Shown piece by piece: positions 1 through 64,000 of a stretch of 64,000 nt of DNA. The notes under the pieces are model-generated. The model had not been told where the DNA came from. It did no database searches and worked only from the letters and a program-made list of their open reading frames with translations. Within the stretch, counting starts at the first letter, position 1; every line of letters starts with the position of its first letter. Position numbers and translations under genes: made by a program. This DNA is from an uncultured Rhodobacteraceae bacterium (GTDB taxonomy: Bacteria > Pseudomonadota > Alphaproteobacteria > Rhodobacterales > Rhodobacteraceae). The stretch spans positions 65,423-129,422 of the forward strand of contig CALSNT010000001.1 of assembly GCA_943787785.1 (NCBI GenBank), in the 5' to 3' direction.

Positions 1-249
1 TGCGCCAATGATGATGGCGCGGCGGTCGCCGAATTTCTCGCCCAATGCGCCGAAGATCGGCTGGCCGATGCCCCAAGCCAGGTTCTGGATCGCTATCGCC
101 ATCGAGAAATCAGCGCGCAGCCAGCCGAAATCTTCGGCAATCGGAATCTGGAAGACTCCGAAGGAGGCACGGATCGAAAACCCGACCATGATGATTAGGC
201 AACCGGCCACCAGGACCGGAGTGATTAGGGGCGCACGGGTCTGTTCCAT
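1..249 (-). CDS. MFS transporter, N-terminal part (runs off window)
   Basis: Absent from the ORF track because it is truncated. Reverse translation from the ATG at 247-249 gives MEQTRAPLITPVLVAGCLIIMVGFSIRASFGVFQIPIAEDFGWLRADFSMAIAIQNLAWGIGQPIFGALGEKFGDRRAIIIGA. This is TM1-TM2 plus an MFS loop-2/3-like GxxxGDRR motif. The forward ORF 8..340 is its antisense shadow. Confidence 0.75.
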   Translation of the reverse strand, partial: MEQTRAPLITPVLVAGCLIIMVGFSIRASFGVFQIPIAEDFGWLRADFSMAIAIQNLAWGIGQPIFGALGEKFGDRRAIIIGA

Positions 250-349
250 GGGCGGCAAGATTAGGCGCATCGTAGGCCGCGTCAATCGCCTTCCCGTTAT
301 GTCGCGGATCACGGTTTCTAATGGCTCGGCGCTGGGCTAGATCGTGGGG

Positions 350-1426
350 ATGAGCGACAGTCTTTCACAGATCTACGCCGCGAAAGTGGCCGACGGTAGG
401 ATCGCTGCCGACCCGGCCCAGCAAGCGGCGATACCGTTGTTGGAGGCGGTAGCGACTGGGTTGACCGAGGTTCCCAAGAAGAAAGGGTTGCTGGCAGGTC
501 TGCGCGCAAGCCAACCCGGTGATGGAGTACGCGGCCTGTATCTTTGGGGCGGGGTCGGGCGCGGTAAGTCGATGCTGATGGACATGTTCTTTAATGCGGT
601 GCCGATTGAGGCGAAACACCGTGTCCATTTCCACGCCTTCATGCAAGAGGTGCAAGCAGGCATCGCGACGGCGCGTAAGGACGGGCTGGACGACGCGATT
701 GCACCTGTCGCCAAAGGAATAGCCGACTCCGCGCGCCTGCTGTGCTTCGACGAAATGCAGATCACCGACATCGCAGATGCAATGATTGTCGGGCGGCTGT
801 TTGAGAAACTGATCGAGGCCGGAGTGACCATCGTCACCACTTCAAACCGCCCGCCCGATGGCCTCTATAAGGACGGATTGAACCGTCAGCTGTTCCTGCC
901 GTTTATTGACCTTCTGAACGCCCGGATGGTGGTTCACGAGCTGGCCGCAGACGCCGACTACAGACAAGGGCGGCTGGCCGGAGAGCGGGTTTATTTCACT
1001 CCCGTCGACGCCGCCGCGCGCGCAGCCATCGACACGATCTGGGGCGAATTGACCGGGGGAAAGGCCGATCCGCTGGAACTTATCGTCAACGGGCGGAGTG
1101 TGGAGATACCCGCTTTTCGCAACGGGGTCGGGAGGGTGACATTTTGGGAGCTTTGCTCAAAACCCCTCGGCCCGGCTGACTACCTCGCAATAGCCAGGGC
1201 CGTACGTGTTTTGGTGCTAGAGGACATCCCACTACTGAGCCGCGAAAACTACAACGAAGCGCGCCGGTTCGTCATCTTGATCGACGCGCTCTACGAGGCA
1301 CGGGTGCGCCTGATCGCCAGCGCCGCCGCTGTGCCCGACCGCCTTTATGTCGAAGGTGAGGGAACTTTCGAGTTTGAACGAACAGCCTCGCGATTGGTGG
1401 AAATGTCGAGTGATGGCTGGGGGTAA
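350..1426 (+). CDS. zapE: AFG1/ZapE-family ATPase
   Basis: Walker A motif in LYLWGGVGRGKSMLMD, Walker B in LLCFDEMQITD, about 358 aa. ATG at 350 preferred over the GTG at 344. Confidence 0.85.
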   Translation: MSDSLSQIYAAKVADGRIAADPAQQAAIPLLEAVATGLTEVPKKKGLLAGLRASQPGDGVRGLYLWGGVGRGKSMLMDMFFNAVPIEAKHRVHFHAFMQEVQAGIATARKDGLDDAIAPVAKGIADSARLLCFDEMQITDIADAMIVGRLFEKLIEAGVTIVTTSNRPPDGLYKDGLNRQLFLPFIDLLNARMVVHELAADADYRQGRLAGERVYFTPVDAAARAAIDTIWGELTGGKADPLELIVNGRSVEIPAFRNGVGRVTFWELCSKPLGPADYLAIARAVRVLVLEDIPLLSRENYNEARRFVILIDALYEARVRLIASAAAVPDRLYVEGEGTFEFERTASRLVEMSSDGWG

Positions 1427-1447
1427 CCCCCGAACCGCTCTACAGCG

Positions 1448-1492
1448 TCTTCTTTTCCCAAATACTCCGGGGTCCGGGGCAGCGCCCCGGCG
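1448..1492 (-). repeat. Intergenic repeat copy A (GC hairpin plus GAGTATTTGGGAAAAGAAGA, reverse orientation)
   Basis: The reverse complement reads ccgccggggcgctgccccgg-accccGGAGTATTTGGGAAAAGAAGA. Same core as the copies at 14361, 19961, 29590, 44684 and 55306. Confidence 0.6.
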
Positions 1493-1512
1493 GCCAGCCG
1501 GAAACGCCCTGC

Positions 1513-2784
1513 TTAATCGTTCAAGCGGATCACATGCCCCGCCAGATAGAGCGAGCCGCAAATCAGGATGCGCGCGCCGGGCTGAGCAGAGGCAATGTCG
1601 CCAAGCGCTTGTGCCACCGAAGCAGCAGTCAATGCCGCAAACCCCACCGAGCGCGCCGCCGCAGCCGTCTCGTCGGCACCGAGTGTCGCGGCCTCTCCGG
1701 GGATCGACACAGCGGTCAGGCTATCGGCAACCTCAACCAGCGGGCGCATGTATCCGGCGACGTCTTTCGTATTTAACATCCCGCAGACCAGATGTGTCTC
1801 GCGCTGCGGCAGGCTTGCCAATGTCGCCGCGACTGCGTGACCTGCCGCAGGGTTGTGACCTCCGTCCAGCCAAAGCTCGCAGTCCGGAACCAAGTCGACC
1901 AAAGCACCGCTACGCAACCGTTGCATCCGGGCGGGCCAATCCGGTGACACGACGGCGGCCTGCGCCGACGCCTCGCCCACTTCAAGGTGCCGCAGGGCCG
2001 CCAGTGCCATGCCCGCATTGTCGATTTGATGCGTGCCGGGCAGAGTTGGCAATGGAAGGTCGAGCAAACCCGTCTCGTCCTGATAAACCATTCGCCCACG
2101 TTCCTCCCAGACATGCCAGTGCTGCCCATAGGCCAAAATCGGTGCGCCAAGCGCATTGGCGCGGGCCTCGATCACCTCTAGCGCCTCATCATGCTGCCGA
2201 CCGACAACCACAGGGACACCACGCTTGACGATCCCGGCCTTCTCACCGGCGATTTCGGCCAGCGTGTCGCCCAGAAAATGCTGGTGATCCAGATCGACCG
2301 GAGTGACCACGGACAGGATCGGATCAACAACGTTAGTGGCGTCCAGGCGCCCGCCAAGACCAACCTCTAGCAGTGTGTAGTCTGCCTCGGCCCGAGCGAA
2401 GGCCAGCAAGGCGGCACAGGTTGTGATCTCGAAATAGGTGATCGGCACATCACCGTTGGCGCGTTCGCATTCATCCAGAACAGCCGTCAGATCGCTTTCA
2501 GATATCAGCTCTTCCGCCAAACGAATGCGCTCATGAAATCGAGCGAGATGTGGCGAGGTATAGGCGTGGACCCGGTGCCCGGCCGATTCCAAACCGGCGC
2601 GGATCATTGCCTGTGTTGATCCCTTGCCGTTGGTGCCGGCAATATGGATCACAGGCGGCAGATCGCCTTCCGGATGGCCGAGTGCTTCCAGCAATCGCCA
2701 CATCCGGTCCAGTGTCAGGTCGATGATCTTGGGATGCAGCGACATCATCCTCTCAAGGATGATGTCCGATGTTTCGACGCTCAC
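1513..2784 (-). CDS. folC: Bifunctional folylpolyglutamate synthase / dihydrofolate synthase
   Basis: Mur-ligase P-loop [11 protein letters not shown], 423 aa. The GTG start overlaps the accD stop (GTGA), the classical accD-folC arrangement. Confidence 0.9.
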
Positions 2785-3791
2785 GCCTTGGCTTTGTCTT
2801 TGGAGGTGGCTTTGGGGTCAGCCTTGTCGTCTGCCGCCGCCGCAGATGCGCCATCGCCATCATCGGCCTGCGTTTCTTTCTTCGCGACACCCGGCGCTTC
2901 TTCAACGGACGGAGCAGGCAGGTCGCCCGCAACAGCTGGCGGCATGCCCAGAAGAGCCCGCGTGATCGAAATCAGTTCTCCACGCAATTCGCGGCGATGG
3001 GTAACGCGGTCGAGCATTCCATGGTCCAGAAGATATTCGGCGCGCTGGAAGCCCTCGGGAAGCTTTTCGCGGATGGTTTGTTCGATGACCCTTGGACCTG
3101 CAAAGCAGATCAGAGCATTCGGCTCGGCAATCTGCACGTCGCCCAGCATCGCGTAGCTGGCGGTCACTCCCGCCGGTCGTCGGATGGGTCAGCACGACGA
3201 TGTAGGGCAGCCCAGCCTCTTTCAGCATCTCGATGGCGACCGTGGTTCGGGGCATTTGCATCAGGCTGAGGATACCTTCCTGCATCCGCGCGCCACCTGC
3301 TGCGGAAAACAGGATCAGCGGGCGCTTTAATTCGACGGCACGCTCGGCGGCGGCGACGATTGCGTTGCCCACATACATCCCCATCGAGCCGGCCATGAAT
3401 GAGAAAGTCCTGCGCCGCCGCGACAATCGGCGTGCGCCCCATCTCGCCCTCGGCGACAAGCATCGCCTCGGCCTCGCCAGTCGACTTTCCGCGCGTCTTT
3501 AAGGCGTTGGGGATAGGCTTTCTGGTCGCGGAAATGCAGCGGGTCGGCCAGCGGTTCCGGCACCTTGACCTGGACAAAAATACCACCATCAAAAAGCGCT
3601 TCGAACCGGTCGCGGGGCAACAATTGCATGTGGTGATCACAGTTGGTGCAGACGTGCTGACTGTCGTGCAACTCGCGGTGAAACAGCATGGTGCCGCACT
3701 CAGGGCACTTGCTCCAGAGGTTCTCTGGCACCTCGCGGCGGGAAAACAACGAGTTGATTTTGGGCCGGACGTAGTTCGAAATCCAGTTCAT
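2781..3791 (-). pseudogene. accD: Acetyl-CoA carboxylase carboxyltransferase beta subunit, split by 3 single-base frame disruptions
   Basis: The N-terminal Zn ribbon (CPECGTMLFHRELHDSQHVCTNCDHH) is in ORF 3327..3791. [28 protein letters not shown] is in the frame of 3164..3640. [16 protein letters not shown]...THPTTGG is in 2902..3459. [31 protein letters not shown] is in 2781..3167. Breaks lie near 3489, 3405 and 3177. The first and last frames are identical, so the net shift is 0. Confidence 0.85.
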
Positions 3792-3855
3792 CGGCTGGTA
3801 TGCCCCTGCAGGAGTGTTTGGCAGATGACTTAGGCGCAGGCGCGCGCGAATGCAA

Positions 3856-4782
3856 TCAACGCCGCACGGCGCGACGGCATACGGCCCATGCGGCCAGTGT
3901 CGTCAGCAGGTCGATTGCAAAGGTTGCGGCAATGGGCGCATCATCAATGCCGTAAGGGGTCAGGTATAACGCCAGGCCCGGAATCGTTCCGTCGGTCGCT
4001 AAAACCAGCACAGCCAGCGCATTATTGGCAAAATGGAAGCCCCAGGCCGCGCCGATACTACCGGACACCCGTGTCAGATCGGCCGCTGCAAACCCGAATA
4101 GGGTCGCCCAGCCGACCACGAGCCAGCGGCTGGCAGGGGCAACTTCAGGCTGGTAATGGAGCGCACCAAAGGCAATCGCGGTGACGGTCATCCAGACCCA
4201 CGGCTGGGCAAACCGCGCCGCCATTTGCTTCGCGAGATAGCCGCGAAACAGAACCTCCTCGGCACCGGTCTGCAGCAGGATGCCAACCACGGCCAGCGGC
4301 AGGAACAAGAACCACATCTGTGGCGGAATATTTGGCACCGCATGGAAGTTGACGGACCATATCGACACGGACACCGCCATGATCAGCGCAACTATGACGG
4401 CCGTCACCGCGAAATCGCGGGCGGCAACGCGCAACGGGCCGATGACAGACAAGAATCGACGCTTATGCAGCAGTTTTGCTGCCAGCATCGGGCCGAGAGC
4501 CATACCGGCGAACGACAGCATCAACAGAAGTGCGCCCGTCGGGCTAAGCGCTTTAACGAACAGATTGATCCAATCCGGGAACGCTTCTGCACCAACGAAC
4601 CAGTACATCACGCCGACTTGCAGACCGATCAGAACCAACATCGTCACCGCAATCAGCAGAACGCCCAGCACCAGCCGCCAGAGTTGTGGATGTGTTCTGG
4701 CCGGGGCCACGAAAGCCTCAAACGCGGAGCTATGTGTTGCCACGGTGGGTGGGGTCGATGGAGTATCGGTGGTAGCGGACAT
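3856..4782 (-). CDS. CPBP-family intramembrane glutamic endopeptidase (CAAX protease-like)
   Basis: Polytopic membrane protein with the EEVLFRGYL motif and a later FGALH / FHFANN motif, typical of the CPBP/Abi family. Confidence 0.8.
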   Translation of the reverse strand: MSATTDTPSTPPTVATHSSAFEAFVAPARTHPQLWRLVLGVLLIAVTMLVLIGLQVGVMYWFVGAEAFPDWINLFVKALSPTGALLLMLSFAGMALGPMLAAKLLHKRRFLSVIGPLRVAARDFAVTAVIVALIMAVSVSIWSVNFHAVPNIPPQMWFLFLPLAVVGILLQTGAEEVLFRGYLAKQMAARFAQPWVWMTVTAIAFGALHYQPEVAPASRWLVVGWATLFGFAAADLTRVSGSIGAAWGFHFANNALAVLVLATDGTIPGLALYLTPYGIDDAPIAATFAIDLLTTLAAWAVCRRAVRR

Positions 4783-4848
4783 AGGATAGGCTGCCTGTAT
4801 TTGCGCCTAGGTTAACCGGCGGCGATTGGGCGATGCAATCTGAAGTCA

Positions 4849-4895
4849 CACAATCAAGGCGCGAAGTCTGTGGATAACTTCGTGCACAGATTGTG
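4849..4895. promoter_or_regulatory. 47-nt nested imperfect palindrome in the divergent CPBP/ilvD intergenic region
   Basis: CACAATC (4849-4855) pairs with GATTGTG (4889-4895). The inner CGAAGT (4862-4867) pairs with ACTTCG (4877-4882). Confidence 0.3.
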
Positions 4896-4997
4896 CTTCG
4901 AGGCGAACCAAACGATCCGCAAACGAACCTTGTGTCGCGATGGGCCGCACACTATTCCCGGTGACGATCAATTGCGATGCTGCACGAGGGGACCCCG

Positions 4998-6731
4998 ATG
5001 TTGAAAAACAAGACTGACAAGACGCATCTGCCAAGCCGTCATGTGACTGAAGGCCCGTCCCGCGCGCCGCACCGGTCGTATTTCTACGCGATGGACCTGA
5101 CCGAAGAGCAGATCGACCAGCCCTTCGTTGGCGTCGCCACCTGCTGGAACGAGGCTGCACCCTGCAACATCGCGCTGAACTGGCAGGCACAGTCGGTCAA
5201 AAAGGGTGTGCTGGCGGCCAATGGCACGCCGCGCGAATTCACGACAATCACCGTCACCGACGGCATCGCGATGGGGCATGAGGGGATGCGCTCATCGCTC
5301 GCCAGTCGTGAGGCGATTGCCGACACCGTGGAACTGACGATGCGCGGCCACTGCTATGACGCGATTGTGGGGCTGGCCGGCTGCGACAAGTCGCTGCCGG
5401 GGATGATGATGGCGATGGTCCGGCTGAACACGCCCTCGGTCTTCATGTACGGGGGGTCGATCCTGCCGGGTCAGTACCAGGGCCGCGACATTACTGTTCA
5501 GGACATGTTCGAGGCGGTCGGCAAGTATCAGGCAGGCCAGCTCAGCGATGAGGAGCTCGCCATCATGGAGCGCGTCGCCTGCCCATCCGCCGGCGCTTGT
5601 GGCGGCCAGTTTACCGCCAACACGATGGCCTGCGTGTCCGAGGCGATCGGTCTGGCATTGTTCAATTCATCCGGCATGCCCGCGCCTTACGAAAGCCGTG
5701 GCGAATATGGCGTTGCTTCGGGCGAGGCGGTGATGAGCCTGCTGGAGAAAAACATCCGCGCCCGCGACGTGGTAACGCTGAAGTCGCTGGAAAACGCCGC
5801 GCGCGTCGTGGCCTGCACCGGTGGGTCGACCAACGCCGGTCTGCACCTACCGGCTATTGCGCACGAGGCCGGGATCGATTTCACGTTGCAGGACGTCTGT
5901 GAGATTTTCCGCGACACGCCCTATTTCGTCGACATGAAGCCCGGCGGGCAGTTTGTGGCGAAAGACCTCTATGAAGCAGGCGGAGTGCCGGTGGTGATGA
6001 AGGAATTGCGCAAGGCGGGCCTGATGCACGAAGACTGCATGACCGCCTCGGGCCGGACCATGGGCGAGGAGCTGGATCGCGTGATAGGTGATGCAGACGG
6101 GCGGGTGATCCACTCGGTCGCGACGCCGATCACCAAGACAGGTGGAGTGGTTGGATTGATGGGCAACCTTGCCCCCGACGGCGCCATCGTGAAGGTCGCG
6201 GGCATGAGCGAAGCCGAGCAAGTATTTACCGGCCCGGCCCGCGTGTTCGAGTGCGAGGAGGATGCCTTCGAAGCCGTAAAAGCACGCAGCTACGAAGAAG
6301 GCGAGGTTCTGGTGATCCGTAATGAAGGCCCCGCCGGTGGGCCGGGCATGCGCGAGATGCTCGCCACCACTGCCGCGCTGTCCGGGCAAGGTATGGGCAA
6401 AAAAGTTGCGCTGATCACGGACGGACGGTTTTCGGGCGCAACACGGGGTTTCTGCGTCGGGCACGTTGGGCCGGAAGCGGCCCATTGCGGGCCAATTGCC
6501 TTGGTTGAGAACGGTGACATGATTACCATTGACGCCATCAAGGGTGAGATTTCGGTGGATGTCAGCGACGCCGACATGGCCAAGCGGAAAGAGGCCTGGG
6601 GCGGCGCGCGCGAAACCATTTATTCCTCGGGCGCGCTGTGGAAATACGCGCAACTTGTCGGACCGACCCGGCTGGGGGCGGTGACACATCCCGGTGCCGC
6701 GGCCGAGCGTCACGTCTACATGGACCTGTAA
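4998..6731 (+). CDS. ilvD: Dihydroxy-acid dehydratase (IlvD/Edd family)
   Basis: [22 protein letters not shown]..., [11 protein letters not shown] and GGSTNAGLH motifs, about 577 aa. Start taken at MLKNK. Confidence 0.9.
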
Positions 6732-6763
6732 GGCAAAAAGCAGTGGGGACCGGTCTCAGACAG

Positions 6764-7498
6764 GTGGTGTCACGGCGCGTTCTGGCGCGCTGGACCCGGC
6801 TTGCCGATGCCGCCCCGACCATCCCGGCGGGCCGGTTGCGGCCCCTGCGCGCGCTGGCCGTTGAATTGCGTGCGCGCCTGGACCGGCTGATTGCCGGCGC
6901 GGATGCGCGGCTGGGCAGCGTGACGCCTGCGCCGGTTGCTGCCCCGCTCAACACAGACTGGACATGGCGGCCGGCCGCCTGGATCGACCCGATCCGCCCC
7001 GCGACGCTTGGCGACGTCGCCGACAAAACCGCGTTCGGTCCAGAGGCGACGGTGTTCCACGACGCCCGGAATTCCAACGTCCTGCTGCGCCAGACCTCCG
7101 CGACGAGCCATGACGCCTCCGCTCCGTTTTTGGTATCTGTGGCCGCTTACAGGTTCGACGGAACTTTCCTGTCGATGGTATTCGACTTGCCCGAGGCTGC
7201 GACAAAGGGACTCAACCGCCGCTATGTCATTCGGATGGTGCCGGTGATCGAGACCGAACATCCGACCGAGGTCTTTGCCCGCCTCAACATCAGCCACGGC
7301 CCGAACACCGAACAGGTGGTCCGCGAGGTTCCGATGCAGGCCGAAGACAAGGCGGTGGAGTTCGACCTTGCCTATACCAAATTGAACGAAAAGCGCGTGG
7401 ACCGGCTGTGGCTGGACTTTATCATCGGCCAGCCGCGGATGAACCGGGTTACGATCCACGATCTGACCTTCAGCCGCCGTCCGCGGGCAGAATTGTGA
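6764..7498 (+). CDS. Conserved hypothetical protein
   Basis: Long ORF with coding-like composition and no domain I can name. The GTG start at 6764 is chosen to avoid overlapping ilvD. It is followed 8 nt later by the next ORF. Confidence 0.55.
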   Translation: MVSRRVLARWTRLADAAPTIPAGRLRPLRALAVELRARLDRLIAGADARLGSVTPAPVAAPLNTDWTWRPAAWIDPIRPATLGDVADKTAFGPEATVFHDARNSNVLLRQTSATSHDASAPFLVSVAAYRFDGTFLSMVFDLPEAATKGLNRRYVIRMVPVIETEHPTEVFARLNISHGPNTEQVVREVPMQAEDKAVEFDLAYTKLNEKRVDRLWLDFIIGQPRMNRVTIHDLTFSRRPRAEL

Positions 7499-7505
7499 GG
7501 GGGCG

Positions 7506-9994
<2,489 letters not shown>

Positions 9995-10036
9995 CGCGAT
10001 CTTGCCAAGACCGGGTACATCCCACAGGGTCGCGCG

Positions 10037-10948
10037 ATGGTTTTCGCCAGCATCTTTGCGGGGTTGTTCCCCAGTTTTCTGATGGTCGTTTTGGGCCGAT
10101 TTGTGCGCGGGCGGTTGTCTGCAAACGCCTGGCAGGGTTTGGATAAACTCAATTTTGAGGTGCTGTTTCCCGCCCTGCTTTTCACCGCAGCGGCGTCTCG
10201 CCCGATTGATCCGGCGAAAGTCCTGACCATCGGGCCAGCCGTCTGGCTTATCCTGTTGGTCGGACTGATCGCCGGCTATGGCGCGCGGCGCTTCGGGCCT
10301 GAGTCATTTCTGGACTTCGCAGGCTCTTGGCAATGCGCCTGGCGTTTCAATACGGCGATGGGGTTTGTGGCTGTCGCAACCCTGACCAAAGCCGATGCCG
10401 CGATCATGGCCGTAGTTGCTGGACTGGCCGTGCCGATGGCGAACGTATTTGCGGTTTCTGCCCTCGGTCGCGGTGGCAGACTTGGGTTCTCCGGGACGGT
10501 GCGGCGGGTCGCGCTGAATCCTTTCTTGCTGGCCAGCCTCAGTGGCGTTCTGGTCGGTCTGTCTGGAATCGTCGTTCCCGCTTTGTTTTTGGCCCCGTTG
10601 CAACTTTTGGCGCAAGCGGCAATTCCGGTTGCACTGATTTCGGTCGGTGCCACCATGAATTGGGCAGCGTTGGCGCGATTGAACCTGTTCTCGACTTTCA
10701 TCACCGCGACAAAATTGATCCTGCTGCCACTCGTCACCTGGGGCGCTGCGCTTGCCCTTGGAATGGAGGGCGCGACGCCAGCGGTCCTCACGGTTTTTGC
10801 CGCGTTACCAACAGCTTCGGCTGCACATGTCCTGGCGGGGGGCTTCGGTGCCAATCGTGAATTGTCGGCAACTCTGGTGGCTCAATCAACGCTTCTGGCC
10901 GCCGTCACATTGCCCCTTTGGATCGTCCTGATCGAGCTTAGCTTCTAG
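10037..10948 (+). CDS. AEC (auxin efflux carrier) family transporter
   Basis: 303-aa polytopic membrane protein with two 5-TM halves, typical of AEC/Mem_trans proteins. Confidence 0.7.
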   Translation: MVFASIFAGLFPSFLMVVLGRFVRGRLSANAWQGLDKLNFEVLFPALLFTAAASRPIDPAKVLTIGPAVWLILLVGLIAGYGARRFGPESFLDFAGSWQCAWRFNTAMGFVAVATLTKADAAIMAVVAGLAVPMANVFAVSALGRGGRLGFSGTVRRVALNPFLLASLSGVLVGLSGIVVPALFLAPLQLLAQAAIPVALISVGATMNWAALARLNLFSTFITATKLILLPLVTWGAALALGMEGATPAVLTVFAALPTASAAHVLAGGFGANRELSATLVAQSTLLAAVTLPLWIVLIELSF

Positions 10949-11075
10949 GCAGAATCTGGTTTCCAAACCCACGACAGTCTTATCACGACCCCGGTATTGT
11001 CGGGCAATCTCCGCATTTCCGCCCTAGTTCGCCGTCATACCCGACCAAACGGGGGCGCATCAGCGAGTAGTAACG

Positions 11076-11981
11076 ATGGACAGACTGACCGAAATGGAAG
11101 CTTTTGCGACTGTCGTGGACCAAGGTGGGTTCACAGACGCCGCGCGCCGAATGGGAATCTCCAAGTCGGCGGTATCCAAGCATGTTTCGTCACTGGAAGC
11201 ACGCCTCGGTGCCCGTCTGCTGAACCGTACCACCCGGCGGGTATCGCCGACGGAAATTGGTTTGGCCTACTACGACCGTGCGCGTCGCGTGCTCAATGAT
11301 GCAGGCGAAGCGGACTCTTTGGTCACCGCTATGCAGTCGGCGCCATCAGGTCTGCTTAGGATTTCAGTCGCAACGGATTTCGGGGCCAATCATCTGAGCC
11401 CGATAATCGGCGAATTCCTTCAGGCTCATCCTGACATCACCGTGAATATGGTGCTGAACAACCGCTACGTTGAACTGATCTCGGAAGGGTTCGACATGGC
11501 TGTGCGGATCGGCGAGCTGGAAGATTCCAGCCTGCGCGCCCGTAAGTTGACCGAGACGACGCGCCGGATGATCGCCGCACCCAGCTATTTCGAACAGCAT
11601 GGCCGGCCGCAAAAAATCGACGATCTGAACGACCATAAGCTGCTGCATTATTCCAATCAGGCAAATGCTGCCGTCTGGAAGTTGACCGCGCCATCGGGCG
11701 AAAAGCGTCAGGTTCGTACGGCGGGCTGGTTGACGGTCAACGACGGGCAGTCACTGCTGAACGCAGCGATCTCGGGCCTTGGCATCGCATACCTGCCTTC
11801 GTTCCTGTACGAAGATGCGCTGGCCAAAGGGTTGGTTGAAGAAGCAATTCCGGGCCTGCCGGTCGAGACGCAGGGTATTTATGCCGTCTATCCTCCGGGG
11901 CGTTTCACGCAACCGAAAGTGCGGGCGTTCATTGATTTTCTGGTTGGAGCGTTTTCTGAGCAGGAATCTGTTGCCGCCTGA
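11076..11981 (+). CDS. LysR-family transcriptional regulator
   Basis: N-terminal wHTH (MDRLTEMEAFATVVDQGGFTDAARRMGISKSAVSKHVSSLEARLG) plus a LysR substrate-binding domain, 301 aa. Confidence 0.9.
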   Translation: MDRLTEMEAFATVVDQGGFTDAARRMGISKSAVSKHVSSLEARLGARLLNRTTRRVSPTEIGLAYYDRARRVLNDAGEADSLVTAMQSAPSGLLRISVATDFGANHLSPIIGEFLQAHPDITVNMVLNNRYVELISEGFDMAVRIGELEDSSLRARKLTETTRRMIAAPSYFEQHGRPQKIDDLNDHKLLHYSNQANAAVWKLTAPSGEKRQVRTAGWLTVNDGQSLLNAAISGLGIAYLPSFLYEDALAKGLVEEAIPGLPVETQGIYAVYPPGRFTQPKVRAFIDFLVGAFSEQESVAA

Positions 11982-12014
11982 GCGGCCCTGCAGATCAGAC
12001 CCTGACGACGGGCC

Positions 12015-12203
12015 TCAGTACGCCATCGCCCCCTGAATGATCGGCAAAACGGTTGCCGCGACCAATCCGACGACCGCACCGATCCCAAGACTCATTGGCA
12101 AAGCGCCCAGTTTCGGCCCGGCGGCGCCAAGAAGCCCGCAGACAATTGCGTAAAATCCCAAAGAAATCGGTTCCATCTCGCGACGTTGCCATGCGTCAGG
12201 CAT
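12015..12203 (-). CDS. Small two-TM membrane protein (hypothetical)
   Basis: 62-aa ORF with Gly/Ala/Leu-rich hydrophobic segments. The start could instead be MEPIS at 12176. Confidence 0.35.
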   Translation of the reverse strand: MPDAWQRREMEPISLGFYAIVCGLLGAAGPKLGALPMSLGIGAVVGLVAATVLPIIQGAMAY

Positions 12204-12314
12204 TTGTGAAGCCTGCGGTTACATCAACTGTCTGCGATAACGCCCACCCGCGCTGTTGACGGCGGGAATAAAAACGTCACGGTAGTCGGGCTAACCAATG
12301 CGCGGCTAACGCGC

Positions 12315-14312
12315 GTGGCAGGCTGGCATGACGAACGACGGGAGGACGATTTGACGCCAGACGGGGCACCCCCGCAGTCGATCCCTGCGCTTCTGGCGCT
12401 TAACGCGGACCGCTTCCGCGACAGCCCGGCATTCCGAGAAAAAGAATACGGTATTTGGCAAAGCTGGACATGGGCCGAAGCGGCCGACGAGGTTGAGGCC
12501 ATGGCGCTGGGCCTGCTGGCACTAGGGGCGCAAAACGGTGACCATGTTGCGATCATCGGGCGCAACCGGCCGCAGCTTTACCTGTCGATGATTGCCGCCC
12601 AGAGCGTTGGTGCAGTGCCCGTCCCGCTTTACGCAGATGCGGTGGGGGATGAAGTGGCTTACGTCCTCGATCATTGTGGTGCGCGGTTCATCATCGCCGG
12701 CGATCAGGAACAGGTCGACAAGGTGCTGGAGGTACAGGACCGCCTGACCGGGTTGGAGCGGATCATCTATCTCGACGGGCGGGGTTTGCGGAAATACGAG
12801 CATGGGCATCTGACAAGTTTCGACGGGCTTAAACAATCGGGTCGGGACGCGCGGGATCGGTTGCGCGGCGAACTGGCAACGCGGCGCGCGGCACTGGACT
12901 ATGACGACACCTGCGTGATGCTCTATACATCCGGCACCACCGGGCGTCCCAAGGGCGTGGTGCTGAGCAATCGCAATATCATCGAGACCTCGAAGAACTC
13001 GGCTGAATTCGATCATCTGCGCCCCGACGACGCGATCCTCGCCTATTTGCCGATGGCTTGGGTCGGGGATTTCATCTTCTCGGTCGGGCAGGCGATGTGG
13101 ACGGGGTTCTGCGTCAATTGCCCGGAAAGTCCGGACACGATGATGACCGATCTGCGTGAGATCGGGCCGTCCTATTACTTCGCCCCACCGCGCGTTTTCG
13201 AACAACAGCTGACAAGCATCATGATCCGGATGGAAGATGCAAGTCTCCTGAAACAAAAGATTTTTCATCACTTCATGGCACATGCCAAGAAGGTCGGCCC
13301 GCGTTTGCTGGACGGTCATCAGGTCGGCCTGTGGGACCGGCTGAAATACCGGCTGGGCGAAATTCTGGTCTATGGTCCGCTGAAGAACACGCTGGGGTTC
13401 TCCAAGGTCCGTGTGGGCTATACGGCCGGTGAGGCGATCGGACCGGAGATGTTCGATTTTTACCGCGCGCTGGGGATCAACCTGAAGCAACTCTATGGGC
13501 AAACTGAAGCGTCGGTCTTCATCACCCAGCAGAAAGACAGCGAAGTGCGTGCCGATACCGTGGGCACTGCGACGCCGGGGGTGGAGCTGAAGATCGCTGA
13601 TAGTGGCGAAGTCTTCTATCGCGGTCCTGGCACCTTCGTGGAGTACTACAAGAACGCCGAGTCCACCGCCTCAACCAAGGACGCCGAGGGTTGGGTAGCT
13701 ACTGGTGATGCCGGGTTCATCGAAGAGGGCACCGGGCATCTGAGGATCATCGACCGGGCCAAGGATGTTGGCAAATTGGCCGATGGTAGCCTGTTTGCCC
13801 CGAAGTACGTCGAAAACAAGCTGAAGTTCTTCCCTGACATTCTGGAAGCCGTGGTCTTCGGCAACGGGCGCGACGAGGCCTGCGCCTTCATCAACATCGA
13901 CCTGACCGCCGTCGGCAACTGGGCCGAGCGCAACAACATCGCATACGCCAGCTATCAGGAACTGAGCCAGCACCGCCGAGTACTGGAGATCATCGCCGGT
14001 CACGTCTCAGAGGTGAACGCCAGCCTGGCCGCCGATGAGATGCTCAGCGGGTGCCAGATCGCCCGCTTCCTAGTGTTGCACAAAGAACTGGACGCTGACG
14101 ACGGTGAACTGACGCGAACCCGGAAGGTGAGGCGTGGACTGATCAGCGAGAAGTATGAAGATCTGGTTGGGGCGCTGTACGATGGGTCGCGCGAGGTCAC
14201 GACCGAGACCGAGGTGACTTATGAGGATGGTCGCAAAGGGAGTATCAAGGCGACGTTGGTTGTGGTGGCGGGGGATGTGGTTCCACGTGGGATGAAGGTG
14301 GCGGCGGAATGA
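12315..14312 (+). CDS. AMP-dependent (long-chain) acyl-CoA synthetase, first gene of the ABC operon
   Basis: ANL motifs MLYTSGTTGRPKGV, YGQTE, TGDAG and DRAKDV. The start (GTG 12315 or TTG 12354) is uncertain. Confidence 0.85.
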   Translation: MAGWHDERREDDLTPDGAPPQSIPALLALNADRFRDSPAFREKEYGIWQSWTWAEAADEVEAMALGLLALGAQNGDHVAIIGRNRPQLYLSMIAAQSVGAVPVPLYADAVGDEVAYVLDHCGARFIIAGDQEQVDKVLEVQDRLTGLERIIYLDGRGLRKYEHGHLTSFDGLKQSGRDARDRLRGELATRRAALDYDDTCVMLYTSGTTGRPKGVVLSNRNIIETSKNSAEFDHLRPDDAILAYLPMAWVGDFIFSVGQAMWTGFCVNCPESPDTMMTDLREIGPSYYFAPPRVFEQQLTSIMIRMEDASLLKQKIFHHFMAHAKKVGPRLLDGHQVGLWDRLKYRLGEILVYGPLKNTLGFSKVRVGYTAGEAIGPEMFDFYRALGINLKQLYGQTEASVFITQQKDSEVRADTVGTATPGVELKIADSGEVFYRGPGTFVEYYKNAESTASTKDAEGWVATGDAGFIEEGTGHLRIIDRAKDVGKLADGSLFAPKYVENKLKFFPDILEAVVFGNGRDEACAFINIDLTAVGNWAERNNIAYASYQELSQHRRVLEIIAGHVSEVNASLAADEMLSGCQIARFLVLHKELDADDGELTRTRKVRRGLISEKYEDLVGALYDGSREVTTETEVTYEDGRKGSIKATLVVVAGDVVPRGMKVAAE

Positions 14313-14360
14313 CGGATCGACGCTCGGCTACGCCATCGCCCCGCCCGCCATCCCGTTTTA

Positions 14361-14392
14361 GCCTCCGGCGGGAGTATTTGCGAAAAGAAGAG
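14361..14392 (+). repeat. Intergenic repeat copy B
   Basis: gcctccggcgGGAGTATTTGcGAAAAGAAGAg, preceded by complementary arms cccgcc/ggcggg. It ends about 10 nt upstream of the livG-like start. Confidence 0.6.
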
Positions 14393-14402
14393 GGGGTGGA
14401 GA

Positions 14403-15179
14403 ATGGCTGACTCCCCCGTCATGGAGCTGCGCAATATTACCCTGCGATTTGGTGGGGTTACGGCGATTTCGGACATTTCATTCGACATTCGCGAGGGGGA
14501 AATCCGGGCGATCATCGGGCCGAACGGGGCGGGGAAATCCTCGATGCTGAACGTGATCTCGGGATTCTATCATCCGCAGGCGGGAGAGGTGTGGTTTCGC
14601 GGTGAAAGGCGCCCCTCGATCAAGCCCTGGCAGGTGGCGCGGCAGGGGGTGGCGCGGACGTTTCAGAATATCGCGCTGTTCGAGGGGATGAGCGTGCTGG
14701 ACAACGTTATGACCGGGCGGCTGACGCATATGAAAGCGGGGCTTCTGGCACAGGCCTTCTGGCGCGGGAAGGCCGAGCGGGAGGAGATCGAGAATCGGCA
14801 GAAGGCCGAGGAAGTGATTGATTTTCTTGAGATTCAGCACATTCGCAAGACTCCGGTGGGGCGGCTGCCATACGGGTTGAAAAAGCGGGTGGAACTGGCC
14901 CGGGCGTTGGCGGCGGAGCCGAAAATCCTGCTGCTGGACGAACCGATGGCGGGCATGAACGTCGAGGAAAAAGAGGATATGTCTCGCTATATCCTTGATG
15001 TGAATGACGAATTTGGAACGACGGTGGTGTTGATCGAACATGACATGGGCGTCGTCATGGACCTGTCGGACCGGGTTGCGGTGATGGATTACGGGCGGCT
15101 GATCGGCGACGGCACCCCTGCCGAGGTACGGGGCAATCAGGATGTGATCGACGCCTATCTGGGGGTGGCCCATGATTAG
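14403..15179 (+). CDS. ABC transporter ATP-binding protein (LivG-like)
   Basis: Walker A GPNGAGKSS, signature LPYGLKKRVELA, Walker B ILLLDEP. Confidence 0.9.
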   Translation: MADSPVMELRNITLRFGGVTAISDISFDIREGEIRAIIGPNGAGKSSMLNVISGFYHPQAGEVWFRGERRPSIKPWQVARQGVARTFQNIALFEGMSVLDNVMTGRLTHMKAGLLAQAFWRGKAEREEIENRQKAEEVIDFLEIQHIRKTPVGRLPYGLKKRVELARALAAEPKILLLDEPMAGMNVEEKEDMSRYILDVNDEFGTTVVLIEHDMGVVMDLSDRVAVMDYGRLIGDGTPAEVRGNQDVIDAYLGVAHD

Positions 15180-15225
15180 GGAAAGTTGCGGTCTGCAAAG
15201 CGTCGGCAAAGCGTATGCAAAACGT

Positions 15226-15713
15226 ATGGCTCGGCTTGGCCTCACGCTGATCCTGCTTGGAGGATCTGCCAGCGCGCAGTCGCCTGAAACTCAGCTGGCG
15301 CTGGAAGAGCTGACGATGATCCACTGTCTTGCGGGCACCGTGCGCGAGGATGCTTATGATACCGATTTTCTGTTCCCGCTGGCCAGCGCGGATGCAGCGC
15401 AGCTGTTGGGCACGCATGAGGGTGAGACGTTCTTTGGCCGCTCGCGCAAAGTACTGCTGAACCTGCCGGGCGATGGCAGTTGCTCGGTCTATAGTTTCGA
15501 GGCGGCGGTTGGCGATGTGCAAGCGTTCGGGGCTGAGTGGTTCGGCACCGGTCGCACGCCATTTGAGCTGGTCGAGGCGGCGGGCGATCCCGAGATGAAA
15601 CGATGACGGCAGCGTATCGCGGTACGGACGGCAATTTCGACGGCGTCCAGGTTCTGGTCCGGACCGAGGCCGATGCCTCAGTCGCGGTCGTCACCATAGT
15701 GCGAGACAAGTGA
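15226..15713 (+). pseudogene. Hypothetical secreted protein inside the ABC operon, probably broken by a 1-nt frame disruption near 15600
   Basis: Signal peptide MARLGLTLILLGGSASAQ. ORF 15172..15606 stops at ...DPEMKR. Translation then continues in another frame as MTAAYRGTDGNFDGVQVLVRTEADASVAVVTIVRDK, up to the stop at 15711-15713. Confidence 0.4.
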
Positions 15714-15721
15714 GGGATCGG

Positions 15722-16681
15722 ATGGAACTACTGAAAGACATCACTGTTAACCCCTTCGCCGACATGATCGGTGCTCCGGATTTCCTGTTGCAGGTTCTGT
15801 GGGAAGGGTTGGTCAGCGGGGTGCTTTATGCGCTGATCGCGCTGGGGCTGGTGATCATCTTCCGATCCTCGCGCATCTTCAATTTTGCCCAAGGCATCAT
15901 GGTGGTCTTTGCCGCGCTGACGCTGGTGGGGCTGCATGAATTGGGGGTGCCGGCCTGGGTGTCGGTGGCGCTGACGCTGGCGGTGATGCTGGGGCTGGCC
16001 TTCAGCATCGAACGGATCGTGCTGCGCCCGCTGGTCGGGCAGCCGGATATCATCCTGTTCATGGCGACCATCGGCATCACGCTGTTCCTGATCGGGTTCG
16101 GAGAGCTGATCTTTGGCGGCGAGAACAAGGTAATGATCACAGAGCAATTGGGCATCCCGACGGGGTCCTATGCGCTGGAGCCGTTCGGCGGCTTCCTGTT
16201 GCTGGAGCAGAAGGACATCACGGTGGTTGTGGCCGCTGCTTTGCTGGTTGTCGGATTGCTGGCGTTCCTGAACTACTCGCGCATGGGCCGGGCGATCCGG
16301 GCGCTGGGGGATGACCATCAGGCGGCGCTGTCGGTGGGGATCAGCCTGCAGACGATCTGGGTACTGGTCTGGTTCATCGCCGGGGTGATTGCGCTGGTCA
16401 CCGGCATCGCCTGGGGGTCGCGTGCCGGGGTCAGCTTTGCGCTGGAGGTCATTGCCTACAAGGCGCTACCAGTTTTGATGCTGGGCGGTTTGGAATCGAT
16501 CAGCGGTGCGATCATCGGTGGGCTGGCGATCGGGCTGCTGGAGAAACTGTTCGAGATCTACTGGGGGCAGCCGCTGCTGGGTGGCAATACCGAGACCTGG
16601 TTCGCCTTCGTGCTGGCGCTGATCGTCCTGCTGTTCCGCCCGCAAGGCCTGTTCGGCGAGAAGATCATTGAGCGGGTGTGA
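15722..16681 (+). CDS. Branched-chain amino acid-type ABC permease (LivH-like)
   Basis: Polytopic protein with LVSGVLYALIALGLVIIF... and a conserved LivH-type core. ATG at 15722. Confidence 0.85.
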   Translation: MELLKDITVNPFADMIGAPDFLLQVLWEGLVSGVLYALIALGLVIIFRSSRIFNFAQGIMVVFAALTLVGLHELGVPAWVSVALTLAVMLGLAFSIERIVLRPLVGQPDIILFMATIGITLFLIGFGELIFGGENKVMITEQLGIPTGSYALEPFGGFLLLEQKDITVVVAAALLVVGLLAFLNYSRMGRAIRALGDDHQAALSVGISLQTIWVLVWFIAGVIALVTGIAWGSRAGVSFALEVIAYKALPVLMLGGLESISGAIIGGLAIGLLEKLFEIYWGQPLLGGNTETWFAFVLALIVLLFRPQGLFGEKIIERV

Positions 16682-16695
16682 GCGCGCGTCCCGGC

Positions 16696-16719
16696 AATCT
16701 GCCCCGTTGGGGACAGATT
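16696..16719 (+). terminator. Hairpin immediately after the livH-like gene
   Basis: aatctgcccc-gtt-ggggAcagatt (10 bp stem with one bulge) followed by a short T run. Weak intrinsic-terminator features. Confidence 0.35.
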
Positions 16720-16780
16720 TCAGCCGCGAACGCACGCCGTGCCGAACGGGCGGAGCCCCAGAGGCCTGCGCGGAGCGTCC

Positions 16781-17080
16781 TCAGGATCCGCCGCTTGCAA
16801 TGAACAACAGCAGAATGACCATTGCGAAGAACACCAGGAGGCCGAGGGCGAGGGCTGCCTTGAACGTGATGTCGAGAAAGACCGCCGCAACGCCAGCGCC
16901 TGCTACGCAGACGACGCCCGCGCCCAGCACCCAGCCGAGGGCATTGGCCAGCCCGCGCAGGAACTGGCGCAGGAACGCGGTGGCGAAGCCTTCGTTCGGG
17001 TTACGCGGTTGTTCAGGAATCGCAATGTTTGGCCTCCTATCGGTTCTGCGCGGAGTTTGGTTGAAGATCGTGGCGAGCAT
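16781..17080 (-). CDS. Small membrane protein (hypothetical), antisense to the ABC operon
   Basis: MLATIFNQTPRRTDRRPNIAIPEQPRNPNEGFATAFLRQFLRGLANALGWVLGAGVVCVAGAGVAAVFLDITFKAALALGLLVFFAMVILLLFIASGGS, with two clear TM segments. No convincing RBS. The longer 16781..17254 version has a non-coding-looking N-terminus. Confidence 0.4.
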   Translation of the reverse strand: MLATIFNQTPRRTDRRPNIAIPEQPRNPNEGFATAFLRQFLRGLANALGWVLGAGVVCVAGAGVAAVFLDITFKAALALGLLVFFAMVILLLFIASGGS

Positions 17081-17535
17081 ATGACTGAGGTCATAATCGC
17101 ACACATCAGGGGCGCGCCAGAGCCTGGGTGGGCGTGAAGCGCCCTCCCGGGGAGAGGGTCGGGCCCGGGCCAAGTGGCCCGAGCCTTGAAAGAATGCAGT
17201 GCGATGGTCGACCACGCCGGGAAGACAGCCGGTGCCGCCCAAGCCAAATGCCACCGGTCTCTGGCATCTGATCGTTGCCTATCCGGTTCGATTGCCGGAG
17301 TAGGTTTGGCAGTCGGTGACTACAGGACTGTTCGCTAGGTCTGTTCCGGCCTCGCTCGTTGGTTCCCGGCTGGAACCATTCCGGTTGGTCTGCAAATGCG
17401 ATTGGCTTTGGTCATGTTCTGGGCTTGGACGTCAGACTTGGCGCTGGCTGTGCAGCTGGACGCTTGGGTCATTGCGGTCAATTGTCTACGCAGCGATAAT
17501 GTGGATCAGTCTGCGATCAGTGGAGCAAGCGCCTA

Positions 17536-18616
17536 ATGCTCTACCGCACCGCAGGCCAGTTCAAGACAACCTACCGCGCCGATCAGGCGTCTGTTCCCGG
17601 TGCGCCAGGATGCGTTCCTGCTGGGCATCATTCTGATTTTCGCCTGGGCGGTGTTTCCGCTGACCGCCTCGCGAATTCGCGTTTCAGACGTTGCTGATCC
17701 CGGTGCTGGTGTACTCGCTGGCCGCGCTCGGGCTGAACATTCTGACCGGCTATGCCGGGCAACTCAGCCTCGGGACCGGGGCGTTCATGGGGGTCGGGGC
17801 CTATGCCTGTTATAAGCTGATCACGATCTTTCCTGAGATGAACCTCATCATGCCGCGGTCCTGCTGAGCGGGTTTTTTGCCGCCGCGATTGGCGTGGTCT
17901 TCGGGCTGCCGAGCCTGCGGATCAAGGGGTTCTACCTCGCCATCGCAACGCTCGCCGCGCAGTTCTTTCTGGTCTGGTTGTTCGAGAAATGGGCCTGGCT
18001 GTACAACTTCAACGCCTCCGGCGCCATTCAGGTGCCAAACGTCAAGATGTTCGGGGTCTGGGTGGCGGGGCCGCAGGCGGCCTCGGTCACGCAGTATTAC
18101 GTGGTGCTGGGGATCGTCACGCTGCTGACCATCGTCGCGATCAACCTGACGCGGGGCAACCTGGGGCGGACCTGGAAGGCGACGCGGGATATGGATATCG
18201 CGGCGGAGTTGATCGGGATCAACCTGCTGCGCTCAAAACTGACGGCGTTCGCCGTGTCGTCCTATATCATCGGGGTGTCCGGCGCGTTGTTCGTGTTCCT
18301 GTGGCGCGGCGCTGCCGAGCCGAACCTGTTCGACATTCCGCTGAGTTTTCGGGTGCTGTTCATCGTCATTATCGGTGGGCTGGGCTCGATCCTTGGGAAT
18401 TACATGGGCGCGATCCTGATCGTCGCCCTGCCGGTCGTGCTGAACATCCTGCCGGGATGGCTGGGGCTGGACATTGAAAGTGCCACCATCGAACATCTGA
18501 ACATCATGATCGTCGGCGCGCTGATCATCTTTTTCCTGATCATCGAACCGCACGGGCTGGCGCGGCTTTGGGCGCTGATCCGCGAAAAGCTCATCATCTG
18601 GCCGTTCCCGCATTAG
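17536..18616 (+). pseudogene. Branched-chain amino acid-type ABC permease (LivM-like), 3 frame disruptions in the first about 330 nt
   Basis: The N-terminus MLYRTAGQFKTTYRADQA continues in other frames as LFPVRQDAFLLGIILIFAWAVFPLTAS, then EFAFQTLLIPVLVYSLAALGLNILTGYAGQLSLGTGAFMGVGAYACYKLITIFPEMNLI. The intact ORF 17894..18616 follows. Breaks lie near 17588 (+1), 17674 (+1) and 17852 (-1). Confidence 0.8.
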
Positions 18617-18645
18617 GGGCGGCCCAATAACCAAGGGAGAGAACC

Positions 18646-19953
18646 ATGAGACATTTTGTGAAACTGGCTACTGCCGGGGCGATTGCCGCCATGACCGCAG
18701 GTGCCGCAGTGGCGGAAAGCCACGGCGGGATTTCCGTGCCGAACCTCAGCTATCGCACCGGGCCGTTCGCGGCCACGGGGATTCCGCTGATGAACGGGCA
18801 GCGCGACTACATCGCGATGCTGAACGCGCGCGATGGCGGTGTTGGTGGTGTGATGCTGAACTATGAGGAATGCGAGACCGGCTATTCCACTGAAAAGGGC
18901 GTGGAGTGTTATGAGAAGACCAAGGGCTCGGCGGTCGTGACCCAGCCCTGGTCGACCGGGATTACCCTGCAGGTTTTGCCCAAGACCAATGTCGATGAAA
19001 TTCCGATTCTGGCACCGGGCTATGGCTTCTCGCCCATGGCGAACGGCAAGGTGTTCAGCTGGGCGTTCAACCCGCCGTCGTCCTATTGGGACGCGGCCAG
19101 CATGATCCTGCAGTATGTGGCCGATGGCGATATGGACAGCTTGTCGGGCAAGAAGATCGCTCTGCTGCATTTGGACCACCCCTATGGCAAGGAACCGATC
19201 CCGCTGTTCGAGGCGATGGCCGAAAAGCACGGCTATGAGTTTCTGCCGATCCCGGTGGGTCTGAAGGAAATGCAGAACCAGTCGGCACAGTGGCTGCAGG
19301 TGCGGCGCGAACGTCCCGACTATGTGGTTATGTGGGGCTGGGGTGCGATGAACGCCGGGGCGATCACCGAAGCGGTAAAGACCAAATATCCGATGGATCA
19401 GTTCATCGGAGTCTGGTGGTCGGGTCATGACGGCGACCTTGGGGCCGTTGGCGATGCTGGCAAAGGCTATAAGTCGATCAGCTGGTCGGTGCCGCAGCCG
19501 GACGCGCAGGTCATGGCCGACATCAAGACCCATGTCATTGATGAGGGGCTTTCGGACACGCCGGAAGATCAGTTCAACTGGGTGTTCTACCAGCGCGGCG
19601 TAATGATTTCGGCGATGTTGGTCGAGGCGATCAAGGCCGCTCAGGCGCAGACGGGTGAGGCGAATATCACCGCCGCACAACTGCGGTCAGGTCTGGAAGC
19701 CATCGACATGTCCGAGGCGAAGCTGGCCGAGCTGGGGATGTCCGGCATGATCGTGCCGTTCCAGACCTCGTGCGAGGATCACACCGGTCACGGTGGCGGT
19801 TGGATGCTGGAATGGGACGGGGCGCAGTTTGTGCCCGTGTCAGACCTGCTGACCCCGGATCGTGAGGCGATCGTTGGCTTGGAAGAAGAAAAGGCGGCAG
19901 AATATGCCGAGGCCAATGCACCCTGGGCGATGAACCCCAACTGCGGCGGATAA
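18646..19953 (+). CDS. ABC transporter substrate-binding protein (LivK/amide-type periplasmic binding fold)
   Basis: Signal peptide MRHFVKLATAGAIAAMTAGAAVA, 435 aa, lying between the permease and ATPase genes. Confidence 0.85.
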   Translation: MRHFVKLATAGAIAAMTAGAAVAESHGGISVPNLSYRTGPFAATGIPLMNGQRDYIAMLNARDGGVGGVMLNYEECETGYSTEKGVECYEKTKGSAVVTQPWSTGITLQVLPKTNVDEIPILAPGYGFSPMANGKVFSWAFNPPSSYWDAASMILQYVADGDMDSLSGKKIALLHLDHPYGKEPIPLFEAMAEKHGYEFLPIPVGLKEMQNQSAQWLQVRRERPDYVVMWGWGAMNAGAITEAVKTKYPMDQFIGVWWSGHDGDLGAVGDAGKGYKSISWSVPQPDAQVMADIKTHVIDEGLSDTPEDQFNWVFYQRGVMISAMLVEAIKAAQAQTGEANITAAQLRSGLEAIDMSEAKLAELGMSGMIVPFQTSCEDHTGHGGGWMLEWDGAQFVPVSDLLTPDREAIVGLEEEKAAEYAEANAPWAMNPNCGG

Positions 19954-19960
19954 GCTGAAT

Positions 19961-20020
19961 GCCCTCCGGCGGCGGCATTTGGTTGCCGCCGGGGATTTTT
20001 GAGTATTTGTGAAAAGAAGA
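19961..20020 (+). repeat. Intergenic repeat copy C
   Basis: Hairpin ccggcggc-ggcatttggtt-gccgccgg followed by ggatttttGAGTATTTGtGAAAAGAAGA. It ends 10 nt before the livF-like ATG. Confidence 0.6.
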
Positions 20021-20029
20021 CATCAGACG

Positions 20030-20851
20030 ATGCTGGATGCCGAACCCGCTGAGACCCTGCTTGAAGTCAACAATATCGAGGTGATCTACAATCACGTCAT
20101 TCTGGTGCTGAAGGGCGTCAGCCTGTCGGTGCAAAAGGGTGGGATCACCGCACTTCTGGGCGGCAACGGGGCCGGGAAGACCACGACACTGAAGGCGATC
20201 AGTAACCTGCTGCATTCGGAACGGGGCGAGGTAACGAAGGGCAGCGTGTCCTATCAGGGCAAGTCGGTGGCCAAGCTGGACCCGTCCGCATTGGTGAAGC
20301 GCGGCGTCGTTCAGGTGATGGAGGGGCGGCACTGTTTTGAGCATCTGACGATTGAGGAGAACCTGCTGACCGGGGCCTATACACGGCGCGATGGGGCAGC
20401 GGCGATCTCGGCGGATTTAGAGTTGGTTTACGGTTACTTCCCGCGCCTGAAAGAGCGGCGAAAATCGCAAGCTGGCTATACCTCGGGCGGAGAGCAGCAG
20501 ATGTGCGCGCTGGGCAGGGCATTGATGGCACGGCCCAAGATGATCCTGCTGGATGAACCCTCGATGGGGCTGGCGCCGCAGTTGGTGGAAGAGATTTTCG
20601 GTATCGTGAAGGCGCTGAACGAAGGGGAGGGCGTGACCTTCCTGCTGGCCGAGCAGAACACCAACGTGGCGCTGCGGTTCGCGCATTATGGATATATCTT
20701 GGAGGGCGGTCGCGTGGTGATGGACGGCCCTGCTGAGGCACTGCGAGAGAATCCTGACGTCAAGGAATTCTATCTGGGGGTCGGCGAAGAAGGGCGAAAA
20801 TCCTACCGCGATGTGCGCAGTTACCGGCGGCGCAAACGGTGGCTGAGTTGA
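20030..20851 (+). CDS. ABC transporter ATP-binding protein (LivF-like)
   Basis: Walker A GGNGAGKTT, signature SGGEQQM, Walker B MILLDEPS. Start taken at MLDAEP. Confidence 0.9.
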   Translation: MLDAEPAETLLEVNNIEVIYNHVILVLKGVSLSVQKGGITALLGGNGAGKTTTLKAISNLLHSERGEVTKGSVSYQGKSVAKLDPSALVKRGVVQVMEGRHCFEHLTIEENLLTGAYTRRDGAAAISADLELVYGYFPRLKERRKSQAGYTSGGEQQMCALGRALMARPKMILLDEPSMGLAPQLVEEIFGIVKALNEGEGVTFLLAEQNTNVALRFAHYGYILEGGRVVMDGPAEALRENPDVKEFYLGVGEEGRKSYRDVRSYRRRKRWLS

Positions 20852-20852
20852 T

Positions 20853-21104
20853 ATGATTACCAACATCATCGACAGGCGAAAACGGTTCTTTCGCTGGCGC
20901 GAGGTCAATGCCGTGATCGAGAGCACCTGGCATGACAACGATTGCAAGGATGCCGATCAGGCAACATCGGACGCCGCCGATCAGGTCGCCTATGACCAGC
21001 GCATGAACATCAGCGTCGAGGACGCGATCAAATGGGCGTCGGCGGAAACTGCCGAAGTAACGCTCTTTCTCTATGACAAAGGTGAAGGCATTGCCCCGCT
21101 TTAA
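20853..21104 (+). CDS. Small hypothetical protein (83 aa)
   Basis: The ATG lies 2 nt after the livF-like stop. No recognisable domain. Visibly lower GC than its neighbours. Confidence 0.4.
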   Translation: MITNIIDRRKRFFRWREVNAVIESTWHDNDCKDADQATSDAADQVAYDQRMNISVEDAIKWASAETAEVTLFLYDKGEGIAPL

Positions 21105-21114
21105 CGGACTTGGC

Positions 21115-22194
21115 ATGACGCAAGGCAACCTGTCCCGGTTATCGGATGCTGAAACACGCTCGATCAGCCCCGAGAATTTTAGCGGCGCAAAGGGTCGCGG
21201 AGGCATGGCGATAAAGGGCACTGGCGCGGAACCGGCGCGTGAGCTGGGGCAGGGCTGGAAGGTGTCGCCTTCGGTCGAGATTGCGGCGGGCGAGGTTTTT
21301 ACCCTGGCCGATATCGACGGGGCGGGCGCTATCCAGCACATCTGGTGCACCGTCAATGATCGGCCCTGGCGCGACCTGATCCTGCGGATCCACTGGGACG
21401 GTCAGGACCATCCGTCGGTTGAATGCCCCCTGGGCGACTTCTTCGCCTGTGGCTGGGGATCATTCGCGCAGGTCAGCTCGGCCATGGTGGCAGTCAATCC
21501 GGGTCGCGGCTTCAACAGCTACTGGGAGATGCCGTTCAGGACCGGCGCGCGTATCACGCTGGAGAACCGCAATGCGGAAACAGTCATCTGCTATTATCAG
21601 GTCACATATGCGCTGACCGAGGTGCCAGACGATGCGGCGTATTTCCACGCCCAGTTCCGACGTTCAAATCCACTGGAGGACGGCCACGACCACGTGATCC
21701 TCGACGGGGTGCAGGGGCAGGGGCATTATGTCGGGACCTATCTGGCCTGGGGCGTCAACAACACCGGCTGGTGGGGTGAGGGCGAGGCGAAGTTTTATCT
21801 CGACGGCGATGAATTTCCGACGATTTGCGGCACCGGGACCGAGGATTATTTTGGCGGGGCCTACAACTTTGATCCCGGTTGGCTGGAGGTGGGGCGCGAC
21901 CACGGGTTTCAGGAATACACGACGGCCTATCTGGGAATGCCGCAGGTGATCCGGCCTGATGGGATTTACGCCAGTCAGCAGCGGTTCGGGATGTACCGCT
22001 GGCATGTGCCGGACCCGATCCGGTTCAGGCAGGACATCAAGGTCACCATTCAGGCGCTGGGCTGGCGGCCGGGCTCGCCGCGCCGGTACCTGCCGCTGCG
22101 CGACGATATTGCCTCGGTCGCGTACTGGTATCAGGCGCTGCCCACTGCGCCGTTTCCGCCGTTGCAATGCCGGAATGAGTTACAGGTGATTTGA
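21115..22194 (+). CDS. DUF2961 / GH172-family protein
   Basis: GAGAIQHIWCT, HWDGQDHPSVECPLGDFF, YWEMPF, YFHAQFRR, WWGEGEAKFYLDGDEFPTICGTGTEDYFGGAY. These are the hallmark DUF2961 motifs. Confidence 0.8.
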   Translation: MTQGNLSRLSDAETRSISPENFSGAKGRGGMAIKGTGAEPARELGQGWKVSPSVEIAAGEVFTLADIDGAGAIQHIWCTVNDRPWRDLILRIHWDGQDHPSVECPLGDFFACGWGSFAQVSSAMVAVNPGRGFNSYWEMPFRTGARITLENRNAETVICYYQVTYALTEVPDDAAYFHAQFRRSNPLEDGHDHVILDGVQGQGHYVGTYLAWGVNNTGWWGEGEAKFYLDGDEFPTICGTGTEDYFGGAYNFDPGWLEVGRDHGFQEYTTAYLGMPQVIRPDGIYASQQRFGMYRWHVPDPIRFRQDIKVTIQALGWRPGSPRRYLPLRDDIASVAYWYQALPTAPFPPLQCRNELQVI

Positions 22195-22231
22195 TGCCAA
22201 CCGTAACCCTTGACCCGGAAAGGAGCCCGGA

Positions 22232-22744
22232 ATGATCTCAGTTGGCGATATTCTGGCAATTCTGGACCTTGCCAGTCAGGTGCTGCCCGGAAAGGACGAC
22301 CCGCCCGAGGCTTATGCCGACCTTTATGCGAACGACGACCATGCCCAGATCGGCGCGGCGCTGGATGTCATTCATTTTGATCGCGATGGCGTGCTGTCGG
22401 TTTTGCGCGCGCTGGCGGAACATCGCCCGATTACGCCCGACCTGCGTGAGCGCATTTTCACCTTCAATCAAATCGGACCCGATGTCGATCGCGCCTTACG
22501 TAAACTGGTTGATGCCGGGGCCGACCGCGAAAACCTGTCGATTGCGGACCGCGATCGGTTGAAGGCAATTGTCGAAGTCAAAGCCGGTGTGCGGTGGGAT
22601 ATTCAGCAAGTGGCCAACCAAGCGATAAACATGAATGCGCCCTATGAACCGGCCGATATGGCGCGGCTGGTCGCTGGGATCGAGGCACTGAACGAGCGAA
22701 TACAGGCGGCCGAGACCGTGCTGCGGCACAGGAAGAAGATATGA
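22232..22744 (+). CDS. Hypothetical protein (170 aa)
   Basis: ORF with an RBS (ggaaaggag) 7 nt upstream. Its stop is 1 nt before the next ATG. No domain recognised. Confidence 0.5.
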   Translation: MISVGDILAILDLASQVLPGKDDPPEAYADLYANDDHAQIGAALDVIHFDRDGVLSVLRALAEHRPITPDLRERIFTFNQIGPDVDRALRKLVDAGADRENLSIADRDRLKAIVEVKAGVRWDIQQVANQAINMNAPYEPADMARLVAGIEALNERIQAAETVLRHRKKI

Positions 22745-22745
22745 C

Positions 22746-23966
22746 ATGCTGACTCCCTACGACGCGCTTGAAATCCGTTCAGCCGATGCGCGTGCCGCAG
22801 ATCTGGCCCGCGCTTTGCCGGCACAGATTAGCCGCGCCGCTGATCTGACTGGGTACCGCGAGGCGCTGGCCGGGATTGACCCGGCAGCAATCAAGACACC
22901 CGCGGACCTCGCCCGATTGCCCGTGTTGCGCAAGGCGGATCTAGGGGCGGCGCAGATGAAGCGGCCTCCTCTGGGGGGCTTTGCGACGCTTGCGCCGGGG
23001 GAATTTCGCCACCTGTTCCAGTCGCCCGGGCCGATCTATGAGCCGGGCAATCACAGCCATGACTGGTGGCGCGTCGGGCGGTTTCTGCATGCCTGCGGGA
23101 TTGGTGCGGGCGACATTGTGCAGAACTGTTTTTCCTATCACCTGACCCCGGCGGGGATGATCTTTGAGTCCGGCGCGCGGGCCGTCGGGGCAGCCGTGAT
23201 CCCGGCGGGGACCGGCCAGACCGAGGCGCAGGTGCAGGCGGCGGCGCAGCTGGGGGCCACGGCCTATGCCGGGACGCCGGATTATCTGAAGGTGATTCTG
23301 GATAAGGCCGATGCGATGGGTGTGGCGCTGGGAATTACGCGCGCTGCGGTAGGTGGCGGGGCATTATTTCCCGCGCTCAGGCAGGCTTACGCCGACCGGG
23401 GCATCGCCTGTTTGCAGAACTATGCCACCGCCGATCTGGGCAACATCGCCTATGAATCCGACGCGGCGGAGGGATTGATCGTCGACGAGGGTGTTGTGGT
23501 CGAAATCGTCACTCCGGGCACTGGCGATCCTGTACCCGACGGTGAGGTGGGTGAAGTCGTGGTTACGACCCTGAACCCCGATTATCCGCTGATCCGGTTG
23601 GCCACGGGAGATTTGAGCGCGATTTTGCCGGGACAAAGCCCATGCGGGCGCACCAATTCGCGCATCAAGGGCTGGATGGGGCGGGCTGATCAGACAACCA
23701 AGGTCAAAGGCATGTTCGTGCGTCCTGAACAGGTGGCCGATCTGGTGGCGCGCCACGACGAGATAGCCCGCGCCCGTGTCGTTGTCGACCGCGACGGAAA
23801 CCAGGATGCCATGACAGTGCGCTTGGAAACAGATGCGCAAGATGCAACGATGTATGAACAAACGGTTCTCGACACGCTCAAATTGCGCGGCAAGGTCGAA
23901 CTGGTGCGGTTGGGGGACCTCCCCCGGGACGGATTAGTGATCGAGGATTTGCGGAGATACGACTGA
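22746..23966 (+). CDS. Phenylacetate-CoA ligase-like (PaaK family) adenylating enzyme
   Basis: 406 aa, with the PaaK-like N-terminal region (LPVLRKADL...) and a C-terminal ...KVKGMFVRPEQV... motif. This family commonly closes this type of ABC operon. Confidence 0.75.
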   Translation: MLTPYDALEIRSADARAADLARALPAQISRAADLTGYREALAGIDPAAIKTPADLARLPVLRKADLGAAQMKRPPLGGFATLAPGEFRHLFQSPGPIYEPGNHSHDWWRVGRFLHACGIGAGDIVQNCFSYHLTPAGMIFESGARAVGAAVIPAGTGQTEAQVQAAAQLGATAYAGTPDYLKVILDKADAMGVALGITRAAVGGGALFPALRQAYADRGIACLQNYATADLGNIAYESDAAEGLIVDEGVVVEIVTPGTGDPVPDGEVGEVVVTTLNPDYPLIRLATGDLSAILPGQSPCGRTNSRIKGWMGRADQTTKVKGMFVRPEQVADLVARHDEIARARVVVDRDGNQDAMTVRLETDAQDATMYEQTVLDTLKLRGKVELVRLGDLPRDGLVIEDLRRYD

Positions 23967-23993
23967 CGCCGCGTCGCCGAAGGGAGGCGACCT

Positions 23994-25640
23994 ATGACGA
24001 CAAACCCCCTGAAACTGGCCCTTGCGGGCCTGCTGTTGGCGTGTGCCGCGCCGCTTTGGGCTGCCGATATCGCGCTGGTGATCGGAAATGAGGATTATGA
24101 TGAAATACGCGATCTCAGGCGCGGTGATAATGTCGTCGCTGCCGCTTCCGCGCTGGAACGGGCTGGGATCGACGTGGTGGGCGCGCGCAATGCGGACCTT
24201 TCCGAGCTGCAATCCTCTGTTGCACAGTATGCCCAGATGGCACCAAATGCCGACGGATTGATCGTCGTTTTGTCGGGGCGTTTCATGCATTCCGCGACCG
24301 ACACGTTTTTGCTTCCGGTCGATACCGATCGTCCCGGTATTGCACGGCTGAGTTTCAACGCGCTTCCTCTCTCGACGGTACTGGCGGTATTGTCGGCCAG
24401 TCCCGAACGGGCGGTCCTGGTGTTGGTCGGCGATGGAGAGTCGGATCAGATCGGGGCATATCTTCAAGCCGGCATTGGCCAGCCGACGATTCCCGAAGGC
24501 GTCACCATCGTCAGTGCGAATACGCGTGAAGGCGCGCGCTTTATGCGCGATGTCCTGGCCGCACCGGGTGCCTCGATCCCGGACGCAGTGGGTGCCACGC
24601 GTGGCATGCGTGCTGCGGGCTATCTGCCTGATGGCTTTGCGTTCCTTGAGCTTGAGGACGCACCGGAAATCGATGAAGCGGAAGCCGGGTACTGGGAACT
24701 GGTGCAGGAACTGGACACCATCAATTCCTATCGACGGTATCTTGACCGGTACCCGAATGGCCCTCACGCAGACGAAGCTCAGCAAAGGGTAGATGCCTAC
24801 ACAAACGAACCCAATCGCCGCGCACGGCTGGCCGAGGAAGCGCTGAACCTCACACGTGAACAACGCCAGCAGGTGCAACGGGCGTTGACGATCCTCGATT
24901 ATCGTCCACGTGGCATCGACGGGATTTTTGGCCCCGGCACGCGTGGGGCCATAGCTCGCTGGCAGGATGCCAATAATCTGCGCTCAACGACGTATCTGAA
25001 CGCGGCGCAGACCAATCGCCTGCTGCAACAGGGGCAGGCCCGTGCAGAGGAAATGGAAGCCGCTGCCGAAGCGCGTCGGCTGGAGCTTGAACGACAGGAT
25101 CGCGATTATTGGCGGCGCACCGGCGAGAATGGCGGCGAGGGCAACTTCCGCGCCTATCTGGAACGTTATCCGGACGGGCTCTATGCCGAGATCGCGAATG
25201 CGCGGCTTGAGGCGATTGATGAACGCAAACGCAACCGGGCCGAGCGGCGCGACCGCCGCGCCTGGGAGCAGGCGCAGGAGCTGAATTCGCTCGATGGCTA
25301 TCGCGCCTACCTTAGCGCCTTTCCGAACGGCGTGTTTGCCGATGAAGCGCAAGCACGGGTGAGGGTATATGAAGAAGAAGCGGCCAATGCGAATGCCCTT
25401 GCACGCGCCCGTGCCGAAGAAGATGCGCTGGGTCTCAACCCCGTTACCCGTCAGTTGGTCGAACGGCGGCTGAATGCGCTGGGGCTGAAACCGGGTCGGG
25501 TGGACGGACAATTCAACGAACGCACCCGGCGGGCGATTCGTCGTTTTCAGGATCGGCGTAACCTTCAGGTGACGGGTTACCTGAATGAGCCGACCATGGT
25601 GCGATTGCTGGCCGGTGGGATCATCTCGCTGTTCGAATAG
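23994..25640 (+). CDS. Secreted caspase-fold (C14-like) protein lacking the catalytic dyad, with 3 helical repeats and 2 peptidoglycan-binding (PG_binding_1) domains
   Basis: Signal peptide, then DIALVIGNEDYD. SGRF replaces SGHG and LVGDG replaces LDAC(R). Three repeats: YLDRYPNGPHADEAQQRV, YLERYPDGLYAEIANARL, YLSAFPNGVFADEAQARV. PG-binding motifs: DGIFGPGTRGAIARWQ and DGQFNERTRRAIRRFQ. Confidence 0.7.
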   Translation: MTTNPLKLALAGLLLACAAPLWAADIALVIGNEDYDEIRDLRRGDNVVAAASALERAGIDVVGARNADLSELQSSVAQYAQMAPNADGLIVVLSGRFMHSATDTFLLPVDTDRPGIARLSFNALPLSTVLAVLSASPERAVLVLVGDGESDQIGAYLQAGIGQPTIPEGVTIVSANTREGARFMRDVLAAPGASIPDAVGATRGMRAAGYLPDGFAFLELEDAPEIDEAEAGYWELVQELDTINSYRRYLDRYPNGPHADEAQQRVDAYTNEPNRRARLAEEALNLTREQRQQVQRALTILDYRPRGIDGIFGPGTRGAIARWQDANNLRSTTYLNAAQTNRLLQQGQARAEEMEAAAEARRLELERQDRDYWRRTGENGGEGNFRAYLERYPDGLYAEIANARLEAIDERKRNRAERRDRRAWEQAQELNSLDGYRAYLSAFPNGVFADEAQARVRVYEEEAANANALARARAEEDALGLNPVTRQLVERRLNALGLKPGRVDGQFNERTRRAIRRFQDRRNLQVTGYLNEPTMVRLLAGGIISLFE

Positions 25641-25896
25641 CGAACCTGGCCCGCCCTTGCCGGATTGGTTTGGGCGGGTCGAATTGCGGGATTTGGGAGG
25701 CGACCGAATTTGTTCAGATCTGGTTTAGACTGTGCGAGCGTCAGCCCCGGTGCCCTTCGGGCTTGGTTCCGAGCTAACGAGCGCTCCGAACCAAGGTCCT
25801 TACAAGGCTGCTGAACGATCTGGGTGAACTGAACCGTTTCACCCGCACCACGCACGAAGAAGCCCGCCGCGGAGTTCCGGGGCGGGCGAGGCTATT

Positions 25897-25919
25897 CAAA
25901 AGTGGCCTGAATTCGGCCA
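25897..25919 (-). terminator. Intrinsic terminator of rpmJ
   Basis: On the minus strand: GTGGCC-gaattca-GGCCAC followed by TTTTG, starting 13 nt after the rpmJ stop. Confidence 0.6.
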
Positions 25920-25931
25920 CCAAACGCAGGC

Positions 25932-26057
25932 TTAGCCCTGGCGGGCCTTGAACCGCTTTTGCGTCTTGTTGATCACATAGACCCGGCCCTTACGGCGCAC
26001 GATCTGGCAATCACGGTGCCGGTTCTTCAGTGAGCGTAGCGAGTTTCTGACTTTCAT
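25932..26057 (-). CDS. rpmJ: 50S ribosomal protein L36
   Basis: [41 protein letters not shown] (41 aa). This is the C-terminal part of the over-long ORF 25932..26357. Confidence 0.95.
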
Positions 26058-26110
26058 CGCATCTTTCCTTCGTGTCGTCGGGGCTACCCAAAAGGGCAAC
26101 AAAATCTGCA

Positions 26111-26185
26111 TGGTGGGCGATACTGGGATCGAACCAGTGACCCCTTCGATGTCAACGAAGTGCTCTACCGCTGAGCTAATCACCC
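26111..26185 (-). tRNA. tRNA-Val (anticodon GAC), CCA encoded
   Basis: The reverse complement is GGGTGATTAGCTCAGCGGTAGAGCACTTCGTTGACATCGAAGGGGTCACTGGTTCGATCCCAGTATCGCCCACCA. It has a 7-bp acceptor stem, anticodon stem CTTCG/CGAAG with loop TTGACAT, and a T-arm GGTTCGATCC. Confidence 0.95.
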
Positions 26186-26349
26186 ATGTCCTCCGGATCA
26201 CCCGGCCTGCCCGAAAAGAACAGGGCGCGAGGGATACCCCCGCGCCGGTCGAGAGGTCTATAAAAGGATGCCTTGGCCGGTTCAAGGGGTTTTGAGTGCA
26301 TCGTGCGCCCGATATGTTACACTGAACGCGCCGCAATGTTGGAGCTGGG

Positions 26350-27210
26350 ATGCCCAAGCCTGCCTATTCATTGACGCTACCACAAGATCGCTCGACAGCG
26401 GTGGTCTTTGCGTCTCCGCATTCAGGGCGCGACTATCCGCCGTCGTTCCTGCGCCGTTCGGTGCTGCCGACTCGATTGCTGCGCTCGTCCGAGGACGCCT
26501 TTGTTGATTTGCTGTTCGGCTCCGCGCCAAGGCAGGGTGCGCCTTTGCTGGCGGCGCTGGCGCCGCGTGCCTGGGTCGATCTGAACCGAGATGCGGACGA
26601 GCTGGATCCGGCGCTGATCGAGGGATTGGTGAGGGGACCGCCGAACCCACGTGTCAATTCGGGCCTTGGCGTTGTCCCGCGCGTCGTGGCCAGTGGTCGC
26701 GCGATCTATTCCGGCAAGCTGAAACGGGTTGAGGCTGATACGCGGATCACCGATGTCTGGCGTCCCTATCACGATGCCTTGCAGACTCTGCTGGACGAAA
26801 GTCGGGCAACGTTTGGAAATGCGATACTTGTCGACTGCCATTCCATGCCACATGAGGCGCTTGAGGCCGCATGTCCTCGGCATGCCGCGCGCCCGGACGT
26901 CGTTCTGGGTGACCGGTTCGGGGCTGCGGCCGACAGTGAGATTGTCGACCGGATGGAGGCTGCGTTTGCCGGTGCCGGATTCAGGGTTGCGCGCAATGCG
27001 CCGTTCGCGGGCGCGTTCATAACCCAGCACTATGGCCGCCCGTCGCAGGGCCAGCACACCGTTCAGATCGAAATTGATCGCGCCCTCTATATGAACGAGG
27101 CGCGGGTCGAACCAAACGCGAATTTCGATGTGATCAGGCGCAAGATCAGCGGCGTGATCGCCGAGATCTGCGACATTGGACGATGTGATGTTGCCGTGGC
27201 GGCGGAATGA
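26350..27210 (+). CDS. N-formylglutamate amidohydrolase (FGase) family protein
   Basis: [17 protein letters not shown] and VDCHSMP motifs, typical of PF05013. Confidence 0.8.
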
Positions 27211-27339
27211 CAGGCGGGACAACCACAGCTTGAATCGGCAAAAACGCCAATAAATGGTCATATTCGCGCACTATCAGGCGTCCGCCACATCGTGTTATAG
27301 GTGGCCCACCAAACGTGTTTGTCGCCAGGGAATGCCGCC

Positions 27340-29438
27340 GTGCCTATATTGAGCTTTTACAATATTGACCCATTGTCGCTGTTTCCGACAACGGGGCTTC
27401 CATCCTCAGGATTTGTCTATACCGGTCCGGCCAGCCCGACTGGATCTGTTGATATTACCGACAATAGCACCGGCACGGGCGTCGACGAATTTACTGACGA
27501 CAACTCGGGCGAGGGGTCCACGACAGGTATTGTCACTCTGAATGGATCGACGGCCGGCAGCGCCAATGTCGACAATGAAATGTCCTGGACGGTAACTGAC
27601 AGCGTTACCGGTGAGACATTTCAGATCGCTCAGCTTGATGTTGAGGTGGCACGCACGCAGGTGAGTACTTGCTGTCCGAGCAGCCCCTGATCGCAGGGCG
27701 CGCGTACACAATTGAATCCTACGACAGTTTCCCGCAGGAGGGTGAGGCTTCGGTTTTCACCTACGCTGACTATGTGGAATCCGATGGGATCGTCTCTGGT
27801 ACGGCCGGCGCTGACACGATTGACGTTGACTACACGGACGATCCGGAAAACGACCTGATCGACTATGTGACCGAACCGGTCGACCTGAACCTGTCGTGGG
27901 TCGACGACATGGGCGGGGACGAAGCTGATGTTGAAGGCGCCAATCCTGCCGTAGATGTTGGCGGAATTAACGTCACGGTAACGGTTACTGATCACGGTGG
28001 CCTCGACGCTGCCACTGTCGAAGACGATGACCTTCAATATGTCGCGGCGGGCGAACCATTTGAAACAAATTCGGCGCTGTTTCTGGACGGCGCGCGGGGA
28101 TACCCAATCATCCACGACCGCAATCGATTTTGAATCCGTTGCCGGATCGGGATTCGAGGACGCCGTCCAGAACGTCCAGTTCCGCCTGAACGACGTCGAT
28201 ATTGGTGCCTGGACTGATATCGTCACAATCCGTGCTTACGACGCAAACGGAAATCTGCTCACAGATCCGAATGCCGTCATTCTGACACCAGCCGGTGACG
28301 ACACCGTTTCGGGCGACACCGTTACCGGCGTCGGATCCGACGATCATGACGAAATAGGCGGTTCGGTTCTCGTCCAAATTGTCGGTCCGGTCTCGCGGGT
28401 CGAGATCGACTACGATAACTCGTCGAACGCAAACCAGTGGCTATGGGTCACCGACATCCATTTTCAGGCGGTGCCCGAAGGATCATACGATGATTCCGTC
28501 GAAGCCGGTGCGGTGACGACACCATCGACGCCGGGCTGGGTGCCGATACGGTTTATGGCGAAGGTGGCGATGACACCATCCTCGTCGGCAGCGGCGACAC
28601 GGCCTTCGGTGACTTCTCGGAAGGCGACGGGGCCGGAAACAACGACGGTGACGACACCTTTATCATCAATCCGGATCAGCTGACCGGCGATGGCGAAGCG
28701 ATCACCATTCATGGCGGTGAAGCGCTGGATGACAGCGATTTCGACACACTCGATTTCAATGGTCAGTTGCTGGCTGGCTCGATCATCTATTCCGAAACTG
28801 ACCACACTGCCGGGGGCCTCAGCGGCACAGCGGAATTGCTGGACGGCACGATCGTCACCTTCACAGGTATTGAAGAGATTATTTGCTTCGCCAGCGCCAC
28901 CAACATCCTGACAGATACCGGCGAGGTCGCCATCGAACACCTGACCCCCGGCCAGATGATTTCCACCCTCGACCACGGATACCAGCCGCTGCGCTGGATC
29001 GGATCGCGGACTGTCCCGGCACAGGGCAGGATGGCCCCAATCGTGATCCGGGCCGGGGTTCTTGGAAACAAGCGCGACCTGCGGGTGTCACCACAACACC
29101 GGATGCTGATCCGCGGTGCGCAGGCGCAGTTGTTGTTTGGCGAGGATGAAGTGTTGGTTGCCGCCAAGCACCTGAGCAACTGGGATGGGGTGTTCACCGA
29201 TACCGGCGGCGAGGTCGAGTATTTCCACATGATGTTCGACGGCCACCAGATTGTCTTTGCCGATGGCGCGGAGTCTGAAAGTTTCCATCCCGGGACGGTC
29301 GGGATGGGCGCTCTGGAAGAGGCGGCTCGTGACGAGGTGCTTGGTTTGTTTCCAGAACTGGCCACCGATTTGGGGGCCTATGGGCCGACCGTGCGGATGT
29401 GCCTGAAACAGTATGAGGCGCAGTTGCTGGCGATGTAA
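27340..29438 (+). pseudogene. Large Hint (Hedgehog/intein-like) domain protein with RTX-like Ca-binding repeats, 3 frame disruptions
   Basis: Four frame segments (27301..27690, 27669..28133, 27997..28683 and the frame of 28767..29438) join into one protein of about 699 aa. It contains GDDTIDAGLGADTVYGEGGDDTILVGSGD repeats and a C-terminal Hint module (FASATNILTDTGEVAIEHLTPGQMISTLDHGYQPLRWIG...VSPQHRML...HMMFDGHQIVFADGAESESF). Breaks lie near 27643, 28095 and 28511. Confidence 0.8.
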
Positions 29439-29589
29439 GCGCTACGGAACGGTCAATAAACGCACATTTTATCAAGCCCGTAGGCGGTGGCAGCCGGTTG
29501 TGAAATCCGTCGGTTCCTGGCCAGGGGCGACGGCCCGGTGCCGGCCCCGTCGTCCACCGGGCATGAACCAATGGCGCACCGATGGACGA

Positions 29590-29620
29590 CCCGCCGGGAT
29601 ATTTGTGGCGAAAAGACTGG
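29590..29620 (+). repeat. Intergenic repeat copy F (diverged)
   Basis: cccgccggGATATTTGtgGcGAAAAGActgg, between the Hint gene and the dinB 3-prime end. Confidence 0.45.
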
Positions 29621-29674
29621 CTTAGAGGGTGCCTGGCTGCCGGTTTTGGCTACGGGCAAAGTCGTGGAATGCAA

Positions 29675-30928
29675 CTACCGCAGCGCGCGCCCTTTGACGA
29701 TGGCATCCTGACCAAATTTAGCTCGGATCGTATCGGCGGCCCGTTCGGCACTGGCGCGTTGCTTGGCTTGCGGGTCCAGCAGATCACCTGAGACATCGGC
29801 TTCGGTCGCGTTGACCAAATCGCTGATACCAACACCGATCAGTCGATACGGGCCTTCGTCGCCAACAAGGTCAAACAATTGTCGCGCAGTGCGATAAATC
29901 CGGTCCGCAACCTGCGTGGCGTCTGGCAGGCTGATCCGCCGGGTCAGGCTGGTATGATTGGCGCGCTTCAGCTTCAGGGTCACGATCCGCCCGGCCTTGT
30001 TGCGCGCCTTGGCGCGGTCGGCGATCTTCTCGGACAGGCGCCAGATGTGACCGTCCAGAATGTCGGGGTTCGCGGTATCGTCAAAGAACGTCGTCTCATT
30101 TGAAATGCTTTTGACCGGAGCGTTGGCCGAGACCCGGCGGCGATCCTCGCCCCGTGCCAGATGCCACAATCGGTCACCCATCGCACCGAACCGCGCCCCG
30201 AGGTCTTTCCTGTCCCAACGGCGCAGATCGGCGAAAGTGCGGATGCCGACACGCTCAAGACTTGCCTGCGCGGCGGGGCCGATGCCCCAAATCATTCGCA
30301 CTGGTTTTTCGGTCAGGAAGTCGTGGGTCTCGGCCTTGCCGATGATCGAGAAGCCGCGCGGTTTGTCGAGATCGGAGGCGACTTTGGCGAGGAATTTATT
30401 GTGGCTTAGGCCGATGGAGCCGCCCAACCCGAGCTCATCCTGCATCCGGTTGACCAGCCGCGCCAGCATCACCGCGGGCGGCGCGCCGTGGAGTTTTTCG
30501 GTGCCGGTCAGGTCAATGAACGCTTCGTCCAGCGACAGAGGTTCCACCACTGGCGAAAGCTCGTCCATCATCGCGCGGATCGCTTTGGAGGCCTCGACAT
30601 AGGCGCTCATCCGGCCCTTCACGACCGTCGCCTCGGGGCAGAGTTTCAGAGCCTGGAACATGGGCATGGCAGACCGCACGCCCTTGATCCGGGCGATGTA
30701 GCAGGCGGTGGTGACGACGCCGCGCCGTCCGCCGCCGACGATAACGGGTTTGTCGCGCAAGTTGGGGTCGTCGCGCTTTTCGACGGAGGCATAAAAAGCG
30801 TCGCAGTCCATATGGGCGATGGTCAGGTCGAACAGTTCGGGGTGCGACAGGATGCGCGGGCTGCGGCACGCGGGGCAGCGGGCGGCCAGATCGAAGCTGG
30901 CAAGGCAATCTCGGCAGAGCGATGGCAT
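29675..30928 (-). CDS. dinB: DNA polymerase IV with N-terminal Cys4 extension
   Basis: Y-family motifs IAHMDCDAFYASVE and SLDEAFIDLTG, 417 aa. The N-terminus MPSLCRDCLASFDLAARCPACRSP carries CxxC-x8-CxxC. Confidence 0.9.
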   Translation of the reverse strand: MPSLCRDCLASFDLAARCPACRSPRILSHPELFDLTIAHMDCDAFYASVEKRDDPNLRDKPVIVGGGRRGVVTTACYIARIKGVRSAMPMFQALKLCPEATVVKGRMSAYVEASKAIRAMMDELSPVVEPLSLDEAFIDLTGTEKLHGAPPAVMLARLVNRMQDELGLGGSIGLSHNKFLAKVASDLDKPRGFSIIGKAETHDFLTEKPVRMIWGIGPAAQASLERVGIRTFADLRRWDRKDLGARFGAMGDRLWHLARGEDRRRVSANAPVKSISNETTFFDDTANPDILDGHIWRLSEKIADRAKARNKAGRIVTLKLKRANHTSLTRRISLPDATQVADRIYRTARQLFDLVGDEGPYRLIGVGISDLVNATEADVSGDLLDPQAKQRASAERAADTIRAKFGQDAIVKGRALR

Positions 30929-31061
30929 GGGTAGAGTGTACCGGATAGCGGAGCGCCCGCCCAGAGGGGCGGTGCGGGATGGTGACAGAAGGCCAGGCGA
31001 GGGAACCTGTAATGGCGCGCAATTTCAGCCCAGTATTGGCGAAGTACCGAGAGGCCTCACC

Positions 31062-31361
31062 ATGACCGACAAAGTCGACTGTCGAACACCAAATCCCGAT
31101 CGACCGGGCGTGACGCGCATTCCGAAGTGGAAGTACGAGGTCGTTCGATCTGTCGTTCTGGGTGCGCTGAGCGATGCCGGTGGGGATGGTTTGACGCTTG
31201 CTGACCTTCGCGATGACCTGCGCGCGCGAATGGGTGCGGACGACCTGTCGCTGCTGGGATCGCTTGGCTGGCACATTACGACCGTGACGCCGAGTTTGGA
31301 GGTTTTGGAAGAAATCAGCCGTGTCAAAAACAGCTCTCCGCAACGGGTCATTCTGCGCTAA
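31062..31361 (+). CDS. Hypothetical protein (99 aa)
   Basis: MTDKVDCRTPNPDRPGVTRIPKWKYEVVRSVVLGALS... Coding-like composition. Start chosen at the first ATG clear of dinB. Confidence 0.5.
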   Translation: MTDKVDCRTPNPDRPGVTRIPKWKYEVVRSVVLGALSDAGGDGLTLADLRDDLRARMGADDLSLLGSLGWHITTVTPSLEVLEEISRVKNSSPQRVILR

Positions 31362-31420
31362 GCCTTTCAATTTGCTCAGCCATGCCCCATATCAAGTGCA
31401 AGTTTGGTCAGGAGATTTGA

Positions 31421-32314
31421 ATGGACTTTGAAGACATTCTGCTAGGATTCGTCGGACAGAACATCGTTCTGTTGCTGCTCGCCGCACTGATTATCATCAG
31501 CGTTCTGATGGGCGTGCGGATCGTTCCGCAGTCGATGAAATTCGTCGTGGAACGCTTTGGGCGGCTGCGCAGCGTGCTGGGGCCGGGGATCAACTTTATC
31601 GTACCATTTCTGGATAAGGTGGCACACCGGATCTCGATCCTGGAGCGCCAGCTGCCGACCCATTCGCAGGATGCGATCACGGCGGACAACGTTTTGGTTC
31701 AGGTTGATACCAGCGTGTTTTATCGGATTACCGAGCCGGAAAAGACGGTTTACCGCATTCGCGACGTGGATGCGGCGATCTCGACCACGGTGACGGGGAT
31801 CGTGCGGGCGCAGATCGGTAAGATGGAACTGGATGAGGTTCAGTCGAACCGCGCCGACCTGATCCTGCGGATCAAGGAGCAGGTCGAGGATGCCGTGGAC
31901 GACTGGGGGATTGAGGTGACGCGGGCCGAGATTCTCGACGTCAATCTGGATCAGGCAACGCGCGATGCGATGCTGCAGCAGTTGAACGCCGAACGCGAAC
32001 GCCGCGCGGCAGTGACCCGGGCCGAGGGCGAAAAGCGGGCGGTTGAGCTGAACGCAGACGCCGAGCTTTATGCGGCCGAACAGGCGGCCAAGGCACGCCG
32101 GGTGTCCTCGGACGCGGAAGCTTATGCCACAAGCGTCGTCGCAGCCGCGATTCAGGCAAATGGGCTTGAAGCGGCGCAGTATCAGGTGGCGTTGAAGCAG
32201 GTCGAGGCCTTGACGGCCTTGGGCGAAGGACAGGGTAAACAGACGGTGGTTCTGCCCTCGGCCGCGCTGGATGCCTTTGGCGATGCGTTCAAACTGCTGA
32301 AAGGGTCGAAATGA
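31421..32314 (+). CDS. SPFH/Band-7 (stomatin-like) domain protein
   Basis: N-terminal TM segment, then VPQSMKFVVERFGRL...GINFIVPFLDKV...QDAITADNV, followed by a C-terminal Ala/Glu-rich coiled coil. Confidence 0.9.
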   Translation: MDFEDILLGFVGQNIVLLLLAALIIISVLMGVRIVPQSMKFVVERFGRLRSVLGPGINFIVPFLDKVAHRISILERQLPTHSQDAITADNVLVQVDTSVFYRITEPEKTVYRIRDVDAAISTTVTGIVRAQIGKMELDEVQSNRADLILRIKEQVEDAVDDWGIEVTRAEILDVNLDQATRDAMLQQLNAERERRAAVTRAEGEKRAVELNADAELYAAEQAAKARRVSSDAEAYATSVVAAAIQANGLEAAQYQVALKQVEALTALGEGQGKQTVVLPSAALDAFGDAFKLLKGSK

Positions 32315-32596
32315 TCTGGGCGACGTGGTGGGCCTGGGGCGCTGTGGCGCTGGGACTGGCGATCCTTGAAGTGCTGATGCCGACGCAGATTTTTCTGGGC
32401 TTTGCCATCGGCGCTGCCTTCGTCGGAGGCGTCTTCGCATTTGACTGGCCACTGGCGAGTTTCATGGCCGGGTCGCTGCCGTGGACGCTCGTGGTCTTTC
32501 GCCGCATTCTCGCTGATCGCGTGGTTGGTGTTGCGGCGATTCTTCCGGTTGCGTACGGGCAGCGTGAAGGTCTGGGAAAGCGATATTAACGACTGA
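32311..32596 (+). pseudogene. NfeD-like small membrane protein, one frame disruption near 32490
   Basis: ATGA overlap with the SPFH gene. ...SLPWTLVVF continues in the frame of ORF 32402..32596 as AAFSLIAWLVLRRFFRLRTGSVKVWESDIND. Confidence 0.6.
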
Positions 32597-32611
32597 GGTG
32601 GCGTCGCTGCT

Positions 32612-33928
32612 TCACTGCTCGACCGGCAGGCCGCTCGGGACGGATGTCGGGGTGCCGAGCCGGAAGGCCGGGCTGCGTCGGTCCGTCAGGTGGTGCAGGA
32701 AATGCGAGGATGCGGTCGACCTCGCGGTCGGAGAGCGCCATTGGGGCGAGTTCGTTGGCCTCGGCAATCGCTTCAACTTCGACAGGGTCGGTCGTCGCCA
32801 GGAAATCTTCCGCGCCCTCACCAATCCCGGCAGCACGGCCTGACTGGGATCATAGTCCTTGAGGCTGGCTACTGGATCGAGGTGATGACGCACCACGGAC
32901 TCCAACGAGGCAAAAGCTCCGGCGTGACCGTAGGGTGCGGTCTGGTCGACATTGCGCAGGCTGGGGGTGCGGAAGCGGTAGGCGTCGGCGGCATCACCGG
33001 TGACGCGCATGCGCCCGACGTCGCGGTGATGGCTTTCGAAGCGCGCCGCCTTGCCGGGGCCGATCTGCGGCATGGCGATGGCGTGGAACCGGTGGTCGGT
33101 CTGGAACTGGCCAGAGTGGCAGGTTGAACAGCCCGCTGAGCCATAGAACAGGTCCATCCCCTGTCTGGGCTGAAGCGGTCAGCGCGTCCGCATTGCCGCG
33201 CAGGAACTGATCGAACGGCGCATCGTCGGCGCGCCATTCGAACGCAATGAAATCGGCGATGACGTTGGCGATGTCGGCGAATGTGATCCGGTCCGCACCG
33301 TTCAGCGATGCGAAGGCGTCGGAGTATTCCGGGATCGCGGCGACGCGCGCGGCGATCGCCTCCCATGCGCCGCCGGGTTGCGATAGGAGGCCCTGACGCA
33401 CCAGCCGGGAGATGTCGTTCTCGTTGCCGTGCCCGGCCATTTCGTCGCCGGACAGGACCGGGAACATCGCTTGGGCCGCCAGCACCGAGTCGAACCCTGA
33501 TGACCATGTCTGCGCCCAGCGGGGTGCGGATGCCGCCGGGCTGGTCCGGGGCCGCCTCAAGCCGGCCATCGTGGAACATCACGGTAAATTCGTCGGCCCC
33601 GAGGTTGAACAGGGCCGGGGCGTTTCGGGGCACGCGTTGTTCGGGCAGGTTTGCAGGATCGGCGCGCCGCTCGACAGCCCAGCCCTGTCGCCCCGTCACC
33701 AAGTCCCAACGACAGATCGTCGGACGTTCCGGTGTCGGGATGGTGGCAGGACGCGCAGGAGGTTTGGCGGTTGCCACTGAGGATCGGGTCGTAGAACAGC
33801 AGCTGGCCCAGTCGGATGCGCTCCATATCCGCCTCGGGGAATGTCGCGTCGGCGCGGGGCAGCTCGGCGGCCAGCGCGCCGAGGGCGATGCTTGCCGGGA
33901 TCAGGGCAGCGGTCAGCCGCCGGGCGAT
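32612..33928 (-). pseudogene. Di-haem cytochrome c peroxidase (CCP/MauG family), about 5 frame disruptions; start codon unresolved
   Basis: Haem motifs CASCHH and CSTCHSGQ, with EQRVPRNAPALFNLG, FHDGRLE, AAQAMFPVLSGDEMAG, FRTPSLRNV and APYGHAGAF spread over 4 ORF fragments. A hidden alternate-frame stretch reads IGEGAEDFLATTDPVEVEAIAEANELAPMALSDREVDRILAF. Breaks lie near 33695, 33510, 33165, 32829 and 32703. Confidence 0.8.
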
Positions 33929-33929
33929 G

Positions 33930-35238
33930 TCAGACGAAGCGATTGACGTAGTTCTCCAGAATTTCCTGCCGACCCGAGCGGGGCTGTGGATCGACGCCGC
34001 CACCGTGGACACGCGCATGGATCGCTGCCAGATCGCTGCCTAGCATGGCCTGTGCTTCGGGCGTTTCCCACCCAGCGTAGCGGTCAGCCAAGGCATCCTC
34101 CAGCCCACCGTCCTCGATCATCGCGGCGGCGGCCTTGAGGCCCCGCGCACAGATGTCCATGCCGCCGACGTGGGCGGCGATCAGATCGACCGGGTCCAGC
34201 GACTGACGGCGCAGCTTGGCGTCGAAGTTGGTGCCGCCGGTGCCCAGCCCCCCCGCCTTCAGGATGTGGTAGTAGGCCAGCGCGACCTCGGGTGTGTTGT
34301 TCGGAAACTGGTCGGTGTCCCAGCCCGACTGGTAATCGTTGCGGTTCATGTCGATGGACCCCAGCACGCCGAGGGCGGCGGCGGTGGCGATCTCATGCTC
34401 GAAGCTGTGACCGGCCAGAATGCCGTGACCCTGTTCGAGGTTCAGCTTCACCTCTTTTTCCAGCCCGTACTTCTGCAGGAAGCCGAAGCAGGTCGCGGCG
34501 TCGAAATCATACTGGTGTTTCGAGGGTTCCTGCGGTTTCGGTTCCACCAGGATCGTGCCCTTGAAGCCGATCTTGTGCTTGTAGTCGACGACCATCGTTC
34601 AGGAACCGGCCCATGTGGTCCAGCTCGGCCCCCACGTTGGTGTTCAGCAGTGTCTCGTACCCTTCACGCCCGCCCCAGAGGACGTAGTTCTCGCCGCCAA
34701 GTTTCTGCGTCGCGTCCATGCAGGACTTCACCGTCGCGGCGGCATAGGCGAAGACGTCGGGATCGGGGTTGGTCGATGCCCCGCTCATCCAACGGCGGTG
34801 AGTGAACATATTGGCGGTGCCCCAGAGCAGCTTGACGCCGGTGGCCTCCATTTTGATGCCGAAAAGGTCGGTGATTTCGTCCAGCCGGGCTTCGCTTTCG
34901 GCAAAGCTGTCGCCTTCGGGGCGCACGTCGAGGTCGTGGAAGCAGAAGTAGGGCGCGCCGAGAATTTCGAACAGCTCAAAGGCGACGTCGGCCTTCAGGC
35001 GGGCGGCTCTCCATCGTGTCGCCGAACCAGGGGCGCTCGAACGTTTGCACCGCCGAATGGGTCGCCGCCGGGCCACGCGAAAGCTGTGCCAATAGGCGAC
35101 CGCAAAGCGGAGGTGGTCGGCCTGGGATTTGCCCTGCACCTCGGCTCCGGCGTCGTAGTGGCGAAACGCCAGTGGATTGGCACTTTCGGGCCCTTCGTAT
35201 TTGATCGAGGCAATGTCGTCGAAAAATCCGGTGGGCAT
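33930..35238 (-). pseudogene. xylA: Xylose isomerase, about 4 single-base insertions
   Basis: [29 protein letters not shown]...AYWHSF | [10 protein letters not shown] | [14 protein letters not shown] | [12 protein letters not shown]...GGREGY...RFLN | [24 protein letters not shown]...WDTDQFP. Breaks lie near 35083, 35050, 35008 and 34597. Confidence 0.85.
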
Positions 35239-35408
35239 TGTCGGCACTCCGTCAGCGGCAGAATCATTTGGATCTGATTGTATATCACGATTAATTCGGC
35301 GCTCGAAATTAAATAGCGAATCCTGTGACGGTCCCGGTGCCGGTTGATGCGTTGCGGAACTGCTTTTAGGGTCTGCCGCGTAAAGAAATCTCGAGCGGGC
35401 GGGCGAGC

Positions 35409-36371
35409 GTGGCAGTTGAACGAAGTGCACGGCGAAATCTGGACGATCTGTTTTGCCGGCTGGCTGATCCGGCAGCTCCGTCAGCGGACGTTGCAGATGA
35501 GCAAATTCCTGATCTCGCGCACATGGCGTCCGATCACAATGTTTCGACGATCCTTTACCGCAAGATCGGGGCTGCGCGGTTGGCAACGTTGGCCCCACAA
35601 CTGGTGGCTGAGGCCGAGGGGCTGACGGCAATCACGTTGCGGCTGGAGTCGTTGCTGCCCCGGCTGCGCGGTGCCTTTGCCGATCATGGCCTTGATCCCA
35701 TCATTGTTAAGGGCCCAGTTTTTGCGGAGCGCCTGTACTCTGATCCCGCAGATCGTCCGTTCACCGACATCGACATCGTGGCGCAGCCAGATGATTTTGC
35801 CGCCATTGGCACAATTCTTGGCGAAATTGGCCTGCATCAGTACCTGAAAGCGAGTTTTGATCGTTCGGAGGCCAATCAGGAACAGAAATGGATCAGCGAT
35901 GCTGACCCCAACTTGTTGATCGAATTGCATGGCGACCTTGTGCATTATCCGGGCTTGCGCCGTAGGGTTCGTTTGGGCCACGCAGAACTGACGGCCCTCG
36001 GCCCTGATGCCACAACCACGCTGTTTCTGACGGCAGTGGCGCATGGTGCACTCGGGCATAAGTTTCATACCCTCCGGCTGGTTCTGGACGTGCTGCAGGC
36101 ATTTCGAGCGTTATCCTTGTCCGAGCGTTCTACCCTGTTGCATCGAGCCAGAGCGGCACGTTTGCATTTGGAAACGCTTCAATCCCTTCAGCTTATCGGA
36201 ACGATGTTTGGCGATAATGATGCGCTCGAACTGGTGCGGTCAGCACGTGGCGGTGGCATCGCGCGATCCTGCATGATTGCCGGGCGGGACGTGCTGTCAG
36301 CACCCGATGCGACGTCGTCAAAGTTACGGCGCCATATGTTTCGCCTCTTCCAGCGCTATTCGGCCCGTTGA
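35409..36371 (+). CDS. Nucleotidyltransferase-family protein (PF14907/NTP_transf_5-like)
   Basis: 320 aa, GTG start. [27 protein letters not shown] fits the KG...R...DIDhhh signature of the uncharacterised nucleotidyltransferase family that accompanies HprK-like kinase/PqqD cassettes. Confidence 0.65.
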
Positions 36372-37358
36372 ATGGTTGCTGCGCTGAGTGCGGTTGTTTT
36401 TTCTGCGGGATTTGTCGACTCCGCGCCGGCATTGGCCGGTTGGCTCGATGCGGGGCACCGGATTTCGGCGGCGGTGTTTCCTGCGACTGCAGAACGCCGT
36501 ATAAAACGTTCCATTCGGTATGATCATCCCGGCTCGATTTGGTCTAGCGGCGGCATACTCCGACGGGGTGCCCCTGAAGCCGAGGTCATTTACCAAGGCT
36601 TAAATTCCGACACGGCGCCGATTGAGGATATGGTGCGGCGTCTGCAGCCCGATTTGATCATTTCGTCGCACTGGATGCGCCGGTTGTCCGGTCGGCTTTT
36701 GTCGCTTGCACGGCTGGGAGGCGTCAATGTGCACCCGGCGTTGCTACCGTATTACCGCGGGCCGGACCCTTTGAATGGGATGATCATGGCCGGGGACCTT
36801 CGCAAGGCTGGCGGCGTAACCTTGCACCAAATGACCGAGCGTTTCGATGAAGGGCCGATCATTGCGCAGATTCCGCTTCGGGAATGCCATTGGACGGATA
36901 GTCTGCAAATGCGCCGAGCGCTTGGAAGTGCTCAATACCAACTGGTCCGCAATGATCTGCACCGGTGGCTTTCTGGTACGATTACGACGTGTCGGCAAAC
37001 GGGCGGGAACTGGCATGACAAGAGCGTCCGGTCGAGCCGGATCGAAGCCACTTGGCCAGCTGAGAGGTTGCTTCCGATTTCACGCCTGCTGCTTCAGAAT
37101 TCGCGGCGATTGCGGGCTCTTTCTACACCAACGGGCCCGATTCCGTTGCCCCAGGTCCTTCGTGTCATTGGTCCGCCGACGGGTGCACCGATCGCGACAG
37201 GGCGAAAATGGTTAGAATTTGACTGCAAAGACGCACGGATCAGGGCGATAGGACGTCGTCGGATTTCTATCGCACTTGAACGCCAGAGAATAAAACGCAC
37301 CCTGAGACGCAGCCTACCGCTGGAGGGACTCGAAAGTTCAACCGATGCCGGACCCTGA
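36372..37358 (+). CDS. Formyltransferase-family protein (Fmt/PurN-like catalytic domain)
   Basis: The ATG directly abuts the upstream stop. GGVNVHPALLPYYRGPDPL matches the N-x-H...SLLPxxRG motif, and GVTLHQMTERFDEGPIIAQ supplies the conserved Asp. Confidence 0.7.
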   Translation: MVAALSAVVFSAGFVDSAPALAGWLDAGHRISAAVFPATAERRIKRSIRYDHPGSIWSSGGILRRGAPEAEVIYQGLNSDTAPIEDMVRRLQPDLIISSHWMRRLSGRLLSLARLGGVNVHPALLPYYRGPDPLNGMIMAGDLRKAGGVTLHQMTERFDEGPIIAQIPLRECHWTDSLQMRRALGSAQYQLVRNDLHRWLSGTITTCRQTGGNWHDKSVRSSRIEATWPAERLLPISRLLLQNSRRLRALSTPTGPIPLPQVLRVIGPPTGAPIATGRKWLEFDCKDARIRAIGRRRISIALERQRIKRTLRRSLPLEGLESSTDAGP

Positions 37359-38363
37359 CGGCGTCAGTGTTGCCTGGGCCAGCGTTTCGCCAAATACCTT
37401 GGCCGCTGACACCAATCCGGCCTGGCCTTCAGGCACAAGCAATTCATAGGCGGGAGTTTTACGGATCAACTCGGTTAAGCAGTCGAGCGCGGCCAGATCA
37501 CGGGCGCCAAGCCCCCCCGCGCTGTGGCGCACGTTGTCTGAAACAAGGCGCGCCAACGCCTCGGCGGCGGGGAGCGCGCGCACTTCTGCTTCGGAACCCG
37601 TCCCGCGCGCCAGCGAGAAGACAGCACCTACGGGCCGTATGACATGCGGAGATATCGGCATGTGTTCGGCCAATAACTCAAGCGGCACCGCGCGCTCTTC
37701 ACGTTTTGACCAATCTGCCGTCCCTGCTAGCCAAGGCAGCATTTCGACGGTTTTGCGGTGGACATTCGGATCGCGGGCAAGTCCCCAGACAAGAAATCCG
37801 TTTTCGTCGGGGTTTGCAGACAGCACGGCTGCATCGTCATTCGCCATGGCGTAACCCGCATGCGCAAGTGCCAGCGTTGTCGTCGTCTTTCCGGTGCCGC
37901 TGGGCGCGAAGACCAACCCGAAAGATCGTCCGTCGCGATCCGCCAGGCAGGCTGCGTGAACCAGCGTCTGCCCTGTGGCTGCAATTGCGGCGTCCATTGC
38001 GTGGACGGACAGATCGAAGCTCTCGGACAGTTTCGCGTTCTCAGCCAAGATCAAGTCGGCTGTTCGCATCGCAGTATCCAGCCGCAGAGAGGCCAGATCG
38101 GGGCGTACGTACCACATCACGGAGCCAGACTCGTGAACGGTGACCGATTTGCCGTCCTGGCCGGAGCCTTCGTGCAGCAGGGTTGCATCGGCGTCAGGCC
38201 CGATTGGCACTCCACGCCAAAGTGAAAGCGTCATCGCCACTGGCAGCTCTTTTTCGCGATTGTGGCGCAGAAGCAGGCCGCCAAATATGGTCGTAGCCCA
38301 GTCTGGCGGGCCAGAGACGTCCAACGTGGCGCTCAAAAGGTCGTAGCGGGCATTGGGGGTCAT
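37338..38363 (-). CDS. HPr kinase-related (HprK-like) P-loop kinase
   Basis: P-loop FAPSGTGKTTTTLALA inside a protein of about 340 aa. Start MTPNARYD forms an ATGA overlap with the B2 stop. Its 3-prime end overlaps the convergent formyltransferase gene by 21 nt. Confidence 0.7.
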   Translation of the reverse strand: MTPNARYDLLSATLDVSGPPDWATTIFGGLLLRHNREKELPVAMTLSLWRGVPIGPDADATLLHEGSGQDGKSVTVHESGSVMWYVRPDLASLRLDTAMRTADLILAENAKLSESFDLSVHAMDAAIAATGQTLVHAACLADRDGRSFGLVFAPSGTGKTTTTLALAHAGYAMANDDAAVLSANPDENGFLVWGLARDPNVHRKTVEMLPWLAGTADWSKREERAVPLELLAEHMPISPHVIRPVGAVFSLARGTGSEAEVRALPAAEALARLVSDNVRHSAGGLGARDLAALDCLTELIRKTPAYELLVPEGQAGLVSAAKVFGETLAQATLTPSGSGIG

Positions 38364-38815
38364 GCAGTCACGGGTCCGGGAAATTCCATCAACTCGGTCA
38401 TGCCGTCCTCCCGATCGCTGATCACCGGGGTGCCATCGAGGCAGACCCAGCAATGGGCGTCCAGCTTCTTTGAGGTCAGGGATTTCTCGACAACGGCAAA
38501 TTTAAGAACCGGGTCAAACCCGGCTTTGCGCAGGTATTTGAAACCAAGCAATCCTCTGCGCATGCAGCGGCGATGGCGCATCAGGATCGGATGCTTCACC
38601 GAGCGGCGCACCCGGCGCAGAATGAAATCCGTGCCAACGCCGCCCCAACGCGGATCGGCAGGCACGTCGGCCCATGCCAGTGCAATGCTCAGGTCCGTTT
38701 CACCAATCTGATAGGGCAGTTTGCGCGCATCGAGCCAGATGTCCCAGCCCAATGACATGCGTCGGGCAACGGGCAGTGTCGGCGATTTTTCAGGCACCCG
38801 CGTCGACGACGACAC
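38360..38815 (-). CDS. Lasso-peptide B2-type transglutaminase-like cysteine protease (PF13471-like)
   Basis: RRCMRRGLLGFKYLRKAGFDPVLKFAV...LDAHCWVCLDGTPVISD has Cys, His and Asp in the spacing typical of McjB-C/B2 proteases. An alternative start is at 38758. Confidence 0.7.
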   Translation of the reverse strand: MSSSTRVPEKSPTLPVARRMSLGWDIWLDARKLPYQIGETDLSIALAWADVPADPRWGGVGTDFILRRVRRSVKHPILMRHRRCMRRGLLGFKYLRKAGFDPVLKFAVVEKSLTSKKLDAHCWVCLDGTPVISDREDGMTELMEFPGPVTA

Positions 38816-39077
38816 CGTCGTTAGCCAGCGGTGAAATCATCTCGATCAAGTCCGGGATCAGCACATCCGGCGTTACTTCAAAATCGTCGGTCATGCGGGT
38901 GGCAATGTCAGACAGGCTCGATGAACCGTCCAGTCGCCCCAGAAAATCCATCGCGGTCTCGTTGCATGTGTAGATCTCGCCTGTCGTTGTCATCAGCACA
39001 ACGCCGGTTTCGCCAACGGCGCGCATGGTCGCACTGGGCGAAAGGGTCAGGACCGAGGTGTCGGCGATCTGGGTCAT
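38790..39077 (-). CDS. PqqD-family protein (RiPP recognition element / lasso B1-like)
   Basis: 95 aa: MTQIADTSVLTLSPSATMRAVGETGVVLMTTTGEIYTCNETAMDFLGRLDGSSSLSDIATRMTDDFEVTPDVLIPDLIEMISPLANDGVV. Typical PqqD topology (beta strands, then L-N-x-T/A-x-x-x-W/L helices). Good RBS (aaggaga). Confidence 0.75.
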   Translation of the reverse strand: MTQIADTSVLTLSPSATMRAVGETGVVLMTTTGEIYTCNETAMDFLGRLDGSSSLSDIATRMTDDFEVTPDVLIPDLIEMISPLANDGVVVDAGA

Positions 39078-39091
39078 GGCGGCTCTCCTTG

Positions 39092-39157
39092 TCAGCCGGT
39101 GTGTACCCAAGCTGCTGGCGTCTGGCCAGTCCGAAACGCACCGCATAAGGTAGCCAT
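39092..39157 (-). CDS. Speculative 21-aa ORF in the precursor-peptide position upstream of the PqqD gene
   Basis: atg gct acc tta tgc ggt gcg ttt cgg act ggc cag acg cca gca gct tgg gta cac acc ggc tga = MATLCGAFRTGQTPAAWVHTG. The stop lies 14 nt before the PqqD ATG. Weak RBS (gaaag), and only 11 of 20 third-codon positions are G or C. Confidence 0.2.
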   Translation of the reverse strand: MATLCGAFRTGQTPAAWVHTG

Positions 39158-39181
39158 TGGCTTTCGGAAACGCAGGACAGG

Positions 39182-40597
39182 TTGCCTTTGGCGTGGGATC
39201 AAAACATTGAAGCCTTGTTGGGCGTGGGTTGCCGGTTGAGCGATCATCGCAGGGGGCAGGAACTGGACCGCGACGCGTTGCTGACGCGATCTGCGAAACG
39301 CGCTGCGTGGTTGCTCGAACAAAGATGCGCCCGCGGTGATCGGATTGTGATTGCGGCGCGCGACCCATTGCAGATTGTCGTCGATCTGTTCGCCTGCTGG
39401 CAAGCCGGATTGGTCGCGGTTCTGGTGAATCCGGCGATTGTTGCGGGCGAGCGCCAGCGCGTGACGCAAGCAACCAACGCGAAGCTGTGGGTGGACGAGC
39501 AAACAGCGGAGTCCGAAACTACAGAAATAGCACTTGAGCCTTTGCATCTAAATGAACCTGCGCTGATCTTGATGACATCTGGTACAACGGGTGTGCCAAA
39601 GGGGGTCACTTTGACTCTCGAAGCGCTTCTTGCACGGGTGGGCAGCAACCGGGCGCATATCGGAGACGCGGCATTGGTGCGGACTCTGGCAGTGCTGCCG
39701 GTTTTTTTCGGGCACGGGTTGATCGGGACGATCCTGACGCCTCTGGCCGCCGGAGGGCATGTGACGCTGTGGCCGTCGCCCACGCTGGGCGAGTTGGCGC
39801 GCCTAGGCACGGTCATGGACGAGACCAAGACGACGTTCCTTAGCGGCGTTCCCAGCTTCTGGCGCATGGCTGAACGTCTGTCGCCGCCTCCAAAGACGCC
39901 GCCAACGCAGGTGCATGTCGGATCCGAGGCGCTGAGTTTGGAGTTGTGGCAGGGCATCGCCGACTGGGCCGGGACGCACAATGTGCTGAACATGTACGGG
40001 CTGACTGAGACGGCAAACTGGGTCGGCGGAGCAAGGTTGGATCAGACGGACGGTTCGACGGGGTTTGTCGGTAAGCCGTGGTTGGGAGATATCGCAGTGC
40101 TGGATGATGTCGGATCGGTGCAGAGCCTCGGAACCGGTGAGGTACTTCTACGCAGCGACGCAGTTATGACCGGCATCTGGGACGACCCGCCGGCGAGCAA
40201 GGCGGCGTTCCACGACGGTTGGCTCAGGACAGGTGATATCGGTCAGTTGGACGCGCGGGGGCTCACCCTAAAAGGGCGCCTCAAGTCCCAGATCAATCGC
40301 GCAGGTGTCAAGATATTGGCCGAAGAGGTTGAACAGATGCTGGAACGCCATCCGGACGTGGCCGAGGCGGCTGGTTATTCATTGCCCGACCAGGTGTCCG
40401 GCGAAGCCGTCGGCGCGGCGGTCGTTCTGCAGCCGGGGGCGATGATCACCCCTGAGAGCCTGCGCGACTGGTGCCGGGATGAGGTTCGCGCTGAAGCCGT
40501 GCCAACGCGGATTGCCATTCTGGACGCGCTTGTGCGAAATGACCGGGGTAAACTCATGCGCAATGCGACCCGGGATCTGGTGACCGGCTCCGGCTAA
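39182..40597 (+). CDS. ANL-superfamily adenylating enzyme (acyl/aryl-AMP ligase)
   Basis: LILMTSGTTGVPKGV, YGLTET, WLRTGDIG, GRLKSQINRAGVKI and a C-terminal catalytic Lys context NDRGKLMR. TTG start uncertain. Divergent from the PqqD operon. Confidence 0.8.
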   Translation: MPLAWDQNIEALLGVGCRLSDHRRGQELDRDALLTRSAKRAAWLLEQRCARGDRIVIAARDPLQIVVDLFACWQAGLVAVLVNPAIVAGERQRVTQATNAKLWVDEQTAESETTEIALEPLHLNEPALILMTSGTTGVPKGVTLTLEALLARVGSNRAHIGDAALVRTLAVLPVFFGHGLIGTILTPLAAGGHVTLWPSPTLGELARLGTVMDETKTTFLSGVPSFWRMAERLSPPPKTPPTQVHVGSEALSLELWQGIADWAGTHNVLNMYGLTETANWVGGARLDQTDGSTGFVGKPWLGDIAVLDDVGSVQSLGTGEVLLRSDAVMTGIWDDPPASKAAFHDGWLRTGDIGQLDARGLTLKGRLKSQINRAGVKILAEEVEQMLERHPDVAEAAGYSLPDQVSGEAVGAAVVLQPGAMITPESLRDWCRDEVRAEAVPTRIAILDALVRNDRGKLMRNATRDLVTGSG

Positions 40598-40642
40598 GCG
40601 CAGGCCGAGACGCAAAAATCTGAAAGCACGACATCTGACCCA

Positions 40643-41227
40643 ATGAGCTGGATAAACAAACCCCGAGATCCGCATTTTGATCAGGTCCTGCAGACCGACA
40701 GATTCGAATTGCGCCCGCTGACCCTATGGCGAACCTGGCGTCTCGGCGTTGCCAAATGGCTGGACGATCCGGAACTCGCCAATGCAATAACTGCGGCCCC
40801 CTTGCGCGGGTCGCAATGGCGGTTGTATCGGCTGATGTCGAAACCCAATGGTCGCACGCGATTCACCTATGGTATCTTTCCGCGAGGCTCGGACCAGCCG
40901 ATTGGAGTCGAATCCGTCCAATTGCGCAACTATCGCACGGCCAGTCTGGCGGTTCTTATTCATGACCGCGAATGGTGGGGAAAAGGGGTGGTGTCCGAGG
41001 TGCGCGGGCGTGTGATCGATCATTTGTTCGACAGCCCGCGCGTCGGTCGCATTCAGGGGCAGGTCGAAGGGCGCAATTTCGCTTCGATCTTCAACTATCG
41101 CAATCTGGGGTTTGCCCACGTGGGTACGCTGCACCAATGCACCTGGAACACTGCTGAGGATGTCCCGGCAGATCAGTTGATGTTCGAAATGATGGAAGAC
41201 GACTGGCGCAATCGGAGTGAAGCATGA
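40643..41227 (+). CDS. GNAT-family N-acyltransferase (RimJ/RimL-like)
   Basis: 194 aa. RFELRPLT..., then the acyl-CoA-binding-type segment WWGKGVVSEVRGRVIDHLF and NFASIFNYRNLGFAHVG. Confidence 0.7.
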   Translation: MSWINKPRDPHFDQVLQTDRFELRPLTLWRTWRLGVAKWLDDPELANAITAAPLRGSQWRLYRLMSKPNGRTRFTYGIFPRGSDQPIGVESVQLRNYRTASLAVLIHDREWWGKGVVSEVRGRVIDHLFDSPRVGRIQGQVEGRNFASIFNYRNLGFAHVGTLHQCTWNTAEDVPADQLMFEMMEDDWRNRSEA

Positions 41228-41439
41228 CCGCCGAAGTTGCACGGGCGCTGGTCGCCAAGGCGCTGGGCCGCGACACGATAGAGGCTGGCGATGGCCTGGC
41301 GACTTTGGCCGAATGGGACAGTCTGGGTCATATGCACATCGTTCTGGCAATTGAGGCGCAGCGGGGGGAGCGACTGACACCGGAGCAGATCGTCTCGATC
41401 GCGACAGTTGCGGACGTAGTAGCCTTGCTGGATGGCTGA
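41224..41439 (+). CDS. Acyl carrier protein-like (phosphopantetheine attachment site)
   Basis: 71 aa with LAEWDSLGHMHIVLAIE (DSL Ser motif). ATGA overlap with the GNAT gene. Confidence 0.7.
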   Translation: MTAEVARALVAKALGRDTIEAGDGLATLAEWDSLGHMHIVLAIEAQRGERLTPEQIVSIATVADVVALLDG

Positions 41440-41525
41440 TTTGGTTGACGCTGCTGGACACTGCCGGCGTGCTGAGCCATGGATTGGTGAGCCTTATACG
41501 AAATGTTTAGTAGGTGATCTGGCCC

Positions 41526-43097
41526 ATGACTGCTGACAACGATCCGCTGGATATTTTTATCATTGGTGGCGGTATCAATGGCTGCGGCATCGCGCGGGAC
41601 GCGGCGGGGCGCGGCCTGAGTGTGGCGCTGGCTGAAATGAACGACCTCGCATCGGCAACCTCATCGGCTTCGACCAAGTTGTTCCACGGCGGTCTGCGGT
41701 ATCTTGAATACCTCGAATTCAGGCTGGTGCGTGAGGCGTTGATCGAGCGGGAAAATCTGCTGAGTGCGATGCCGCATATCTCGTGGCCGATGCGCTTTGT
41801 GCTGCCTTATCACAAGGACATGCGGTTCGAGGGCGAAACGCCTGTCTCGCGCATCCTGTCCTTCGTGATGCCGTGGATGAAAGGGCGGCGGCCTGCCGCG
41901 ATGATCCGGGCAGGTCTGTTCATGTACGACCATCTAGGTGGGAGGAAAATCCTTCCGCCAACGAAGACGCTGGATCTGCGTACCGATCCGGCGGGCGGGC
42001 CGTTGCAGGATCGGTTTCTCAAGGCCTACGAATATTCCGACTGCTGGATACAGGACTCGCGGCTGGTGTCGCTCAACGCGCGCGATGCGGCGGAGCGGGG
42101 TGCCCGGGTGATGACGCGGACCAAGGTGACCTCGGCCGAGCGGGTGGGCGATCTGTGGCAGGTAACGTTGCAGCGCGAGGATGGCGGCACCGAGACGCTG
42201 AGTGCGCGCGCGCTGGTCAATGCGGGTGGCCCGTGGGTCGAAGATGTGATCCGCAACACGGTGCGCATCAACTCGACCGAAGGCGTGCGGTTGGTGCGGG
42301 GCAGTCACATCGTGGTGCCGCGGCTTTACGATCATGATCGGTGCTATTTCTTTCAGGGCACCGACGGACGGATCATTTTTGCAATTCCATATGAGGATGA
42401 TTTCACGCTGATCGGCACGACCGATCAGGATCAGGAGGGGCCGCCGGGGCCGGTGGAGATCTCCGACGGCGAGATCAAATACCTTTGTGAATTTGTCTCG
42501 GGATATTTGAAACCGCCTGTCACGCCGGAGGATGTGGTCTGGACCTATTCCGGGGTTCGGCCGCTCTATGATGACGGCGCGAAATCCGCGACGGCGGCGA
42601 CGCGGGATTACGTGTTGTCGCTAAACACGGACGGGCCCGCGCCGTTGCTGAATGTTTTTGGCGGAAAGATAACGACGTATCGCAAACTCGCCGAGCACGC
42701 TTTGGAGAAGCTGGCGGACCCTTTGGGATTTTCTGATGCGGGCTGGACGGCGCGGGTGCCTCTGCCGGGCGGCGACTTCCCGGTCGATGGCGTGGCGGCG
42801 CTGCGTTCGAAACTGCTGGCCGACTATCCGTTTCTGGGCGTGGAGCGCGTCAACCGCCTGATCCGGGTTTATGGCACCGATGCTTGGCCGATGCTGGGCG
42901 AAGCGTCCTCGGACGCCGATCTGGGGCGCGATTTTGGCGGGACCATCACCGAGGCAGAAGTGCGCTGGCTGATGGCGCACGAGTTCGCCAAGGGTGCTGA
43001 CGACGTGGTCTGGCGGCGCACCAAGCGGGGCTTGCGGATGAGCGCCGCGCAGATTGCAGCGCTTGATGAATGGATGGTTGAGGCTCGGCAGAGCTGA
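41526..43097 (+). CDS. glpD: Aerobic glycerol-3-phosphate dehydrogenase (FAD)
   Basis: DIFIIGGGINGCGIARDAAGRG dinucleotide fold, SSASTKLFHGGLRYL, about 523 aa, followed by glpK. Confidence 0.9.
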   Translation: MTADNDPLDIFIIGGGINGCGIARDAAGRGLSVALAEMNDLASATSSASTKLFHGGLRYLEYLEFRLVREALIERENLLSAMPHISWPMRFVLPYHKDMRFEGETPVSRILSFVMPWMKGRRPAAMIRAGLFMYDHLGGRKILPPTKTLDLRTDPAGGPLQDRFLKAYEYSDCWIQDSRLVSLNARDAAERGARVMTRTKVTSAERVGDLWQVTLQREDGGTETLSARALVNAGGPWVEDVIRNTVRINSTEGVRLVRGSHIVVPRLYDHDRCYFFQGTDGRIIFAIPYEDDFTLIGTTDQDQEGPPGPVEISDGEIKYLCEFVSGYLKPPVTPEDVVWTYSGVRPLYDDGAKSATAATRDYVLSLNTDGPAPLLNVFGGKITTYRKLAEHALEKLADPLGFSDAGWTARVPLPGGDFPVDGVAALRSKLLADYPFLGVERVNRLIRVYGTDAWPMLGEASSDADLGRDFGGTITEAEVRWLMAHEFAKGADDVVWRRTKRGLRMSAAQIAALDEWMVEARQS

Positions 43098-43126
43098 ATT
43101 TCTGATGGATTTTTGCGGAGGGCACC

Positions 43127-44623
43127 ATGGCCAAGCACATTCTGGCGATAGATCAGGGCACGACGTCCAGCCGGGCGATTGTATTCGATGCGGATCTGAA
43201 AATCGTCGCCTCGGCGCAGGAAGAGTTCGAGCAACATTTCCCCGCCTCGGGCTGGGTCGAGCATGATCCGGCGGACCTGTGGTCGACGGTGCAATCCACC
43301 AGCCGCGCGGCGCTGGAAAAAGCCGGTGTGGCGGCGGGCGACATCGCCGCTATCGGCATCACCAACCAGCGCGAAACCGTGGTGGTCTGGGACAAGTCGA
43401 GTGGCGAGCCGATCCATAAAGCCATCGTGTGGCAGGACCGACGCACTGCTGCGCTATGCCGCGAGTTGGTCGAGGCTGGGCACGAGCCGATGGTGACCGA
43501 GAAGACCGGGTTGCTGCTGGACCCGTATTTTTCAGGCACCAAGTTGAAGTGGCTGCTGGACGAGGTGGACGGTGCGCGGGCGCGTGCCGAGGCCGGAGAG
43601 CTTCTGTTCGGCACCGTCGACAGTTTCCTGATCTGGAAGATGACAGGTGGCGCTCGCCATGTCACAGATGCAACCAACGCGGCTCGAACTTTGCTCTACA
43701 ACGTTCGTGAGGGGCGGTGGGATGTCGAGATTTGCGATCTGCTGGGTATTCCAATGGATATGTTGCCCGCGGTGTTGGACTGCGCGGCTGATTTCGGTGT
43801 GGCTGGGGCCGACCTACTAGGGGCCGAGATACCGATTCTGGGCGTAGCCGGGGATCAGCAAGCGGCGACCGTCGGGCAGGCGTGTTTTCAGGCCGGTATG
43901 TTGAAATCGACTTACGGGACGGGGTGTTTTGCGCTGCTGAATACAGGCGACACGCTTGTGACCTCGCAAAACCGGTTGCTGGGGACAATTGCCTATCAAT
44001 TCGACGGGGTGCCGACCTATGCGCTAGAGGGCTCGATTTTCGTGGCGGGCGCTGTGGTGCAGTGGTTGCGCGATGGATTGAAGATCATCGCGGATGCGAC
44101 CGAAACTCAACCGCTGGCTGAAAGTTCGGATACCGGCCAGGACGTCGTTTTGGTGCCGGCCTTTACTGGGCTTGGTGCGCCGTATTGGCGGCCCGATTGC
44201 CGGGGAGCGGTGTATGGGCTGACGCGCAATTCCGGCCCCGCCGAATTTGCCCGCGCGGCGCTTGAAAGTGTCGGCTATCAGACGCGCGATTTGCTGGAGG
44301 CAATGCAGGCCGACTGGCAAAGAGACGAAACCACCGCCGCTCCGGTGCTGCGGGTTGATGGTGGTATGAGCGCATCTGACTGGGCAATGCAGTTCCTGTC
44401 CGACATCATTGACGCGCCGGTGGATCGACCCGAAGTGCTGGAAACCACAGCGCTGGGGGCCGCATGGCTGGCCGGGATGCGCGCAGGGATCTATCCGGAC
44501 CAGACCGGGTTCGCCGAGACCTGGGCGTTAGAGCGGCGATTCGAGCCTGAAATGGACCAAGCAACCCGTGCCGAGAAATATGACCGTTGGGGGCGGGCGG
44601 TTCAGGCCACCCTCGGGGTTTGA
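43127..44623 (+). CDS. glpK: Glycerol kinase
   Basis: [28 protein letters not shown] and GDQQAA motifs, 498 aa. Confidence 0.95.
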
Positions 44624-44683
44624 GGCGGGCGGAGGTTTTCGGCGACAACCATAGGGGCTGCAAAGCGTGCCGGAAGCGCGTGG

Positions 44684-44718
44684 GGAAATATGCGCCTCCG
44701 GCGGGGATATTTTGGGTC
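44684..44718 (+). repeat. Intergenic repeat copy D (diverged tail)
   Basis: gcgcctccggcggGGATATTTTGGGtcAAtGAtGg, downstream of glpK. Confidence 0.45.
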
Positions 44719-44733
44719 AATGATGGCTGTAGT

Positions 44734-45183
44734 CTATTGCGCTGCGGATTTGTAGCGGTCGCACAGGACGAACTCCCAGCCGGTTGAATAGTGGCCGCGG
44801 GAGGCTTGCGCGGGTTCCGGGATTGCATCCCACCCGTCGTGGATCAGGGTTACGCGGGTTCCGTCGTCTTCGGCGTCGAAGGTGATGGTGAGGTAGGTGA
44901 CCTCATCCTCGGGGCGGTCCAGCTGCCAGGTCATGGCGAAGGCCTTGCCGGGCTGCCAGGTGACGACTTTGCCCCAGACAACCGTGGTGCCGTTATGCTT
45001 GGTCTCGGTCACGTCGCCGCCAACTTTTGGCGTGATCGCAACGTCTTGCGCGACCTTGCCGTCACCTGCGGACAACGAGTGTTTGTCTAGCGGCCACCAG
45101 CTGGCCATGCGGTTGGTGAACAGATCGAAGGCGCGATCCGGGGGTAGTGGCACCACAAGGGTCTTTTCAATCGGATCGGTCAT
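44734..45183 (-). CDS. SRPBCC/AHSA1-family protein
   Basis: 149 aa. The pattern ...RAFDLFTNRMASWWP...WGKVVTWQPGKAFAMTW...TRVTLIHDGWD is typical of Aha1-like SRPBCC proteins paired with ArsR regulators. Confidence 0.75.
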   Translation of the reverse strand: MTDPIEKTLVVPLPPDRAFDLFTNRMASWWPLDKHSLSAGDGKVAQDVAITPKVGGDVTETKHNGTTVVWGKVVTWQPGKAFAMTWQLDRPEDEVTYLTITFDAEDDGTRVTLIHDGWDAIPEPAQASRGHYSTGWEFVLCDRYKSAAQ

Positions 45184-45499
45184 TTGGCGTTCCTTCCTTG
45201 GCGAGATCGTGGGCAGCGCGGGAGAAGGCGCCGCGCGCGTCGTCCCACAGCGAGTTCATCCAGTCGCGCAAATCGCGCATCCTGTCGGGGCTAAGTGCAT
45301 AGATGCGGCGCGTTCCGTTGGGCGTGACGCTTAACAAGCCAGCATCGCTCAGCACTTTCAGATGCTGGGATATGGCGGGGCGGCTGATCGGAAACCCCTC
45401 GGCCAGACGGGCGACGTTTTGCGGCCCCAGGCGCAGGCGCTGGATGATCGCCTGTCGGGTCGGATCGGACAATGCGGCGAGTTCTTTTTCGTAAGGCAT
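45167..45499 (-). CDS. ArsR/SmtB-family transcriptional regulator
   Basis: LSDPTRQAIIQRLRLGPQNVARLAEGFPISRPAISQHLKVLSDAGLL wHTH. It overlaps the downstream SRPBCC gene. Confidence 0.9.
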   Translation of the reverse strand: MPYEKELAALSDPTRQAIIQRLRLGPQNVARLAEGFPISRPAISQHLKVLSDAGLLSVTPNGTRRIYALSPDRMRDLRDWMNSLWDDARGAFSRAAHDLAKEGTPNDRSD

Positions 45500-45524
45500 A
45501 TCTTACCGTAAGTAAAGCCTTACG
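45490..45524. promoter_or_regulatory. Nested inverted repeats at the arsR-family start: likely autoregulatory operator
   Basis: CGTAAGG (45490-45496) pairs with CCTTACG (45518-45524). The central near-palindrome is CTTACCGTAAG (45502-45512). Confidence 0.4.
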
Positions 45525-45555
45525 AAAGAGTCAAGACGATTTATCTGGTGCCGCC

Positions 45556-45585
45556 CTTGCAGCCCCTTTAACGCGACCCTAAGAT
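45556..45585 (+). promoter_or_regulatory. Possible RpoH (sigma-32)-type promoter of clpP
   Basis: CTTG-N18-CCTAAGA compared with the alphaproteobacterial CTTG-N17/18-CYTATNT consensus (5 of 7 in the -10 element), about 45 nt upstream of the clpP ATG. Confidence 0.25.
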
Positions 45586-45630
45586 CCTTAGGACAACAGC
45601 AAATCACCCAAATTGCAGGCAGGCCCCCCG

Positions 45631-46260
45631 ATGAGAGACCCAGTAGAAACTTACATGAACCTTGTTCCGATGGTGGTCGAACAGACCAGCCGGGGCGAGC
45701 GCGCCTATGACATCTTCTCGCGCCTGCTGAAGGAGCGGATCGTTTTCATCAACGGCCCGATCCATGATGGCATGTCGCATCTGATCGTTGCCCAACTGCT
45801 GCATCTTGAGGCGGAAAACCCGTCCAAGGAAATCAGCATGTACATCAACTCACCCGGTGGTGTGGTGACGTCGGGCCTCTCGATTTACGACACAATGCAG
45901 TACATCAAGCCGAAAGTATCGACCTTGGTGATGGGAATGGCGGCCTCGATGGGGTCGTTGCTGTCGGTCGCAGGTGAGAAGGGCATGCGGTTCTCGCTCC
46001 CGAATGCCCAGATCATGGTGCATCAGCCTTCTGGTGGGTTTCAGGGGCAGGCCACGGACATCCTGATCCATGCGGAAAACACGATGAAGCTGCGTGAGCG
46101 GATGTACGGCCTTTATGTCAAGCACACAGGCCAGACGATGAAAAACGTCGAAAAGGCGCTGGAACGGGATCGTTTCATGACCCCGGAAGAAGCGTTGGAA
46201 TGGGGCCACATTGACGAGATCGTCGAAAGTCGCGGCAAGCTTGAAGATGACAAGAAATAG
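45631..46260 (+). CDS. clpP: ATP-dependent Clp protease proteolytic subunit
   Basis: [36 protein letters not shown] (active-site Ser) and IMVHQP (His). Confidence 0.95.
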
Positions 46261-46411
46261 GCCGGTTTTTGCGCGGAATCCCTATGTCGCAACTGTGTCG
46301 GATACTGTGCACTTTCGCATTGTGCCCGACTTTGGGCTGTTTTAGGCTTGCCGGCGACGTTTCTGGCCCGAAGTTTTGCCGTGTCCGCGGCGGTTTTCAA
46401 AGGATCAATTG

Positions 46412-47674
46412 ATGGCAAACCAGTCGGGCGGTGACAGCAAGAACACCCTCTATTGCTCGTTCTGCGGCAAATCTCAGCATGAGGTTCGCAAACTTATCGC
46501 CGGACCGACCGTGTTCATCTGCGATGAATGCGTTGAACTGTGCATGGATATCATCCGCGAGGAAACGAAGGCCTCGGGTCTGAAATCCGGCGACGGGGTG
46601 CCGACGCCGACCGAGATTTGCGAGGTGCTGGACGATTATGTGATCGGTCAGGCCCATGCCAAGCGGGTGCTGTCGGTGGCGGTTCACAACCACTACAAGC
46701 GCCTGAACCACGCGGATAAGTCAGATATCGAGTTGGCGAAATCCAACATCATGCTGATCGGTCCCACAGGCTGCGGCAAGACGCTGCTGGCGCAGACGCT
46801 GGCGCGGATTCTGGATGTGCCGTTCACGATGGCCGATGCGACCACCCTGACCGAAGCCGGTTATGTGGGTGAGGATGTTGAGAATATCATTCTGAAGCTG
46901 TTGCAGGCATCCGAATACAACGTCGAACGTGCGCAGCGCGGAATCGTCTATATCGACGAGGTCGACAAGATTACGCGCAAATCTGACAATCCGTCGATCA
47001 CCCGCGATGTGTCGGGCGAAGGCGTGCAGCAGGCTTTGCTGAAGATCATGGAAGGCACGGTCGCTTCGGTGCCGCCGCAGGGCGGACGCAAACATCCTCA
47101 GCAGGAATTCCTGCAGGTCGATACGACAAATATCCTGTTCATCTGTGGTGGCGCATTTGCAGGGCTTGAGAAGATCATCGCGGCGCGTGGCAAAGGCTCG
47201 GCGATCGGATTTGGGGCCGATGTGAAGGAAGAGGATTCCAAGGGCGTTGGTGAGATGTTCATGGAACTGGAGCCCGAAGATCTGCTGAAATTCGGTCTGA
47301 TCCCCGAATTCGTAGGTCGCTTGCCGGTGATTGCCACTTTGCAGGACCTGGACGAAGACGCGCTGGTCACGATCCTGACCAAGCCGAAGAATGCGCTGGT
47401 CAAACAGTACCAGCGCTTGTTCGAGCTTGAGGACACGGACCTTAACTTTACCGACGACGCACTTGCTGCAATCGCCAAGCGTGCGATCGATCGCAAGACT
47501 GGCGCGCGGGGATTGCGTTCGATCATGGAGGACATCCTGCTGGACACGATGTTCGATCTGCCGGGGCAGGAAAGCGTCAAGGAAGTCGTGGTGAATGTCG
47601 AGGCTGTGACCTCAGACGCTGCGCCGCTGATGATCCATGTCGAAGCCGACAAGGAAAGCGCCAGCGCGGGCTGA
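46412..47674 (+). CDS. clpX: ATP-dependent Clp protease ATP-binding subunit ClpX
   Basis: Zn-binding motif [11 protein letters not shown]...ICDECV and Walker A GPTGCGKT. Start taken at MANQSGG. Confidence 0.95.
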
Positions 47675-47755
47675 GCATCGCGCAGCGGTTCGGCATTGCT
47701 GGACCTTCGGGTCCGGCTGCGCCATATCTTCATTGGTTCTAGTGGAGGCCTTCCG

Positions 47756-48139
47756 ATGGGCATCGTCAAATCAGTTCTGCGTCTGGCCACGTGGTGGAAT
47801 GGGTCCACTCTTGGCACTTGGCTGTTTACCGCCCTCAAAGGTCGCAAGGTTGGCGAGGACGCCGCCGGGAACGTATTTTATACCTCAAGAAACGGACAGC
47901 GCCGCTGGGTGATCTATAACGGCGAGCCTGAAGCGAGCCGTGTCTCGCCGGATTGGCATGGCTGGCTGCACCACACCTGGGACGAAACGCCGACAGTTAA
48001 ACCACTGGCGCACAAAGCGTGGGAGCAACCGCATCAGGTGAACCTGACCGGATCGGCGGCTGCCTATGCGCCTTCAGGGTCGATCAGGCGCGCCGCACCA
48101 GCGGACCGCGCTGATTACGAGGCCTGGCAACCGGAGTAA
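47756..48139 (+). CDS. NDUFA12-family (NADH:ubiquinone oxidoreductase 17.2 kDa subunit-like) protein
   Basis: [13 protein letters not shown]...GNVFY...RRWVIYNG...[16 protein letters not shown]. Confidence 0.85.
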
Positions 48140-48143
48140 CCAC

Positions 48144-48596
48144 ATGGCCGAGGACGTCACAGAACTGCTGACCGGAGGTGTCGTGATCGCAGCGGCAGCC
48201 GGATTTTTGCTCTACACGGCGCAGACGGCGGGGATCGGGGCAGGACAATCGGGAGCCTATCCTCTGACGGCCTCGTTCCGTTCGATCGAAGGGGTGCAGG
48301 TTGGCACCGATGTTCGGTTGGCTGGCGTCAAGGTGGGGGCCGTAAGCGGATTGGAGTTGAACCCCGAGACGTTCCGCGCCGATGCAACATTCGCAATTCG
48401 CGATGGGGTGGACCTGCCGATCGATACAGCAGCAATTGTTGCCTCGGAGGGGTTGCTGGGTGGCAATTATATCGAGCTTTTGCCGGGTGGCATGCTCGAT
48501 ACCTTCACGGCGGGAGATGAGATTGAGGACACACAGTCCAGTGTCAGCCTGATGAACCTGCTGCTGAAATTCGTCAGCGGAAGTGACGAAGAATGA
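48144..48596 (+). CDS. MlaD-family (MCE domain) protein
   Basis: N-terminal TM segment plus GVQVGTDVRLAGVKVGAVSGLEL...ASEGLLGGNYIELLPG. Confidence 0.8.
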   Translation: MAEDVTELLTGGVVIAAAAGFLLYTAQTAGIGAGQSGAYPLTASFRSIEGVQVGTDVRLAGVKVGAVSGLELNPETFRADATFAIRDGVDLPIDTAAIVASEGLLGGNYIELLPGGMLDTFTAGDEIEDTQSSVSLMNLLLKFVSGSDEE

Positions 48597-49063
48597 TGTT
48601 TTGGCGCGCACTTATCCTGGCATTGTTGCTGCCAATGCCGCTTGCGGCGCAATCCGACGGAACGCTGGGCCTTATCACAGAAGAAGTTCTGGATGACGAG
48701 GAAGAGCGGTTCGATCCAACGTCGGTAATCGGCGACGTCATCACTTCGCGTGCTGAAGCAGGCCGTGTCGCAAATGCATCTGGAGCCGTTCTGCGCATGC
48801 TCGACAAAATTTCCGGGGCGGTCGAAGACGTCGAAGTGGCGACCGGCCGCACTGCGACATTGGGGCGGATCGATGTCGTACTTGGCGAATGCCGTTATCC
48901 GGTCAACAATCCTTCGGGCAACGCATTTGCATTCCTCGAGGTCTATGACGCAGGTGAGACGTCGCCCGCCTTTCGCGGCTGGATGGTGGCTGATTCACCG
49001 GCATTAAGCGCGCTGGATCATCCGCGTTATGACGTCTGGGTGATGCGCTGCACGACGTCCTGA
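48593..49063 (+). CDS. DUF2155 domain protein
   Basis: Signal peptide. [16 protein letters not shown]...[21 protein letters not shown]...[27 protein letters not shown]. Conserved partner of the MlaD/NDUFA12 pair in Alphaproteobacteria. Confidence 0.75.
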
Positions 49064-49677
49064 CCAAGAGCGGCGGGCGAACTCGCATCAAAGTCTGCGG
49101 CGACACGCAATGCGCGGGCAAGTTGGCGATGATAGGCTTTTCTCGAGATTTCGATGCCGCCGAGGCTGGCAAGGTGAGGCGTCAGGAACTGGGTGTCGAA
49201 CAGGACAAATCCTGAGCAGACAAGCCGGTCGACAAGGTGCGCGAGGGCAACTTTCGAGGCATCCCTTCGAGTTGAGAACATCGACTCGCCGAAGAAGGCC
49301 CCGCCCAGCGCGACACCATAAACGCCACCGACCAAGTCCCCGTCATACCAGGCGTCGACCGAATGCGCCGCGCCGCGTTGGTGAAGCGCCAGGTACAAGG
49401 CCCGGATCGTGCCGTTGATCCAGGTATCCTCGCGCGCCGCACAGCCGTCGACGACCTGGGAAAAGGCCTGGTTATAAGTGATCGAAAAGCTGTTCTTTCG
49501 CAGCGTCTGCCGAAGCGAGCGCGAGGCGTAGAACCCATCCAGCGGCATCACACCGCGCCGGTCCGGGTCGACCCAGAATACTTCCGGGTCGTCTCGGCTT
49601 TCCGACATCGGGAACACGCCGCTGGCATATGCGTGCAGCAGCAATTCCGGCGTAATCGCGGTGTCGTCTCGCGGCAT
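49027..49677 (-). CDS. aat: Leucyl/phenylalanyl-tRNA-protein transferase
   Basis: [12 protein letters not shown]...WVDPDRRGV...[23 protein letters not shown]...ASKVAL. Confidence 0.9.
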
Positions 49678-49847
49678 CGTCCCTCGCGCGTCGGATGGGT
49701 CTAGAGGACTAACCCGTACCGCACGCCCAGACCCGTGTCACGCGTACCGTCGGCCATCTCACCGGTGTCGAGGTCGATGCTGACGGGCCCCACATCGATG
49801 GAGACTCCGGCCCCAAGGCGCACCGACAGGTTGTTGCGTTGCAACGA

Positions 49848-51194
49848 CTAGCCCAGGTTTGTTTCCAGCCACTTTTCCATCCAGTGGATGTCATAACTTC
49901 CATCCTGCACGGCCTGTTCATCCAGAAGTGCAGCGAACAGTGGCACCGAGGTGTCGATGCCGTCGATAATCAACTCTCCCAAGGCGCGGCGCAGGCGGGC
50001 GAGCGCTTCGGGACGGTCGCGGCCATGCACGATCAGCTTGCCGATCAGGCTGTCGTAGTAGGGCGGGATCGAGTAGCCGTCGTAAAGCGCGCTGTCCATG
50101 CGCACGCCGAGCCCGCCGGGCGCGTGATATTGGCTGATCCGGCCCGGTGAGGGGGTGAAGTTCGGCAGCTTCTCGGCGTTCAGGCGTACTTCAATCGAAT
50201 GGCCGTTCACTACCAGATCGTCCTGGCTGAATTCCAGCGGCAGACCGGCAGCGACGCGGATCTGTTCGCGCACCAGATCGACGCCGAAGATCGCTTCGGT
50301 CACGGGATGTTCAACCTGCAGGCGGGTGTTCATTTCGATGAAATAGAACTCGCCATCCTCAAACAGGAACTCGACCGTGCCGGCACCGATGTAGTTGATC
50401 TTGGCGACCGCGTCAGCACAGATACCGCCGATCTCGGCGCGCATTTCGGGAGTGATGACCGGTCCGGGGGCTTCTTCGAACACCTTCTGGTGGCGGCGTT
50501 GCAGCGAGCAATCGCGTTCACCCAGATGAACGGCATTGCCCTTGCCGTCGCCGAAAACCTGGACTTCGATATGGCGCGGCTTCTGGAGATATTTCTCGAT
50601 GTAGACTTCGTCGTTGCCAAATGCCGCTTTGGATTCAGATCGGGCCGTGCGGAACGCGACTTCAAGGTCCTTGGCGGTTTTGGCGACCTTCATGCCGCGC
50701 CCGCCACCCCCTGCGGTGGCCTTGATAATAACCGGAAAGCCCATGCCTTCGGCCACTTTGGCTGCCGTGTCCAGATCGGGGACGCCGCCTTCGGAGCCAG
50801 GGACAACCGGAATCCCGAGGTTCTTGGCGGTTTCCTTGGCGGTGATCTTGTCGCCCATGATGCGGATGTGCTCGGCCGTCGGGCCGATGAAGGTGATCTC
50901 GTGATCTTCGACCGCCTGCACGAAATTGGCGTTTTCGCTGAGGAAGCCATAGCCCGGATGGATCGCCTGTGCGCCGGTGATCTCACATGCCGAGATGATC
51001 GCTGCAGTGTTCAGATAGCTGGCCGTTCCCGGAGGCGGGCCGATGCAGATGCTTTCGTCGGCCATTCGTACATGCATCGCGTCGGAATCGGCGGTGGAGT
51101 GTACTGCGACGGATTTGATGCCCATTTCCTGGCAGGCGCGTACCACACGCAGCGCGATTTCGCCCCGGTTGGCGATCAGGATTTTGTCGAACAT
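49848..51194 (-). CDS. accC: Acetyl-CoA carboxylase biotin carboxylase subunit
   Basis: [26 protein letters not shown]..., ATP-grasp domain, 448 aa. Confidence 0.95.
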
Positions 51195-51198
51195 GGGC

Positions 51199-51699
51199 TT
51201 AGCCGACGATCATCAGGAGGCTGCCGAATTCGACCGCGGCGCCGTCTTCGACCAGAATGCGTTTGACGGTGCCGGAGTGCGGTGCGGGGATGTGGTTCAT
51301 TGTCTTCATCGCCTCAACGATGCAAAGCGTTTGTCCCTCTTCAACCTTGTCGCCCACTTTGACGAAAGCGTCTGCACCCGGTTCCGCCGACAGATAAGCG
51401 GTACCAACCATGGGCGAGGGAACAGCGCCAGCGTGCGAGGCCGGATCTTCCGCGCCCTCTGCCACCGGTGAGGTCGCCGCCGCCGAAACCGGAGCCGCAG
51501 CGGGTGCGGCGGCAATCGGGGCTGGAGCTTGTTGGGCCGGGACCGCTGCCGCCGTCTGCATCCGGCTGACCCGAACATTCAGCGAGTCATCCTCGCCGTA
51601 GTCTCGCTTGACCTGCAATTCAGTCAAACCGTTTTCGTTGAGCAACTCGGCCAAGGCCCGGATGAATTCGACATCCTTGTCGTGGGGGTTTTTGGTCAT
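51199..51699 (-). CDS. accB: Biotin carboxyl carrier protein
   Basis: Ala/Pro-rich linker and the biotinylation motif [12 protein letters not shown]. Confidence 0.95.
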
Positions 51700-51821
51700 C
51701 GCGGTCCCTCGTGCCTGTTGATCCCCCGGCTCGGTGGCGGGGCGTTCGGATAGCTATACGCCAGCCAAGCACGCCTGAAAAGCGCGGAGCGACGGCGCGG
51801 GGCGCAGTGGGCGAAGATTTT

Positions 51822-51845
51822 TTGACTCTTCGGTAAAATTTACCG
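51822..51845. promoter_or_regulatory. AT-rich operator-like repeats upstream of preT
   Basis: TTGACtcttcgGTaAA (RutR-like TTGAC-N6-GTCAA, 9 of 10 in the outer half-sites) overlaps the palindrome CGGTAAA-a-TTTACCG (51831-51845). Confidence 0.35.
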
Positions 51846-51905
51846 TTTGATAAAATCCTGGAATGTGGCAATCTGCAGTGGTGGAATTCGGCTTGGGAGG
51901 GCCAG

Positions 51906-53240
51906 ATGGCCAACGATCAATGGACACCGGGTGTGGTTTCGGGGCGTCTGCCGGCTGATCAGCTGGCAGAAAATTTTGGCGATCTGCATCCGCTGATGGA
52001 TGCGCACGAGGCTCTGGTCGCTGCCGACCGCTGTTATTTTTGCTATGACGCGCCCTGTGTGACGGCCTGCCCGACTTCGATCGACATCCCGTTGTTCATC
52101 CGCCAGATATCGGCAGACGGGACCGAAGGAGCCGCGAAAACAATCCTGGAGCAAAACATTCTGGGCGGTATGTGCGCCCGCGTTTGCCCGACCGAAACAC
52201 TCTGCGAAGAGGCCTGTGTGCGGGAGGCCGCCGAGGGCAAGCCGGTCGAGATTGGGCGGCTGCAACGATTTGCAACTGATACGCTGATGGCCCGTGGGGT
52301 GCACCCGTTCTCCCGTGCTGCGACCACAGGCCGGCGTATTGCAGTGGTGGGCGCGGGGCCGGCGGGCCTGTCCTGTGCCCACCGGCTGGCAATGCATGGG
52401 CATGATGTGGCGATGTACGATGCGCGTGCGAAATCCGGTGGGCTGAATGAATATGGCATCGCGAGCTACAAGACTGTGGATGGGTTTGCCCAAGTCGAGG
52501 TTGACTGGCTGATGAAAATTGGCGGCATCACTGTCGAACATGGCAAGGCGCTGGGCGATGCGTTGACGCTGGACGGCCTGAGCGGGGAGTTCGACGCGGT
52601 GTTTCTTGGCATCGGATTGGGAGGTGTGAATGCATTGCGGGCGACGGGCGAAGACAAAGAGGGCGTCGACGACGCGGTAAACTTTATTTCGGAATTGCGG
52701 CAGGCAAGCGACCTATCCTCCCTGTCGGTCGGCCGCAATGTGGTGGTGATCGGCGGCGGCATGACCGCCGTCGATGCCGCTGTACAATCCAAGCTGTTGG
52801 GGGCGGAGAACGTCACCATGGTCTATCGCCGAGGCAAGGACCGAATGAGTGCCAGCGAATGGGAACAGGACCTTGCCGCGCAGAAAGGCGTGCGGATCAT
52901 CTATGGCGCGATGCCGGTGGCGGTGCATGGGAATGGTGCGGCGCAGGATGTGGAATTCGAGTACACCCGCGATGCGGGCGGCAAGCTGGAAGGCACCGGC
53001 GAGACGTTTCGCATACCGGCGGACCAGGTGCTGAAAGCCATTGGGCAGACGTTGGACGGTGTGCCTGATGACCTCGAGATCTCCGGCGGCAAGATCGCTA
53101 TCAGCGGGGCCGGGCGCACGTCGCTGGAGGGCGTCTGGGCCGGGGGAGATTGTGCCGCGGGCGGCGACGACCTGACCGTGACGGCCGTGGCCGAGGGGCG
53201 CGATGCGGCCGAGGATATTCACCAAGCGTTGTCCGCATGA
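51906..53240 (+). CDS. preT: NAD-dependent dihydropyrimidine dehydrogenase subunit PreT (GltD-like)
   Basis: Fe-S Cys clusters (CYFCYDAPCVTACP; CARVCPTETLCE) and [12 protein letters not shown], 444 aa. Confidence 0.8.
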   Translation: MANDQWTPGVVSGRLPADQLAENFGDLHPLMDAHEALVAADRCYFCYDAPCVTACPTSIDIPLFIRQISADGTEGAAKTILEQNILGGMCARVCPTETLCEEACVREAAEGKPVEIGRLQRFATDTLMARGVHPFSRAATTGRRIAVVGAGPAGLSCAHRLAMHGHDVAMYDARAKSGGLNEYGIASYKTVDGFAQVEVDWLMKIGGITVEHGKALGDALTLDGLSGEFDAVFLGIGLGGVNALRATGEDKEGVDDAVNFISELRQASDLSSLSVGRNVVVIGGGMTAVDAAVQSKLLGAENVTMVYRRGKDRMSASEWEQDLAAQKGVRIIYGAMPVAVHGNGAAQDVEFEYTRDAGGKLEGTGETFRIPADQVLKAIGQTLDGVPDDLEISGGKIAISGAGRTSLEGVWAGGDCAAGGDDLTVTAVAEGRDAAEDIHQALSA

Positions 53241-53599
53241 ACGGGCCGACCTTTACCGGCGGCGCGAATGTGGCCCTGAAACTGCCCGAGCGTCTGTATC
53301 GCCAGACCTTGGAATTCTACCGCGATACGCTTGGCCTGTCGGTGGAGGAAAAGGGCGACGATCTGAGCATTGTCGACTTCGGGCCAATCCGGCTGAGCCT
53401 TGATCGCGTGCCGCGCCAAAGTCAGCCGGACATCTGGCTGCAATTGGAGACGCCTGATACTGGTGCTGCGAAGCGCGCACTGGAACGCGCCGGGGTGACC
53501 ATTTGCGATGAGGTTGAGCCTTTGCCGGAAGGTTTCGACGGATTCTGGATTGCCGCACCGTCCGGCACCATTCACCTGGTTGACGGGACCGCGTCCTGA
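53237..53599 (+). CDS. VOC (glyoxalase/bleomycin-resistance fold) family protein
   Basis: Start MNGPTF overlaps the preT stop. FYRDTLGL...GFWIAAPSGTIHLV fits a VOC beta-alpha-beta module. Confidence 0.55.
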   Translation: MNGPTFTGGANVALKLPERLYRQTLEFYRDTLGLSVEEKGDDLSIVDFGPIRLSLDRVPRQSQPDIWLQLETPDTGAAKRALERAGVTICDEVEPLPEGFDGFWIAAPSGTIHLVDGTAS

Positions 53600-53979
53600 T
53601 GGCCCTGAAACGCATCAGTTTTCAGTCGATCCCCGTGGATGATCAGGACCGGGCGTTGGCATTTTATTGTGACATTCTGGGGTTCGAGGTCCATACGGAT
53701 GCGCCCTTCGACGACGGTTGGCGCTGGGTATTCTTGACCATCCCTGACGCGGAAACCCGCCTGCAATTCGCCAAACGATCCGACATCACCGTCCACGACA
53801 AGCCCACGCTGGCGTTGGCATGTGACGACGTGGACGCCGAGTGTGTCCGCTGGCGCGAAGCAGGCGTAAACGTCACTAACGAACCACAGGATGCCCCGTG
53901 GCAACCCGGCGTGCGCTGGGCGACGATACGCGACAGCGAAGACAACATCCTGTTCATCGAATCCTTGAAGGAGGGCTGA
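53599..53979 (+). CDS. VOC family protein
   Basis: SIPVDDQDRALAFYCDILGFEVHTD...WATIRDSEDNILFIES, 126 aa. Confidence 0.7.
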   Translation: MALKRISFQSIPVDDQDRALAFYCDILGFEVHTDAPFDDGWRWVFLTIPDAETRLQFAKRSDITVHDKPTLALACDDVDAECVRWREAGVNVTNEPQDAPWQPGVRWATIRDSEDNILFIESLKEG

Positions 53980-53982
53980 ACC

Positions 53983-55284
53983 ATGGCCGACCTCTCGTCC
54001 AATTTCGTCGGGATCAAATCCCCGAACCCGTTCTGGCTCGCCTCGGCGCCGCCGACCGACAAGGAATACAACGTCCGCCGCGCTTTCGAAGCAGGTTGGG
54101 GCGGCGTGGTTTGGAAAACGCTCGGTCTCGACCCTCATATCGTTAACGTAAACGGTCCCCGGTACGGTGTTGTTTACGGGGCCGACCGGCGAGTGCTTGG
54201 GATCAACAATATCGAGTTGATCACCGACCGTCCGCTGCAGACCAACCTCGATGAGATCACGGCGGTCAAGCGCGACTACCCGGATCGCGCCGTCGTCGTT
54301 TCCTTGATGGTGCCATGCGAAGAACCGTGCTGGAACGAGATATTGCCCAAGGTCGAGGCGACCGGGGCGGACGGGATCGAGCTGAATTTCGGTTGCCCGC
54401 ACGGGATGAGCGAACGCGGCATGGGCGCCGCTGTCGGGCAGGTGCCGGAATATATCGAGATGGTGGCACGCTGGTGCAAGGCTGCGACCCAGATGCCGGT
54501 GATCGTGAAGCTGACGCCCAACATCACTGACATTCGCTATCCGGCGCGGGCTGCGAAAGCGGGCGGGGCGGATGCGGTAAGCCTGATCAACACCGTCAGT
54601 TCGATCACTTCAGTGAACCTCGACACGATGTCGCCGGAACCGTCGATTGACGGGAAGGGTTCGCACGGTGGCTATTGTGGCGCTGCGGTCAAACCCATCG
54701 CGTTAAACATGGTCGCGGAAATCGCGCGGGACGCCGAAACTGCTGGCCTGCCAATCAGCGGCATCGGTGGTGTGACGACCTGGCGCGACGCGGCGGAGTT
54801 TCTGGCGCTGGGCGCGGGTAACGTTCAGGTCTGTACGGCGGCAATGGTTTATGGCTTCGAGATCGTGAAGGAATTGAAGGTGGGCCTGTCAGACTGGATG
54901 GACTCTGCGGGATATGACTCGGTTGCGGCAGTCACGGGCCGCGCGGTGCCGAACGTGACCGACTGGCAGTATCTGAACCTGAACTACATCGCCAAGGCGA
55001 AGATCAATCAGGATGCCTGCATCAAATGCGGGCGCTGTTATGCGGCCTGTGAGGATACCAGCCACCAGGCGATTTCCATGGGCGAGGGGCGGGTTTTTGA
55101 GGTGATCGACGAGGAATGCGTCGCCTGCAACCTGTGTGTCGATGTCTGCCCGGTCGAAGATTGCATCACAATGGAGCAGATGGCCCCGGGGACAGTCGAT
55201 CCGCGCACGGGTAAGGTAGTCGAGGAAGAGTACGCCAATTGGACGACGCATCCGAACAATCCGGCGGCGCAGGCGGCAGAGTGA
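53983..55284 (+). CDS. preA: NAD-dependent dihydropyrimidine dehydrogenase subunit PreA
   Basis: DHOD-like TIM barrel (ELNFGCPHGM, KLTPN) plus C-terminal 2x[4Fe-4S] motifs CIKCGRCYAAC and CVACNLCVDVCP. Confidence 0.9.
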   Translation: MADLSSNFVGIKSPNPFWLASAPPTDKEYNVRRAFEAGWGGVVWKTLGLDPHIVNVNGPRYGVVYGADRRVLGINNIELITDRPLQTNLDEITAVKRDYPDRAVVVSLMVPCEEPCWNEILPKVEATGADGIELNFGCPHGMSERGMGAAVGQVPEYIEMVARWCKAATQMPVIVKLTPNITDIRYPARAAKAGGADAVSLINTVSSITSVNLDTMSPEPSIDGKGSHGGYCGAAVKPIALNMVAEIARDAETAGLPISGIGGVTTWRDAAEFLALGAGNVQVCTAAMVYGFEIVKELKVGLSDWMDSAGYDSVAAVTGRAVPNVTDWQYLNLNYIAKAKINQDACIKCGRCYAACEDTSHQAISMGEGRVFEVIDEECVACNLCVDVCPVEDCITMEQMAPGTVDPRTGKVVEEEYANWTTHPNNPAAQAAE

Positions 55285-55305
55285 TGGTTTTTCGGAGAAA
55301 ATCAT

Positions 55306-55338
55306 GCCTCAGGCAGGAGTATTTGAGAAAAGAAGATG
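55306..55338 (+). repeat. Intergenic repeat copy E
   Basis: gcctcaggcaGGAGTATTTGaGAAAAGAAGAtg, between convergent preA and the TetR gene. Confidence 0.55.
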
Positions 55339-55343
55339 GGTGT

Positions 55344-55958
55344 TCAGAAGGGGCTGAGCGCCCTTTCGTAGAGGCTTTGCAAAAAACCGGCGGCAGCGTC
55401 GAAATGCGCTTCTCCGTCAGGTCGCAGTATCCCCCGAACCTGCACGTCAAAATCGGCGTAGTGCTGCGTCGTTGCCCAGATTGAAAAGATCAGGTGATGC
55501 GGGTCGAGGGGGGCAATTTGTCCAGCTTCGGACCAGCCCCGGATCACCGCGGCTTTTTCATCAACCAGCGTCTTAAGGGGGCCAGTGATTTCGTCGATCA
55601 TCCGCGGCGCGCCCTGTACGATTTCGTTGGCGAACAGGCGACTTTCGCGGGGGTAGGCACGGCTCATTTCCAGCTTGCGCTGGACATATCCGGTGATTTC
55701 GCCGATCGGGTCGCCGTTGGCGTTCAAGGCGCGCAACGGGTCCAGCCACGTGTCAAGCAGGCTGGTCAGAAGCTCGGCGTGGATCGCCTCTTTCCCGGCA
55801 AAATAATAGAGCAGGTTCGGCTTGCTGAGACCCGCAGCCGTGGCGATCTGATCCAGCGTCGCGCCACGGAACCCATTTGCGGAAAACACCTCGAGCGCCG
55901 CTTCAAGAATCGTGGCGCGGTTCTTCATCTGAATGCGGGTTTTAGGAGCGGCGGCCAT
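55344..55958 (-). CDS. TetR-family regulator, RutR-like
   Basis: TetR HTH ILEAALEVFSANGFRGATLDQIATAAGLSKPNLLYYF. Located in a pyrimidine catabolic locus next to a RutR-box. Confidence 0.8.
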   Translation of the reverse strand: MAAAPKTRIQMKNRATILEAALEVFSANGFRGATLDQIATAAGLSKPNLLYYFAGKEAIHAELLTSLLDTWLDPLRALNANGDPIGEITGYVQRKLEMSRAYPRESRLFANEIVQGAPRMIDEITGPLKTLVDEKAAVIRGWSEAGQIAPLDPHHLIFSIWATTQHYADFDVQVRGILRPDGEAHFDAAAGFLQSLYERALSPF

Positions 55959-56021
55959 TGAAATCCTTTGCCATTTCGGCCCGCCAAGCTTGACCTGCCT
56001 TACGACTCTGCTAGCGTGTTC

Positions 56022-56037
56022 CTGACCAATTGGTCAA
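56022..56037. promoter_or_regulatory. RutR-type operator
   Basis: cTGACCAatTGGTCAA matches 15 of 16 positions of the E. coli RutR box TTGACCAnnTGGTCAA. TGACCAATTGGTCA is a perfect 14-bp palindrome. It sits in the divergent TetR/cupin intergenic region. Confidence 0.7.
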
Positions 56038-56062
56038 ACTATTTCCTGCTGTCGGGGGACGG

Positions 56063-56347
56063 ATGCGCGACGCTGCAGTGGCCACTCAGATGATCGACGA
56101 CGACAGGGTTCGCGTGACCCGGTTTGATTTCGAGCCGGGTGCCGAAACTGGCTGGCACACCCATGGCTATGACTATGTCATCACCGCCGTCACCGATTGC
56201 CATATGGCGCTGGAAGAACCCGGCTGCGACACCCGTCAGGTGTTGGTGCCTGCGGGCGACAGCTATCGGCGAATGCGGGGCATCGAGCATAATGTGATCA
56301 ACGACAGCGACGCGAAGATGAGCTTTGTCGAAGTCGAACTGAAGTAG
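56063..56347 (+). CDS. Cupin domain protein
   Basis: GAETGWHTHGYDYVI...H motif of the cupin fold. Start moved to MRDAAV so that it does not cover the operator. Confidence 0.65.
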   Translation: MRDAAVATQMIDDDRVRVTRFDFEPGAETGWHTHGYDYVITAVTDCHMALEEPGCDTRQVLVPAGDSYRRMRGIEHNVINDSDAKMSFVEVELK

Positions 56348-56358
56348 GAGGCAACCCC

Positions 56359-57609
56359 ATGGCCGCACCCGGCGAAAACATGAAGATTGACGCGGATCGG
56401 CTGTGGGACAGCCTGATGGAGATGGCCAAGATCGGTCCTGGCGTCGCGGGTGGCAACAACCGCCAGACGGTGACCGATGAGGACAGTGAAGGGCGGCATC
56501 TGTTTCAGGAATGGTGCAAGGCGGCGGGTTGCTCGATGGGCCTGGATACGATGGGCAACATGTTCGCACGCCGCGAGGGTACGGACCCAGACGCGCTGCC
56601 GGTCTATGTCGGCAGCCATCTGGATACCCAGCCGACGGGCGGTAAGTATGACGGCGTTCTGGGCGTGCTCGGCGGGTTGGAGATCATACGGAGCCTCAAT
56701 GACCTGGGTGTGAAGACCAAACACCCGATTGTGGTGACCAACTGGACGAATGAGGAGGGTACGCGGTTTGCCCCGGCAATGCTCGCCTCGGGCGTGTTTG
56801 CCGGTGTGCACACCCAGGACTGGGCGTATGACAAGAAGGATGCCGAAGGGAAAAAATTCGGCGATGAGCTCAAGCGGATCGGCTGGCGCGGTGACGAAGC
56901 GGTCGGTGACCGCAAGATGCATGCGTTTTTCGAGCTGCACATCGAACAGGGGCCAATCCTTGAGGCCGAGGGCAAGGACATCGGTGTTGTCACCCACGGG
57001 CAGGGGCTAAGCTGGACGCAGGTGACGATCACCGGCAAGGACAGCCACACTGGCTCCACCCCGATGCCGATGAGGAAGAACGCCGGGCTTGGCATGGCGC
57101 GGGTGCTGGAACTGGTGGATGAAATTGCCTGGTCGCACAAACCCCACGCGGTCGGGGCGGCGGGGCATATCGACGTCTTTCCGAACTCGCGCAATGTTAT
57201 CCCCGGCAAAGTGGTATTCACGGTCGACCTGCGGTCCCCCGACCTGTCCGTGATCGAGGATATGGAGGCGCGGCTGAAATCAGGCGCGCAAAAGATTTGC
57301 GACGACATGGGTCTGGGCGTGGAATTTGAAAAGGTCGGCGGTTTCGATCCGGTCACCTTCAATCCAGATTGTGTGACGGCCGTGCGCGATGCCGCAGAGC
57401 GAATAGGCTATTCTCATCGTGACCTTATCTCCGGGGCAGGGCATGATGCGTGCTGGATCAACCGGGTCGCGCCCACGGCGATGGTGATGTGTCCCTGCGT
57501 CGATGGCCTGAGCCATAACGAGGCGGAGGACATCAGCCGCGAATGGGCCGAAGCCGGTGCTAACGTGTTGATGCACGCCGTGGTTGAGACGGCCGTCATC
57601 GTGGAATGA
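56359..57609 (+). CDS. M20-family N-carbamoyl-amino-acid / beta-ureidopropionate amidohydrolase
   Basis: GSHLDTQPTGGKYDGVLGV, WTNEEG, HSGAGHDA-like ISGAGHDAC, 416 aa. The context is reductive pyrimidine degradation. Confidence 0.8.
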   Translation: MAAPGENMKIDADRLWDSLMEMAKIGPGVAGGNNRQTVTDEDSEGRHLFQEWCKAAGCSMGLDTMGNMFARREGTDPDALPVYVGSHLDTQPTGGKYDGVLGVLGGLEIIRSLNDLGVKTKHPIVVTNWTNEEGTRFAPAMLASGVFAGVHTQDWAYDKKDAEGKKFGDELKRIGWRGDEAVGDRKMHAFFELHIEQGPILEAEGKDIGVVTHGQGLSWTQVTITGKDSHTGSTPMPMRKNAGLGMARVLELVDEIAWSHKPHAVGAAGHIDVFPNSRNVIPGKVVFTVDLRSPDLSVIEDMEARLKSGAQKICDDMGLGVEFEKVGGFDPVTFNPDCVTAVRDAAERIGYSHRDLISGAGHDACWINRVAPTAMVMCPCVDGLSHNEAEDISREWAEAGANVLMHAVVETAVIVE

Positions 57610-57624
57610 ATCGGGGATACGTAA

Positions 57625-57957
57625 ATGTTCTGTGCGCCTAAAGGTGTTGTTATTGCGGCATTAATTTCGGTTGTCGGAGTGGCTGCCTGCGACCCGGATG
57701 CGATCAATGCGGAAGTGGAGCGCGTGGTGGCGCCAATCGAGGAAAAGGCGAATGAGGTCTTCGGCCGCGTCGGTGGCGTTCGCAAACCGGCGGTCGTTCC
57801 GTCCAACGTCAAAGCCAACCTGCCCCCCGGCATCCCCGAATCGATGGTCGTCCAGAACGCGCGCGGATGCTACGGCTGGACCATCGAGACAGGCTCGACC
57901 GACATTATTCCGATCAAAAACGAGCAGGGGCGGGCCATCTGCGGCGCGGCGACGTAG
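57625..57957 (+). CDS. Small lipoprotein (hypothetical)
   Basis: Lipobox-like VGVAAC after a hydrophobic N-terminus, 110 aa. Confidence 0.45.
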   Translation: MFCAPKGVVIAALISVVGVAACDPDAINAEVERVVAPIEEKANEVFGRVGGVRKPAVVPSNVKANLPPGIPESMVVQNARGCYGWTIETGSTDIIPIKNEQGRAICGAAT

Positions 57958-58023
57958 CCCTGCCGGTGAGGCCCCATCAAACGGGCTGAAGTAACCCGAA
58001 GGCATTCAACAGGGAGTCGAGGT

Positions 58024-59487
58024 ATGAGCAAGCTCATCAAGGGCGGCACGGTCGTTACGGCGGATCGCCAGTGGAAAGCCGATGTGCTGATTGAGGGCGA
58101 GAAAATCGCCGCGATTGGCGAAGGTCTCAAAGGCGATGAGGTAATCGACGCCGAGGGCGCCTATGTCATCCCGGGTGGCATTGATCCGCACACGCACCTG
58201 GAAATGCCGTTCATGGGCACCACGGCAGCGGAAACCTTCGAATCCGGCACTTTCGCGGCGGCGGCGGGCGGCACCACGATGCTGGTCGATTTTTGCCTGC
58301 CGGGCGAGGATGGCAGCCTGCTGAACGCCGTCGACGAATGGGATCGCAAGTCGAAAGATCAGATCTGCACCGACATCAGCTATCACATGGCGATCACCGG
58401 CTGGTCCGAGCAGATCTTCAACGAGATGGCCGACGTGGTGAACAAGCGTGGCATCAACACCTTCAAGCATTTCATGGCCTACAAGGGCGCGCTTATGGTG
58501 GAAGATGACGAGATGTTTGCCAGCTTCAGCCGCTGCGCAGAACTCGGCGCACTGCCGCTGGTCCACGCAGAAAACGGTGATATCGTTGCGGCCAAGCAGG
58601 AACAGTTGATCGCTGACGGGATCACTGGGCCGGAAGGCCACGCCTATTCCCGCCCGCCCGAGGTTGAGGGCGAGGCCGCGAACCGTGCCATCATGATTGC
58701 CGACGCTGCCGGAACACCGCTTTATATCGTGCATGTGTCCTGCGAACAGGCGCATGAAGCGATCCGCCGGGCGCGCCAGAAGGGCATGCGGGTGTTTGGC
58801 GAACCGCTGATCCAGCACCTGACGCTGGATGAAAGCGAGTATTTCAACAAGGACTGGCAATATGCCGCGCGCCGCGTGATGAGCCCGCCGTTCCGGTCCA
58901 AGGACCATCAGGACAGTCTGTGGGCCGGGCTTGCCTCGGGGTCTCTGCAGGTGGTCGCAACCGACCACGCGGCGTTCAACGACGAACAGAAGCGGATGGG
59001 TGTCGACAACTTCACCATGATCCCCAACGGCACCGGGGGTCTGGAGGAACGCATGGCGATGCTGTGGACGCGGGGCGTGGAAACCGGGCGGCTGACGCCG
59101 GAGGAATTCGTTGCGGTCACGTCCACCAACATCGCAAAGATCCTCAACATCTATCCGCTGAAGGGCGGGATCAACGTGGGGGGGGACGCCGACGTGGTGG
59201 TCTGGGATCCGACGATCAGCAAGACAGTCGCTGTCAGCACGCAGAAATCCATAATTGATTACAACGTGTTCGAGGGCATGGAGGTGACGGCGCAGGCCCG
59301 CTACACGGTGAGCCGGGGCGAGGTTATCTGGGCCTACGGCCAGAACAGCCAGCCGCAACCGGGGCGCGGGAAGTTTGTGCGCCGGTCTCCGTTCGCAAGT
59401 GCCAGCCAGGCGCTGAGCAAGTGGAAGGCGCTGACCACGCCGAGGAAGATCGAACGTGATCCGCTGAATATTCCGTCGGGGGTTTGA
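58024..59487 (+). CDS. hydA: Dihydropyrimidinase (D-hydantoinase)
   Basis: MSKLIKGGTVVTAD...GGIDPHTHLEMPF, FKHFMAYKG (carboxylated Lys context), ATDHAAF, 487 aa. Confidence 0.9.
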   Translation: MSKLIKGGTVVTADRQWKADVLIEGEKIAAIGEGLKGDEVIDAEGAYVIPGGIDPHTHLEMPFMGTTAAETFESGTFAAAAGGTTMLVDFCLPGEDGSLLNAVDEWDRKSKDQICTDISYHMAITGWSEQIFNEMADVVNKRGINTFKHFMAYKGALMVEDDEMFASFSRCAELGALPLVHAENGDIVAAKQEQLIADGITGPEGHAYSRPPEVEGEAANRAIMIADAAGTPLYIVHVSCEQAHEAIRRARQKGMRVFGEPLIQHLTLDESEYFNKDWQYAARRVMSPPFRSKDHQDSLWAGLASGSLQVVATDHAAFNDEQKRMGVDNFTMIPNGTGGLEERMAMLWTRGVETGRLTPEEFVAVTSTNIAKILNIYPLKGGINVGGDADVVVWDPTISKTVAVSTQKSIIDYNVFEGMEVTAQARYTVSRGEVIWAYGQNSQPQPGRGKFVRRSPFASASQALSKWKALTTPRKIERDPLNIPSGV

Positions 59488-59975
59488 TGAGAGGGCTGTT
59501 TGCGGTGCTGGGCATCTTGGTTGCGAGCATGCAAACGGCGTTGCTTTTGTTTTTTGCGATCTCTGTTGATAGGCTTGGCCAAAGTTTCTATTGGCAAAAT
59601 ATCAAAGATATTCCTATCGCCCTGATGGGTCTGATGTTTTTATTCTTTTTTCTTGTTTTTCCTGCAGCGGTGGGTTGCCGCATTCTAATGAGGGTCTTTC
59701 GAGCGATTAGGAAGACAACATTTGCTGCATGGGGCGTCTTGCTTGGTGTTGCCATGCTCTCGTTAAATGCTGAGTTGCTGCTTTGCGATTCAAGTTTTCC
59801 TTACAGTTGCTCAACAGGCTTCACCATCTTCTCAAGTTTCATTGGATGGCTCATTGGCGCGGCACTTCTTGGTGCGTTGGCAGGGATCACAACTTGGCGG
59901 ATCGAATACTCGATGGGCAGGCATTTCTTGCGGCCGCGCTTGCCGAACAAGCAAACGATTGGGGCCACTCAGTGA
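59484..59975 (+). CDS. Hypothetical polytopic membrane protein, conspicuously AT-rich
   Basis: ATGA overlap with the hydA stop and GTGA-type overlap with the next gene. 4-5 hydrophobic segments. Runs such as cttttgttttttgcg and tttttattcttttttcttgtttttcc contrast with the flanking GC-rich genes. Confidence 0.5.
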   Translation: MMRGLFAVLGILVASMQTALLLFFAISVDRLGQSFYWQNIKDIPIALMGLMFLFFFLVFPAAVGCRILMRVFRAIRKTTFAAWGVLLGVAMLSLNAELLLCDSSFPYSCSTGFTIFSSFIGWLIGAALLGALAGITTWRIEYSMGRHFLRPRLPNKQTIGATQ

Positions 59976-60751
59976 ATCGCGTCATCTCCGCCCAATCCCT
60001 GGACCTCACCTTCAAAACCAACGACGGCCCGGTCCACGCCCTCAAGGACGTCACGCTGGACATCCATAAGGGTGAGTTCGTCAGCTTCATCGGCCCCTCG
60101 GGCTGCGGCAAGACGACGTTCCTCAGGTGCATCGCTGCGCTGGAAGATCCGACCGGCGGTACGCTTTCGGTCAATGGGATGACCCCGGACGAAGCGCGGC
60201 GGGCGCGCGCCTATGGTTACGTCTTTCAGGCCGCCGGCCTCTACCCCTGGCGGACCATCGCCGGGAACATCAAGCTGCCGCTGGAGATCATGGGGTTCTC
60301 GAAATCCGAGCAAGCCGAGCGGGTGGAGCGTGTCCTCGACCTCGTCGAACTCACCGGCTTCGGCAAGAAATTCCCCTGGCAGCTGTCAGGGGGAATGCAA
60401 CAGCGCGCCAGTATCGCCCGCGCGCTGGCGTTCGACGCCGACATCCTGCTGATGGACGAACCCTTCGGCGCGCTGGATGAGATTGTGCGCGATCACCTGA
60501 ACGAACAACTGCTCAGCCTCTGGGCTCGTACCGAAAAGACCATCGCCTTCGTTACCCACTCGATCCCCGAGGCAGTGTATCTGTCCACCAAGATCGTCGT
60601 CATGTCGCCGCGCCCCGGGCGGATCACCGATGTGATCGAAAGCTCCCTACCACGCGACCGCCCGCTGGATATCCGCGACAGCACCGAATTTATCGACATT
60701 GCCCACCGGGTCCGCGAAGGTCTGCGGGCCGGTCACGGTGATGATGTGTAA
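59972..60751 (+). CDS. ABC transporter ATP-binding protein (NitT/TauT family)
   Basis: GTG start VNRVISAQSLDL. Walker A GPSGCGKTT, signature LSGGMQQRASIARAL, Walker B ILLMDEPF. Confidence 0.9.
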   Translation: MNRVISAQSLDLTFKTNDGPVHALKDVTLDIHKGEFVSFIGPSGCGKTTFLRCIAALEDPTGGTLSVNGMTPDEARRARAYGYVFQAAGLYPWRTIAGNIKLPLEIMGFSKSEQAERVERVLDLVELTGFGKKFPWQLSGGMQQRASIARALAFDADILLMDEPFGALDEIVRDHLNEQLLSLWARTEKTIAFVTHSIPEAVYLSTKIVVMSPRPGRITDVIESSLPRDRPLDIRDSTEFIDIAHRVREGLRAGHGDDV

Positions 60752-60820
60752 CCAGAATTCCAAGGAGTTTGTGTTGAAATGAAAATCTGGACCCAGCGCC
60801 CGCACACCGATGGACCTTTG

Positions 60821-61381
60821 ATGAAACGACTGTTCGCGGCTTGTCTGGCAGGCTCGCTGATGGTCGCGCCCGATATCGGTGCGGCGCAAGAGCAGTCGCA
60901 ATCCGAGGAGCCTGCCGACGACGGCTCGATCACGCTGGTCCCTGCAATTCAGGGCGAATCGAACGGATTTCGCGCCCTCGCGGTTATTACCGCCGACGAA
61001 AAGTGGTTAGAGAAATTCGAAAATCCGGGCGAGAACGGGCCGGAGTTTGAATTGCGGCCGATCCTCGATATAGGCAAACCCGCCCGGTTATTAATCTTCT
61101 TTGCCGGGGCCTTTCCGGATAATGGTCAAGTCAACGTGTTGTGCGAATTGCGCTTGTCACACGACGATGAGGTTGTGCACGAAGTTGATCCTGTTACGTG
61201 CAGCGAAGCCGACGATCCTGGCGACGTTGAGCGGTTGTTGTTGGCTGATACAACGCTGGTTATCACGCCCACTGCCGAAGACGCTGGAAAAATCCTCAAA
61301 GTCGAGGTTGGTGTGACGGATGAGTTGCGCAGCGAATACGTGCCTCTGGAATTGTCGGTGGCATATGGGAATGCCGAGTGA
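60821..61381 (+). CDS. Hypothetical secreted protein inside the ABC operon
   Basis: Signal peptide MKRLFAACLAGSLMVAPDIGAAQ, followed by an acidic mature part. Its stop overlaps the permease start. Confidence 0.5.
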   Translation: MKRLFAACLAGSLMVAPDIGAAQEQSQSEEPADDGSITLVPAIQGESNGFRALAVITADEKWLEKFENPGENGPEFELRPILDIGKPARLLIFFAGAFPDNGQVNVLCELRLSHDDEVVHEVDPVTCSEADDPGDVERLLLADTTLVITPTAEDAGKILKVEVGVTDELRSEYVPLELSVAYGNAE

Positions 61382-62295
61382 GGTCGGTCGTCCCGATCCT
61401 GACGGTACTGCTGGCCATCGTTATACTGTGGTACGCAGCGGCGGTGCCGATGAATATCCGGACGGCGCTGACCCAGGCTGAGCGGGACGGCGCGATCGTA
61501 GCACCTGCAACCCGGGTTGAGCGGCGCGATGCCAACGCCATCGGATTGGCGCTAAGAAATCCGTCGCACATTCCAGCAACGTTGGATCAGGAACGCGCCC
61601 GCCTTCCGACCCCGCACCGAGTTTTTAGCGAGTTGTGGAATACCACGGTGATGAAGAAGATCACTTCGAAACGGTCCCTCGTGTTCCACGCCTGGATCAC
61701 CCTGAGCGCCACGCTGCTGGGCTTTGCCATAGGAGCGGTTCTGGGCATCGCGCTGGCGGTGGGGATCGTCCATAACCGTGCGATGGATATGTCGGTGATG
61801 CCCTGGGCGATTGCGTCCCAGACGATTCCGATCCTCGCCATCGCGCCGATGATCATCGTGGTGCTGAACTCGGTCGGCATTCAGGGGCTGCTCCCCAAGG
61901 CGATGATCTCGGCCTATCTGAGCTTCTTCCCAGTCGTAGTCGGAATGGTGAAAGGGCTGCGCAGCCCGGATGCAATGCAACTGGATCAGCTTCGCACCTA
62001 CAACGCCAGCCGCACCGCGACCTTTTTCAAACTGCGCCTGCCTGCCTCGGTCCCGTATCTGTTCACTTCGCTGAAAATCGGAGCGGCGGCGGCGCTGATC
62101 GGTGCGATTGTCGGAGAGCTTCCAACCGGAGCCGTCCGCGGCCTCGGCGCGCGGCTGCTGGCGGGCAGCTATTATGGTCAGACCGAGCAAATCTGGAGTG
62201 CGCTTTTCGCCGCCGCTTTCGTTGCCGCAGGGCTTGTCGGGATCATTGGATTGTTTCAACGGATCACTATGAACCAGATGGGGTTCAACCGATGA
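61378..62295 (+). CDS. ABC transporter permease (NitT/TauT family, BPD_transp_1)
   Basis: Polytopic protein with an EAA-like loop (...GLRSPDAMQLDQLRTYNASRTATFFKLRLPASVPYLF). Confidence 0.85.
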   Translation: MRSVVPILTVLLAIVILWYAAAVPMNIRTALTQAERDGAIVAPATRVERRDANAIGLALRNPSHIPATLDQERARLPTPHRVFSELWNTTVMKKITSKRSLVFHAWITLSATLLGFAIGAVLGIALAVGIVHNRAMDMSVMPWAIASQTIPILAIAPMIIVVLNSVGIQGLLPKAMISAYLSFFPVVVGMVKGLRSPDAMQLDQLRTYNASRTATFFKLRLPASVPYLFTSLKIGAAAALIGAIVGELPTGAVRGLGARLLAGSYYGQTEQIWSALFAAAFVAAGLVGIIGLFQRITMNQMGFNR

Positions 62296-63140
62296 TCTGG
62301 CTGGCCTTCGCCGCCGCTATCTGGGTCGGGGCCTGGTGGCTGAACAGCCGTATCGCCAACTCGGCGCTGGCGCGGCAGCGCTGGGCGCAACTGTTCGTGC
62401 CGGTTCTGTTTGGCGTCACGATCCTGGTGGTGTGGGAGTGCGTTGTTCGCGGCCTTGAGGTGCCGCTGGTCATCCTGCCCGCGCCCAGCGTCATTGCTGT
62501 CAAATTCGCCGCAGAGACGTCCATCCTCTGGGCCGACTTTGTGCAGACATTCGTCAAGGGGGCCTTGTCCGGATACGTCATCGGCTGCGGCGCGGCGTTT
62601 CTGTTTGGGATTCTGGTGGACCGGTCGCAGTTCCTGCAACGTGGCCTGCTTCCGGTCAGCAATTTCATGGCCGCGTTGCCGATTGTGGGAACCGCGCCCA
62701 TTCTGGTCATGTGGTACGGCTTCGGCTGGCAGTCAAAGGCCGCCGTCGTCGTTGTCATGATCTTCTTCCCGATGCTGGTGAACACCGTGCAGGGGCTGGC
62801 GGAAGCCTCTGCCATGCAGCGTGACCTGATGCGCACTTACGGTGCGGGCTACTGGCCGACGCTGTTTAAACTGCGCTTGCCCGCCGCAATGCCGTTCATT
62901 TTCAATGGCTTGAAAATCACGTCGACGCTCGCGCTGATCGGTGCGATTGTGGCCGAGTTCTTCGGTTCACCCATAGTTGGCATGGGGTTTCGAATATCGA
63001 CTTCAGTCGGGCAGCTGGCGCTTGATATGGTCTGGGCCGAGATCACCGTGGCGGCCATTGCTGGGTCATTATTCTATGGGGCCGTCGCCCTGATCGAACG
63101 GGAGGTCACGTTCTGGCACCCGTCACAAAGACGAAACTGA
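62292..63140 (+). CDS. ABC transporter permease (NitT/TauT family)
   Basis: Paralogous to the preceding permease (...GLAEASAMQRDLMRTYGAGYWPTLFKLRLPAAMPFIF). ATGA overlap with it. Confidence 0.85.
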   Translation: MIWLAFAAAIWVGAWWLNSRIANSALARQRWAQLFVPVLFGVTILVVWECVVRGLEVPLVILPAPSVIAVKFAAETSILWADFVQTFVKGALSGYVIGCGAAFLFGILVDRSQFLQRGLLPVSNFMAALPIVGTAPILVMWYGFGWQSKAAVVVVMIFFPMLVNTVQGLAEASAMQRDLMRTYGAGYWPTLFKLRLPAAMPFIFNGLKITSTLALIGAIVAEFFGSPIVGMGFRISTSVGQLALDMVWAEITVAAIAGSLFYGAVALIEREVTFWHPSQRRN

Positions 63141-63164
63141 AAAACGTACAACAAGGAGGTTTGA

Positions 63165-64000
63165 AATGAAAAAACTACTCGCAGGGGCGCTCGCCCTGGG
63201 GCTCAGCGCAGGAGTGGCGAATGCTGCCAGCCATGCCGACGATATCACGCTGCAGTTGAAGTGGGTCACGCAGGCGCAGTTCGCCGGATATTACGTCGCG
63301 TTGGACAAAGGCTTCTATGAAAAAGAGGGGCTGAACGTCACCATTAAGCCCGGTGGCCCGGATATCGCCCCGGAACAGATCATCGCCGGTGACGGTGCCG
63401 ACGTGATCACTACCTGGATGGCGGCCGGGCTTGCCGCGCGTGAACGCGGTATCCCGCTGGTGAACATCGCACAGCCGTTCAAAACCGGCGGTCTGCAGGT
63501 GAACTGCCTGAAATCCTCGGGCGTCTCATCCCCCGACGACTTCGCGGGCAAGACCATGGGCGTCTGGTTCTTCGGAAACGAATACCCATTTTACGCCTGG
63601 ATGGCGTCGCTGGGTCTGGAAACCGATGGCGCCGATGACAATGGCGTGACGGTCATTAAGCAGGCGTTTTCGGCTGACCCGCTGATCCAGGGGCAGGCGG
63701 ACTGCATCTCGACCATGACATACAACGAGTACCGCCAGATCCTGCAGGCCGGCATTGGCGAGGACGAACTGGTGACCTTCAACTACCTGAACATGGGCTT
63801 TGGCATGTTGGAAGACGGTCTGTACGTGAAAGAAGATCGTCTGGAAGACCCGGAATTTGCCGATCAGATGGTCCGCTTCGTACGCGCCAGCATGAAAGGC
63901 TGGAAATACGCCGAGGAGAACCCTGAAGAAGCGGCAGAGATCGTGCTCGATAACGATGAAACGGGGGCGCAGACTCTGGACCACCAGATCTATATGATGG
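63165..64000 (+). CDS. ABC transporter substrate-binding protein (NMT1/THI5-like), runs off window
   Basis: RBS aaggagg. MKKLLAGALALGLSAGVANA signal peptide, then ITLQLKWVTQAQFAGYYVALDKGFYEKEGLNVTIKPGGP. Not in the ORF track because there is no stop in the window. Confidence 0.85.

What the first reader, a model, noticed from the sequence alone, without database searches (positions are those of the whole stretch)
35409..41439. Eight-gene cluster joining lasso-type leader-peptidase genes (B1/B2) and an HprK-like kinase to an acyl-ligase/ACP/GNAT/formyltransferase set, with no cyclase: candidate uncharacterised peptide-tailoring system
**Seen in the sequence**
- There are three tightly packed transcription units:
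  - (+) PF14907-like nucleotidyltransferase, then an Fmt-like formyltransferase (stop and start abut).
  - (-) PqqD/RRE, then B2 transglutaminase-like protease, then HprK-like P-loop kinase (overlap plus ATGA coupling).
  - (+) ANL adenylating ligase, then GNAT, then ACP (ATGA coupling).
- All eight ORFs are intact, although the adjacent xylA and ccp are riddled with frame breaks.
- The window contains no asparagine-synthetase-like lasso cyclase, no ABC exporter and no exosortase/EPS genes.

**Established knowledge**
- PqqD plus B2 is the split leader peptidase of lasso-peptide pathways.
- HprK-like kinases phosphorylate lasso precursors (paeninodin type).
- To my recollection, curated family names such as HprK-related kinase A and HPr-rel-A system PqqD family peptide chaperone exist only as computational definitions, with no known product.

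**Inference**
- The combination predicts a ribosomal peptide that is recognised by the RRE and has its leader removed.
- It would then be decorated (phospho/nucleotidyl, formyl or acyl) rather than lariat-cyclised. I cannot match that architecture to a described natural-product class.
Basis: partly seen in the sequence, partly recalled or inferred. Interest (0 to 1): 0.85.

Follow-up and report, generated by a model that had tools for sequence, protein, structure and literature searches.

The report
Cyclase-free lasso-like peptide tailoring cassette
This is an intact, conserved eight-gene cassette that uses the leader-recognition and leader-cutting proteins of lasso-peptide pathways, plus a serine-kinase-like enzyme and acyl/formyl-transfer enzymes, to make what is most likely a short, linear, phosphorylated and capped ribosomal peptide; the peptide gene is not in this window and no product is known.

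Summary
All eight ORFs are intact, tightly coupled and match the stated domains. The kinase is HprK/PEPCK-like by fold only and fails the curated HprK-related models.

The cassette recurs in the same gene order in other Rhodobacteraceae and in an Oxalobacter MAG. Reduced 4-7-gene versions occur in Mesorhizobium and in metagenomes. No related locus encodes a lasso cyclase.

Relatives carry short precursor genes beside or near the module. I found at least 117 clusters, many named 'putative RiPP precursor' by NCBI. Each has a lasso-type YxxP...L leader ending in Thr/Val-Ala and a 7-11-residue core with a near-invariant Ser at position 4-5.

Neither leader type occurs in this window or in an extra 10 kb. 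In M. loti the precursor lies about 24 kb from the module, so encoding in trans is plausible. All eight genes are under purifying selection.

The closest described system is the Bacillota 'linear polyphosphorylated peptides' (Popov 2026). This cassette differs by using the B2 protease, lacking an exporter, having tiny cores and adding an ANL/ACP/GNAT and formyltransferase set.

Verdict: a real, uncharacterised proteobacterial variant of phosphorylated lasso/LPP-type RiPP pathways. The product and this genome's substrate are unknown.

The parts
35409..36371 (+). PF14907 (NTP_transf_5) nucleotidyltransferase-fold protein. Its presumed role is to elaborate the phospho-Ser, as shown for PsmN in pseudomycoidin.
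   Evidence: - PF14907, E 1e-24.
- Invariant VKG..FA..LY..R.[FY][TS]D[IL]D motif across 10 loci.
- dN/dS 0.10 against L001.
- Role inferred from PMC6993621.
36372..37358 (+). Fmt-like formyltransferase. This is an accessory gene, absent from several related cassettes.
   Evidence: - PF00551, E 9e-20.
- Closest solved relatives are the ArnA formyltransferase domain and sugar N-formyltransferases; the NxH...D residues align.
- Present in L001, L004, L008 and L028; absent from L017, L020, L022 and the Mesorhizobium loci.
37338..38363 (-). HprK/PEPCK-fold P-loop kinase, 341 aa. It is the presumed Ser kinase for the core peptide.
   Evidence: - Invariant H136, S155-G-x-G-K-T-T-T162 and D176-D177.
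- HprK/P is the best PDB sequence match.
- AF2 pLDDT 92.6, and Foldseek finds the PEPCK fold.
- Below all curated cut-offs.
- ATGA coupling with B2.
38360..38815 (-). Lasso-type B2 leader peptidase, a transglutaminase-like Cys protease. The start is either GTG 38815 or ATG 38758.
   Evidence: - NF033537 at 41.6 bits, above the cut-off of 33; PF13471.
- Invariant RRC[LM]R Cys and [AG]H[CS]W His in 11 loci.
38790..39077 (-). Discrete PqqD-like RiPP recognition element (B1).
   Evidence: - PF05402, E 9e-10.
- Best NCBIfam neighbour is the lasso PqqD chaperone, below threshold.
- Most constrained gene of the cassette: 93% aa identity and dN/dS 0.04 against L001.
39078..39181 (.). Divergent intergenic region of 104 nt between PqqD and the ANL ligase. 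In the Oxalobacter cassette (L008) the equivalent 485-nt spacer holds two precursor genes. There are none here. It contains a block conserved with L001 at about 39118-39140.
   Evidence: - Sequence.
- Alignment with L001.
- L008 precursors at 5895-5990 and 6039-6125.
39182..40597 (+). ANL-superfamily adenylating ligase, with an uncertain TTG start. It presumably loads the ACP.
   Evidence: - PF00501 and PF13193.
- Closest solved relatives are oxalate-CoA ligase, FadD13 and MenE.
- Always found with GNAT and ACP in relatives.
40643..41227 (+). GNAT acyltransferase (Acetyltransf_3, the RimJ/RimL-like subgroup). It is the presumed acyl transferase from acyl-ACP to an amine of the product.
   Evidence: - PF13302, E 1.6e-11.
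- 81% identity and dN/dS 0.07 against L001.
- No PDB sequence match.
41224..41439 (+). 71-aa acyl carrier protein with the DSL phosphopantetheine-attachment motif.
   Evidence: - PF00550, E 1.4e-6.
- ATGA coupling with GNAT.

Best explanation
**What it is.** The cassette is the enzyme set of a cyclase-free, proteobacterial offshoot of phosphorylated-lasso / linear-phosphopeptide RiPP biosynthesis.

**Proposed steps (all inferred for this genome)**
1. A short precursor is made. In relatives it is about 28-36 aa: a leader M-K-K-x-Y-x-K-P-x-L-x-K-R-E-K-L-x-x-V-[T/V/A]-A, then a 7-11-residue core.
2. The PqqD-like RRE binds the leader through its YxxP motif.
3. The HprK-like kinase phosphorylates the near-invariant core Ser at position 4-5.
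4. The PF14907 protein extends the phosphate, for example with a hexose as PsmN does.
5. The B2 cysteine protease cuts after the -1 Ala. Because there is no cyclase, the core stays linear.
6. The ANL ligase loads a carboxylic acid onto the ACP. The GNAT transfers it to a free amine, most simply the new N-terminus.
7. The Fmt-like enzyme formylates an amine. This could be the N-terminus of an alternative product or an amino sugar on the phosphate.

**Substrate in this genome.** The precursor gene is not in the cassette or anywhere in the 64-kb window, so it must be encoded in trans.

**Shown here:** gene content, conservation, selection, precursor families in relatives, and absence of a cyclase. 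**Inferred:** every chemical step.
For: **Cassette identity and integrity**
- All eight genes are intact, coupled and match their domains.

**Conservation**
- Same eight genes in the same order in Rhodobacteraceae MAGs (L001-3, L026/27; 61-93% aa identity).
- Same eight genes in an uncultured Oxalobacter MAG (L008; 33-48% identity).
- Seven-gene form without Fmt: L017, L020-22.
- Five-gene form (PqqD-B2-kinase-Fmt-NTP5): L028.
- Four-gene core (PqqD-B2-kinase-NTP5): eight loci, seven in Mesorhizobium genomes plus an alphaproteobacterial MAG (L010).
- Sources.

**Selection**
- dN/dS is 0.04-0.18 for all eight genes against L001. Neighbouring glpD and glpK give 0.05-0.08. PqqD is the lowest.

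**Precursors in relatives**
- L008: two precursor genes exactly between ANL and PqqD.
- L005: five.
- L010, L017 and L007: one each.
- L028: eight, of a second leader type.
- Sources.

**Precursor family**
- A profile search finds 117 clusters, many named 'putative RiPP precursor' by NCBI.
- All 117 match the leader pattern.
- Position -1 is Ala in 95%; position -2 is Thr in 50%.
- Cores are mostly 7-11 aa; 113 of 117 contain Ser, mostly at position 4-5.
- The motif corresponds to the lasso recognition motif Y(x)2PxL cited.

**Trans encoding occurs**
- In M. loti DSM 2626 the precursor P0102 lies about 24 kb from the module on the same contig.

**No cyclase**
- None in the window or in any related locus examined.

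**Precedents from papers**
- LppK polyphosphorylates Ser3 of a linear core in an RRE + HprK-kinase + NTP-transferase cluster without a cyclase (PMC13381572).
- PsmN, an NTP transferase with a DxD motif, is required for adding hexoses to phospho-Ser (PMC6993621).
- GNATs acylate RiPP N-termini from acyl-CoA (LpvE) or acyl-ACP (GdvG).
Against: - No precursor gene of either leader type was found. Two HMMs and three motif scans (two Y/F/W-xxP-x-L-type, one looser [YW]xxP small-ORF scan) covered the 64-kb window; only the two HMMs were run on 10 kb beyond its right end and on the other Rhodobacteraceae loci. The substrate in this lineage is unknown and may differ.
- No exporter or immunity gene accompanies the cassette.
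- The kinase and NTP-transferase activities are inferred from distant homologues. Identity to HprK is confined to the P-loop region. LppN showed no activity in the published system.
- Two amine-capping enzymes (GNAT and Fmt) face cores that usually hold one amine, so at least one role is unclear.
- Some relatives sit in or near polysaccharide loci. That leaves room for a non-peptide or glycoconjugate substrate.
- In the 98%-identical contig L023, the kinase and Fmt each carry a 1-bp homopolymer insertion. This is either assembly error or incipient decay.
Confidence: 0.6

Rival explanations
1. Orphaned remnant. The Rhodobacteraceae cassette lost its precursor genes and is a non-functional or decaying leftover of a RiPP cluster.
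For: - No cis precursor in the window, L001, L020, L022 or L023.
- The PqqD-ANL spacer is 104 nt, against 485 nt with two precursors in L008.
- The neighbouring xylA and ccp are pseudogenes.
- L023 has 1-bp insertions in the kinase and Fmt.
Against: - All eight ORFs are intact here.
- dN/dS is 0.04-0.18 across lineages whose kinases are only 53-68% identical. The RRE is as constrained as housekeeping genes.
- Four diverged Rhodobacteraceae lineages keep the cassette.
- Trans-encoded precursors are documented in M. loti.
Confidence: 0.1
2. Not a peptide pathway in this lineage. The enzymes act on another substrate, such as a polysaccharide, glycolipid or protein. The kinase, nucleotidyltransferase, formyltransferase and acyl-ACP/GNAT would build or decorate a phospho-sugar-type moiety. 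PqqD and B2 would be co-opted for a protein partner.
For: - L004 places Fmt-PqqD-B2-kinase inside a glycosyltransferase/UDP-glucose dehydrogenase/polysaccharide-lyase locus.
- The Mesorhizobium modules lie 4-6 kb from an ExoP-like Wzz/GNVR gene and an Acyl_transf_3 gene.
- The Fmt-like protein is closest to sugar N-formyltransferases such as ArnA.
- LPP and paeninodin clusters are also often embedded in capsule loci.
Against: - RRE plus B2 is a peptide-leader recognition and cleavage pair. Cognate leader-bearing peptides sit beside the same module in L005, L007, L008, L010, L017 and L028.
- The window and most relatives have no polysaccharide genes nearby.
Confidence: 0.15
3. Canonical lasso pathway whose cyclase, and precursor, are encoded elsewhere in the genome.
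For: - B2 passes the curated lasso B2 model.
- The leaders of relatives carry the lasso YxxPxL motif and Thr at -2.
- Kinase and NTP transferase are known lasso tailoring enzymes.
Against: - No Asn-synthetase-like gene in the 64-kb window or in about 17 related loci with flanks of up to 10 kb.
- The family's cores are mostly 7-11 aa, with only 4.3% Asp plus Glu. That is too short and too acid-poor for a 7-9-membered macrolactam ring plus a threaded tail.
Confidence: 0.05

Closest known systems
Linear polyphosphorylated peptides (LPP; lppA-K-B-S-D-N) of Bacillota, Popov et al., Nat Commun 2026 (PMC13381572)
   Same: - Discrete RRE plus HprK-like kinase plus uncharacterised NTP transferase, with no macrolactam cyclase.
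- The leader carries a YxxP RRE-binding motif.
- The phospho-acceptor is a Ser near the N-terminus of the core: Ser3 in LPP, and a conserved Ser4/5 here.
- Some members lie in polysaccharide loci.
   Different: - LPP uses a SipW-like signal peptidase I (LppS) as leader peptidase; this cassette uses the lasso B2 Cys protease.
- LPP has an MsbA-like exporter; there is none here.
- LPP cores are long (45 aa in the model; precursors of 35-200 aa), against 7-11 aa here.
- The leader consensus differs: YxxPxVLxHQxIxFETxxS against YxKPxLxKREKLxxVTA.
- The authors state that LPPs and paeninodins are restricted to Bacillota; this family is alpha/betaproteobacterial.
- LPP clusters have no ANL/ACP/GNAT or Fmt genes in their core set.
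Phosphorylated lasso peptides: paeninodin and pseudomycoidin (psmA-C-K-B1-B2-N-D)
   Same: - Split B1 (RRE) and B2 leader peptidase.
- HprK-type kinase that phosphorylates a Ser of the precursor.
- PsmN-type NTP transferase required for adding hexose to the phosphate.
- B2 here passes the curated lasso B2 model.
   Different: - No lasso cyclase and no ABC exporter.
- The cores of relatives are too short and acid-poor to form a lasso.
- The acceptor Ser is internal (position 4-5), not C-terminal.
- The phylum differs.
N-acylated RiPP lipopeptides made by GNATs: goadvionins (GdvG, acyl-ACP donor), lipoavitides (LpvE, acyl-CoA donor) and selidamides
   Same: A GNAT is encoded in a RiPP-type cluster together with machinery that supplies an activated acyl group. 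A dedicated ACP plus ANL ligase suggests an ACP-bound donor, as for GdvG.
   Different: - Those systems are lanthipeptide/avionin-type or NHLP-type RiPPs with other core enzymes.
- The GNAT here belongs to the PF13302 subgroup and has no solved or named close relative.
- Neither the acceptor nor the acyl group has been established.
Curated 'HprK-related kinase A / HPr-rel-A system' (TIGR04352/TIGR04353) and the SynChlorMet cassette (ScmC/ScmD)
   Same: An HprK-like P-loop kinase is paired with a PqqD-family protein. These are the best, though weak, NCBIfam neighbours of the kinase.
   Different: - Scores are far below the cut-offs: 30 bits or less against 200 for the two HprK-related models, and 16 against 125 for ScmC.
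- The PqqDs match lasso chaperone models better.
- There are no radical SAM/SPASM genes and no exosortase context in the window.

Membership tests
Lasso peptide biosynthetic gene cluster | Discrete or fused RRE (B1, PqqD-like) | tested here: met
   PF05402, E 9e-10. The best NCBIfam neighbour is the lasso PqqD chaperone NF033530, but below its cut-off at 22 against 70 bits.
Lasso peptide biosynthetic gene cluster | B2 transglutaminase-like cysteine leader peptidase | tested here: met
   NF033537 at 41.6 bits, above the cut-off of 33. The catalytic Cys and His motifs are invariant across 11 loci.
Lasso peptide biosynthetic gene cluster | Asn-synthetase-like macrolactam cyclase (C) | tested here: not met
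   - None among the scanned window ORFs of 430 aa or more, and none in the Pfam-annotated 27.6-48.4 kb stretch.
- None in about 17 related loci with flanks of up to 10 kb.
- The rest of the genome could not be searched.
Lasso peptide biosynthetic gene cluster | Precursor whose core has an Asp/Glu at position 7-9 and a tail long enough to thread | tested here: not met
   - There is no precursor in the window.
- In relatives the leader is lasso-like, but the cores are mostly 7-11 aa with 4.3% Asp plus Glu.
Linear polyphosphorylated peptides (LPP, PMC13381572) | SipW-like signal peptidase I (LppS) as leader peptidase | tested here: not met
   None of the eight cassette genes, nor the genes of related cassettes, is a signal peptidase. 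B2 occupies that role.
Linear polyphosphorylated peptides (LPP, PMC13381572) | Discrete RRE + HprK-like kinase + uncharacterised NTP transferase, without a cyclase | tested here: met
Linear polyphosphorylated peptides (LPP, PMC13381572) | MsbA-like exporter in the core cluster | tested here: not met
   No ABC exporter lies in or beside the cassette. The window's ABC systems are importers with binding proteins, 17 kb or more away.
Linear polyphosphorylated peptides (LPP, PMC13381572) | Precursor leader motif YxxPxVLxHQxIxFETxxS | tested here: not met
   Relatives' leaders read YxKPxLxKREKLxxVTA or KPY[TS]KPxA[RK]PAG[ST]L. Only YxxP is shared.
Linear polyphosphorylated peptides (LPP, PMC13381572) | (Poly)phosphorylation of a core Ser by the kinase | not testable with these tools
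   This needs MS of an expressed pathway. A conserved Ser at core position 4-5 is consistent with it.
HprK-related kinase A / HPr-rel-A system (TIGR04352, TIGR04353) | Kinase and PqqD score above the curated cut-offs | tested here: not met
   - The kinase scores 23.8 bits against a cut-off of 200.
- Five relatives score 18-30 bits.
- The PqqDs do not hit TIGR04353.
SynChlorMet cassette (ScmC/ScmD with radical SAM/SPASM enzymes) | ScmC and ScmD above cut-off, plus two rSAM/SPASM genes | tested here: not met
   - ScmC scores 16 bits against a cut-off of 125.
- ScmD scores 15 bits against a cut-off of 100.
- There is no radical SAM gene in the cassette.
Exosortase A-associated acyl-CoA ligase/ACP set (TIGR03098 etc.) | Ligase above cut-off and exosortase/PEP-CTERM context | tested here: not met
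   TIGR03098 scores 118 bits against a cut-off of 592. No exosortase or EPS genes were found in the surveyed ORFs of the window.
GNAT-dependent N-acylated RiPPs (goadvionin / lipoavitide type) | A GNAT transfers an ACP- or CoA-bound acyl group to the leader-cleaved peptide | not testable with these tools
   GNAT, ACP and ANL are present and always co-inherited. The donor and acceptor are unknown.

The most novel reading that the evidence does not exclude
The cassette and its relatives define an undescribed proteobacterial RiPP class with these features:
- The products are 7-11-residue linear peptides (disulfide-bridged in about one in six).
- They are released by the lasso B1/B2 pair without any cyclase.
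- They carry a phospho- (and possibly glycosyl- or nucleotidyl-) serine.
- In the eight-gene form, they also carry an ACP-derived N-acyl and/or N-formyl cap.
- The precursor genes are often scattered in trans around the genome.

Post-cleavage N-formylation, or phospho-linked lipidation, of a ribosomal peptide would be a new chemistry.
Probability: 0.4. Interest if true: 0.78.

Novelty: new variant of a known kind. Interest (0 to 1): 0.66.

Why it matters
- **Wider distribution.** Linear phosphorylated RiPPs were described only in 2026 and were stated to be confined to Bacillota. This cassette would extend them to Alpha- and Betaproteobacteria, with a different leader peptidase.
- **B1/B2 without a cyclase.** It would show that the lasso B1/B2 pair can serve as a stand-alone leader-removal module.
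- **A tractable system.** The family offers very short, easily synthesised cores (at least 117 precursor clusters) with one conserved Ser. That makes the still-unknown function of the PF14907 'NTP transferase' and of the HprK-like RiPP kinases directly testable.
- **New hybrid chemistry.** The eight-gene form adds an ANL/ACP/GNAT set and a formyltransferase. It is a candidate route to N-capped phosphopeptides, a combination not yet reported.
- **Genome mining.** The scattered, trans-encoded precursors also matter, because such precursors are missed by cluster-based tools.

Tried and rejected
**Precursor search in the window (all negative)**
- Motif scans for Y/F/W-xxP-x-L.
- HMM built from 10 precursors, then from 117.
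- HMM of the second leader type, from L028.
- Loose scan for small ORFs with [YW]xxP.
- Both HMMs on an extra 10 kb beyond the window's right end, via L029-31.
- The left-end extension failed because no exact protein match was on record.

**Conserved intergenic sequence**
- Alignments of the window against L001 show no conserved small ORF.
- A conserved block upstream of the Mesorhizobium PqqD looked like a peptide or RNA. It is the N-terminus of a divergently transcribed small protein. It has no Rfam match.

**Other searches with no useful result**
- Rfam on the window finds only a tRNA at 26.1 kb.
- PADLOC finds no defence-system match.
- The promoter/terminator scan is not above chance.
- AF2 on NTP_transf_5 from a single sequence gave pLDDT 45, which is unusable, so no fold search was run.
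- NTP_transf_5 and the GNAT have no PDB sequence match.
- No NCBIfam precursor model matches the peptides, even though NCBI names many of them 'putative RiPP precursor'.
- Literature searches for TIGR04352, HprK-related and PF14907 returned nothing.
- The metagenome scan with PqqD returned only 3 loci.
- The second leader type is rare: 3 clusters.

**Interpretations rejected**
- Membership of the HPr-rel-A, SynChlorMet or exosortase-A sets: scores are far below the cut-offs.
- A canonical lasso pathway: there is no cyclase and the cores are unsuitable.

Full report
**1. Observation**

The eight ORFs exist as described:
- NTP_transf_5, 35409-36371 (+).
- Fmt-like, 36372-37358 (+); its start abuts the previous stop.
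- Kinase, 37338-38363 (-).
- B2, 38360-38815 (-).
- PqqD, 38790-39077 (-).
- ANL ligase, 39182-40597 (+).
- GNAT, 40643-41227 (+).
- ACP, 41224-41439 (+).

The kinase/B2 and GNAT/ACP junctions are ATGA overlaps. B2 overlaps the PqqD stop. The Fmt and kinase 3' ends overlap convergently by 21 nt. PqqD has an AAGGAGA ribosome-binding site.

Seven proteins pass Pfam gathering scores. B2 also passes the curated lasso B2 model, at 41.6 bits against a cut-off of 33.

The kinase has no significant Pfam hit and scores only 23.8 bits on TIGR04352, whose cut-off is 200. Three lines still place it as an HprK/PEPCK-like P-loop kinase:
- Its family alignment shows invariant H136, S155-G-x-G-K-T-T-T162 and D176-D177.
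- A profile of that alignment finds HprK/P as the best PDB sequence match.
- A confident AF2 model (pLDDT 92.6) matches PEP carboxykinases. I recall that the HprK catalytic domain shares this fold; that was not tested here.

The neighbouring xylA and ccp are indeed broken. The ccp gene carries six 1-bp insertions relative to the 98%-identical contig L023.

No Asn-synthetase-like protein is encoded in the window. The two ABC systems present are importers with binding proteins.

**2. The cassette is a conserved unit under selection**

Gene order is preserved across distant relatives:
- The same eight genes in the same order occur in Rhodobacteraceae MAGs (L001-L003, L026, L027). Amino-acid identity is 61-93%.
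- The same eight genes occur in an uncultured Oxalobacter MAG (L008), at 33-48% identity.
- L017 and L020-L022 lack only Fmt.
- L028 has PqqD-B2-kinase-Fmt-NTP5.
- Eight loci, seven in Mesorhizobium genomes plus an alphaproteobacterial MAG (L010), have PqqD-B2-kinase-NTP5 only.
- L005 adds a TauD-type oxygenase.
- L004 has Fmt-PqqD-B2-kinase.

The core is therefore PqqD-B2-kinase, usually with PF14907. ANL-GNAT-ACP always travels as a block. Fmt is an independent accessory.

Against L001, dN/dS is 0.04-0.18 for all eight genes. PqqD is the lowest, at 0.040 with 93% identity. That is comparable to the adjacent housekeeping genes glpD and glpK.

Catalytic motifs of B2 (Cys, His) and of PF14907 (D-x-D) are invariant. 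The Fmt-like protein keeps the N-x-H...D catalytic residues and is closest to ArnA-type sugar N-formyltransferases.

The kinase family comprises about 270 clusters at 50% identity with E of 1e-30 or better.

**3. Precursors in relatives**

Short ORFs with a lasso-like leader lie beside the module in six loci:
- L008: two, exactly in the ANL-PqqD spacer.
  - MKKIYVKPVVMKRDNLIEVTQFIVSGGKNVA
  - MKKIYVKPVVMKRDNLAEVTQGAISKPV
- L005: five.
- L010, L017 and L007: one each.
- L028: eight tandem copies of a second leader type, M..KPY[TS]KPxA[RK]PAG[ST]LAxxTA followed by the core.

A profile search recovers 117 clusters. Their consensus is MKKTYEKPVLVKREKLSAVTA followed by the core. NCBI names many of them 'putative RiPP precursor', in Mesorhizobium, Aquamicrobium and Kaistia.

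Family statistics:
- All 117 match the leader pattern.
- Position -1 is Ala in 95%.
- Position -2 is Thr (50%), Val, Ala or Ile.
- Cores are mostly 7-11 residues, rich in Pro, Ser, Val and Gly.
- 113 of 117 cores contain Ser, mostly at position 4-5.
- 20 cores have two or more Cys, typically flanking that Ser.
- Asp plus Glu make up 4.3% of core residues.

The leader corresponds to the Y(x)2PxL lasso recognition motif. It gives weak hits to lasso-precursor models.

**4. No precursor in this window**

Two HMMs and three motif scans find none in the 64 kb. The HMMs also find none in the other Rhodobacteraceae loci or in 10 kb beyond the right end. The PqqD-ANL spacer here is 104 nt, against 485 nt in L008.

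In M. loti DSM 2626 the precursor P0102 lies about 24 kb from the module on the same contig, among unrelated genes. Trans encoding therefore occurs in this family.

Together with the strong constraint on the RRE, this makes a trans-encoded precursor the most likely situation here. It remains unproven.

**5. Context**

No related locus has a lasso cyclase. The flanks vary:
- Rhodobacteraceae: glpD-glpK.
- Mesorhizobium: acs on one side and DhaK/PTS-EI on the other.
- L008: a GT41-TPR protein.
- L028: monomeric IDH.
- L004 lies inside a glycosyltransferase/EPS locus.
- The Mesorhizobium modules lie 4-6 kb from an ExoP-like Wzz/GNVR gene and an Acyl_transf_3 gene.

The association with polysaccharide loci is therefore occasional, not obligatory.

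**6. Comparison with known systems**

The nearest described system is the LPP family (PMC13381572).
- LppK polyphosphorylates Ser3 of a linear 45-aa core.
- The authors regard LPPs as linear analogues of phosphorylated lasso peptides and state that they and paeninodins are restricted to Bacillota.

In pseudomycoidin, the NTP transferase PsmN is required for adding hexoses to the phospho-Ser, and this depends on its DxD motif (PMC6993621).

GNATs that acylate the N-terminus of leader-cleaved RiPPs are known. Examples are LpvE, which uses acyl-CoA, and GdvG, which uses acyl-ACP.

The present family shares the RRE, kinase and NTP-transferase logic and the absence of a cyclase. It differs in five ways:
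- It uses the lasso B2 protease.
- It lacks an exporter.
- Its cores are tiny.
- It occurs in Proteobacteria.
- In its fullest form it adds ANL/ACP/GNAT and Fmt.

It is not a member of the curated HprK-related A/B, SynChlorMet or exosortase-A-associated sets. All scores fall far below the cut-offs.

**7. Mechanism proposed (inferred)**

1. The RRE binds the YxxP leader.
2. The kinase phosphorylates core Ser4/5.
3. PF14907 extends the phosphate.
4. B2 cleaves after Ala(-1).
5. The ANL ligase loads the ACP.
6. The GNAT acylates a free amine, most simply the new N-terminus.
7. Fmt formylates an amine.

Fmt and the acyl block occur independently of each other in relatives, and most cores have a single amine. 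They may therefore cap alternative products. Alternatively, one of them may act on an amino sugar attached through the phosphate, which would fit the Fmt protein's affinity to sugar N-formyltransferases.

**8. Verdict**

This is a real, intact and conserved cassette. It is a new proteobacterial variant of the phosphorylated-lasso/LPP kind of RiPP pathway. Its product is unknown and, in this genome, so is its substrate. It needs updating on three points: family membership, the existence of a comparable described class, and the missing precursor.

Noticed in passing
window 41514-44623; L009-L016 about 11.7-15 kb: In two independent lineages the module sits next to glycerol or dihydroxyacetone metabolism genes. 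In Rhodobacteraceae these are glpD-glpK. In Mesorhizobium and L010 they are DhaK plus a PTS EI-like protein. An HprK-like kinase beside PTS-linked genes may be coincidence, but the pattern recurs.
   Followed up: no
window 32500-35250: ccp (CCP_MauG) carries six 1-bp insertions and about 2.3% mismatches relative to the 98%-identical contig L023, where it is intact. xylA is split in both strains but intact in L020. This is local gene decay right beside an intact cassette.
   Followed up: partly
L023 10605 and 11361 (equivalent to window 37759 and 37004): The sister-strain contig (ENA ERZ10646601 contig_3442) has single-base insertions in C-runs (CCC to CCCC) in the kinase and in Fmt. These split both genes. 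They could be long-read assembly errors or incipient pseudogenisation.
   Followed up: partly
window about 39118-39140: A block of about 23 nt (minus strand TGCGTTTCGGACTGGCCAGACGC) in the divergent PqqD/ANL promoter region is almost identical in L001, although the sequence around it has diverged. It may be an operator. No exact inverted repeat was detected.
   Followed up: partly
L005 7592-9169 and 12033-14233: This variant cluster has five tandem precursors with long leaders. It also has a TauD-family oxygenase and a 525-aa protein with no Pfam match, placed directly upstream of PqqD. This suggests a hydroxylated subclass.
   Followed up: no
L028 8740-9946; L032: Eight tandem precursor genes carry a second, rare leader type (KPY[TS]KPxA[RK]PAG[ST]L) upstream of a PqqD-B2-kinase-Fmt-NTP5 module. 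Some appear as overlapping alternative frames or starts in a repeated array.
   Followed up: partly
P0058, P0101, P0102, P0106, P0126 and others: About one in six precursor cores has a Cys pair bracketing the conserved Ser (for example IVCVSGCPV and GCVGSDCK). This suggests a small disulfide loop that presents the modified Ser.
   Followed up: no
L009-L016, about 100-300 nt upstream of PqqD: The Mesorhizobium loci lack a recognisable cis precursor but share a conserved GACTATTTCTGGG element. In one frame it reads T-I-S-G, which resembles the family's core motif. It could be a degenerate precursor remnant or a regulatory site.
   Followed up: partly
window 3856-4782 (-): This ORF encodes a CPBP/Rce1-like intramembrane protease (PF02517). 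I recall, without testing it here, that this family is often linked to bacteriocin immunity or processing. It lies 31 kb from the cassette, and no link has been shown.
   Followed up: no
L017 16486-16541 and 16679-16738: Two terC RNA motifs (RF03067) flank the TerC gene near the Mesorhizobium MAG cassette. They are unrelated to the finding.
   Followed up: no

What the first reader, a model, noticed from the sequence alone, without database searches (positions are those of the whole stretch)
37338..39077. B1-B2-kinase operon with an intact protease triad but no lasso cyclase partner
The B2 protein keeps Cys (RRCMRRG), His (DAHCWV) and Asp (VISD) in the canonical order. The PqqD protein has a normal length and the kinase has a canonical GTGKTT P-loop, so the proteins look functional. 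In characterised lasso systems B1/B2 act together with the ATP-dependent cyclase C, and leader cleavage is coupled to macrolactam formation. Here the three genes are translationally coupled (26-nt overlap, then ATGA), and the operon ends against the convergent formyltransferase gene with no C gene. Either B1/B2 have been recruited as a stand-alone leader peptidase for a different chemistry, or the cyclase is encoded remotely.
Basis: partly seen in the sequence, partly recalled or inferred. Interest (0 to 1): 0.7.

Follow-up and report, generated by a model that had tools for sequence, protein, structure and literature searches.

The report
Cyclase-free lasso-type peptide maturation cluster
The lasso-style leader-binding protein, protease and kinase are real and intact, but they belong to a widespread, untested proteobacterial pathway that most likely makes very short linear serine-modified peptides rather than lasso peptides.

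Summary
Window 37338-39077 (- strand) encodes a PqqD/RRE protein, a B2 cysteine protease with Cys84/His121/Asp134, and an HprK-like P-loop kinase, with overlapping reading frames. No asparagine-synthase-type cyclase was found in the 64 kb.

The three genes sit inside an eight-gene block: PF14907 nucleotidyltransferase, formyltransferase, kinase, B2, PqqD, acyl-AMP ligase, GNAT and ACP. A betaproteobacterial MAG carries the same block. The PqqD-B2-kinase(-NTase) core recurs in Mesorhizobium and many soil metagenomes, never beside a cyclase.

In relatives I found the substrates: more than 100 small precursors, which NCBI names "putative RiPP precursor". They have a lasso-type leader (MKKTYEKPxLxKREKLSxV[T/V]A) and cores of 5-26 aa (median 9). 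None is lasso-compatible, and 103 of 108 carry a Ser at core position 3-7.

The closest characterised system is the Bacillota "linear polyphosphorylated peptides" (Nat Commun 2026). That system uses a signal-peptidase-like leader peptidase, not B2.

The window and its close relatives hold no precursor. In Mesorhizobium loti the precursor lies about 24 kb from the enzymes, so a remote precursor is plausible here. All eight genes are under purifying selection.

Verdict: a new variant of a known kind. The chemistry is inferred, not shown.

The parts
38790..39077 (-). Discrete RiPP recognition element (PqqD family, 'B1'), 95 aa
   Evidence: PF05402, 41.9 bits. AAGGAGA Shine-Dalgarno upstream of the ATG. 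93% identical to the L001 orthologue, dN/dS about 0.03.
38360..38815 (-). B2-type transglutaminase-like cysteine protease, 151 aa (alternative start at ATG 38758, 132 aa)
   Evidence: NF033537, 41.6 bits against a cut-off of 33, and PF13471. Cys84 and His121 invariant, Asp134 acidic in 9 of 10 homologues. Model pLDDT 79.5. PDB fold hits are weak and not significant, but all to transglutaminase-like proteases.
37338..38363 (-). HprK-like P-loop serine kinase, 341 aa. Start overlaps the B2 stop (ATGA).
   Evidence: Weak TIGR04352/TIGR04355/ScmC hits. PDB profile best matches are HPrK/P 1JB1 and 1KO7. Invariant H136, S155-T162, D176-D177. Model pLDDT 93, PEPCK-like fold. ATGA junction read.
36372..37358 (+). 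Formyltransferase-like protein, 328 aa, convergent with the kinase (21-nt overlap)
   Evidence: PF00551, 71.6 bits. The translation contains N-V-H-P-A-L-L-P and D-E-G-P-I, matching the Asn/His/Asp catalytic motifs of formyltransferases (sequence; motif assignment from my own knowledge). Co-occurs with the triad in L014, L009, L031/L032 and L057. Absent in L004-L007.
35409..36371 (+). PF14907 'uncharacterised nucleotidyltransferase', 320 aa
   Evidence: PF14907, 87.9 bits, full length. The most constant companion of the triad: L010, L014-L023, L031/L032, L057, L102, L111. The translation contains a D-I-D motif.
39182..40597 (+). Acyl-AMP/acyl-CoA ligase family enzyme, 471 aa, divergent from PqqD
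   Evidence: PF00501 plus PF13193. Best NCBIfam match is the FadD7 family, below its cut-off. Orthologues at 48-49% identity sit in the same clusters in L014 and L023.
40643..41227 (+). GNAT acyltransferase (Acetyltransf_3, RimJ/RimL-like), 194 aa
   Evidence: PF13302, 45.5 bits. Orthologues at 42-46% identity in L014 and L023.
41224..41439 (+). Acyl carrier protein, 71 aa, with a DSL motif (Ser33). Start overlaps the GNAT stop.
   Evidence: PF00550, 28.9 bits. Orthologues in L014 and L023.

Best explanation
The three genes are the core of a cyclase-independent RiPP maturation pathway that descends from, or is sister to, lasso peptide machinery.

Inferred mechanism, by analogy with lasso and LPP systems:
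1. The PqqD protein binds the YxxPxL motif of a small precursor.
2. The HprK-like kinase phosphorylates, possibly several times, the conserved Ser near the start of the core.
3. The B2 protease, presented with the leader by PqqD, cuts after the conserved [T/V/A/I]-Ala pair, 17 residues after the Tyr.
4. This releases a 5-16-residue linear peptide, disulphide-bridged in some relatives.

More speculative steps:
- The PF14907 nucleotidyltransferase decorates the phosphate.
- The ligase-ACP-GNAT set and the formyltransferase modify amino groups, for example the N-terminus freed by B2, which a cyclase would otherwise use.

Shown here:
- The gene content and its conservation.
- Intact catalytic motifs and purifying selection.
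- The precursor family in relatives.
- The impossibility of lasso formation for those cores.

Not shown: any chemistry, or the precursor of this particular organism. That precursor is presumably encoded elsewhere in the genome, as in Mesorhizobium loti.
For: Module conservation:
- The eight-gene block is syntenic in Rhodobacteraceae relatives at 65-98% B2 identity.
- It recurs with the same layout in a betaproteobacterial MAG, L014, at 33-48% identity.
- PqqD-B2-kinase, mostly with the NTase, is also found in Mesorhizobium (including M. loti DSM 2626 and M. metallidurans), in L009, L010 and L111, and in soil contigs.

No cyclase:
- None in the window.
- None in the called-gene Pfam tables of L001-L012, L026-L028 and L109-L111.
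- No PP-loop motif in the other loci.

Precursors:
- Lasso-type leader ORFs lie beside the enzymes in L010 (5 copies), L013, L014 (2 copies, between the ligase and PqqD), L016, L023, L031-L034, L050 and L102.
- L016 was found by an HMM built without it (E 1.9e-5).
- The family has 115 protein clusters, many named 'putative RiPP precursor' by NCBI.
- Of 108 distinct cores, the median length is 9 aa, none is lasso-compatible, and 103 have Ser at position 3-7. Position -1 is Ala in 107 of 115.

Remote precursors are normal:
- In M. loti the precursor lies about 24 kb from the enzymes.
- Many metagenome precursors stand alone or in arrays of 2-4.

Functional integrity:
- dN/dS is 0.03-0.18 for all eight genes.
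- The catalytic residues are invariant.

Precedent:
- The LPP family has an RRE, an HprK-like kinase and an NTP transferase, no cyclase, a YxxP leader, and polyphosphorylation of core Ser3. Unphosphorylated precursor is cleaved poorly (PMC13381572).
- In pseudomycoidin, PsmK needs the Asp-Asp pair and PsmN adds hexose to the phosphate (PMC6993621).
Against: - No precursor was found in the 64-kb window, in its intergenic gaps, or within 10 kb of the cluster in any Rhodobacteraceae relative. For this organism the substrate is unknown.
- Kinase assignment rests on weak sequence hits (24 bits against a cut-off of 200) plus fold and motifs.
- The B2 fold search gave no significant PDB match.
- The cleavage site is inferred from lasso leader spacing, which I recall from memory.
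- The roles of the NTase, formyltransferase and ligase/ACP/GNAT are guesses. LppN was inactive in the only experimental test of the analogous system.
- No exporter is conserved beside the cluster.
- Cyclase absence in L013-L025 and L029-L108 was tested only with a PP-loop motif, not an HMM.
- One relative, L010, has an unexplained 525-aa protein with a PP-loop-like SAGYDS motif.
Confidence: 0.65

Rival explanations
1. A conventional lasso pathway whose cyclase and precursor are encoded elsewhere in the genome.
For: - B2 passes NCBI's lasso_biosyn_B2 model.
- Relatives' leaders carry the lasso YxxPxL...T/A-x architecture.
- Precursors of this family are often remote from the enzymes, so remote partners are possible.
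- The genome outside the 64-kb window could not be searched.
Against: - None of 108 cores linked to this leader family could form a lasso.
- No cyclase lies near the module in more than 20 enzyme-bearing loci from several lineages, nor near about 80 precursor loci.
- The module keeps its own conserved partners (NTase, formyltransferase, ligase/GNAT/ACP) instead.
Confidence: 0.07
2. A decaying remnant of a former lasso cluster that lost its cyclase, precursor and exporter and no longer does anything.
For: - No precursor, cyclase or exporter in the window.
- Neighbouring genes (xylA, cytochrome c peroxidase) are frameshifted in the window.
- The kinase and formyltransferase are frameshifted in the 98%-identical contig L008.
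Against: - All eight genes are full length in the window, with dN/dS 0.03-0.18 against relatives at 61-93% amino-acid identity.
- Catalytic residues are intact.
- The same eight-gene layout is kept between Alpha- and Betaproteobacteria.
- The scattered 1-nt indels differ between two 98%-identical assemblies and look like long-read assembly errors.
Confidence: 0.05
3. The module does not act on a small ribosomal peptide in this lineage. It modifies another substrate, such as a protein terminus or a cell-envelope or polysaccharide component, with PqqD as an adaptor.
For: - No precursor in any Rhodobacteraceae locus.
- Several relatives sit in or near polysaccharide loci: L009 among glycosyltransferase, UDP-glucose dehydrogenase and polysaccharide lyase genes, and L032 beside a GNVR/AAA_31 chain-length kinase.
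- LPP and paeninodin clusters are likewise embedded in capsule loci.
- Formyltransferase, ligase/ACP and GNAT are also typical of sugar or lipid modification.
Against: - PqqD is the most conserved protein of the block (dN/dS 0.03). It is orthologous to PqqD proteins that sit directly next to precursors in L014 and L016 (39-43% identity).
- B2 proteases are only known to cut RRE-bound leaders.
Confidence: 0.12

Closest known systems
Linear polyphosphorylated peptides (LPP) of Bacillota (Popov et al., Nat Commun 2026, PMC13381572)
   Same: - Discrete RRE, HprK-like kinase and uncharacterised NTP transferase.
- No macrolactam cyclase.
- Leader with a YxxP RRE-binding motif.
- A modified Ser close to the core N-terminus (Ser3 in LppA; Ser3-7 conserved here in relatives).
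- Frequent neighbourhood of polysaccharide genes.
   Different: [quoted passage not shown] Here it is a lasso B2 cysteine protease.
- LPP has an MsbA-like exporter, and none is present here.
- LPP cores are long (45 aa in the tested case; precursors 35-200 aa), against 5-26 aa here.
- The rest of the leader motif differs.
- The authors state that LPP is restricted to Bacillota, whereas this system is in Alpha- and Betaproteobacteria.
- The ligase/ACP/GNAT and formyltransferase genes are additional here.
Paeninodin/pseudomycoidin-type phosphorylated lasso peptide clusters (PMC6993621)
   Same: - Split B1/B2, HprK-like kinase with an essential Asp-Asp pair, and a PsmN-like nucleotidyltransferase.
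- The precursor can be phosphorylated before processing.
   Different: - Those clusters have a macrolactam synthetase, an ABC exporter and lasso-competent cores phosphorylated on the C-terminal Ser.
- Here there is no cyclase, and the conserved Ser is near the N-terminus of very short cores.
HprK-related kinase A/B with PqqD ('HPr-rel-A system', TIGR04352/TIGR04355) and the SynChlorMet cassette ScmC/ScmD (TIGR04249)
   Same: An HprK-like P-loop kinase paired with a PqqD-family protein. These are the only NCBIfam kinase models that the window kinase touches.
   Different: - Scores are far below the cut-offs (24, 20 and 16 bits against 200, 200 and 125).
- There is no second kinase and no radical SAM genes.
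- A B2 protease is present here.
RiPP-fatty-acid hybrid lipopeptides in which a GNAT transfers an ACP-bound acyl group to the N-terminus of a leader-cleaved core (goadvionin and lipolanthine type; recalled from memory, not checked here)
   Same: Acyl-activating enzyme, ACP and GNAT are encoded beside RiPP maturation genes.
   Different: - No lanthipeptide or avionin enzymes, and no PKS/FAS genes.
- Whether acylation occurs at all here is untested.

Membership tests
Lasso peptide biosynthetic gene cluster | Discrete or fused RRE (B1, PqqD family) | tested here: met
   PF05402, 41.9 bits against a cut-off of 23.4. NF033530 reaches only 22 bits against a cut-off of 70.
Lasso peptide biosynthetic gene cluster | B2 transglutaminase-like cysteine protease with a Cys-His-Asp triad | tested here: met
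   NF033537, 41.6 bits against a cut-off of 33. Cys84 and His121 invariant, acidic residue at His+13 in 9 of 10 homologues.
Lasso peptide biosynthetic gene cluster | ATP-dependent lasso cyclase (asparagine synthase-like, PF00733, SGGxDS PP-loop) | tested here: not met
   - Absent from all large ORFs of the window.
- No PP-loop motif in a plausible ORF.
- Absent from the called-gene Pfam tables of related loci.
- The rest of the genome could not be searched.
Lasso peptide biosynthetic gene cluster | Precursor whose core has Gly/Ala/Ser/Cys at position 1, Asp/Glu at position 7-9 and a tail long enough to thread (about 14 aa or more) | tested here: not met
   0 of 108 distinct cores of the associated precursor family qualify. 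No precursor at all in the window.
Lasso peptide biosynthetic gene cluster | Leader with YxxPxL and a conserved residue at -2 | tested here: met
   Met in relatives only: Y-x-x-P-x-[LV], then [T/V/A/I] at -2 and Ala at -1, 17 residues after the Tyr.
Linear polyphosphorylated peptides (LPP; PMC13381572) | Discrete RRE plus HprK-like kinase, with no macrolactam cyclase | tested here: met
Linear polyphosphorylated peptides (LPP; PMC13381572) | Uncharacterised NTP transferase (LppN) in the core set | tested here: met
   A PF14907 gene lies at 35409-36371 and in most relatives. Direct homology to LppN was not tested, because no LppN sequence was available.
Linear polyphosphorylated peptides (LPP; PMC13381572) | Archaeal-type signal peptidase I (LppS) as leader peptidase | tested here: not met
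   None of the eight cluster proteins has a signal-peptidase domain. The protease is B2.
Linear polyphosphorylated peptides (LPP; PMC13381572) | MsbA-like exporter (LppD) | tested here: not met
   No ABC transporter lies in or next to the block in the window or in L001-L012, L109-L111.
Linear polyphosphorylated peptides (LPP; PMC13381572) | Leader consensus YxxPxVLxHQxIxFETxxS | tested here: not met
   Relatives share only YxxPx[LV]. The remainder is KREKLSxV[T/V]A.
Linear polyphosphorylated peptides (LPP; PMC13381572) | Kinase-dependent (poly)phosphorylation of a Ser near the core N-terminus | not testable with these tools
   Consistent with Ser at core position 3-7 in 103 of 108 cores. Needs mass spectrometry.
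HPr-rel-A system (HprK-related kinase A/B plus PqqD) | Kinase reaches the TIGR04352 or TIGR04355 cut-off | tested here: not met
   24.1 and 19.6 bits against cut-offs of 200.
SynChlorMet cassette | ScmC equivalog score and accompanying radical SAM maturases | tested here: not met
   16.3 bits against a cut-off of 125. No radical SAM gene in the block.

The most novel reading that the evidence does not exclude
A distinct proteobacterial RiPP class in which a lasso B1/B2 pair works without any cyclase. One trans-acting enzyme set matures several dispersed 28-60-aa precursors into 5-16-residue peptides. These carry a phosphorylated, further decorated Ser and, in the eight-gene version seen in this window, an N-terminus capped by acyl-ACP/GNAT or formyl transfer. 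The amine that a lasso cyclase would use for ring closure is diverted to acylation.
Probability: 0.35. Interest if true: 0.75.

Novelty: new variant of a known kind. Interest (0 to 1): 0.6.

Why it matters
- Lasso B2 proteases are regarded as committed to lasso biosynthesis, with cleavage coupled to cyclisation. A large, conserved, cyclase-free family would show that the B1/B2 pair is a portable leader-removal module.
- The 2026 'linear phosphorylated peptide' concept would extend from Bacillota to Proteobacteria, with a different protease and much smaller products.
- The system occurs in cultivable rhizobia such as M. loti DSM 2626 and M. metallidurans STM 2683. The precursors are now identified there, so the chemistry is directly testable.
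- Annotation pipelines that label this B2 'lasso peptide biosynthesis B2 protein' would mislead genome miners.

Tried and rejected
- **Exact-sequence look-up of the window B2.** It found nothing, probably because gene callers chose a different start codon.
- **Precursor search in the window.** I used a regex and two leader HMMs on six-frame translations of the window and of all Rhodobacteraceae relatives. I also read the intergenic gaps by eye. No precursor turned up.
- **L010 525-aa protein as a hidden cyclase.** It has a PP-loop-like SAGYDS motif but no Pfam or PDB match and no homologue in the window. This stays unresolved and does not bear on the window.
- **PDB profile search with B2.** Only spurious hits. 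The Foldseek search of the B2 model gave only non-significant transglutaminase-like hits.
- **Literature.** Three of five searches were unproductive.
- **Plasmid collection.** tblastn with the kinase found no match.
- **Metagenome scan.** The first attempt with the divergent precursor alignment failed for lack of a conserved stretch. A tighter alignment worked.
- **Upstream ligase in Mesorhizobium-type loci.** The 25%-identical ligase is an acetyl-CoA-synthetase-type enzyme and probably just a neighbour. I did not count it as part of the system.
- **L073 PP-loop motif.** It belongs to a molybdopterin oxidoreductase, not a cyclase.
Full report
**1. What is at the coordinates**

Window 37338-39077 (- strand) carries three consecutive ORFs.
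- The first (38790-39077, 95 aa) is a PqqD-family protein: PF05402, 41.9 bits. A strong Shine-Dalgarno sequence precedes its ATG.
- The second (38360-38815, 151 aa from a GTG) matches PF13471. It passes NCBI's lasso_biosyn_B2 model at 41.6 bits against a cut-off of 33.
- The third (37338-38363, 341 aa) has no Pfam family above threshold. It touches only the HprK-related kinase models (TIGR04352, TIGR04355, ScmC), far below their cut-offs. A profile of 21 homologues finds HPr kinase/phosphorylase structures as its best PDB sequence matches, aligned over the P-loop and the following Asp-Asp.

The kinase model is confident (pLDDT 93). It resembles ATP-dependent PEP carboxykinases, the fold group HprK/P is known to belong to (the fold relationship is my own knowledge).

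- B2 Cys84 and His121 are invariant down to 30% identity. Asp134 is Asp or Glu in 9 of 10 homologues.
- Kinase His136, SGTGKTTT 155-162 and Asp176-Asp177 are invariant in 21 sequences.
- The Asp-Asp pair corresponds to the pair whose mutation inactivates the lasso kinase PsmK (PMC6993621).

The gene junctions largely hold.
- The ATGA overlap of B2 and kinase is read directly.
- The 26-nt PqqD/B2 overlap depends on the GTG start. An alternative ATG at 38758 was chosen by a gene caller on a near-identical contig.

No asparagine-synthase-type protein is encoded in the window.
- All ORFs of 400 aa or more, plus ten others, were scanned against Pfam.
- The SGGxDS PP-loop motif occurs in no plausible ORF.

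**2. The unit is larger than three genes**

Convergent with the kinase lie a formyltransferase-like gene (36372-37358) and a PF14907 'uncharacterised nucleotidyltransferase' (35409-36371). Divergent from PqqD lie an acyl-AMP ligase (39182-40597), a RimJ/RimL-like GNAT (40643-41227) and an ACP with a DSL motif (41224-41439).

- The block is syntenic in Rhodobacteraceae metagenome contigs and in a 4.0-Mb MAG contig, GCA_012103375.1. That alone could be phylogenetic inertia.
- A scan of one genome per species with a kinase profile retrieved a betaproteobacterial MAG (L014). It has exactly the same eight genes in the same arrangement at 33-48% identity.
- The same scan retrieved a Mesorhizobium MAG (L023) with seven of the eight genes on one strand.
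- The minimal recurrent module is PqqD-B2-kinase, nearly always with the PF14907 gene. It occurs in eight Mesorhizobium genomes including M. loti DSM 2626, in a clean four-gene operon in L111, in L010, and in soil contigs L031/L032/L057/L102.
- The formyltransferase recurs in L009, L014, L031/L032 and L057. It is missing in L004-L007.

No cyclase appears in any of these neighbourhoods. This was checked with Pfam tables for called genes and with the PP-loop motif elsewhere.

The kinase family is sizeable. It has 270 representatives at 50% identity with E below 1e-30.

**3. The substrates, found in relatives**

In L010, five small ORFs next to the module share the motif Y-x-x-P-x-L-x-K-R-D-K-L. 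The same motif marks small ORFs in these places:
- between the ligase and PqqD in L014 (two copies);
- directly upstream of PqqD in L016, L031-L034 and L050;
- next to the NTase in L023;
- beside the kinase in L013 and L102.

L016 was detected by an HMM built without it (E 1.9e-5).

A profile search of the protein collection returned 115 clusters of such peptides. Many are already named 'putative RiPP precursor' by NCBI in Mesorhizobium and Aquamicrobium.

The consensus is MKKTYEKPVLVKREKLSAV[T/V]A followed by a short variable tail. The spacing from Tyr to the [T/V/A/I]-Ala pair equals that of the lasso leader motif YxxPxLx3Gx5Tx (my own knowledge). A non-Thr penultimate residue has precedent in lasso systems (PMC10368454, abstract).

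Taking the cut 17 residues after the Tyr gives 108 distinct cores:
- length 5-26 aa, median 9, with 98 of 108 at 13 aa or shorter;
- none combines an acceptable first residue, Asp/Glu at position 7-9 and enough length to be a lasso;
- 103 of 108 have a Ser at position 3-7, most often 4 or 5;
- 18 have Cys residues flanking that Ser.

The enzymes therefore act on lasso-type leaders, but the products cannot be lasso peptides.

**4. The window itself has no precursor**

Regex and HMM searches of all six frames found nothing in the window. They also found nothing within 10 kb of the cluster in any Rhodobacteraceae relative. The intergenic gaps are too small or empty.

This is not unusual for the family.
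- In M. loti DSM 2626 the precursor P0108 lies about 24 kb from the enzymes on the same contig.
- In a metagenome scan many precursors stand alone or in arrays of two to four copies, with no enzymes within 10 kb.

The eight genes are not decaying.
- All are full length.
- dN/dS against orthologues at 61-93% amino-acid identity is 0.03-0.18, lowest for PqqD. dS is saturated, so these values are approximate.

Frameshifts in neighbouring genes, and in the kinase of the 97.9%-identical contig L008, are single-base indels. They differ between the two assemblies and look like long-read errors.

**5. Closest known system**

Popov et al. (Nat Commun, May 2026, PMC13381572) describe 'linear polyphosphorylated peptides' in Bacillota.
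- There is no cyclase.
- The leader carries a YxxP motif.
- The kinase polyphosphorylates Ser3 of the core, and leader cleavage is poor without phosphorylation.
- The authors state that LPP and paeninodins are restricted to Bacillota.

The present system shares the logic: RRE, HprK-like kinase and NTase, no cyclase, a YxxP leader, and a Ser near the core N-terminus. It differs in several defining features:
- the protease is B2 instead of SpI;
- no exporter is present;
- the cores are much shorter;
- the rest of the leader differs;
- the hosts are Alpha- and Betaproteobacteria;
- it carries additional ligase/ACP/GNAT and formyltransferase genes.

It also fails the scores for the HPr-rel-A and SynChlorMet kinase families. 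I therefore file it as a new variant of a known kind, not as a member of LPP or of the lasso peptides.

**6. Mechanism**

Inferred, with the shown and unshown parts separated:
1. PqqD binds the YxxPxL leader.
2. The kinase phosphorylates the conserved Ser, possibly iteratively as in LppK and PsmK.
3. B2, with its Cys-His-Asp triad, removes the leader after the -1 Ala.
4. The PF14907 enzyme may decorate the phosphate, as PsmN does with hexose.
5. The ligase-ACP-GNAT trio and the formyltransferase may cap amino groups such as the newly exposed N-terminus.

Only gene content, conservation, motifs and the precursor family are shown here. All chemistry is inference.

An alternative fate of the phospho-Ser is elimination followed by thioether formation with the flanking Cys. 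That is conceivable for the Cys-rich cores, but no lyase is present.

**7. Limits**

- The organism's genome beyond 64 kb could not be searched, so a remote cyclase or a remote precursor cannot be settled for this strain.
- Cyclase absence in many fetched loci rests on a motif, not an HMM.
- The B2 fold search was not significant.
- The kinase assignment is by weak homology plus fold.

Noticed in passing
window 33930-35200 (-) and 32612-34018 (-): Xylose isomerase is split over at least two frames, and a di-haem cytochrome c peroxidase (CCP_MauG) over three ORFs. In the 97.9%-identical contig L008 the peroxidase is intact, but the kinase (1-nt insertion at window 37759) and formyltransferase (at 37004) are broken. 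The indels look like long-read assembly errors rather than true pseudogenes.
   Followed up: partly
L010 7592-9169 (+), with 12033-13148 (-) and 13171-14227 (-): One relative has a 525-aa protein with a PP-loop-like 'SAGYDS' motif directly upstream of PqqD. It has no Pfam or PDB match. The locus also holds a TauD dioxygenase and five tandem precursors whose cores share an Asp at about position 10-12 (for example EPAGTSGIVADK). This may be a different ring-forming or activating enzyme in that sub-branch.
   Followed up: partly
window 41514-44623; L020 about 11895-15054; L032 9569-12690: Glycerol-related genes flank the module in two unrelated lineages: glpD and glpK here, and dihydroxyacetone kinase (Dak1) plus a PEP-utilising enzyme in Mesorhizobium-type loci. 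This may be coincidence, or a hint at the donor used by the nucleotidyltransferase.
   Followed up: no
L009 1-8085; L032 23-1903; L010 15235-20094: Several relatives of the module sit beside polysaccharide genes: glycosyltransferases, UDP-glucose dehydrogenase, polysaccharide lyase and a GNVR/AAA_31 chain-length kinase. This parallels the capsule-locus context reported for LPP and paeninodin clusters.
   Followed up: no
L013 5800-7295: In a Rubellimicrobium MAG contig, PqqD is followed directly by the kinase with no B2 gene between them. A convergent precursor (…KREKLSAVAA|GGSAPLVIK) runs into the contig end. B2 may be elsewhere or dispensable there.
   Followed up: partly
precursor family (P0045, P0065, P0106, P0108, P0112 and others): Eighteen of 108 cores have two Cys residues bracketing the conserved Ser (for example VCAPSKPCG, IVCVSGCPV). 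This suggests a small disulphide or thioether loop around the modified residue.
   Followed up: no
window 23994-25640 (+): A caspase-like Peptidase_C14 domain is fused to peptidoglycan-binding repeats. It is conserved in the relatives L109 and L110.
   Followed up: no
window 28384-29512: This stretch is only 86% identical to contig L008, while the flanks are about 98% identical. It is a locally divergent segment next to the Hint_2/HemolysinCabind gene of relatives.
   Followed up: no

What the first reader, a model, noticed from the sequence alone, without database searches (positions are those of the whole stretch)
39182..41439. Adenylating ligase-GNAT-ACP operon divergent from the RRE operon: logic resembles acyl-ACP-dependent GNAT lipidation of RiPPs
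**Seen**
- The ligase has all core ANL motifs including the C-terminal Lys.
- The ACP has the DSL serine.
- The GNAT is RimJ/L-like and translationally coupled to the ACP.
- The operon shares a roughly 100-bp divergent promoter region with the PqqD operon.

**Established**
- Fatty-acyl-AMP ligase plus ACP pairs load acyl groups.
- In the goadvionin-type PK/FA-RiPP hybrid lipopeptides, a GNAT transfers an ACP-bound acyl chain onto the N-terminus of a leader-cleaved ribosomal peptide.

**Inference**
- B1/B2 would expose a new N-terminus, which the GNAT would then acylate with the ligase/ACP-activated acid.
- To my knowledge, a lasso-type B1/B2 feeding such a module has not been described.
Basis: partly seen in the sequence, partly recalled or inferred. 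Interest (0 to 1): 0.65.

Follow-up and report, generated by a model that had tools for sequence, protein, structure and literature searches.

The report
Acyl-transfer module in lasso-like RiPP cluster
The ligase, acyltransferase and carrier-protein genes are real and belong to a largely undescribed family of alphaproteobacterial gene clusters that process small ribosomal peptides with lasso-type leader machinery but no ring-forming enzyme, so they probably attach an acyl group to a short linear peptide.

Summary
Window 39182-41439 encodes an ANL ligase, a RimJ/L-type GNAT and a 71-aa carrier protein. They lie 104 bp divergent from a PqqD(B1)-B2-kinase operon, with NTP_transf_5 and formyltransferase genes beside it.

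The adjacency is not coincidental:
- Loci were fetched by GNAT homology alone. In 13 of 19 independent lineages with at least 5 kb of flank, the triad sits beside PqqD/B2/HprK-like/NTP_transf_5, in at least seven gene orders.
- Relatives carry tandem small ORFs with a lasso-type leader (MKKxYxKPxLxKRxxLSxVTA) and short variable cores. In some loci these follow the ACP directly, on the same strand.

The family is not a lasso pathway. There is no cyclase, and cores have a median of 13 aa. Asp/Glu at positions 7-9 occurs in 17 of 105 cores, while Ser/Thr at positions 4-6 occurs in 92 of 105. The nearest described system is the Bacillota linear polyphosphorylated peptides.

The triad is an accessory module. 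Triad-less clusters exist, and six lineages have the triad without RRE genes.

N-terminal acylation is plausible but untested. A fatty acyl group is not indicated, since the ligase lacks the FAAL insertion and resembles oxalate, malonate and medium-chain CoA ligases.

No precursor gene was found in this window.

The parts
35523..36371 (+). NTP_transf_5 nucleotidyltransferase-like gene (282 aa as called; the longer ORF starts at 35409)
   Evidence: Matches PF14907 at 1e-24. In 8 or more related lineages it lies directly downstream of the ACP.
36372..37358 (+). Formyltransferase-like gene (328 aa; Fmt/ArnA-type N-terminal domain)
   Evidence: Matches PF00551 at 9e-20 and TIGR00460 at 1.7e-20, below the curated cut-off. 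It co-occurs with the set in L011, L022, L024 and L059.
37338..38363 (-). HprK/PEPCK-fold P-loop kinase-like gene (341 aa), with Walker A APSGTGKTTT
   Evidence: Weak hits to TIGR04352 and TIGR04355. Relatives hit Hpr_kinase_C and ScmC below threshold. The AF2 model has pLDDT 92.9, and its best PDB fold matches are ATP-PEPCK (E 5e-9).
38360..38758 (-). Lasso-type leader peptidase B2 (transglutaminase-like, 132 aa)
   Evidence: NF033537 lasso_biosyn_B2 scores 41.6 bits against a cut-off of 33, and PF13471 also matches. The Cys (RRCMRRG) and His (AHCWV) are conserved across 11 lineages.
38790..39077 (-). PqqD-family RRE (B1, 95 aa)
   Evidence: Matches PF05402 at 1.3e-10. It is 93% identical to its counterpart in the 81% lineage, the most conserved gene of the island (dN/dS 0.045).
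39078..39181 (.). 104-bp divergent intergenic region between the PqqD and ligase genes
   Evidence: Read directly from the sequence. No consensus sigma-70 promoter lies within it.
39182..40597 (+). ANL adenylating ligase (469-471 aa), acyl-CoA-ligase type, without a FAAL insertion
   Evidence: It is 45-51% identical in every related locus.
40643..41227 (+). GNAT (Acetyltransf_3), predicted to depend on a carrier protein
   Evidence: Relatives include ANL-GNAT and GNAT-carrier-protein fusions.
41224..41439 (+). Stand-alone carrier protein (71 aa) with Ser33 in WDSL

Best explanation
The three genes are an accessory tailoring module of an eight-gene RiPP-type island (35523-41439). The island belongs to an alphaproteobacterial family that descends from lasso-peptide machinery but makes short linear peptides.

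Proposed pathway:
1. A precursor of about 30-45 aa carries the leader MK(K/R)xYx(K/R)PxLxK(R/S)xxLSx(V/I)TA. PqqD (B1) binds it through the YxxPxL motif.
2. The HprK/PEPCK-fold kinase modifies the conserved Ser/Thr at core position 4-6. NTP_transf_5 then elaborates that site.
3. B2 cuts after the Thr-Ala at positions -2 and -1.
4. In parallel, the ANL ligase adenylates a carboxylic acid that is not an alpha-amino acid and probably not a long fatty acid. It loads the acid on the phosphopantetheine arm of the 71-aa carrier protein.
5. The RimJ/L-type GNAT transfers the acyl group to the peptide. The most likely acceptor is the alpha-amine freed by B2, the only amine common to all cores.

What is shown:
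- the gene identities;
- the conserved linkage;
- the precursor family in relatives;
- the absence of a cyclase.

What is inferred:
- every chemical step;
- the order of steps;
- the acyl group;
- the acceptor.

In this genome the precursor gene must lie outside the 64-kb window.

The confidence of 0.55 is for the whole statement. By layer it is roughly 0.85 that the triad belongs to this RiPP-type cluster family, 0.6 that it acylates the peptide through the carrier protein, and 0.4 that the acceptor is the new N-terminus.
For: **Linkage**
- Loci were fetched by GNAT similarity only. Of 19 lineages with at least 5 kb of flank, 13 have two or more of PqqD/B2/HprK-like/NTP_transf_5 next to the triad.
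- At least seven different gene orders and orientations are seen.
- Triad-only lineages are nested within linked ones on a ligase tree.

**Precursors**
- 47 small ORFs in 20 loci share the leader and have variable cores.
- In L037 they follow the ACP on the same strand (10984-11163 and 11632-11769).
- They occur in arrays of up to 10 copies (L014, L017, L056).
- 87 protein clusters match in the public collection. NCBI names some of them 'putative RiPP precursor'.
- The cultured Starkeya sp. ORNL1 carries the full set.

**Cores**
- Among 105 unique cores, the median length is 13 aa.
- Ser/Thr sits at positions 4-6 in 92.
- Asp/Glu sits at positions 7-9 in 17.
- Lys is present in only 53.

**Module integrity**
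- The ACP Ser is invariant.
- ANL-GNAT and GNAT-carrier-protein fusions exist in the family.
- The ATGA overlap couples GNAT and ACP.
- dN/dS is 0.05-0.19.

**Precedents**
- In LPPs, an HprK-like kinase polyphosphorylates core Ser3 of a linear peptide with a YxxP leader (PMC13381572).
- SbzL/SbzG/SbzI and GdvG are carrier-protein-dependent GNAT systems (PMC11685415).
Against: - No precursor-like ORF was found in the 64-kb window, in its 81% relatives or in L020.
- Six of 19 lineages have the triad with no RRE genes or precursors within 10 kb.
- Triad-less clusters with the same leader exist (L060, L061, L059). The triad is therefore not needed for the basic pathway.
- L023 pairs a related GNAT and ACP with an Asn-synthase-type gene and a lasso-like core. 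There the N-terminus would be consumed.
- L013 and L015/L029 lack a detectable B2.
- The GNAT fold match is generic: SpeG, RimL, RimJ and the lasso acetyltransferase 9iy3 all have TM about 0.7. It does not identify the acceptor.
- The kinase assignment rests on fold and sub-threshold hits only.
- Nothing identifies the acid.
Confidence: 0.55

Rival explanations
1. Same cluster membership, but a different acceptor or role. The GNAT acylates an amine on whatever the kinase and NTP_transf_5 build on the conserved core Ser/Thr, or a Lys side chain, or the Ser hydroxyl. Alternatively, the triad makes the unusual substrate that NTP_transf_5 needs.
For: - NTP_transf_5 lies directly downstream of the ACP in the same operon in L013, L014, L015, L016, L017, L020, L029 and L033.
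- In LPPs the homologous LppN was inactive without an unknown partner (PMC13381572).
- L023 combines a related GNAT and ACP with a cyclase-like gene that would use up the N-terminus.
- The lasso-peptide acetyltransferase 9iy3 is among the fold matches.
Against: - Lys is absent from 52 of 105 cores.
- In the window, NTP_transf_5 is not in the triad operon.
- In L022, no NTP_transf_5 was detected within the 20-kb locus.
- GNATs of the RimJ/L type are N-acyltransferases (established knowledge).
Confidence: 0.28
2. The adjacency is coincidental. The triad is a stand-alone module for acylating a lipid, sugar or polysaccharide and has nothing to do with the RRE operon.
For: - Two triad-only synteny groups exist. 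One lies next to PMM and ManC/GlcNAc-2-epimerase genes (L007, L009, L021). The other lies among housekeeping genes (L031, L043, L046, L050).
- The triad-less L059 cluster sits in a polysaccharide locus.
Against: - 13 of 19 lineages are linked despite shuffled gene orders.
- Precursor genes lie inside the triad operon in the L037 lineage.
- Triad-only clades are derived on the ligase tree.
- No sugar or lipid genes are conserved with the triad across loci.
Confidence: 0.06
3. This is an ordinary lasso-peptide pathway whose cyclase and precursor are encoded elsewhere. The triad would be a secondary decoration of a lasso peptide.
For: - B1 and B2 are lasso-type; NF033537 scores above its cut-off.
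- The leader has YxxPxL and Thr at -2.
- L023 shows that such a combination can exist.
Against: - No Asn_synthase gene was seen in the window's island, in the called genes within about 10 kb on either side in other assemblies of the same organism (L001-L006), or among the ten largest other ORFs tested. The remaining window ORFs were not scanned.
- No Asn_synthase ORF of 420 aa or more was found in 8 of the 11 related loci tested, and none was called within 10 kb in Starkeya.
- The two AsnB-like genes, in L013 and L016, keep strong glutaminase domains. Their cores have no Asp/Glu acceptor.
- Only 17 of 105 cores have Asp/Glu at positions 7-9.
- Many cores are 7-12 aa, too short to thread.
Confidence: 0.04
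4. In this particular genome the island is an orphan remnant with no substrate.
For: - No precursor was found in 64 kb or in the relatives' flanks.
- No exporter gene lies in the island.
Against: - All eight genes are intact. dN/dS is 0.05-0.19 against an 81% relative, and PqqD is the most constrained gene.
- Orphan precursor genes far from any enzyme exist in Mesorhizobium. Encoding in trans therefore occurs in this family.
Confidence: 0.07

Closest known systems
Linear polyphosphorylated peptides (LPP) of Bacillota (Popov et al., Nat Commun 2026, PMC13381572)
   Same: - Descended from lasso machinery but without a cyclase.
- A discrete PqqD-type RRE binds a YxxP leader.
- An HprK-like kinase and an NTP transferase are present.
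- The modified Ser lies close to the new N-terminus (Ser3 in LPP; Ser/Thr at positions 4-6 here).
- Multiple precursors with variable cores.
   Different: - The leader peptidase is B2 (transglutaminase-like) here, not a SipW-type signal peptidase.
- Alphaproteobacteria, not Bacillota.
- Cores are much shorter (median 13 aa against 45 aa).
- An ANL-GNAT-ACP module, and often a formyltransferase, are added.
- No exporter lies in the window's island.
- No chemistry has been shown for this family.
Phosphorylated lasso peptides (paeninodin/pseudomycoidin type)
   Same: - B1 and B2.
- HprK-like kinase.
- NTP_transf_5-type enzyme.
- YxxP/Thr(-2) leader logic.
   Different: - No lasso cyclase and no acceptor Asp/Glu, so the cores cannot be threaded.
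- The conserved Ser is near the N-terminus of the core rather than at the C-terminus.
Goadvionin GdvG, a carrier-protein-dependent GNAT that N-acylates a RiPP (Kozakai et al. 2020, cited in PMC11685415)
   Same: A GNAT takes an acyl group from a carrier protein and puts it on a ribosomal peptide after leader removal.
   Different: - In goadvionin the acyl chain is built by a PKS/FAS on the ACP and the peptide is an avionin-containing lanthipeptide-like core.
- Here a single ANL ligase loads the ACP.
- The GNAT is not detectably related beyond the fold.
SbzL/SbzG/SbzI of altemicidin biosynthesis (PMC11685415)
   Same: The same three-part logic: a stand-alone adenylating enzyme loads a small acid on a carrier protein, and a GNAT transfers it to an amine.
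   Different: The acceptor there is a small-molecule dinucleotide, not a peptide. There is no RiPP context.
Selidamides (Hubrich et al. 2022, PMC8784127) and lasso-peptide acetyltransferases (PDB 9iy3)
   Same: GNAT-catalysed acylation of ribosomal peptides.
   Different: - Those enzymes act on Lys or Orn side chains, and they lack the dedicated adenylating-ligase and carrier-protein pair seen here.
- Half of the cores here have no Lys.

Membership tests
Lasso peptide biosynthetic cluster | Discrete or fused RRE (B1, PqqD family) | tested here: met
   PF05402 at 1.3e-10 and NF033530 at 1.1e-4, below its cut-off.
Lasso peptide biosynthetic cluster | Leader peptidase B2 (transglutaminase-like Cys protease) | tested here: met
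   NF033537 scores 41.6 bits against a cut-off of 33. The Cys and His are conserved.
Lasso peptide biosynthetic cluster | Lasso cyclase (Asn-synthetase homologue, protein C) | tested here: not met
   - None in the island or in the called genes within about 10 kb on either side in L001-L006.
- None among the window's ten largest other ORFs. The remaining window ORFs were not scanned.
- None in Starkeya.
- Only 3 of 82 large ORFs from 11 related loci are Asn_synthase. Two of those are AsnB-like and accompany cores without an acceptor residue.
Lasso peptide biosynthetic cluster | Precursor with a YxxPxL leader, Thr at -2, and a core with Asp/Glu at position 7-9 | tested here: not met
   The leader features are present in relatives' precursors. 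Asp/Glu at 7-9 occurs in only 17 of 105 cores, and the median core is 13 aa. No precursor was found in the window.
Linear polyphosphorylated peptides (LPP) | SipW-type signal peptidase I as leader peptidase | tested here: not met
   No such gene appears in the island or among the called genes of related loci. B2 is present instead.
Linear polyphosphorylated peptides (LPP) | Discrete RRE + HprK-like kinase + NTP transferase, no cyclase | tested here: met
   The kinase is assigned at fold level only.
Linear polyphosphorylated peptides (LPP) | Polyphosphorylation of a core Ser near the N-terminus | not testable with these tools
   Only the conserved Ser/Thr at core positions 4-6 (92 of 105 cores) is seen.
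Carrier-protein-dependent GNAT acylation module (SbzLGI / GdvG type) | GNAT fold with a pantetheine-pyrophosphate loop | tested here: met
   PF13302 matches. The WWGKG loop is nearly invariant. The AF2 model has pLDDT 81.6 and matches GNAT structures at E 1e-11.
Carrier-protein-dependent GNAT acylation module (SbzLGI / GdvG type) | Dedicated carrier protein with a modifiable Ser, genetically coupled to the GNAT | tested here: met
   The Ser is invariant in 26 lineages. GNAT and ACP overlap as ATGA. GNAT-PP-binding fusions exist, P0058 and P0106.
Carrier-protein-dependent GNAT acylation module (SbzLGI / GdvG type) | Transfer from acyl-S-carrier protein rather than acyl-CoA | not testable with these tools
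   Inferred from gene coupling only.
Fatty acyl-AMP ligase (FAAL) | FAAL-specific insertion of about 20 aa that blocks the CoA-thioester conformation | tested here: not met
   Query residues 119-459 (341 aa) align as a single stretch to residues 159-504 (346 aa) of oxalate-CoA ligase 5ie0. No FAAL structure is among the 46 PDB hits at E below 1e-20. Total length is 469 aa.
ANL adenylating enzymes | Core motifs A3, A5, A7, A8 and the A10 lysine | tested here: met
   The A4 region is FFGHG, with no Asp as in amino-acid-activating A domains (read from the sequence).

The most novel reading that the evidence does not exclude
This would be an undescribed RiPP class in which the lasso macrolactam step has been replaced by an intermolecular reaction. 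B1/B2 expose the N-terminus of a 7-25-residue core. Instead of a cyclase joining that amine to an internal Asp/Glu, an ANL ligase, a carrier protein and a GNAT cap it with an exogenous acid. A PEPCK/HprK-fold kinase and NTP_transf_5 decorate an invariant Ser/Thr a few residues away. The products would be libraries of N-acylated, phospho-decorated mini-peptides, with up to 10 or more precursor genes per cluster, in Rhodobacteraceae, Mesorhizobium, Starkeya and related genera.
Probability: 0.35. Interest if true: 0.8.

Novelty: new variant of a known kind. Interest (0 to 1): 0.68.

Why it matters
- **A new route to acylated ribosomal peptides.** If the model is right, it needs only one ligase, one small carrier protein and one GNAT. 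That is attractive for engineering N-capped peptides.
- **Modularity of lasso-type machinery.** B1/B2 leader processing would feed chemistry other than lasso cyclisation. This would extend the recently described linear polyphosphorylated peptides from Bacillota to Alphaproteobacteria, with a different peptidase.
- **A lead on NTP_transf_5.** The function of these enzymes is unknown, and LppN was inactive without a missing partner. The ligase-GNAT-ACP genes share an operon with NTP_transf_5 in most relatives.
- **Testability.** Cultured strains with complete genomes (Starkeya sp. ORNL1, Mesorhizobium spp.) carry the cluster or its precursors, so the question can be tested directly.

Tried and rejected
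- **Precursor search in the window.** I used profile HMMs of full precursors and of leaders alone on six-frame translations, relaxed regexes, and a search for small ORFs conserved between the window and its 81% relative. Nothing was found.
- **Promoter and terminator scan of 38900-41700.** No consensus sigma-70 site lies in the divergent gap, so the scan was uninformative.
- **Substrate of the ligase.** PDB neighbours are mixed (oxalate, malonate, fatty-acid and succinylbenzoate ligases, and luciferases) and do not fix the acid. I did not attempt pocket modelling.
- **Acceptor of the GNAT.** The fold search is generic.
- **NCBIfam models.** The HPr-related kinase A and B models give only weak hits, so the window's kinase is not a member of those families. 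No NCBIfam model names the precursors. There are only sub-threshold hits to lasso leader models NF033528 and NF033534.
- **Literature.** Seven full-text searches found no description of B1/B2 together with ANL-GNAT-ACP, and RRE-Finder does not mention it. The library holds open-access papers only, so absence is not proof.
- **Other RNA features.** The Rfam and tRNA scans found only tRNA-Val.
Full report
**What is in the window**

The window has about 60% GC. The same protein set occurs on metagenome contigs of up to 518 kb, and the closest named relative is a Rhodobacteraceae MAG. Between xylA and glpD-glpK lies an eight-gene island:

| Gene | Coordinates | Strand |
|---|---|---|
| NTP_transf_5 | 35523-36371 | + |
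| Formyltransferase-like | 36372-37358 | + |
| P-loop kinase-like | 37338-38363 | - |
| Lasso-type B2 peptidase | 38360-38758 | - |
| PqqD/B1 | 38790-39077 | - |
| ANL ligase | 39182-40597 | + |
| GNAT | 40643-41227 | + |
| Carrier protein | 41224-41439 | + |

- The ANL core motifs, including the A10 lysine, are present.
- The carrier protein has a WDSL serine.
- The GNAT is Acetyltransf_3, the RimJ/L type.
- The GNAT stop and ACP start overlap as ATGA.
- The gap to the PqqD start is 104 bp.

The split xylA gene in the window is an assembly indel. It is intact in other assemblies of the same organism.

**Is the adjacency meaningful?**

The GNAT family is small. The word-indexed search found seven clusters. 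An exhaustive profile search found about 210 representatives at E below 1e-10.

I fetched loci by GNAT similarity alone, so the sample is not biased toward RRE genes. This gave 12 species-level genome loci and 31 metagenome loci. tblastn and iterated profile searches with the window's eight proteins gave these results:
- The loci fall into 34 GNAT lineages, of which 19 have at least 5 kb on both sides.
- Of those 19, 13 carry at least two of PqqD, B2, kinase and NTP_transf_5 beside the triad. Four further short contigs show partial sets.
- The gene order differs between lineages, so this is linkage maintained through rearrangement rather than inherited synteny. Examples:
  - PqqD-B2-kinase / precursors / ligase-GNAT-ACP-NTP5.
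  - ligase-GNAT-ACP-NTP5 / kinase-B2-PqqD.
  - NTP5 / kinase-B2-PqqD / ligase-GNAT-ACP-precursors.
  - kinase-NTP5-ligase-GNAT-ACP.
  - A form with two GNATs.
- Six lineages have the triad alone, in two main synteny groups plus L049. On a ligase tree they form three clades nested among linked lineages. This suggests secondary unlinking.
- All eight window genes show purifying selection against the 81%-identity lineage.

**Precursor peptides**

Clustering all ORFs of 30 aa or more across loci revealed a family of tandem small ORFs. Profile searches extended it to 47 ORFs in 20 loci.
- **Leader.** The consensus is M-K-(K/R)-x-Y-x-(K/R/A)-P-x-(L/I/V/F)-x-K-(R/S/H)-x-x-L-(S/A)-x-(V/I)-T-A. This contains the [Y/W]xxPx[L/V/I/F/A] motif that discrete lasso RREs recognise (PMC13381572). 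It also has the penultimate Thr described as a critical recognition element in lasso leaders (abstract of PMC10368454).
- **Position.** The ORFs lie either divergent from the ligase or directly downstream of the ACP on the same strand (L037 lineage).
- **Public collection.** A profile search of the protein collection found 87 clusters. NCBI names several 'putative RiPP precursor' in Mesorhizobium and Starkeya.
- **A cultured example.** Starkeya sp. ORNL1 has the complete set with ten or more precursors sharing the core GANFSGKK....
- **Orphan precursors.** A Mesorhizobium precursor is an orphan gene far from any enzyme.
- **This window.** No precursor was found in the window, in its 81% relatives or in L020. 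If this island is active, its substrate is encoded elsewhere.

**Not a lasso pathway**

- No Asn-synthase-type gene is in the island, in the called genes within about 10 kb on either side in other assemblies of the organism, or among the ten largest other ORFs tested in the window.
- In eleven related loci only three large ORFs are Asn_synthase.
  - Two (L013, L016) are AsnB-like with strong glutaminase domains. They are paired with a Mur-ligase-like gene and an ABC exporter, and the cores in those loci have no Asp/Glu.
  - The third (L023, a gammaproteobacterium) looks like a true lasso cluster with a G1...E8 core.
- Among 105 unique cores the median length is 13 aa (range 7-47). Asp/Glu at positions 7-9 occurs in 17. 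Ser/Thr at positions 4-6 occurs in 92, usually after a hydrophobic residue and often before Pro or Gly.

**Nearest described system**

[quoted passage not shown] The present family shares the RRE, kinase and NTP-transferase logic and the Ser near the new N-terminus. It differs in using B2, in having much shorter cores, and in often adding the ligase-GNAT-ACP module.

The kinase assignment is at fold level:
- Sub-threshold hits to Hpr_kinase_C, ScmC and TIGR04352.
- A confident AF2 model (pLDDT 92.9) whose best PDB matches are ATP-dependent PEPCKs. By established knowledge, this is the fold class that includes the HPr kinase catalytic domain.

**The triad is accessory**

Homologues of the kinase lead to clusters without the triad:
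- PqqD-B2-kinase-NTP5 alone (L061).
- The same set with a TauD dioxygenase and five precursors of the same leader type (L060).
- The set with a formyltransferase inside a polysaccharide locus (L059).

The constant core is therefore RRE, B2 and kinase, usually with NTP5. The triad, formyltransferase, TauD and the AsnB/Mur-ligase pair are interchangeable tailoring modules.

**How the triad probably works**

- **Ligase.** Its nearest solved relatives are oxalate-CoA ligase (5.4e-48), FadD13, MenE and malonyl-CoA ligases. It aligns colinearly with them, so there is no FAAL insertion. Its A4 region (FFGHG) lacks the Asp of amino-acid-activating domains (read from the sequence). This points to a simple carboxylic acid and gives no support for a long fatty acid.
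- **Carrier protein.** The Ser is invariant.
- **Fusions.** ANL-GNAT and GNAT-carrier-protein fusions occur in the GNAT family. They support the sequence of ligase, carrier protein and GNAT, as in SbzL/SbzG/SbzI and GdvG (PMC11685415).
- **Acceptor.** The GNAT model is a generic GNAT whose matches include RimL, RimJ and the lasso acetyltransferase 9iy3. It does not name the acceptor. Lys is missing from half the cores. The only nucleophiles common to all are the alpha-amine created by B2 and the conserved Ser/Thr. With an N-acyltransferase fold, the alpha-amine is the best guess. This is an inference.
- **Main rival.** The tight operonic link of the ACP to NTP_transf_5 in most relatives supports the alternative that the acyl group goes onto whatever is built on the Ser.

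**Novelty**

Seven full-text searches and a check of RRE-Finder found no description of B1/B2 with an ANL-GNAT-ACP module. The library holds open-access papers only. NCBI's 'putative RiPP precursor' names show that the peptides have been noticed by annotators.

I rate this a new variant of known kinds, combining a RiPP with lasso-derived processing and carrier-protein-dependent GNAT acylation. It has good prospects for experimental test in cultured strains.

Noticed in passing
window 33930-35631 (minus strand): xylA is split into two overlapping ORFs (221 and 374 aa). It is a single 434-aa gene in other assemblies of the same organism (L001, L003). L004 and L006 instead show frameshifts in the formyltransferase and kinase genes. 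These look like long-read assembly indels, not pseudogenes.
   Followed up: partly
L023 1921-10740 (Granulosicoccaceae MAG): A related GNAT and ACP sit beside a lasso-like set: kinase, sulfotransferase, PqqD, Asn_synthase, ATP-grasp and ANL ligase. A candidate precursor reads ...KEYNKPELQVLGSDVAD/GKTGLNSERPMNPEGGTKGPS, whose core has G1 and E8. This may be an acyl-decorated true lasso peptide.
   Followed up: partly
L013 1415-6636; L016 3133-6330: A Mur-ligase-like gene and an AsnB-like gene (GATase plus Asn_synthase) lie divergent from PqqD in two lineages, whose cores are Gly-rich and lack Asp/Glu. L013 also has an ABC exporter gene here. The role of these genes is unknown.
   Followed up: partly
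window 36372-37358; L022 7130-8104; L024 12963-13910; L059 6121-7158: An Fmt/ArnA-type formyltransferase recurs in this cluster family, including one cluster without the triad. It could be an alternative or additional N-capping enzyme, or it could act on a sugar nucleotide. Its role is unexplained.
   Followed up: no
L013 6777-8114; L029 180-1502: The Phreatobacter and Rubellimicrobium-like lineages have PqqD followed almost directly by the kinase. No B2 was detected, although precursors and the triad are present.
   Followed up: no
L057/L058 10001-10105 (Mesorhizobium): A precursor gene of this family (MKRTYEKPVLVKRDRLSAVTAVIVVSLVNGAASQ) stands alone, with no biosynthetic gene within 10 kb.
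   Followed up: partly
proteins P0068, P0058, P0106, P0030; L024 9935-11255: Domain fusions occur in the GNAT family: ANL-GNAT (676 aa), GNAT-carrier protein (281 and 308 aa) and tandem GNAT-GNAT. L024 has two adjacent GNAT genes.
   Followed up: partly
window 12315-14309 and 22746-23963: Two further AMP-binding proteins lie elsewhere in the window, among transporter and primary-metabolism genes. They are unrelated to the island.
   Followed up: no
window 23994-25637: An ORF combines a caspase-like (Peptidase_C14) domain with C-terminal peptidoglycan-binding domains.
   Followed up: no
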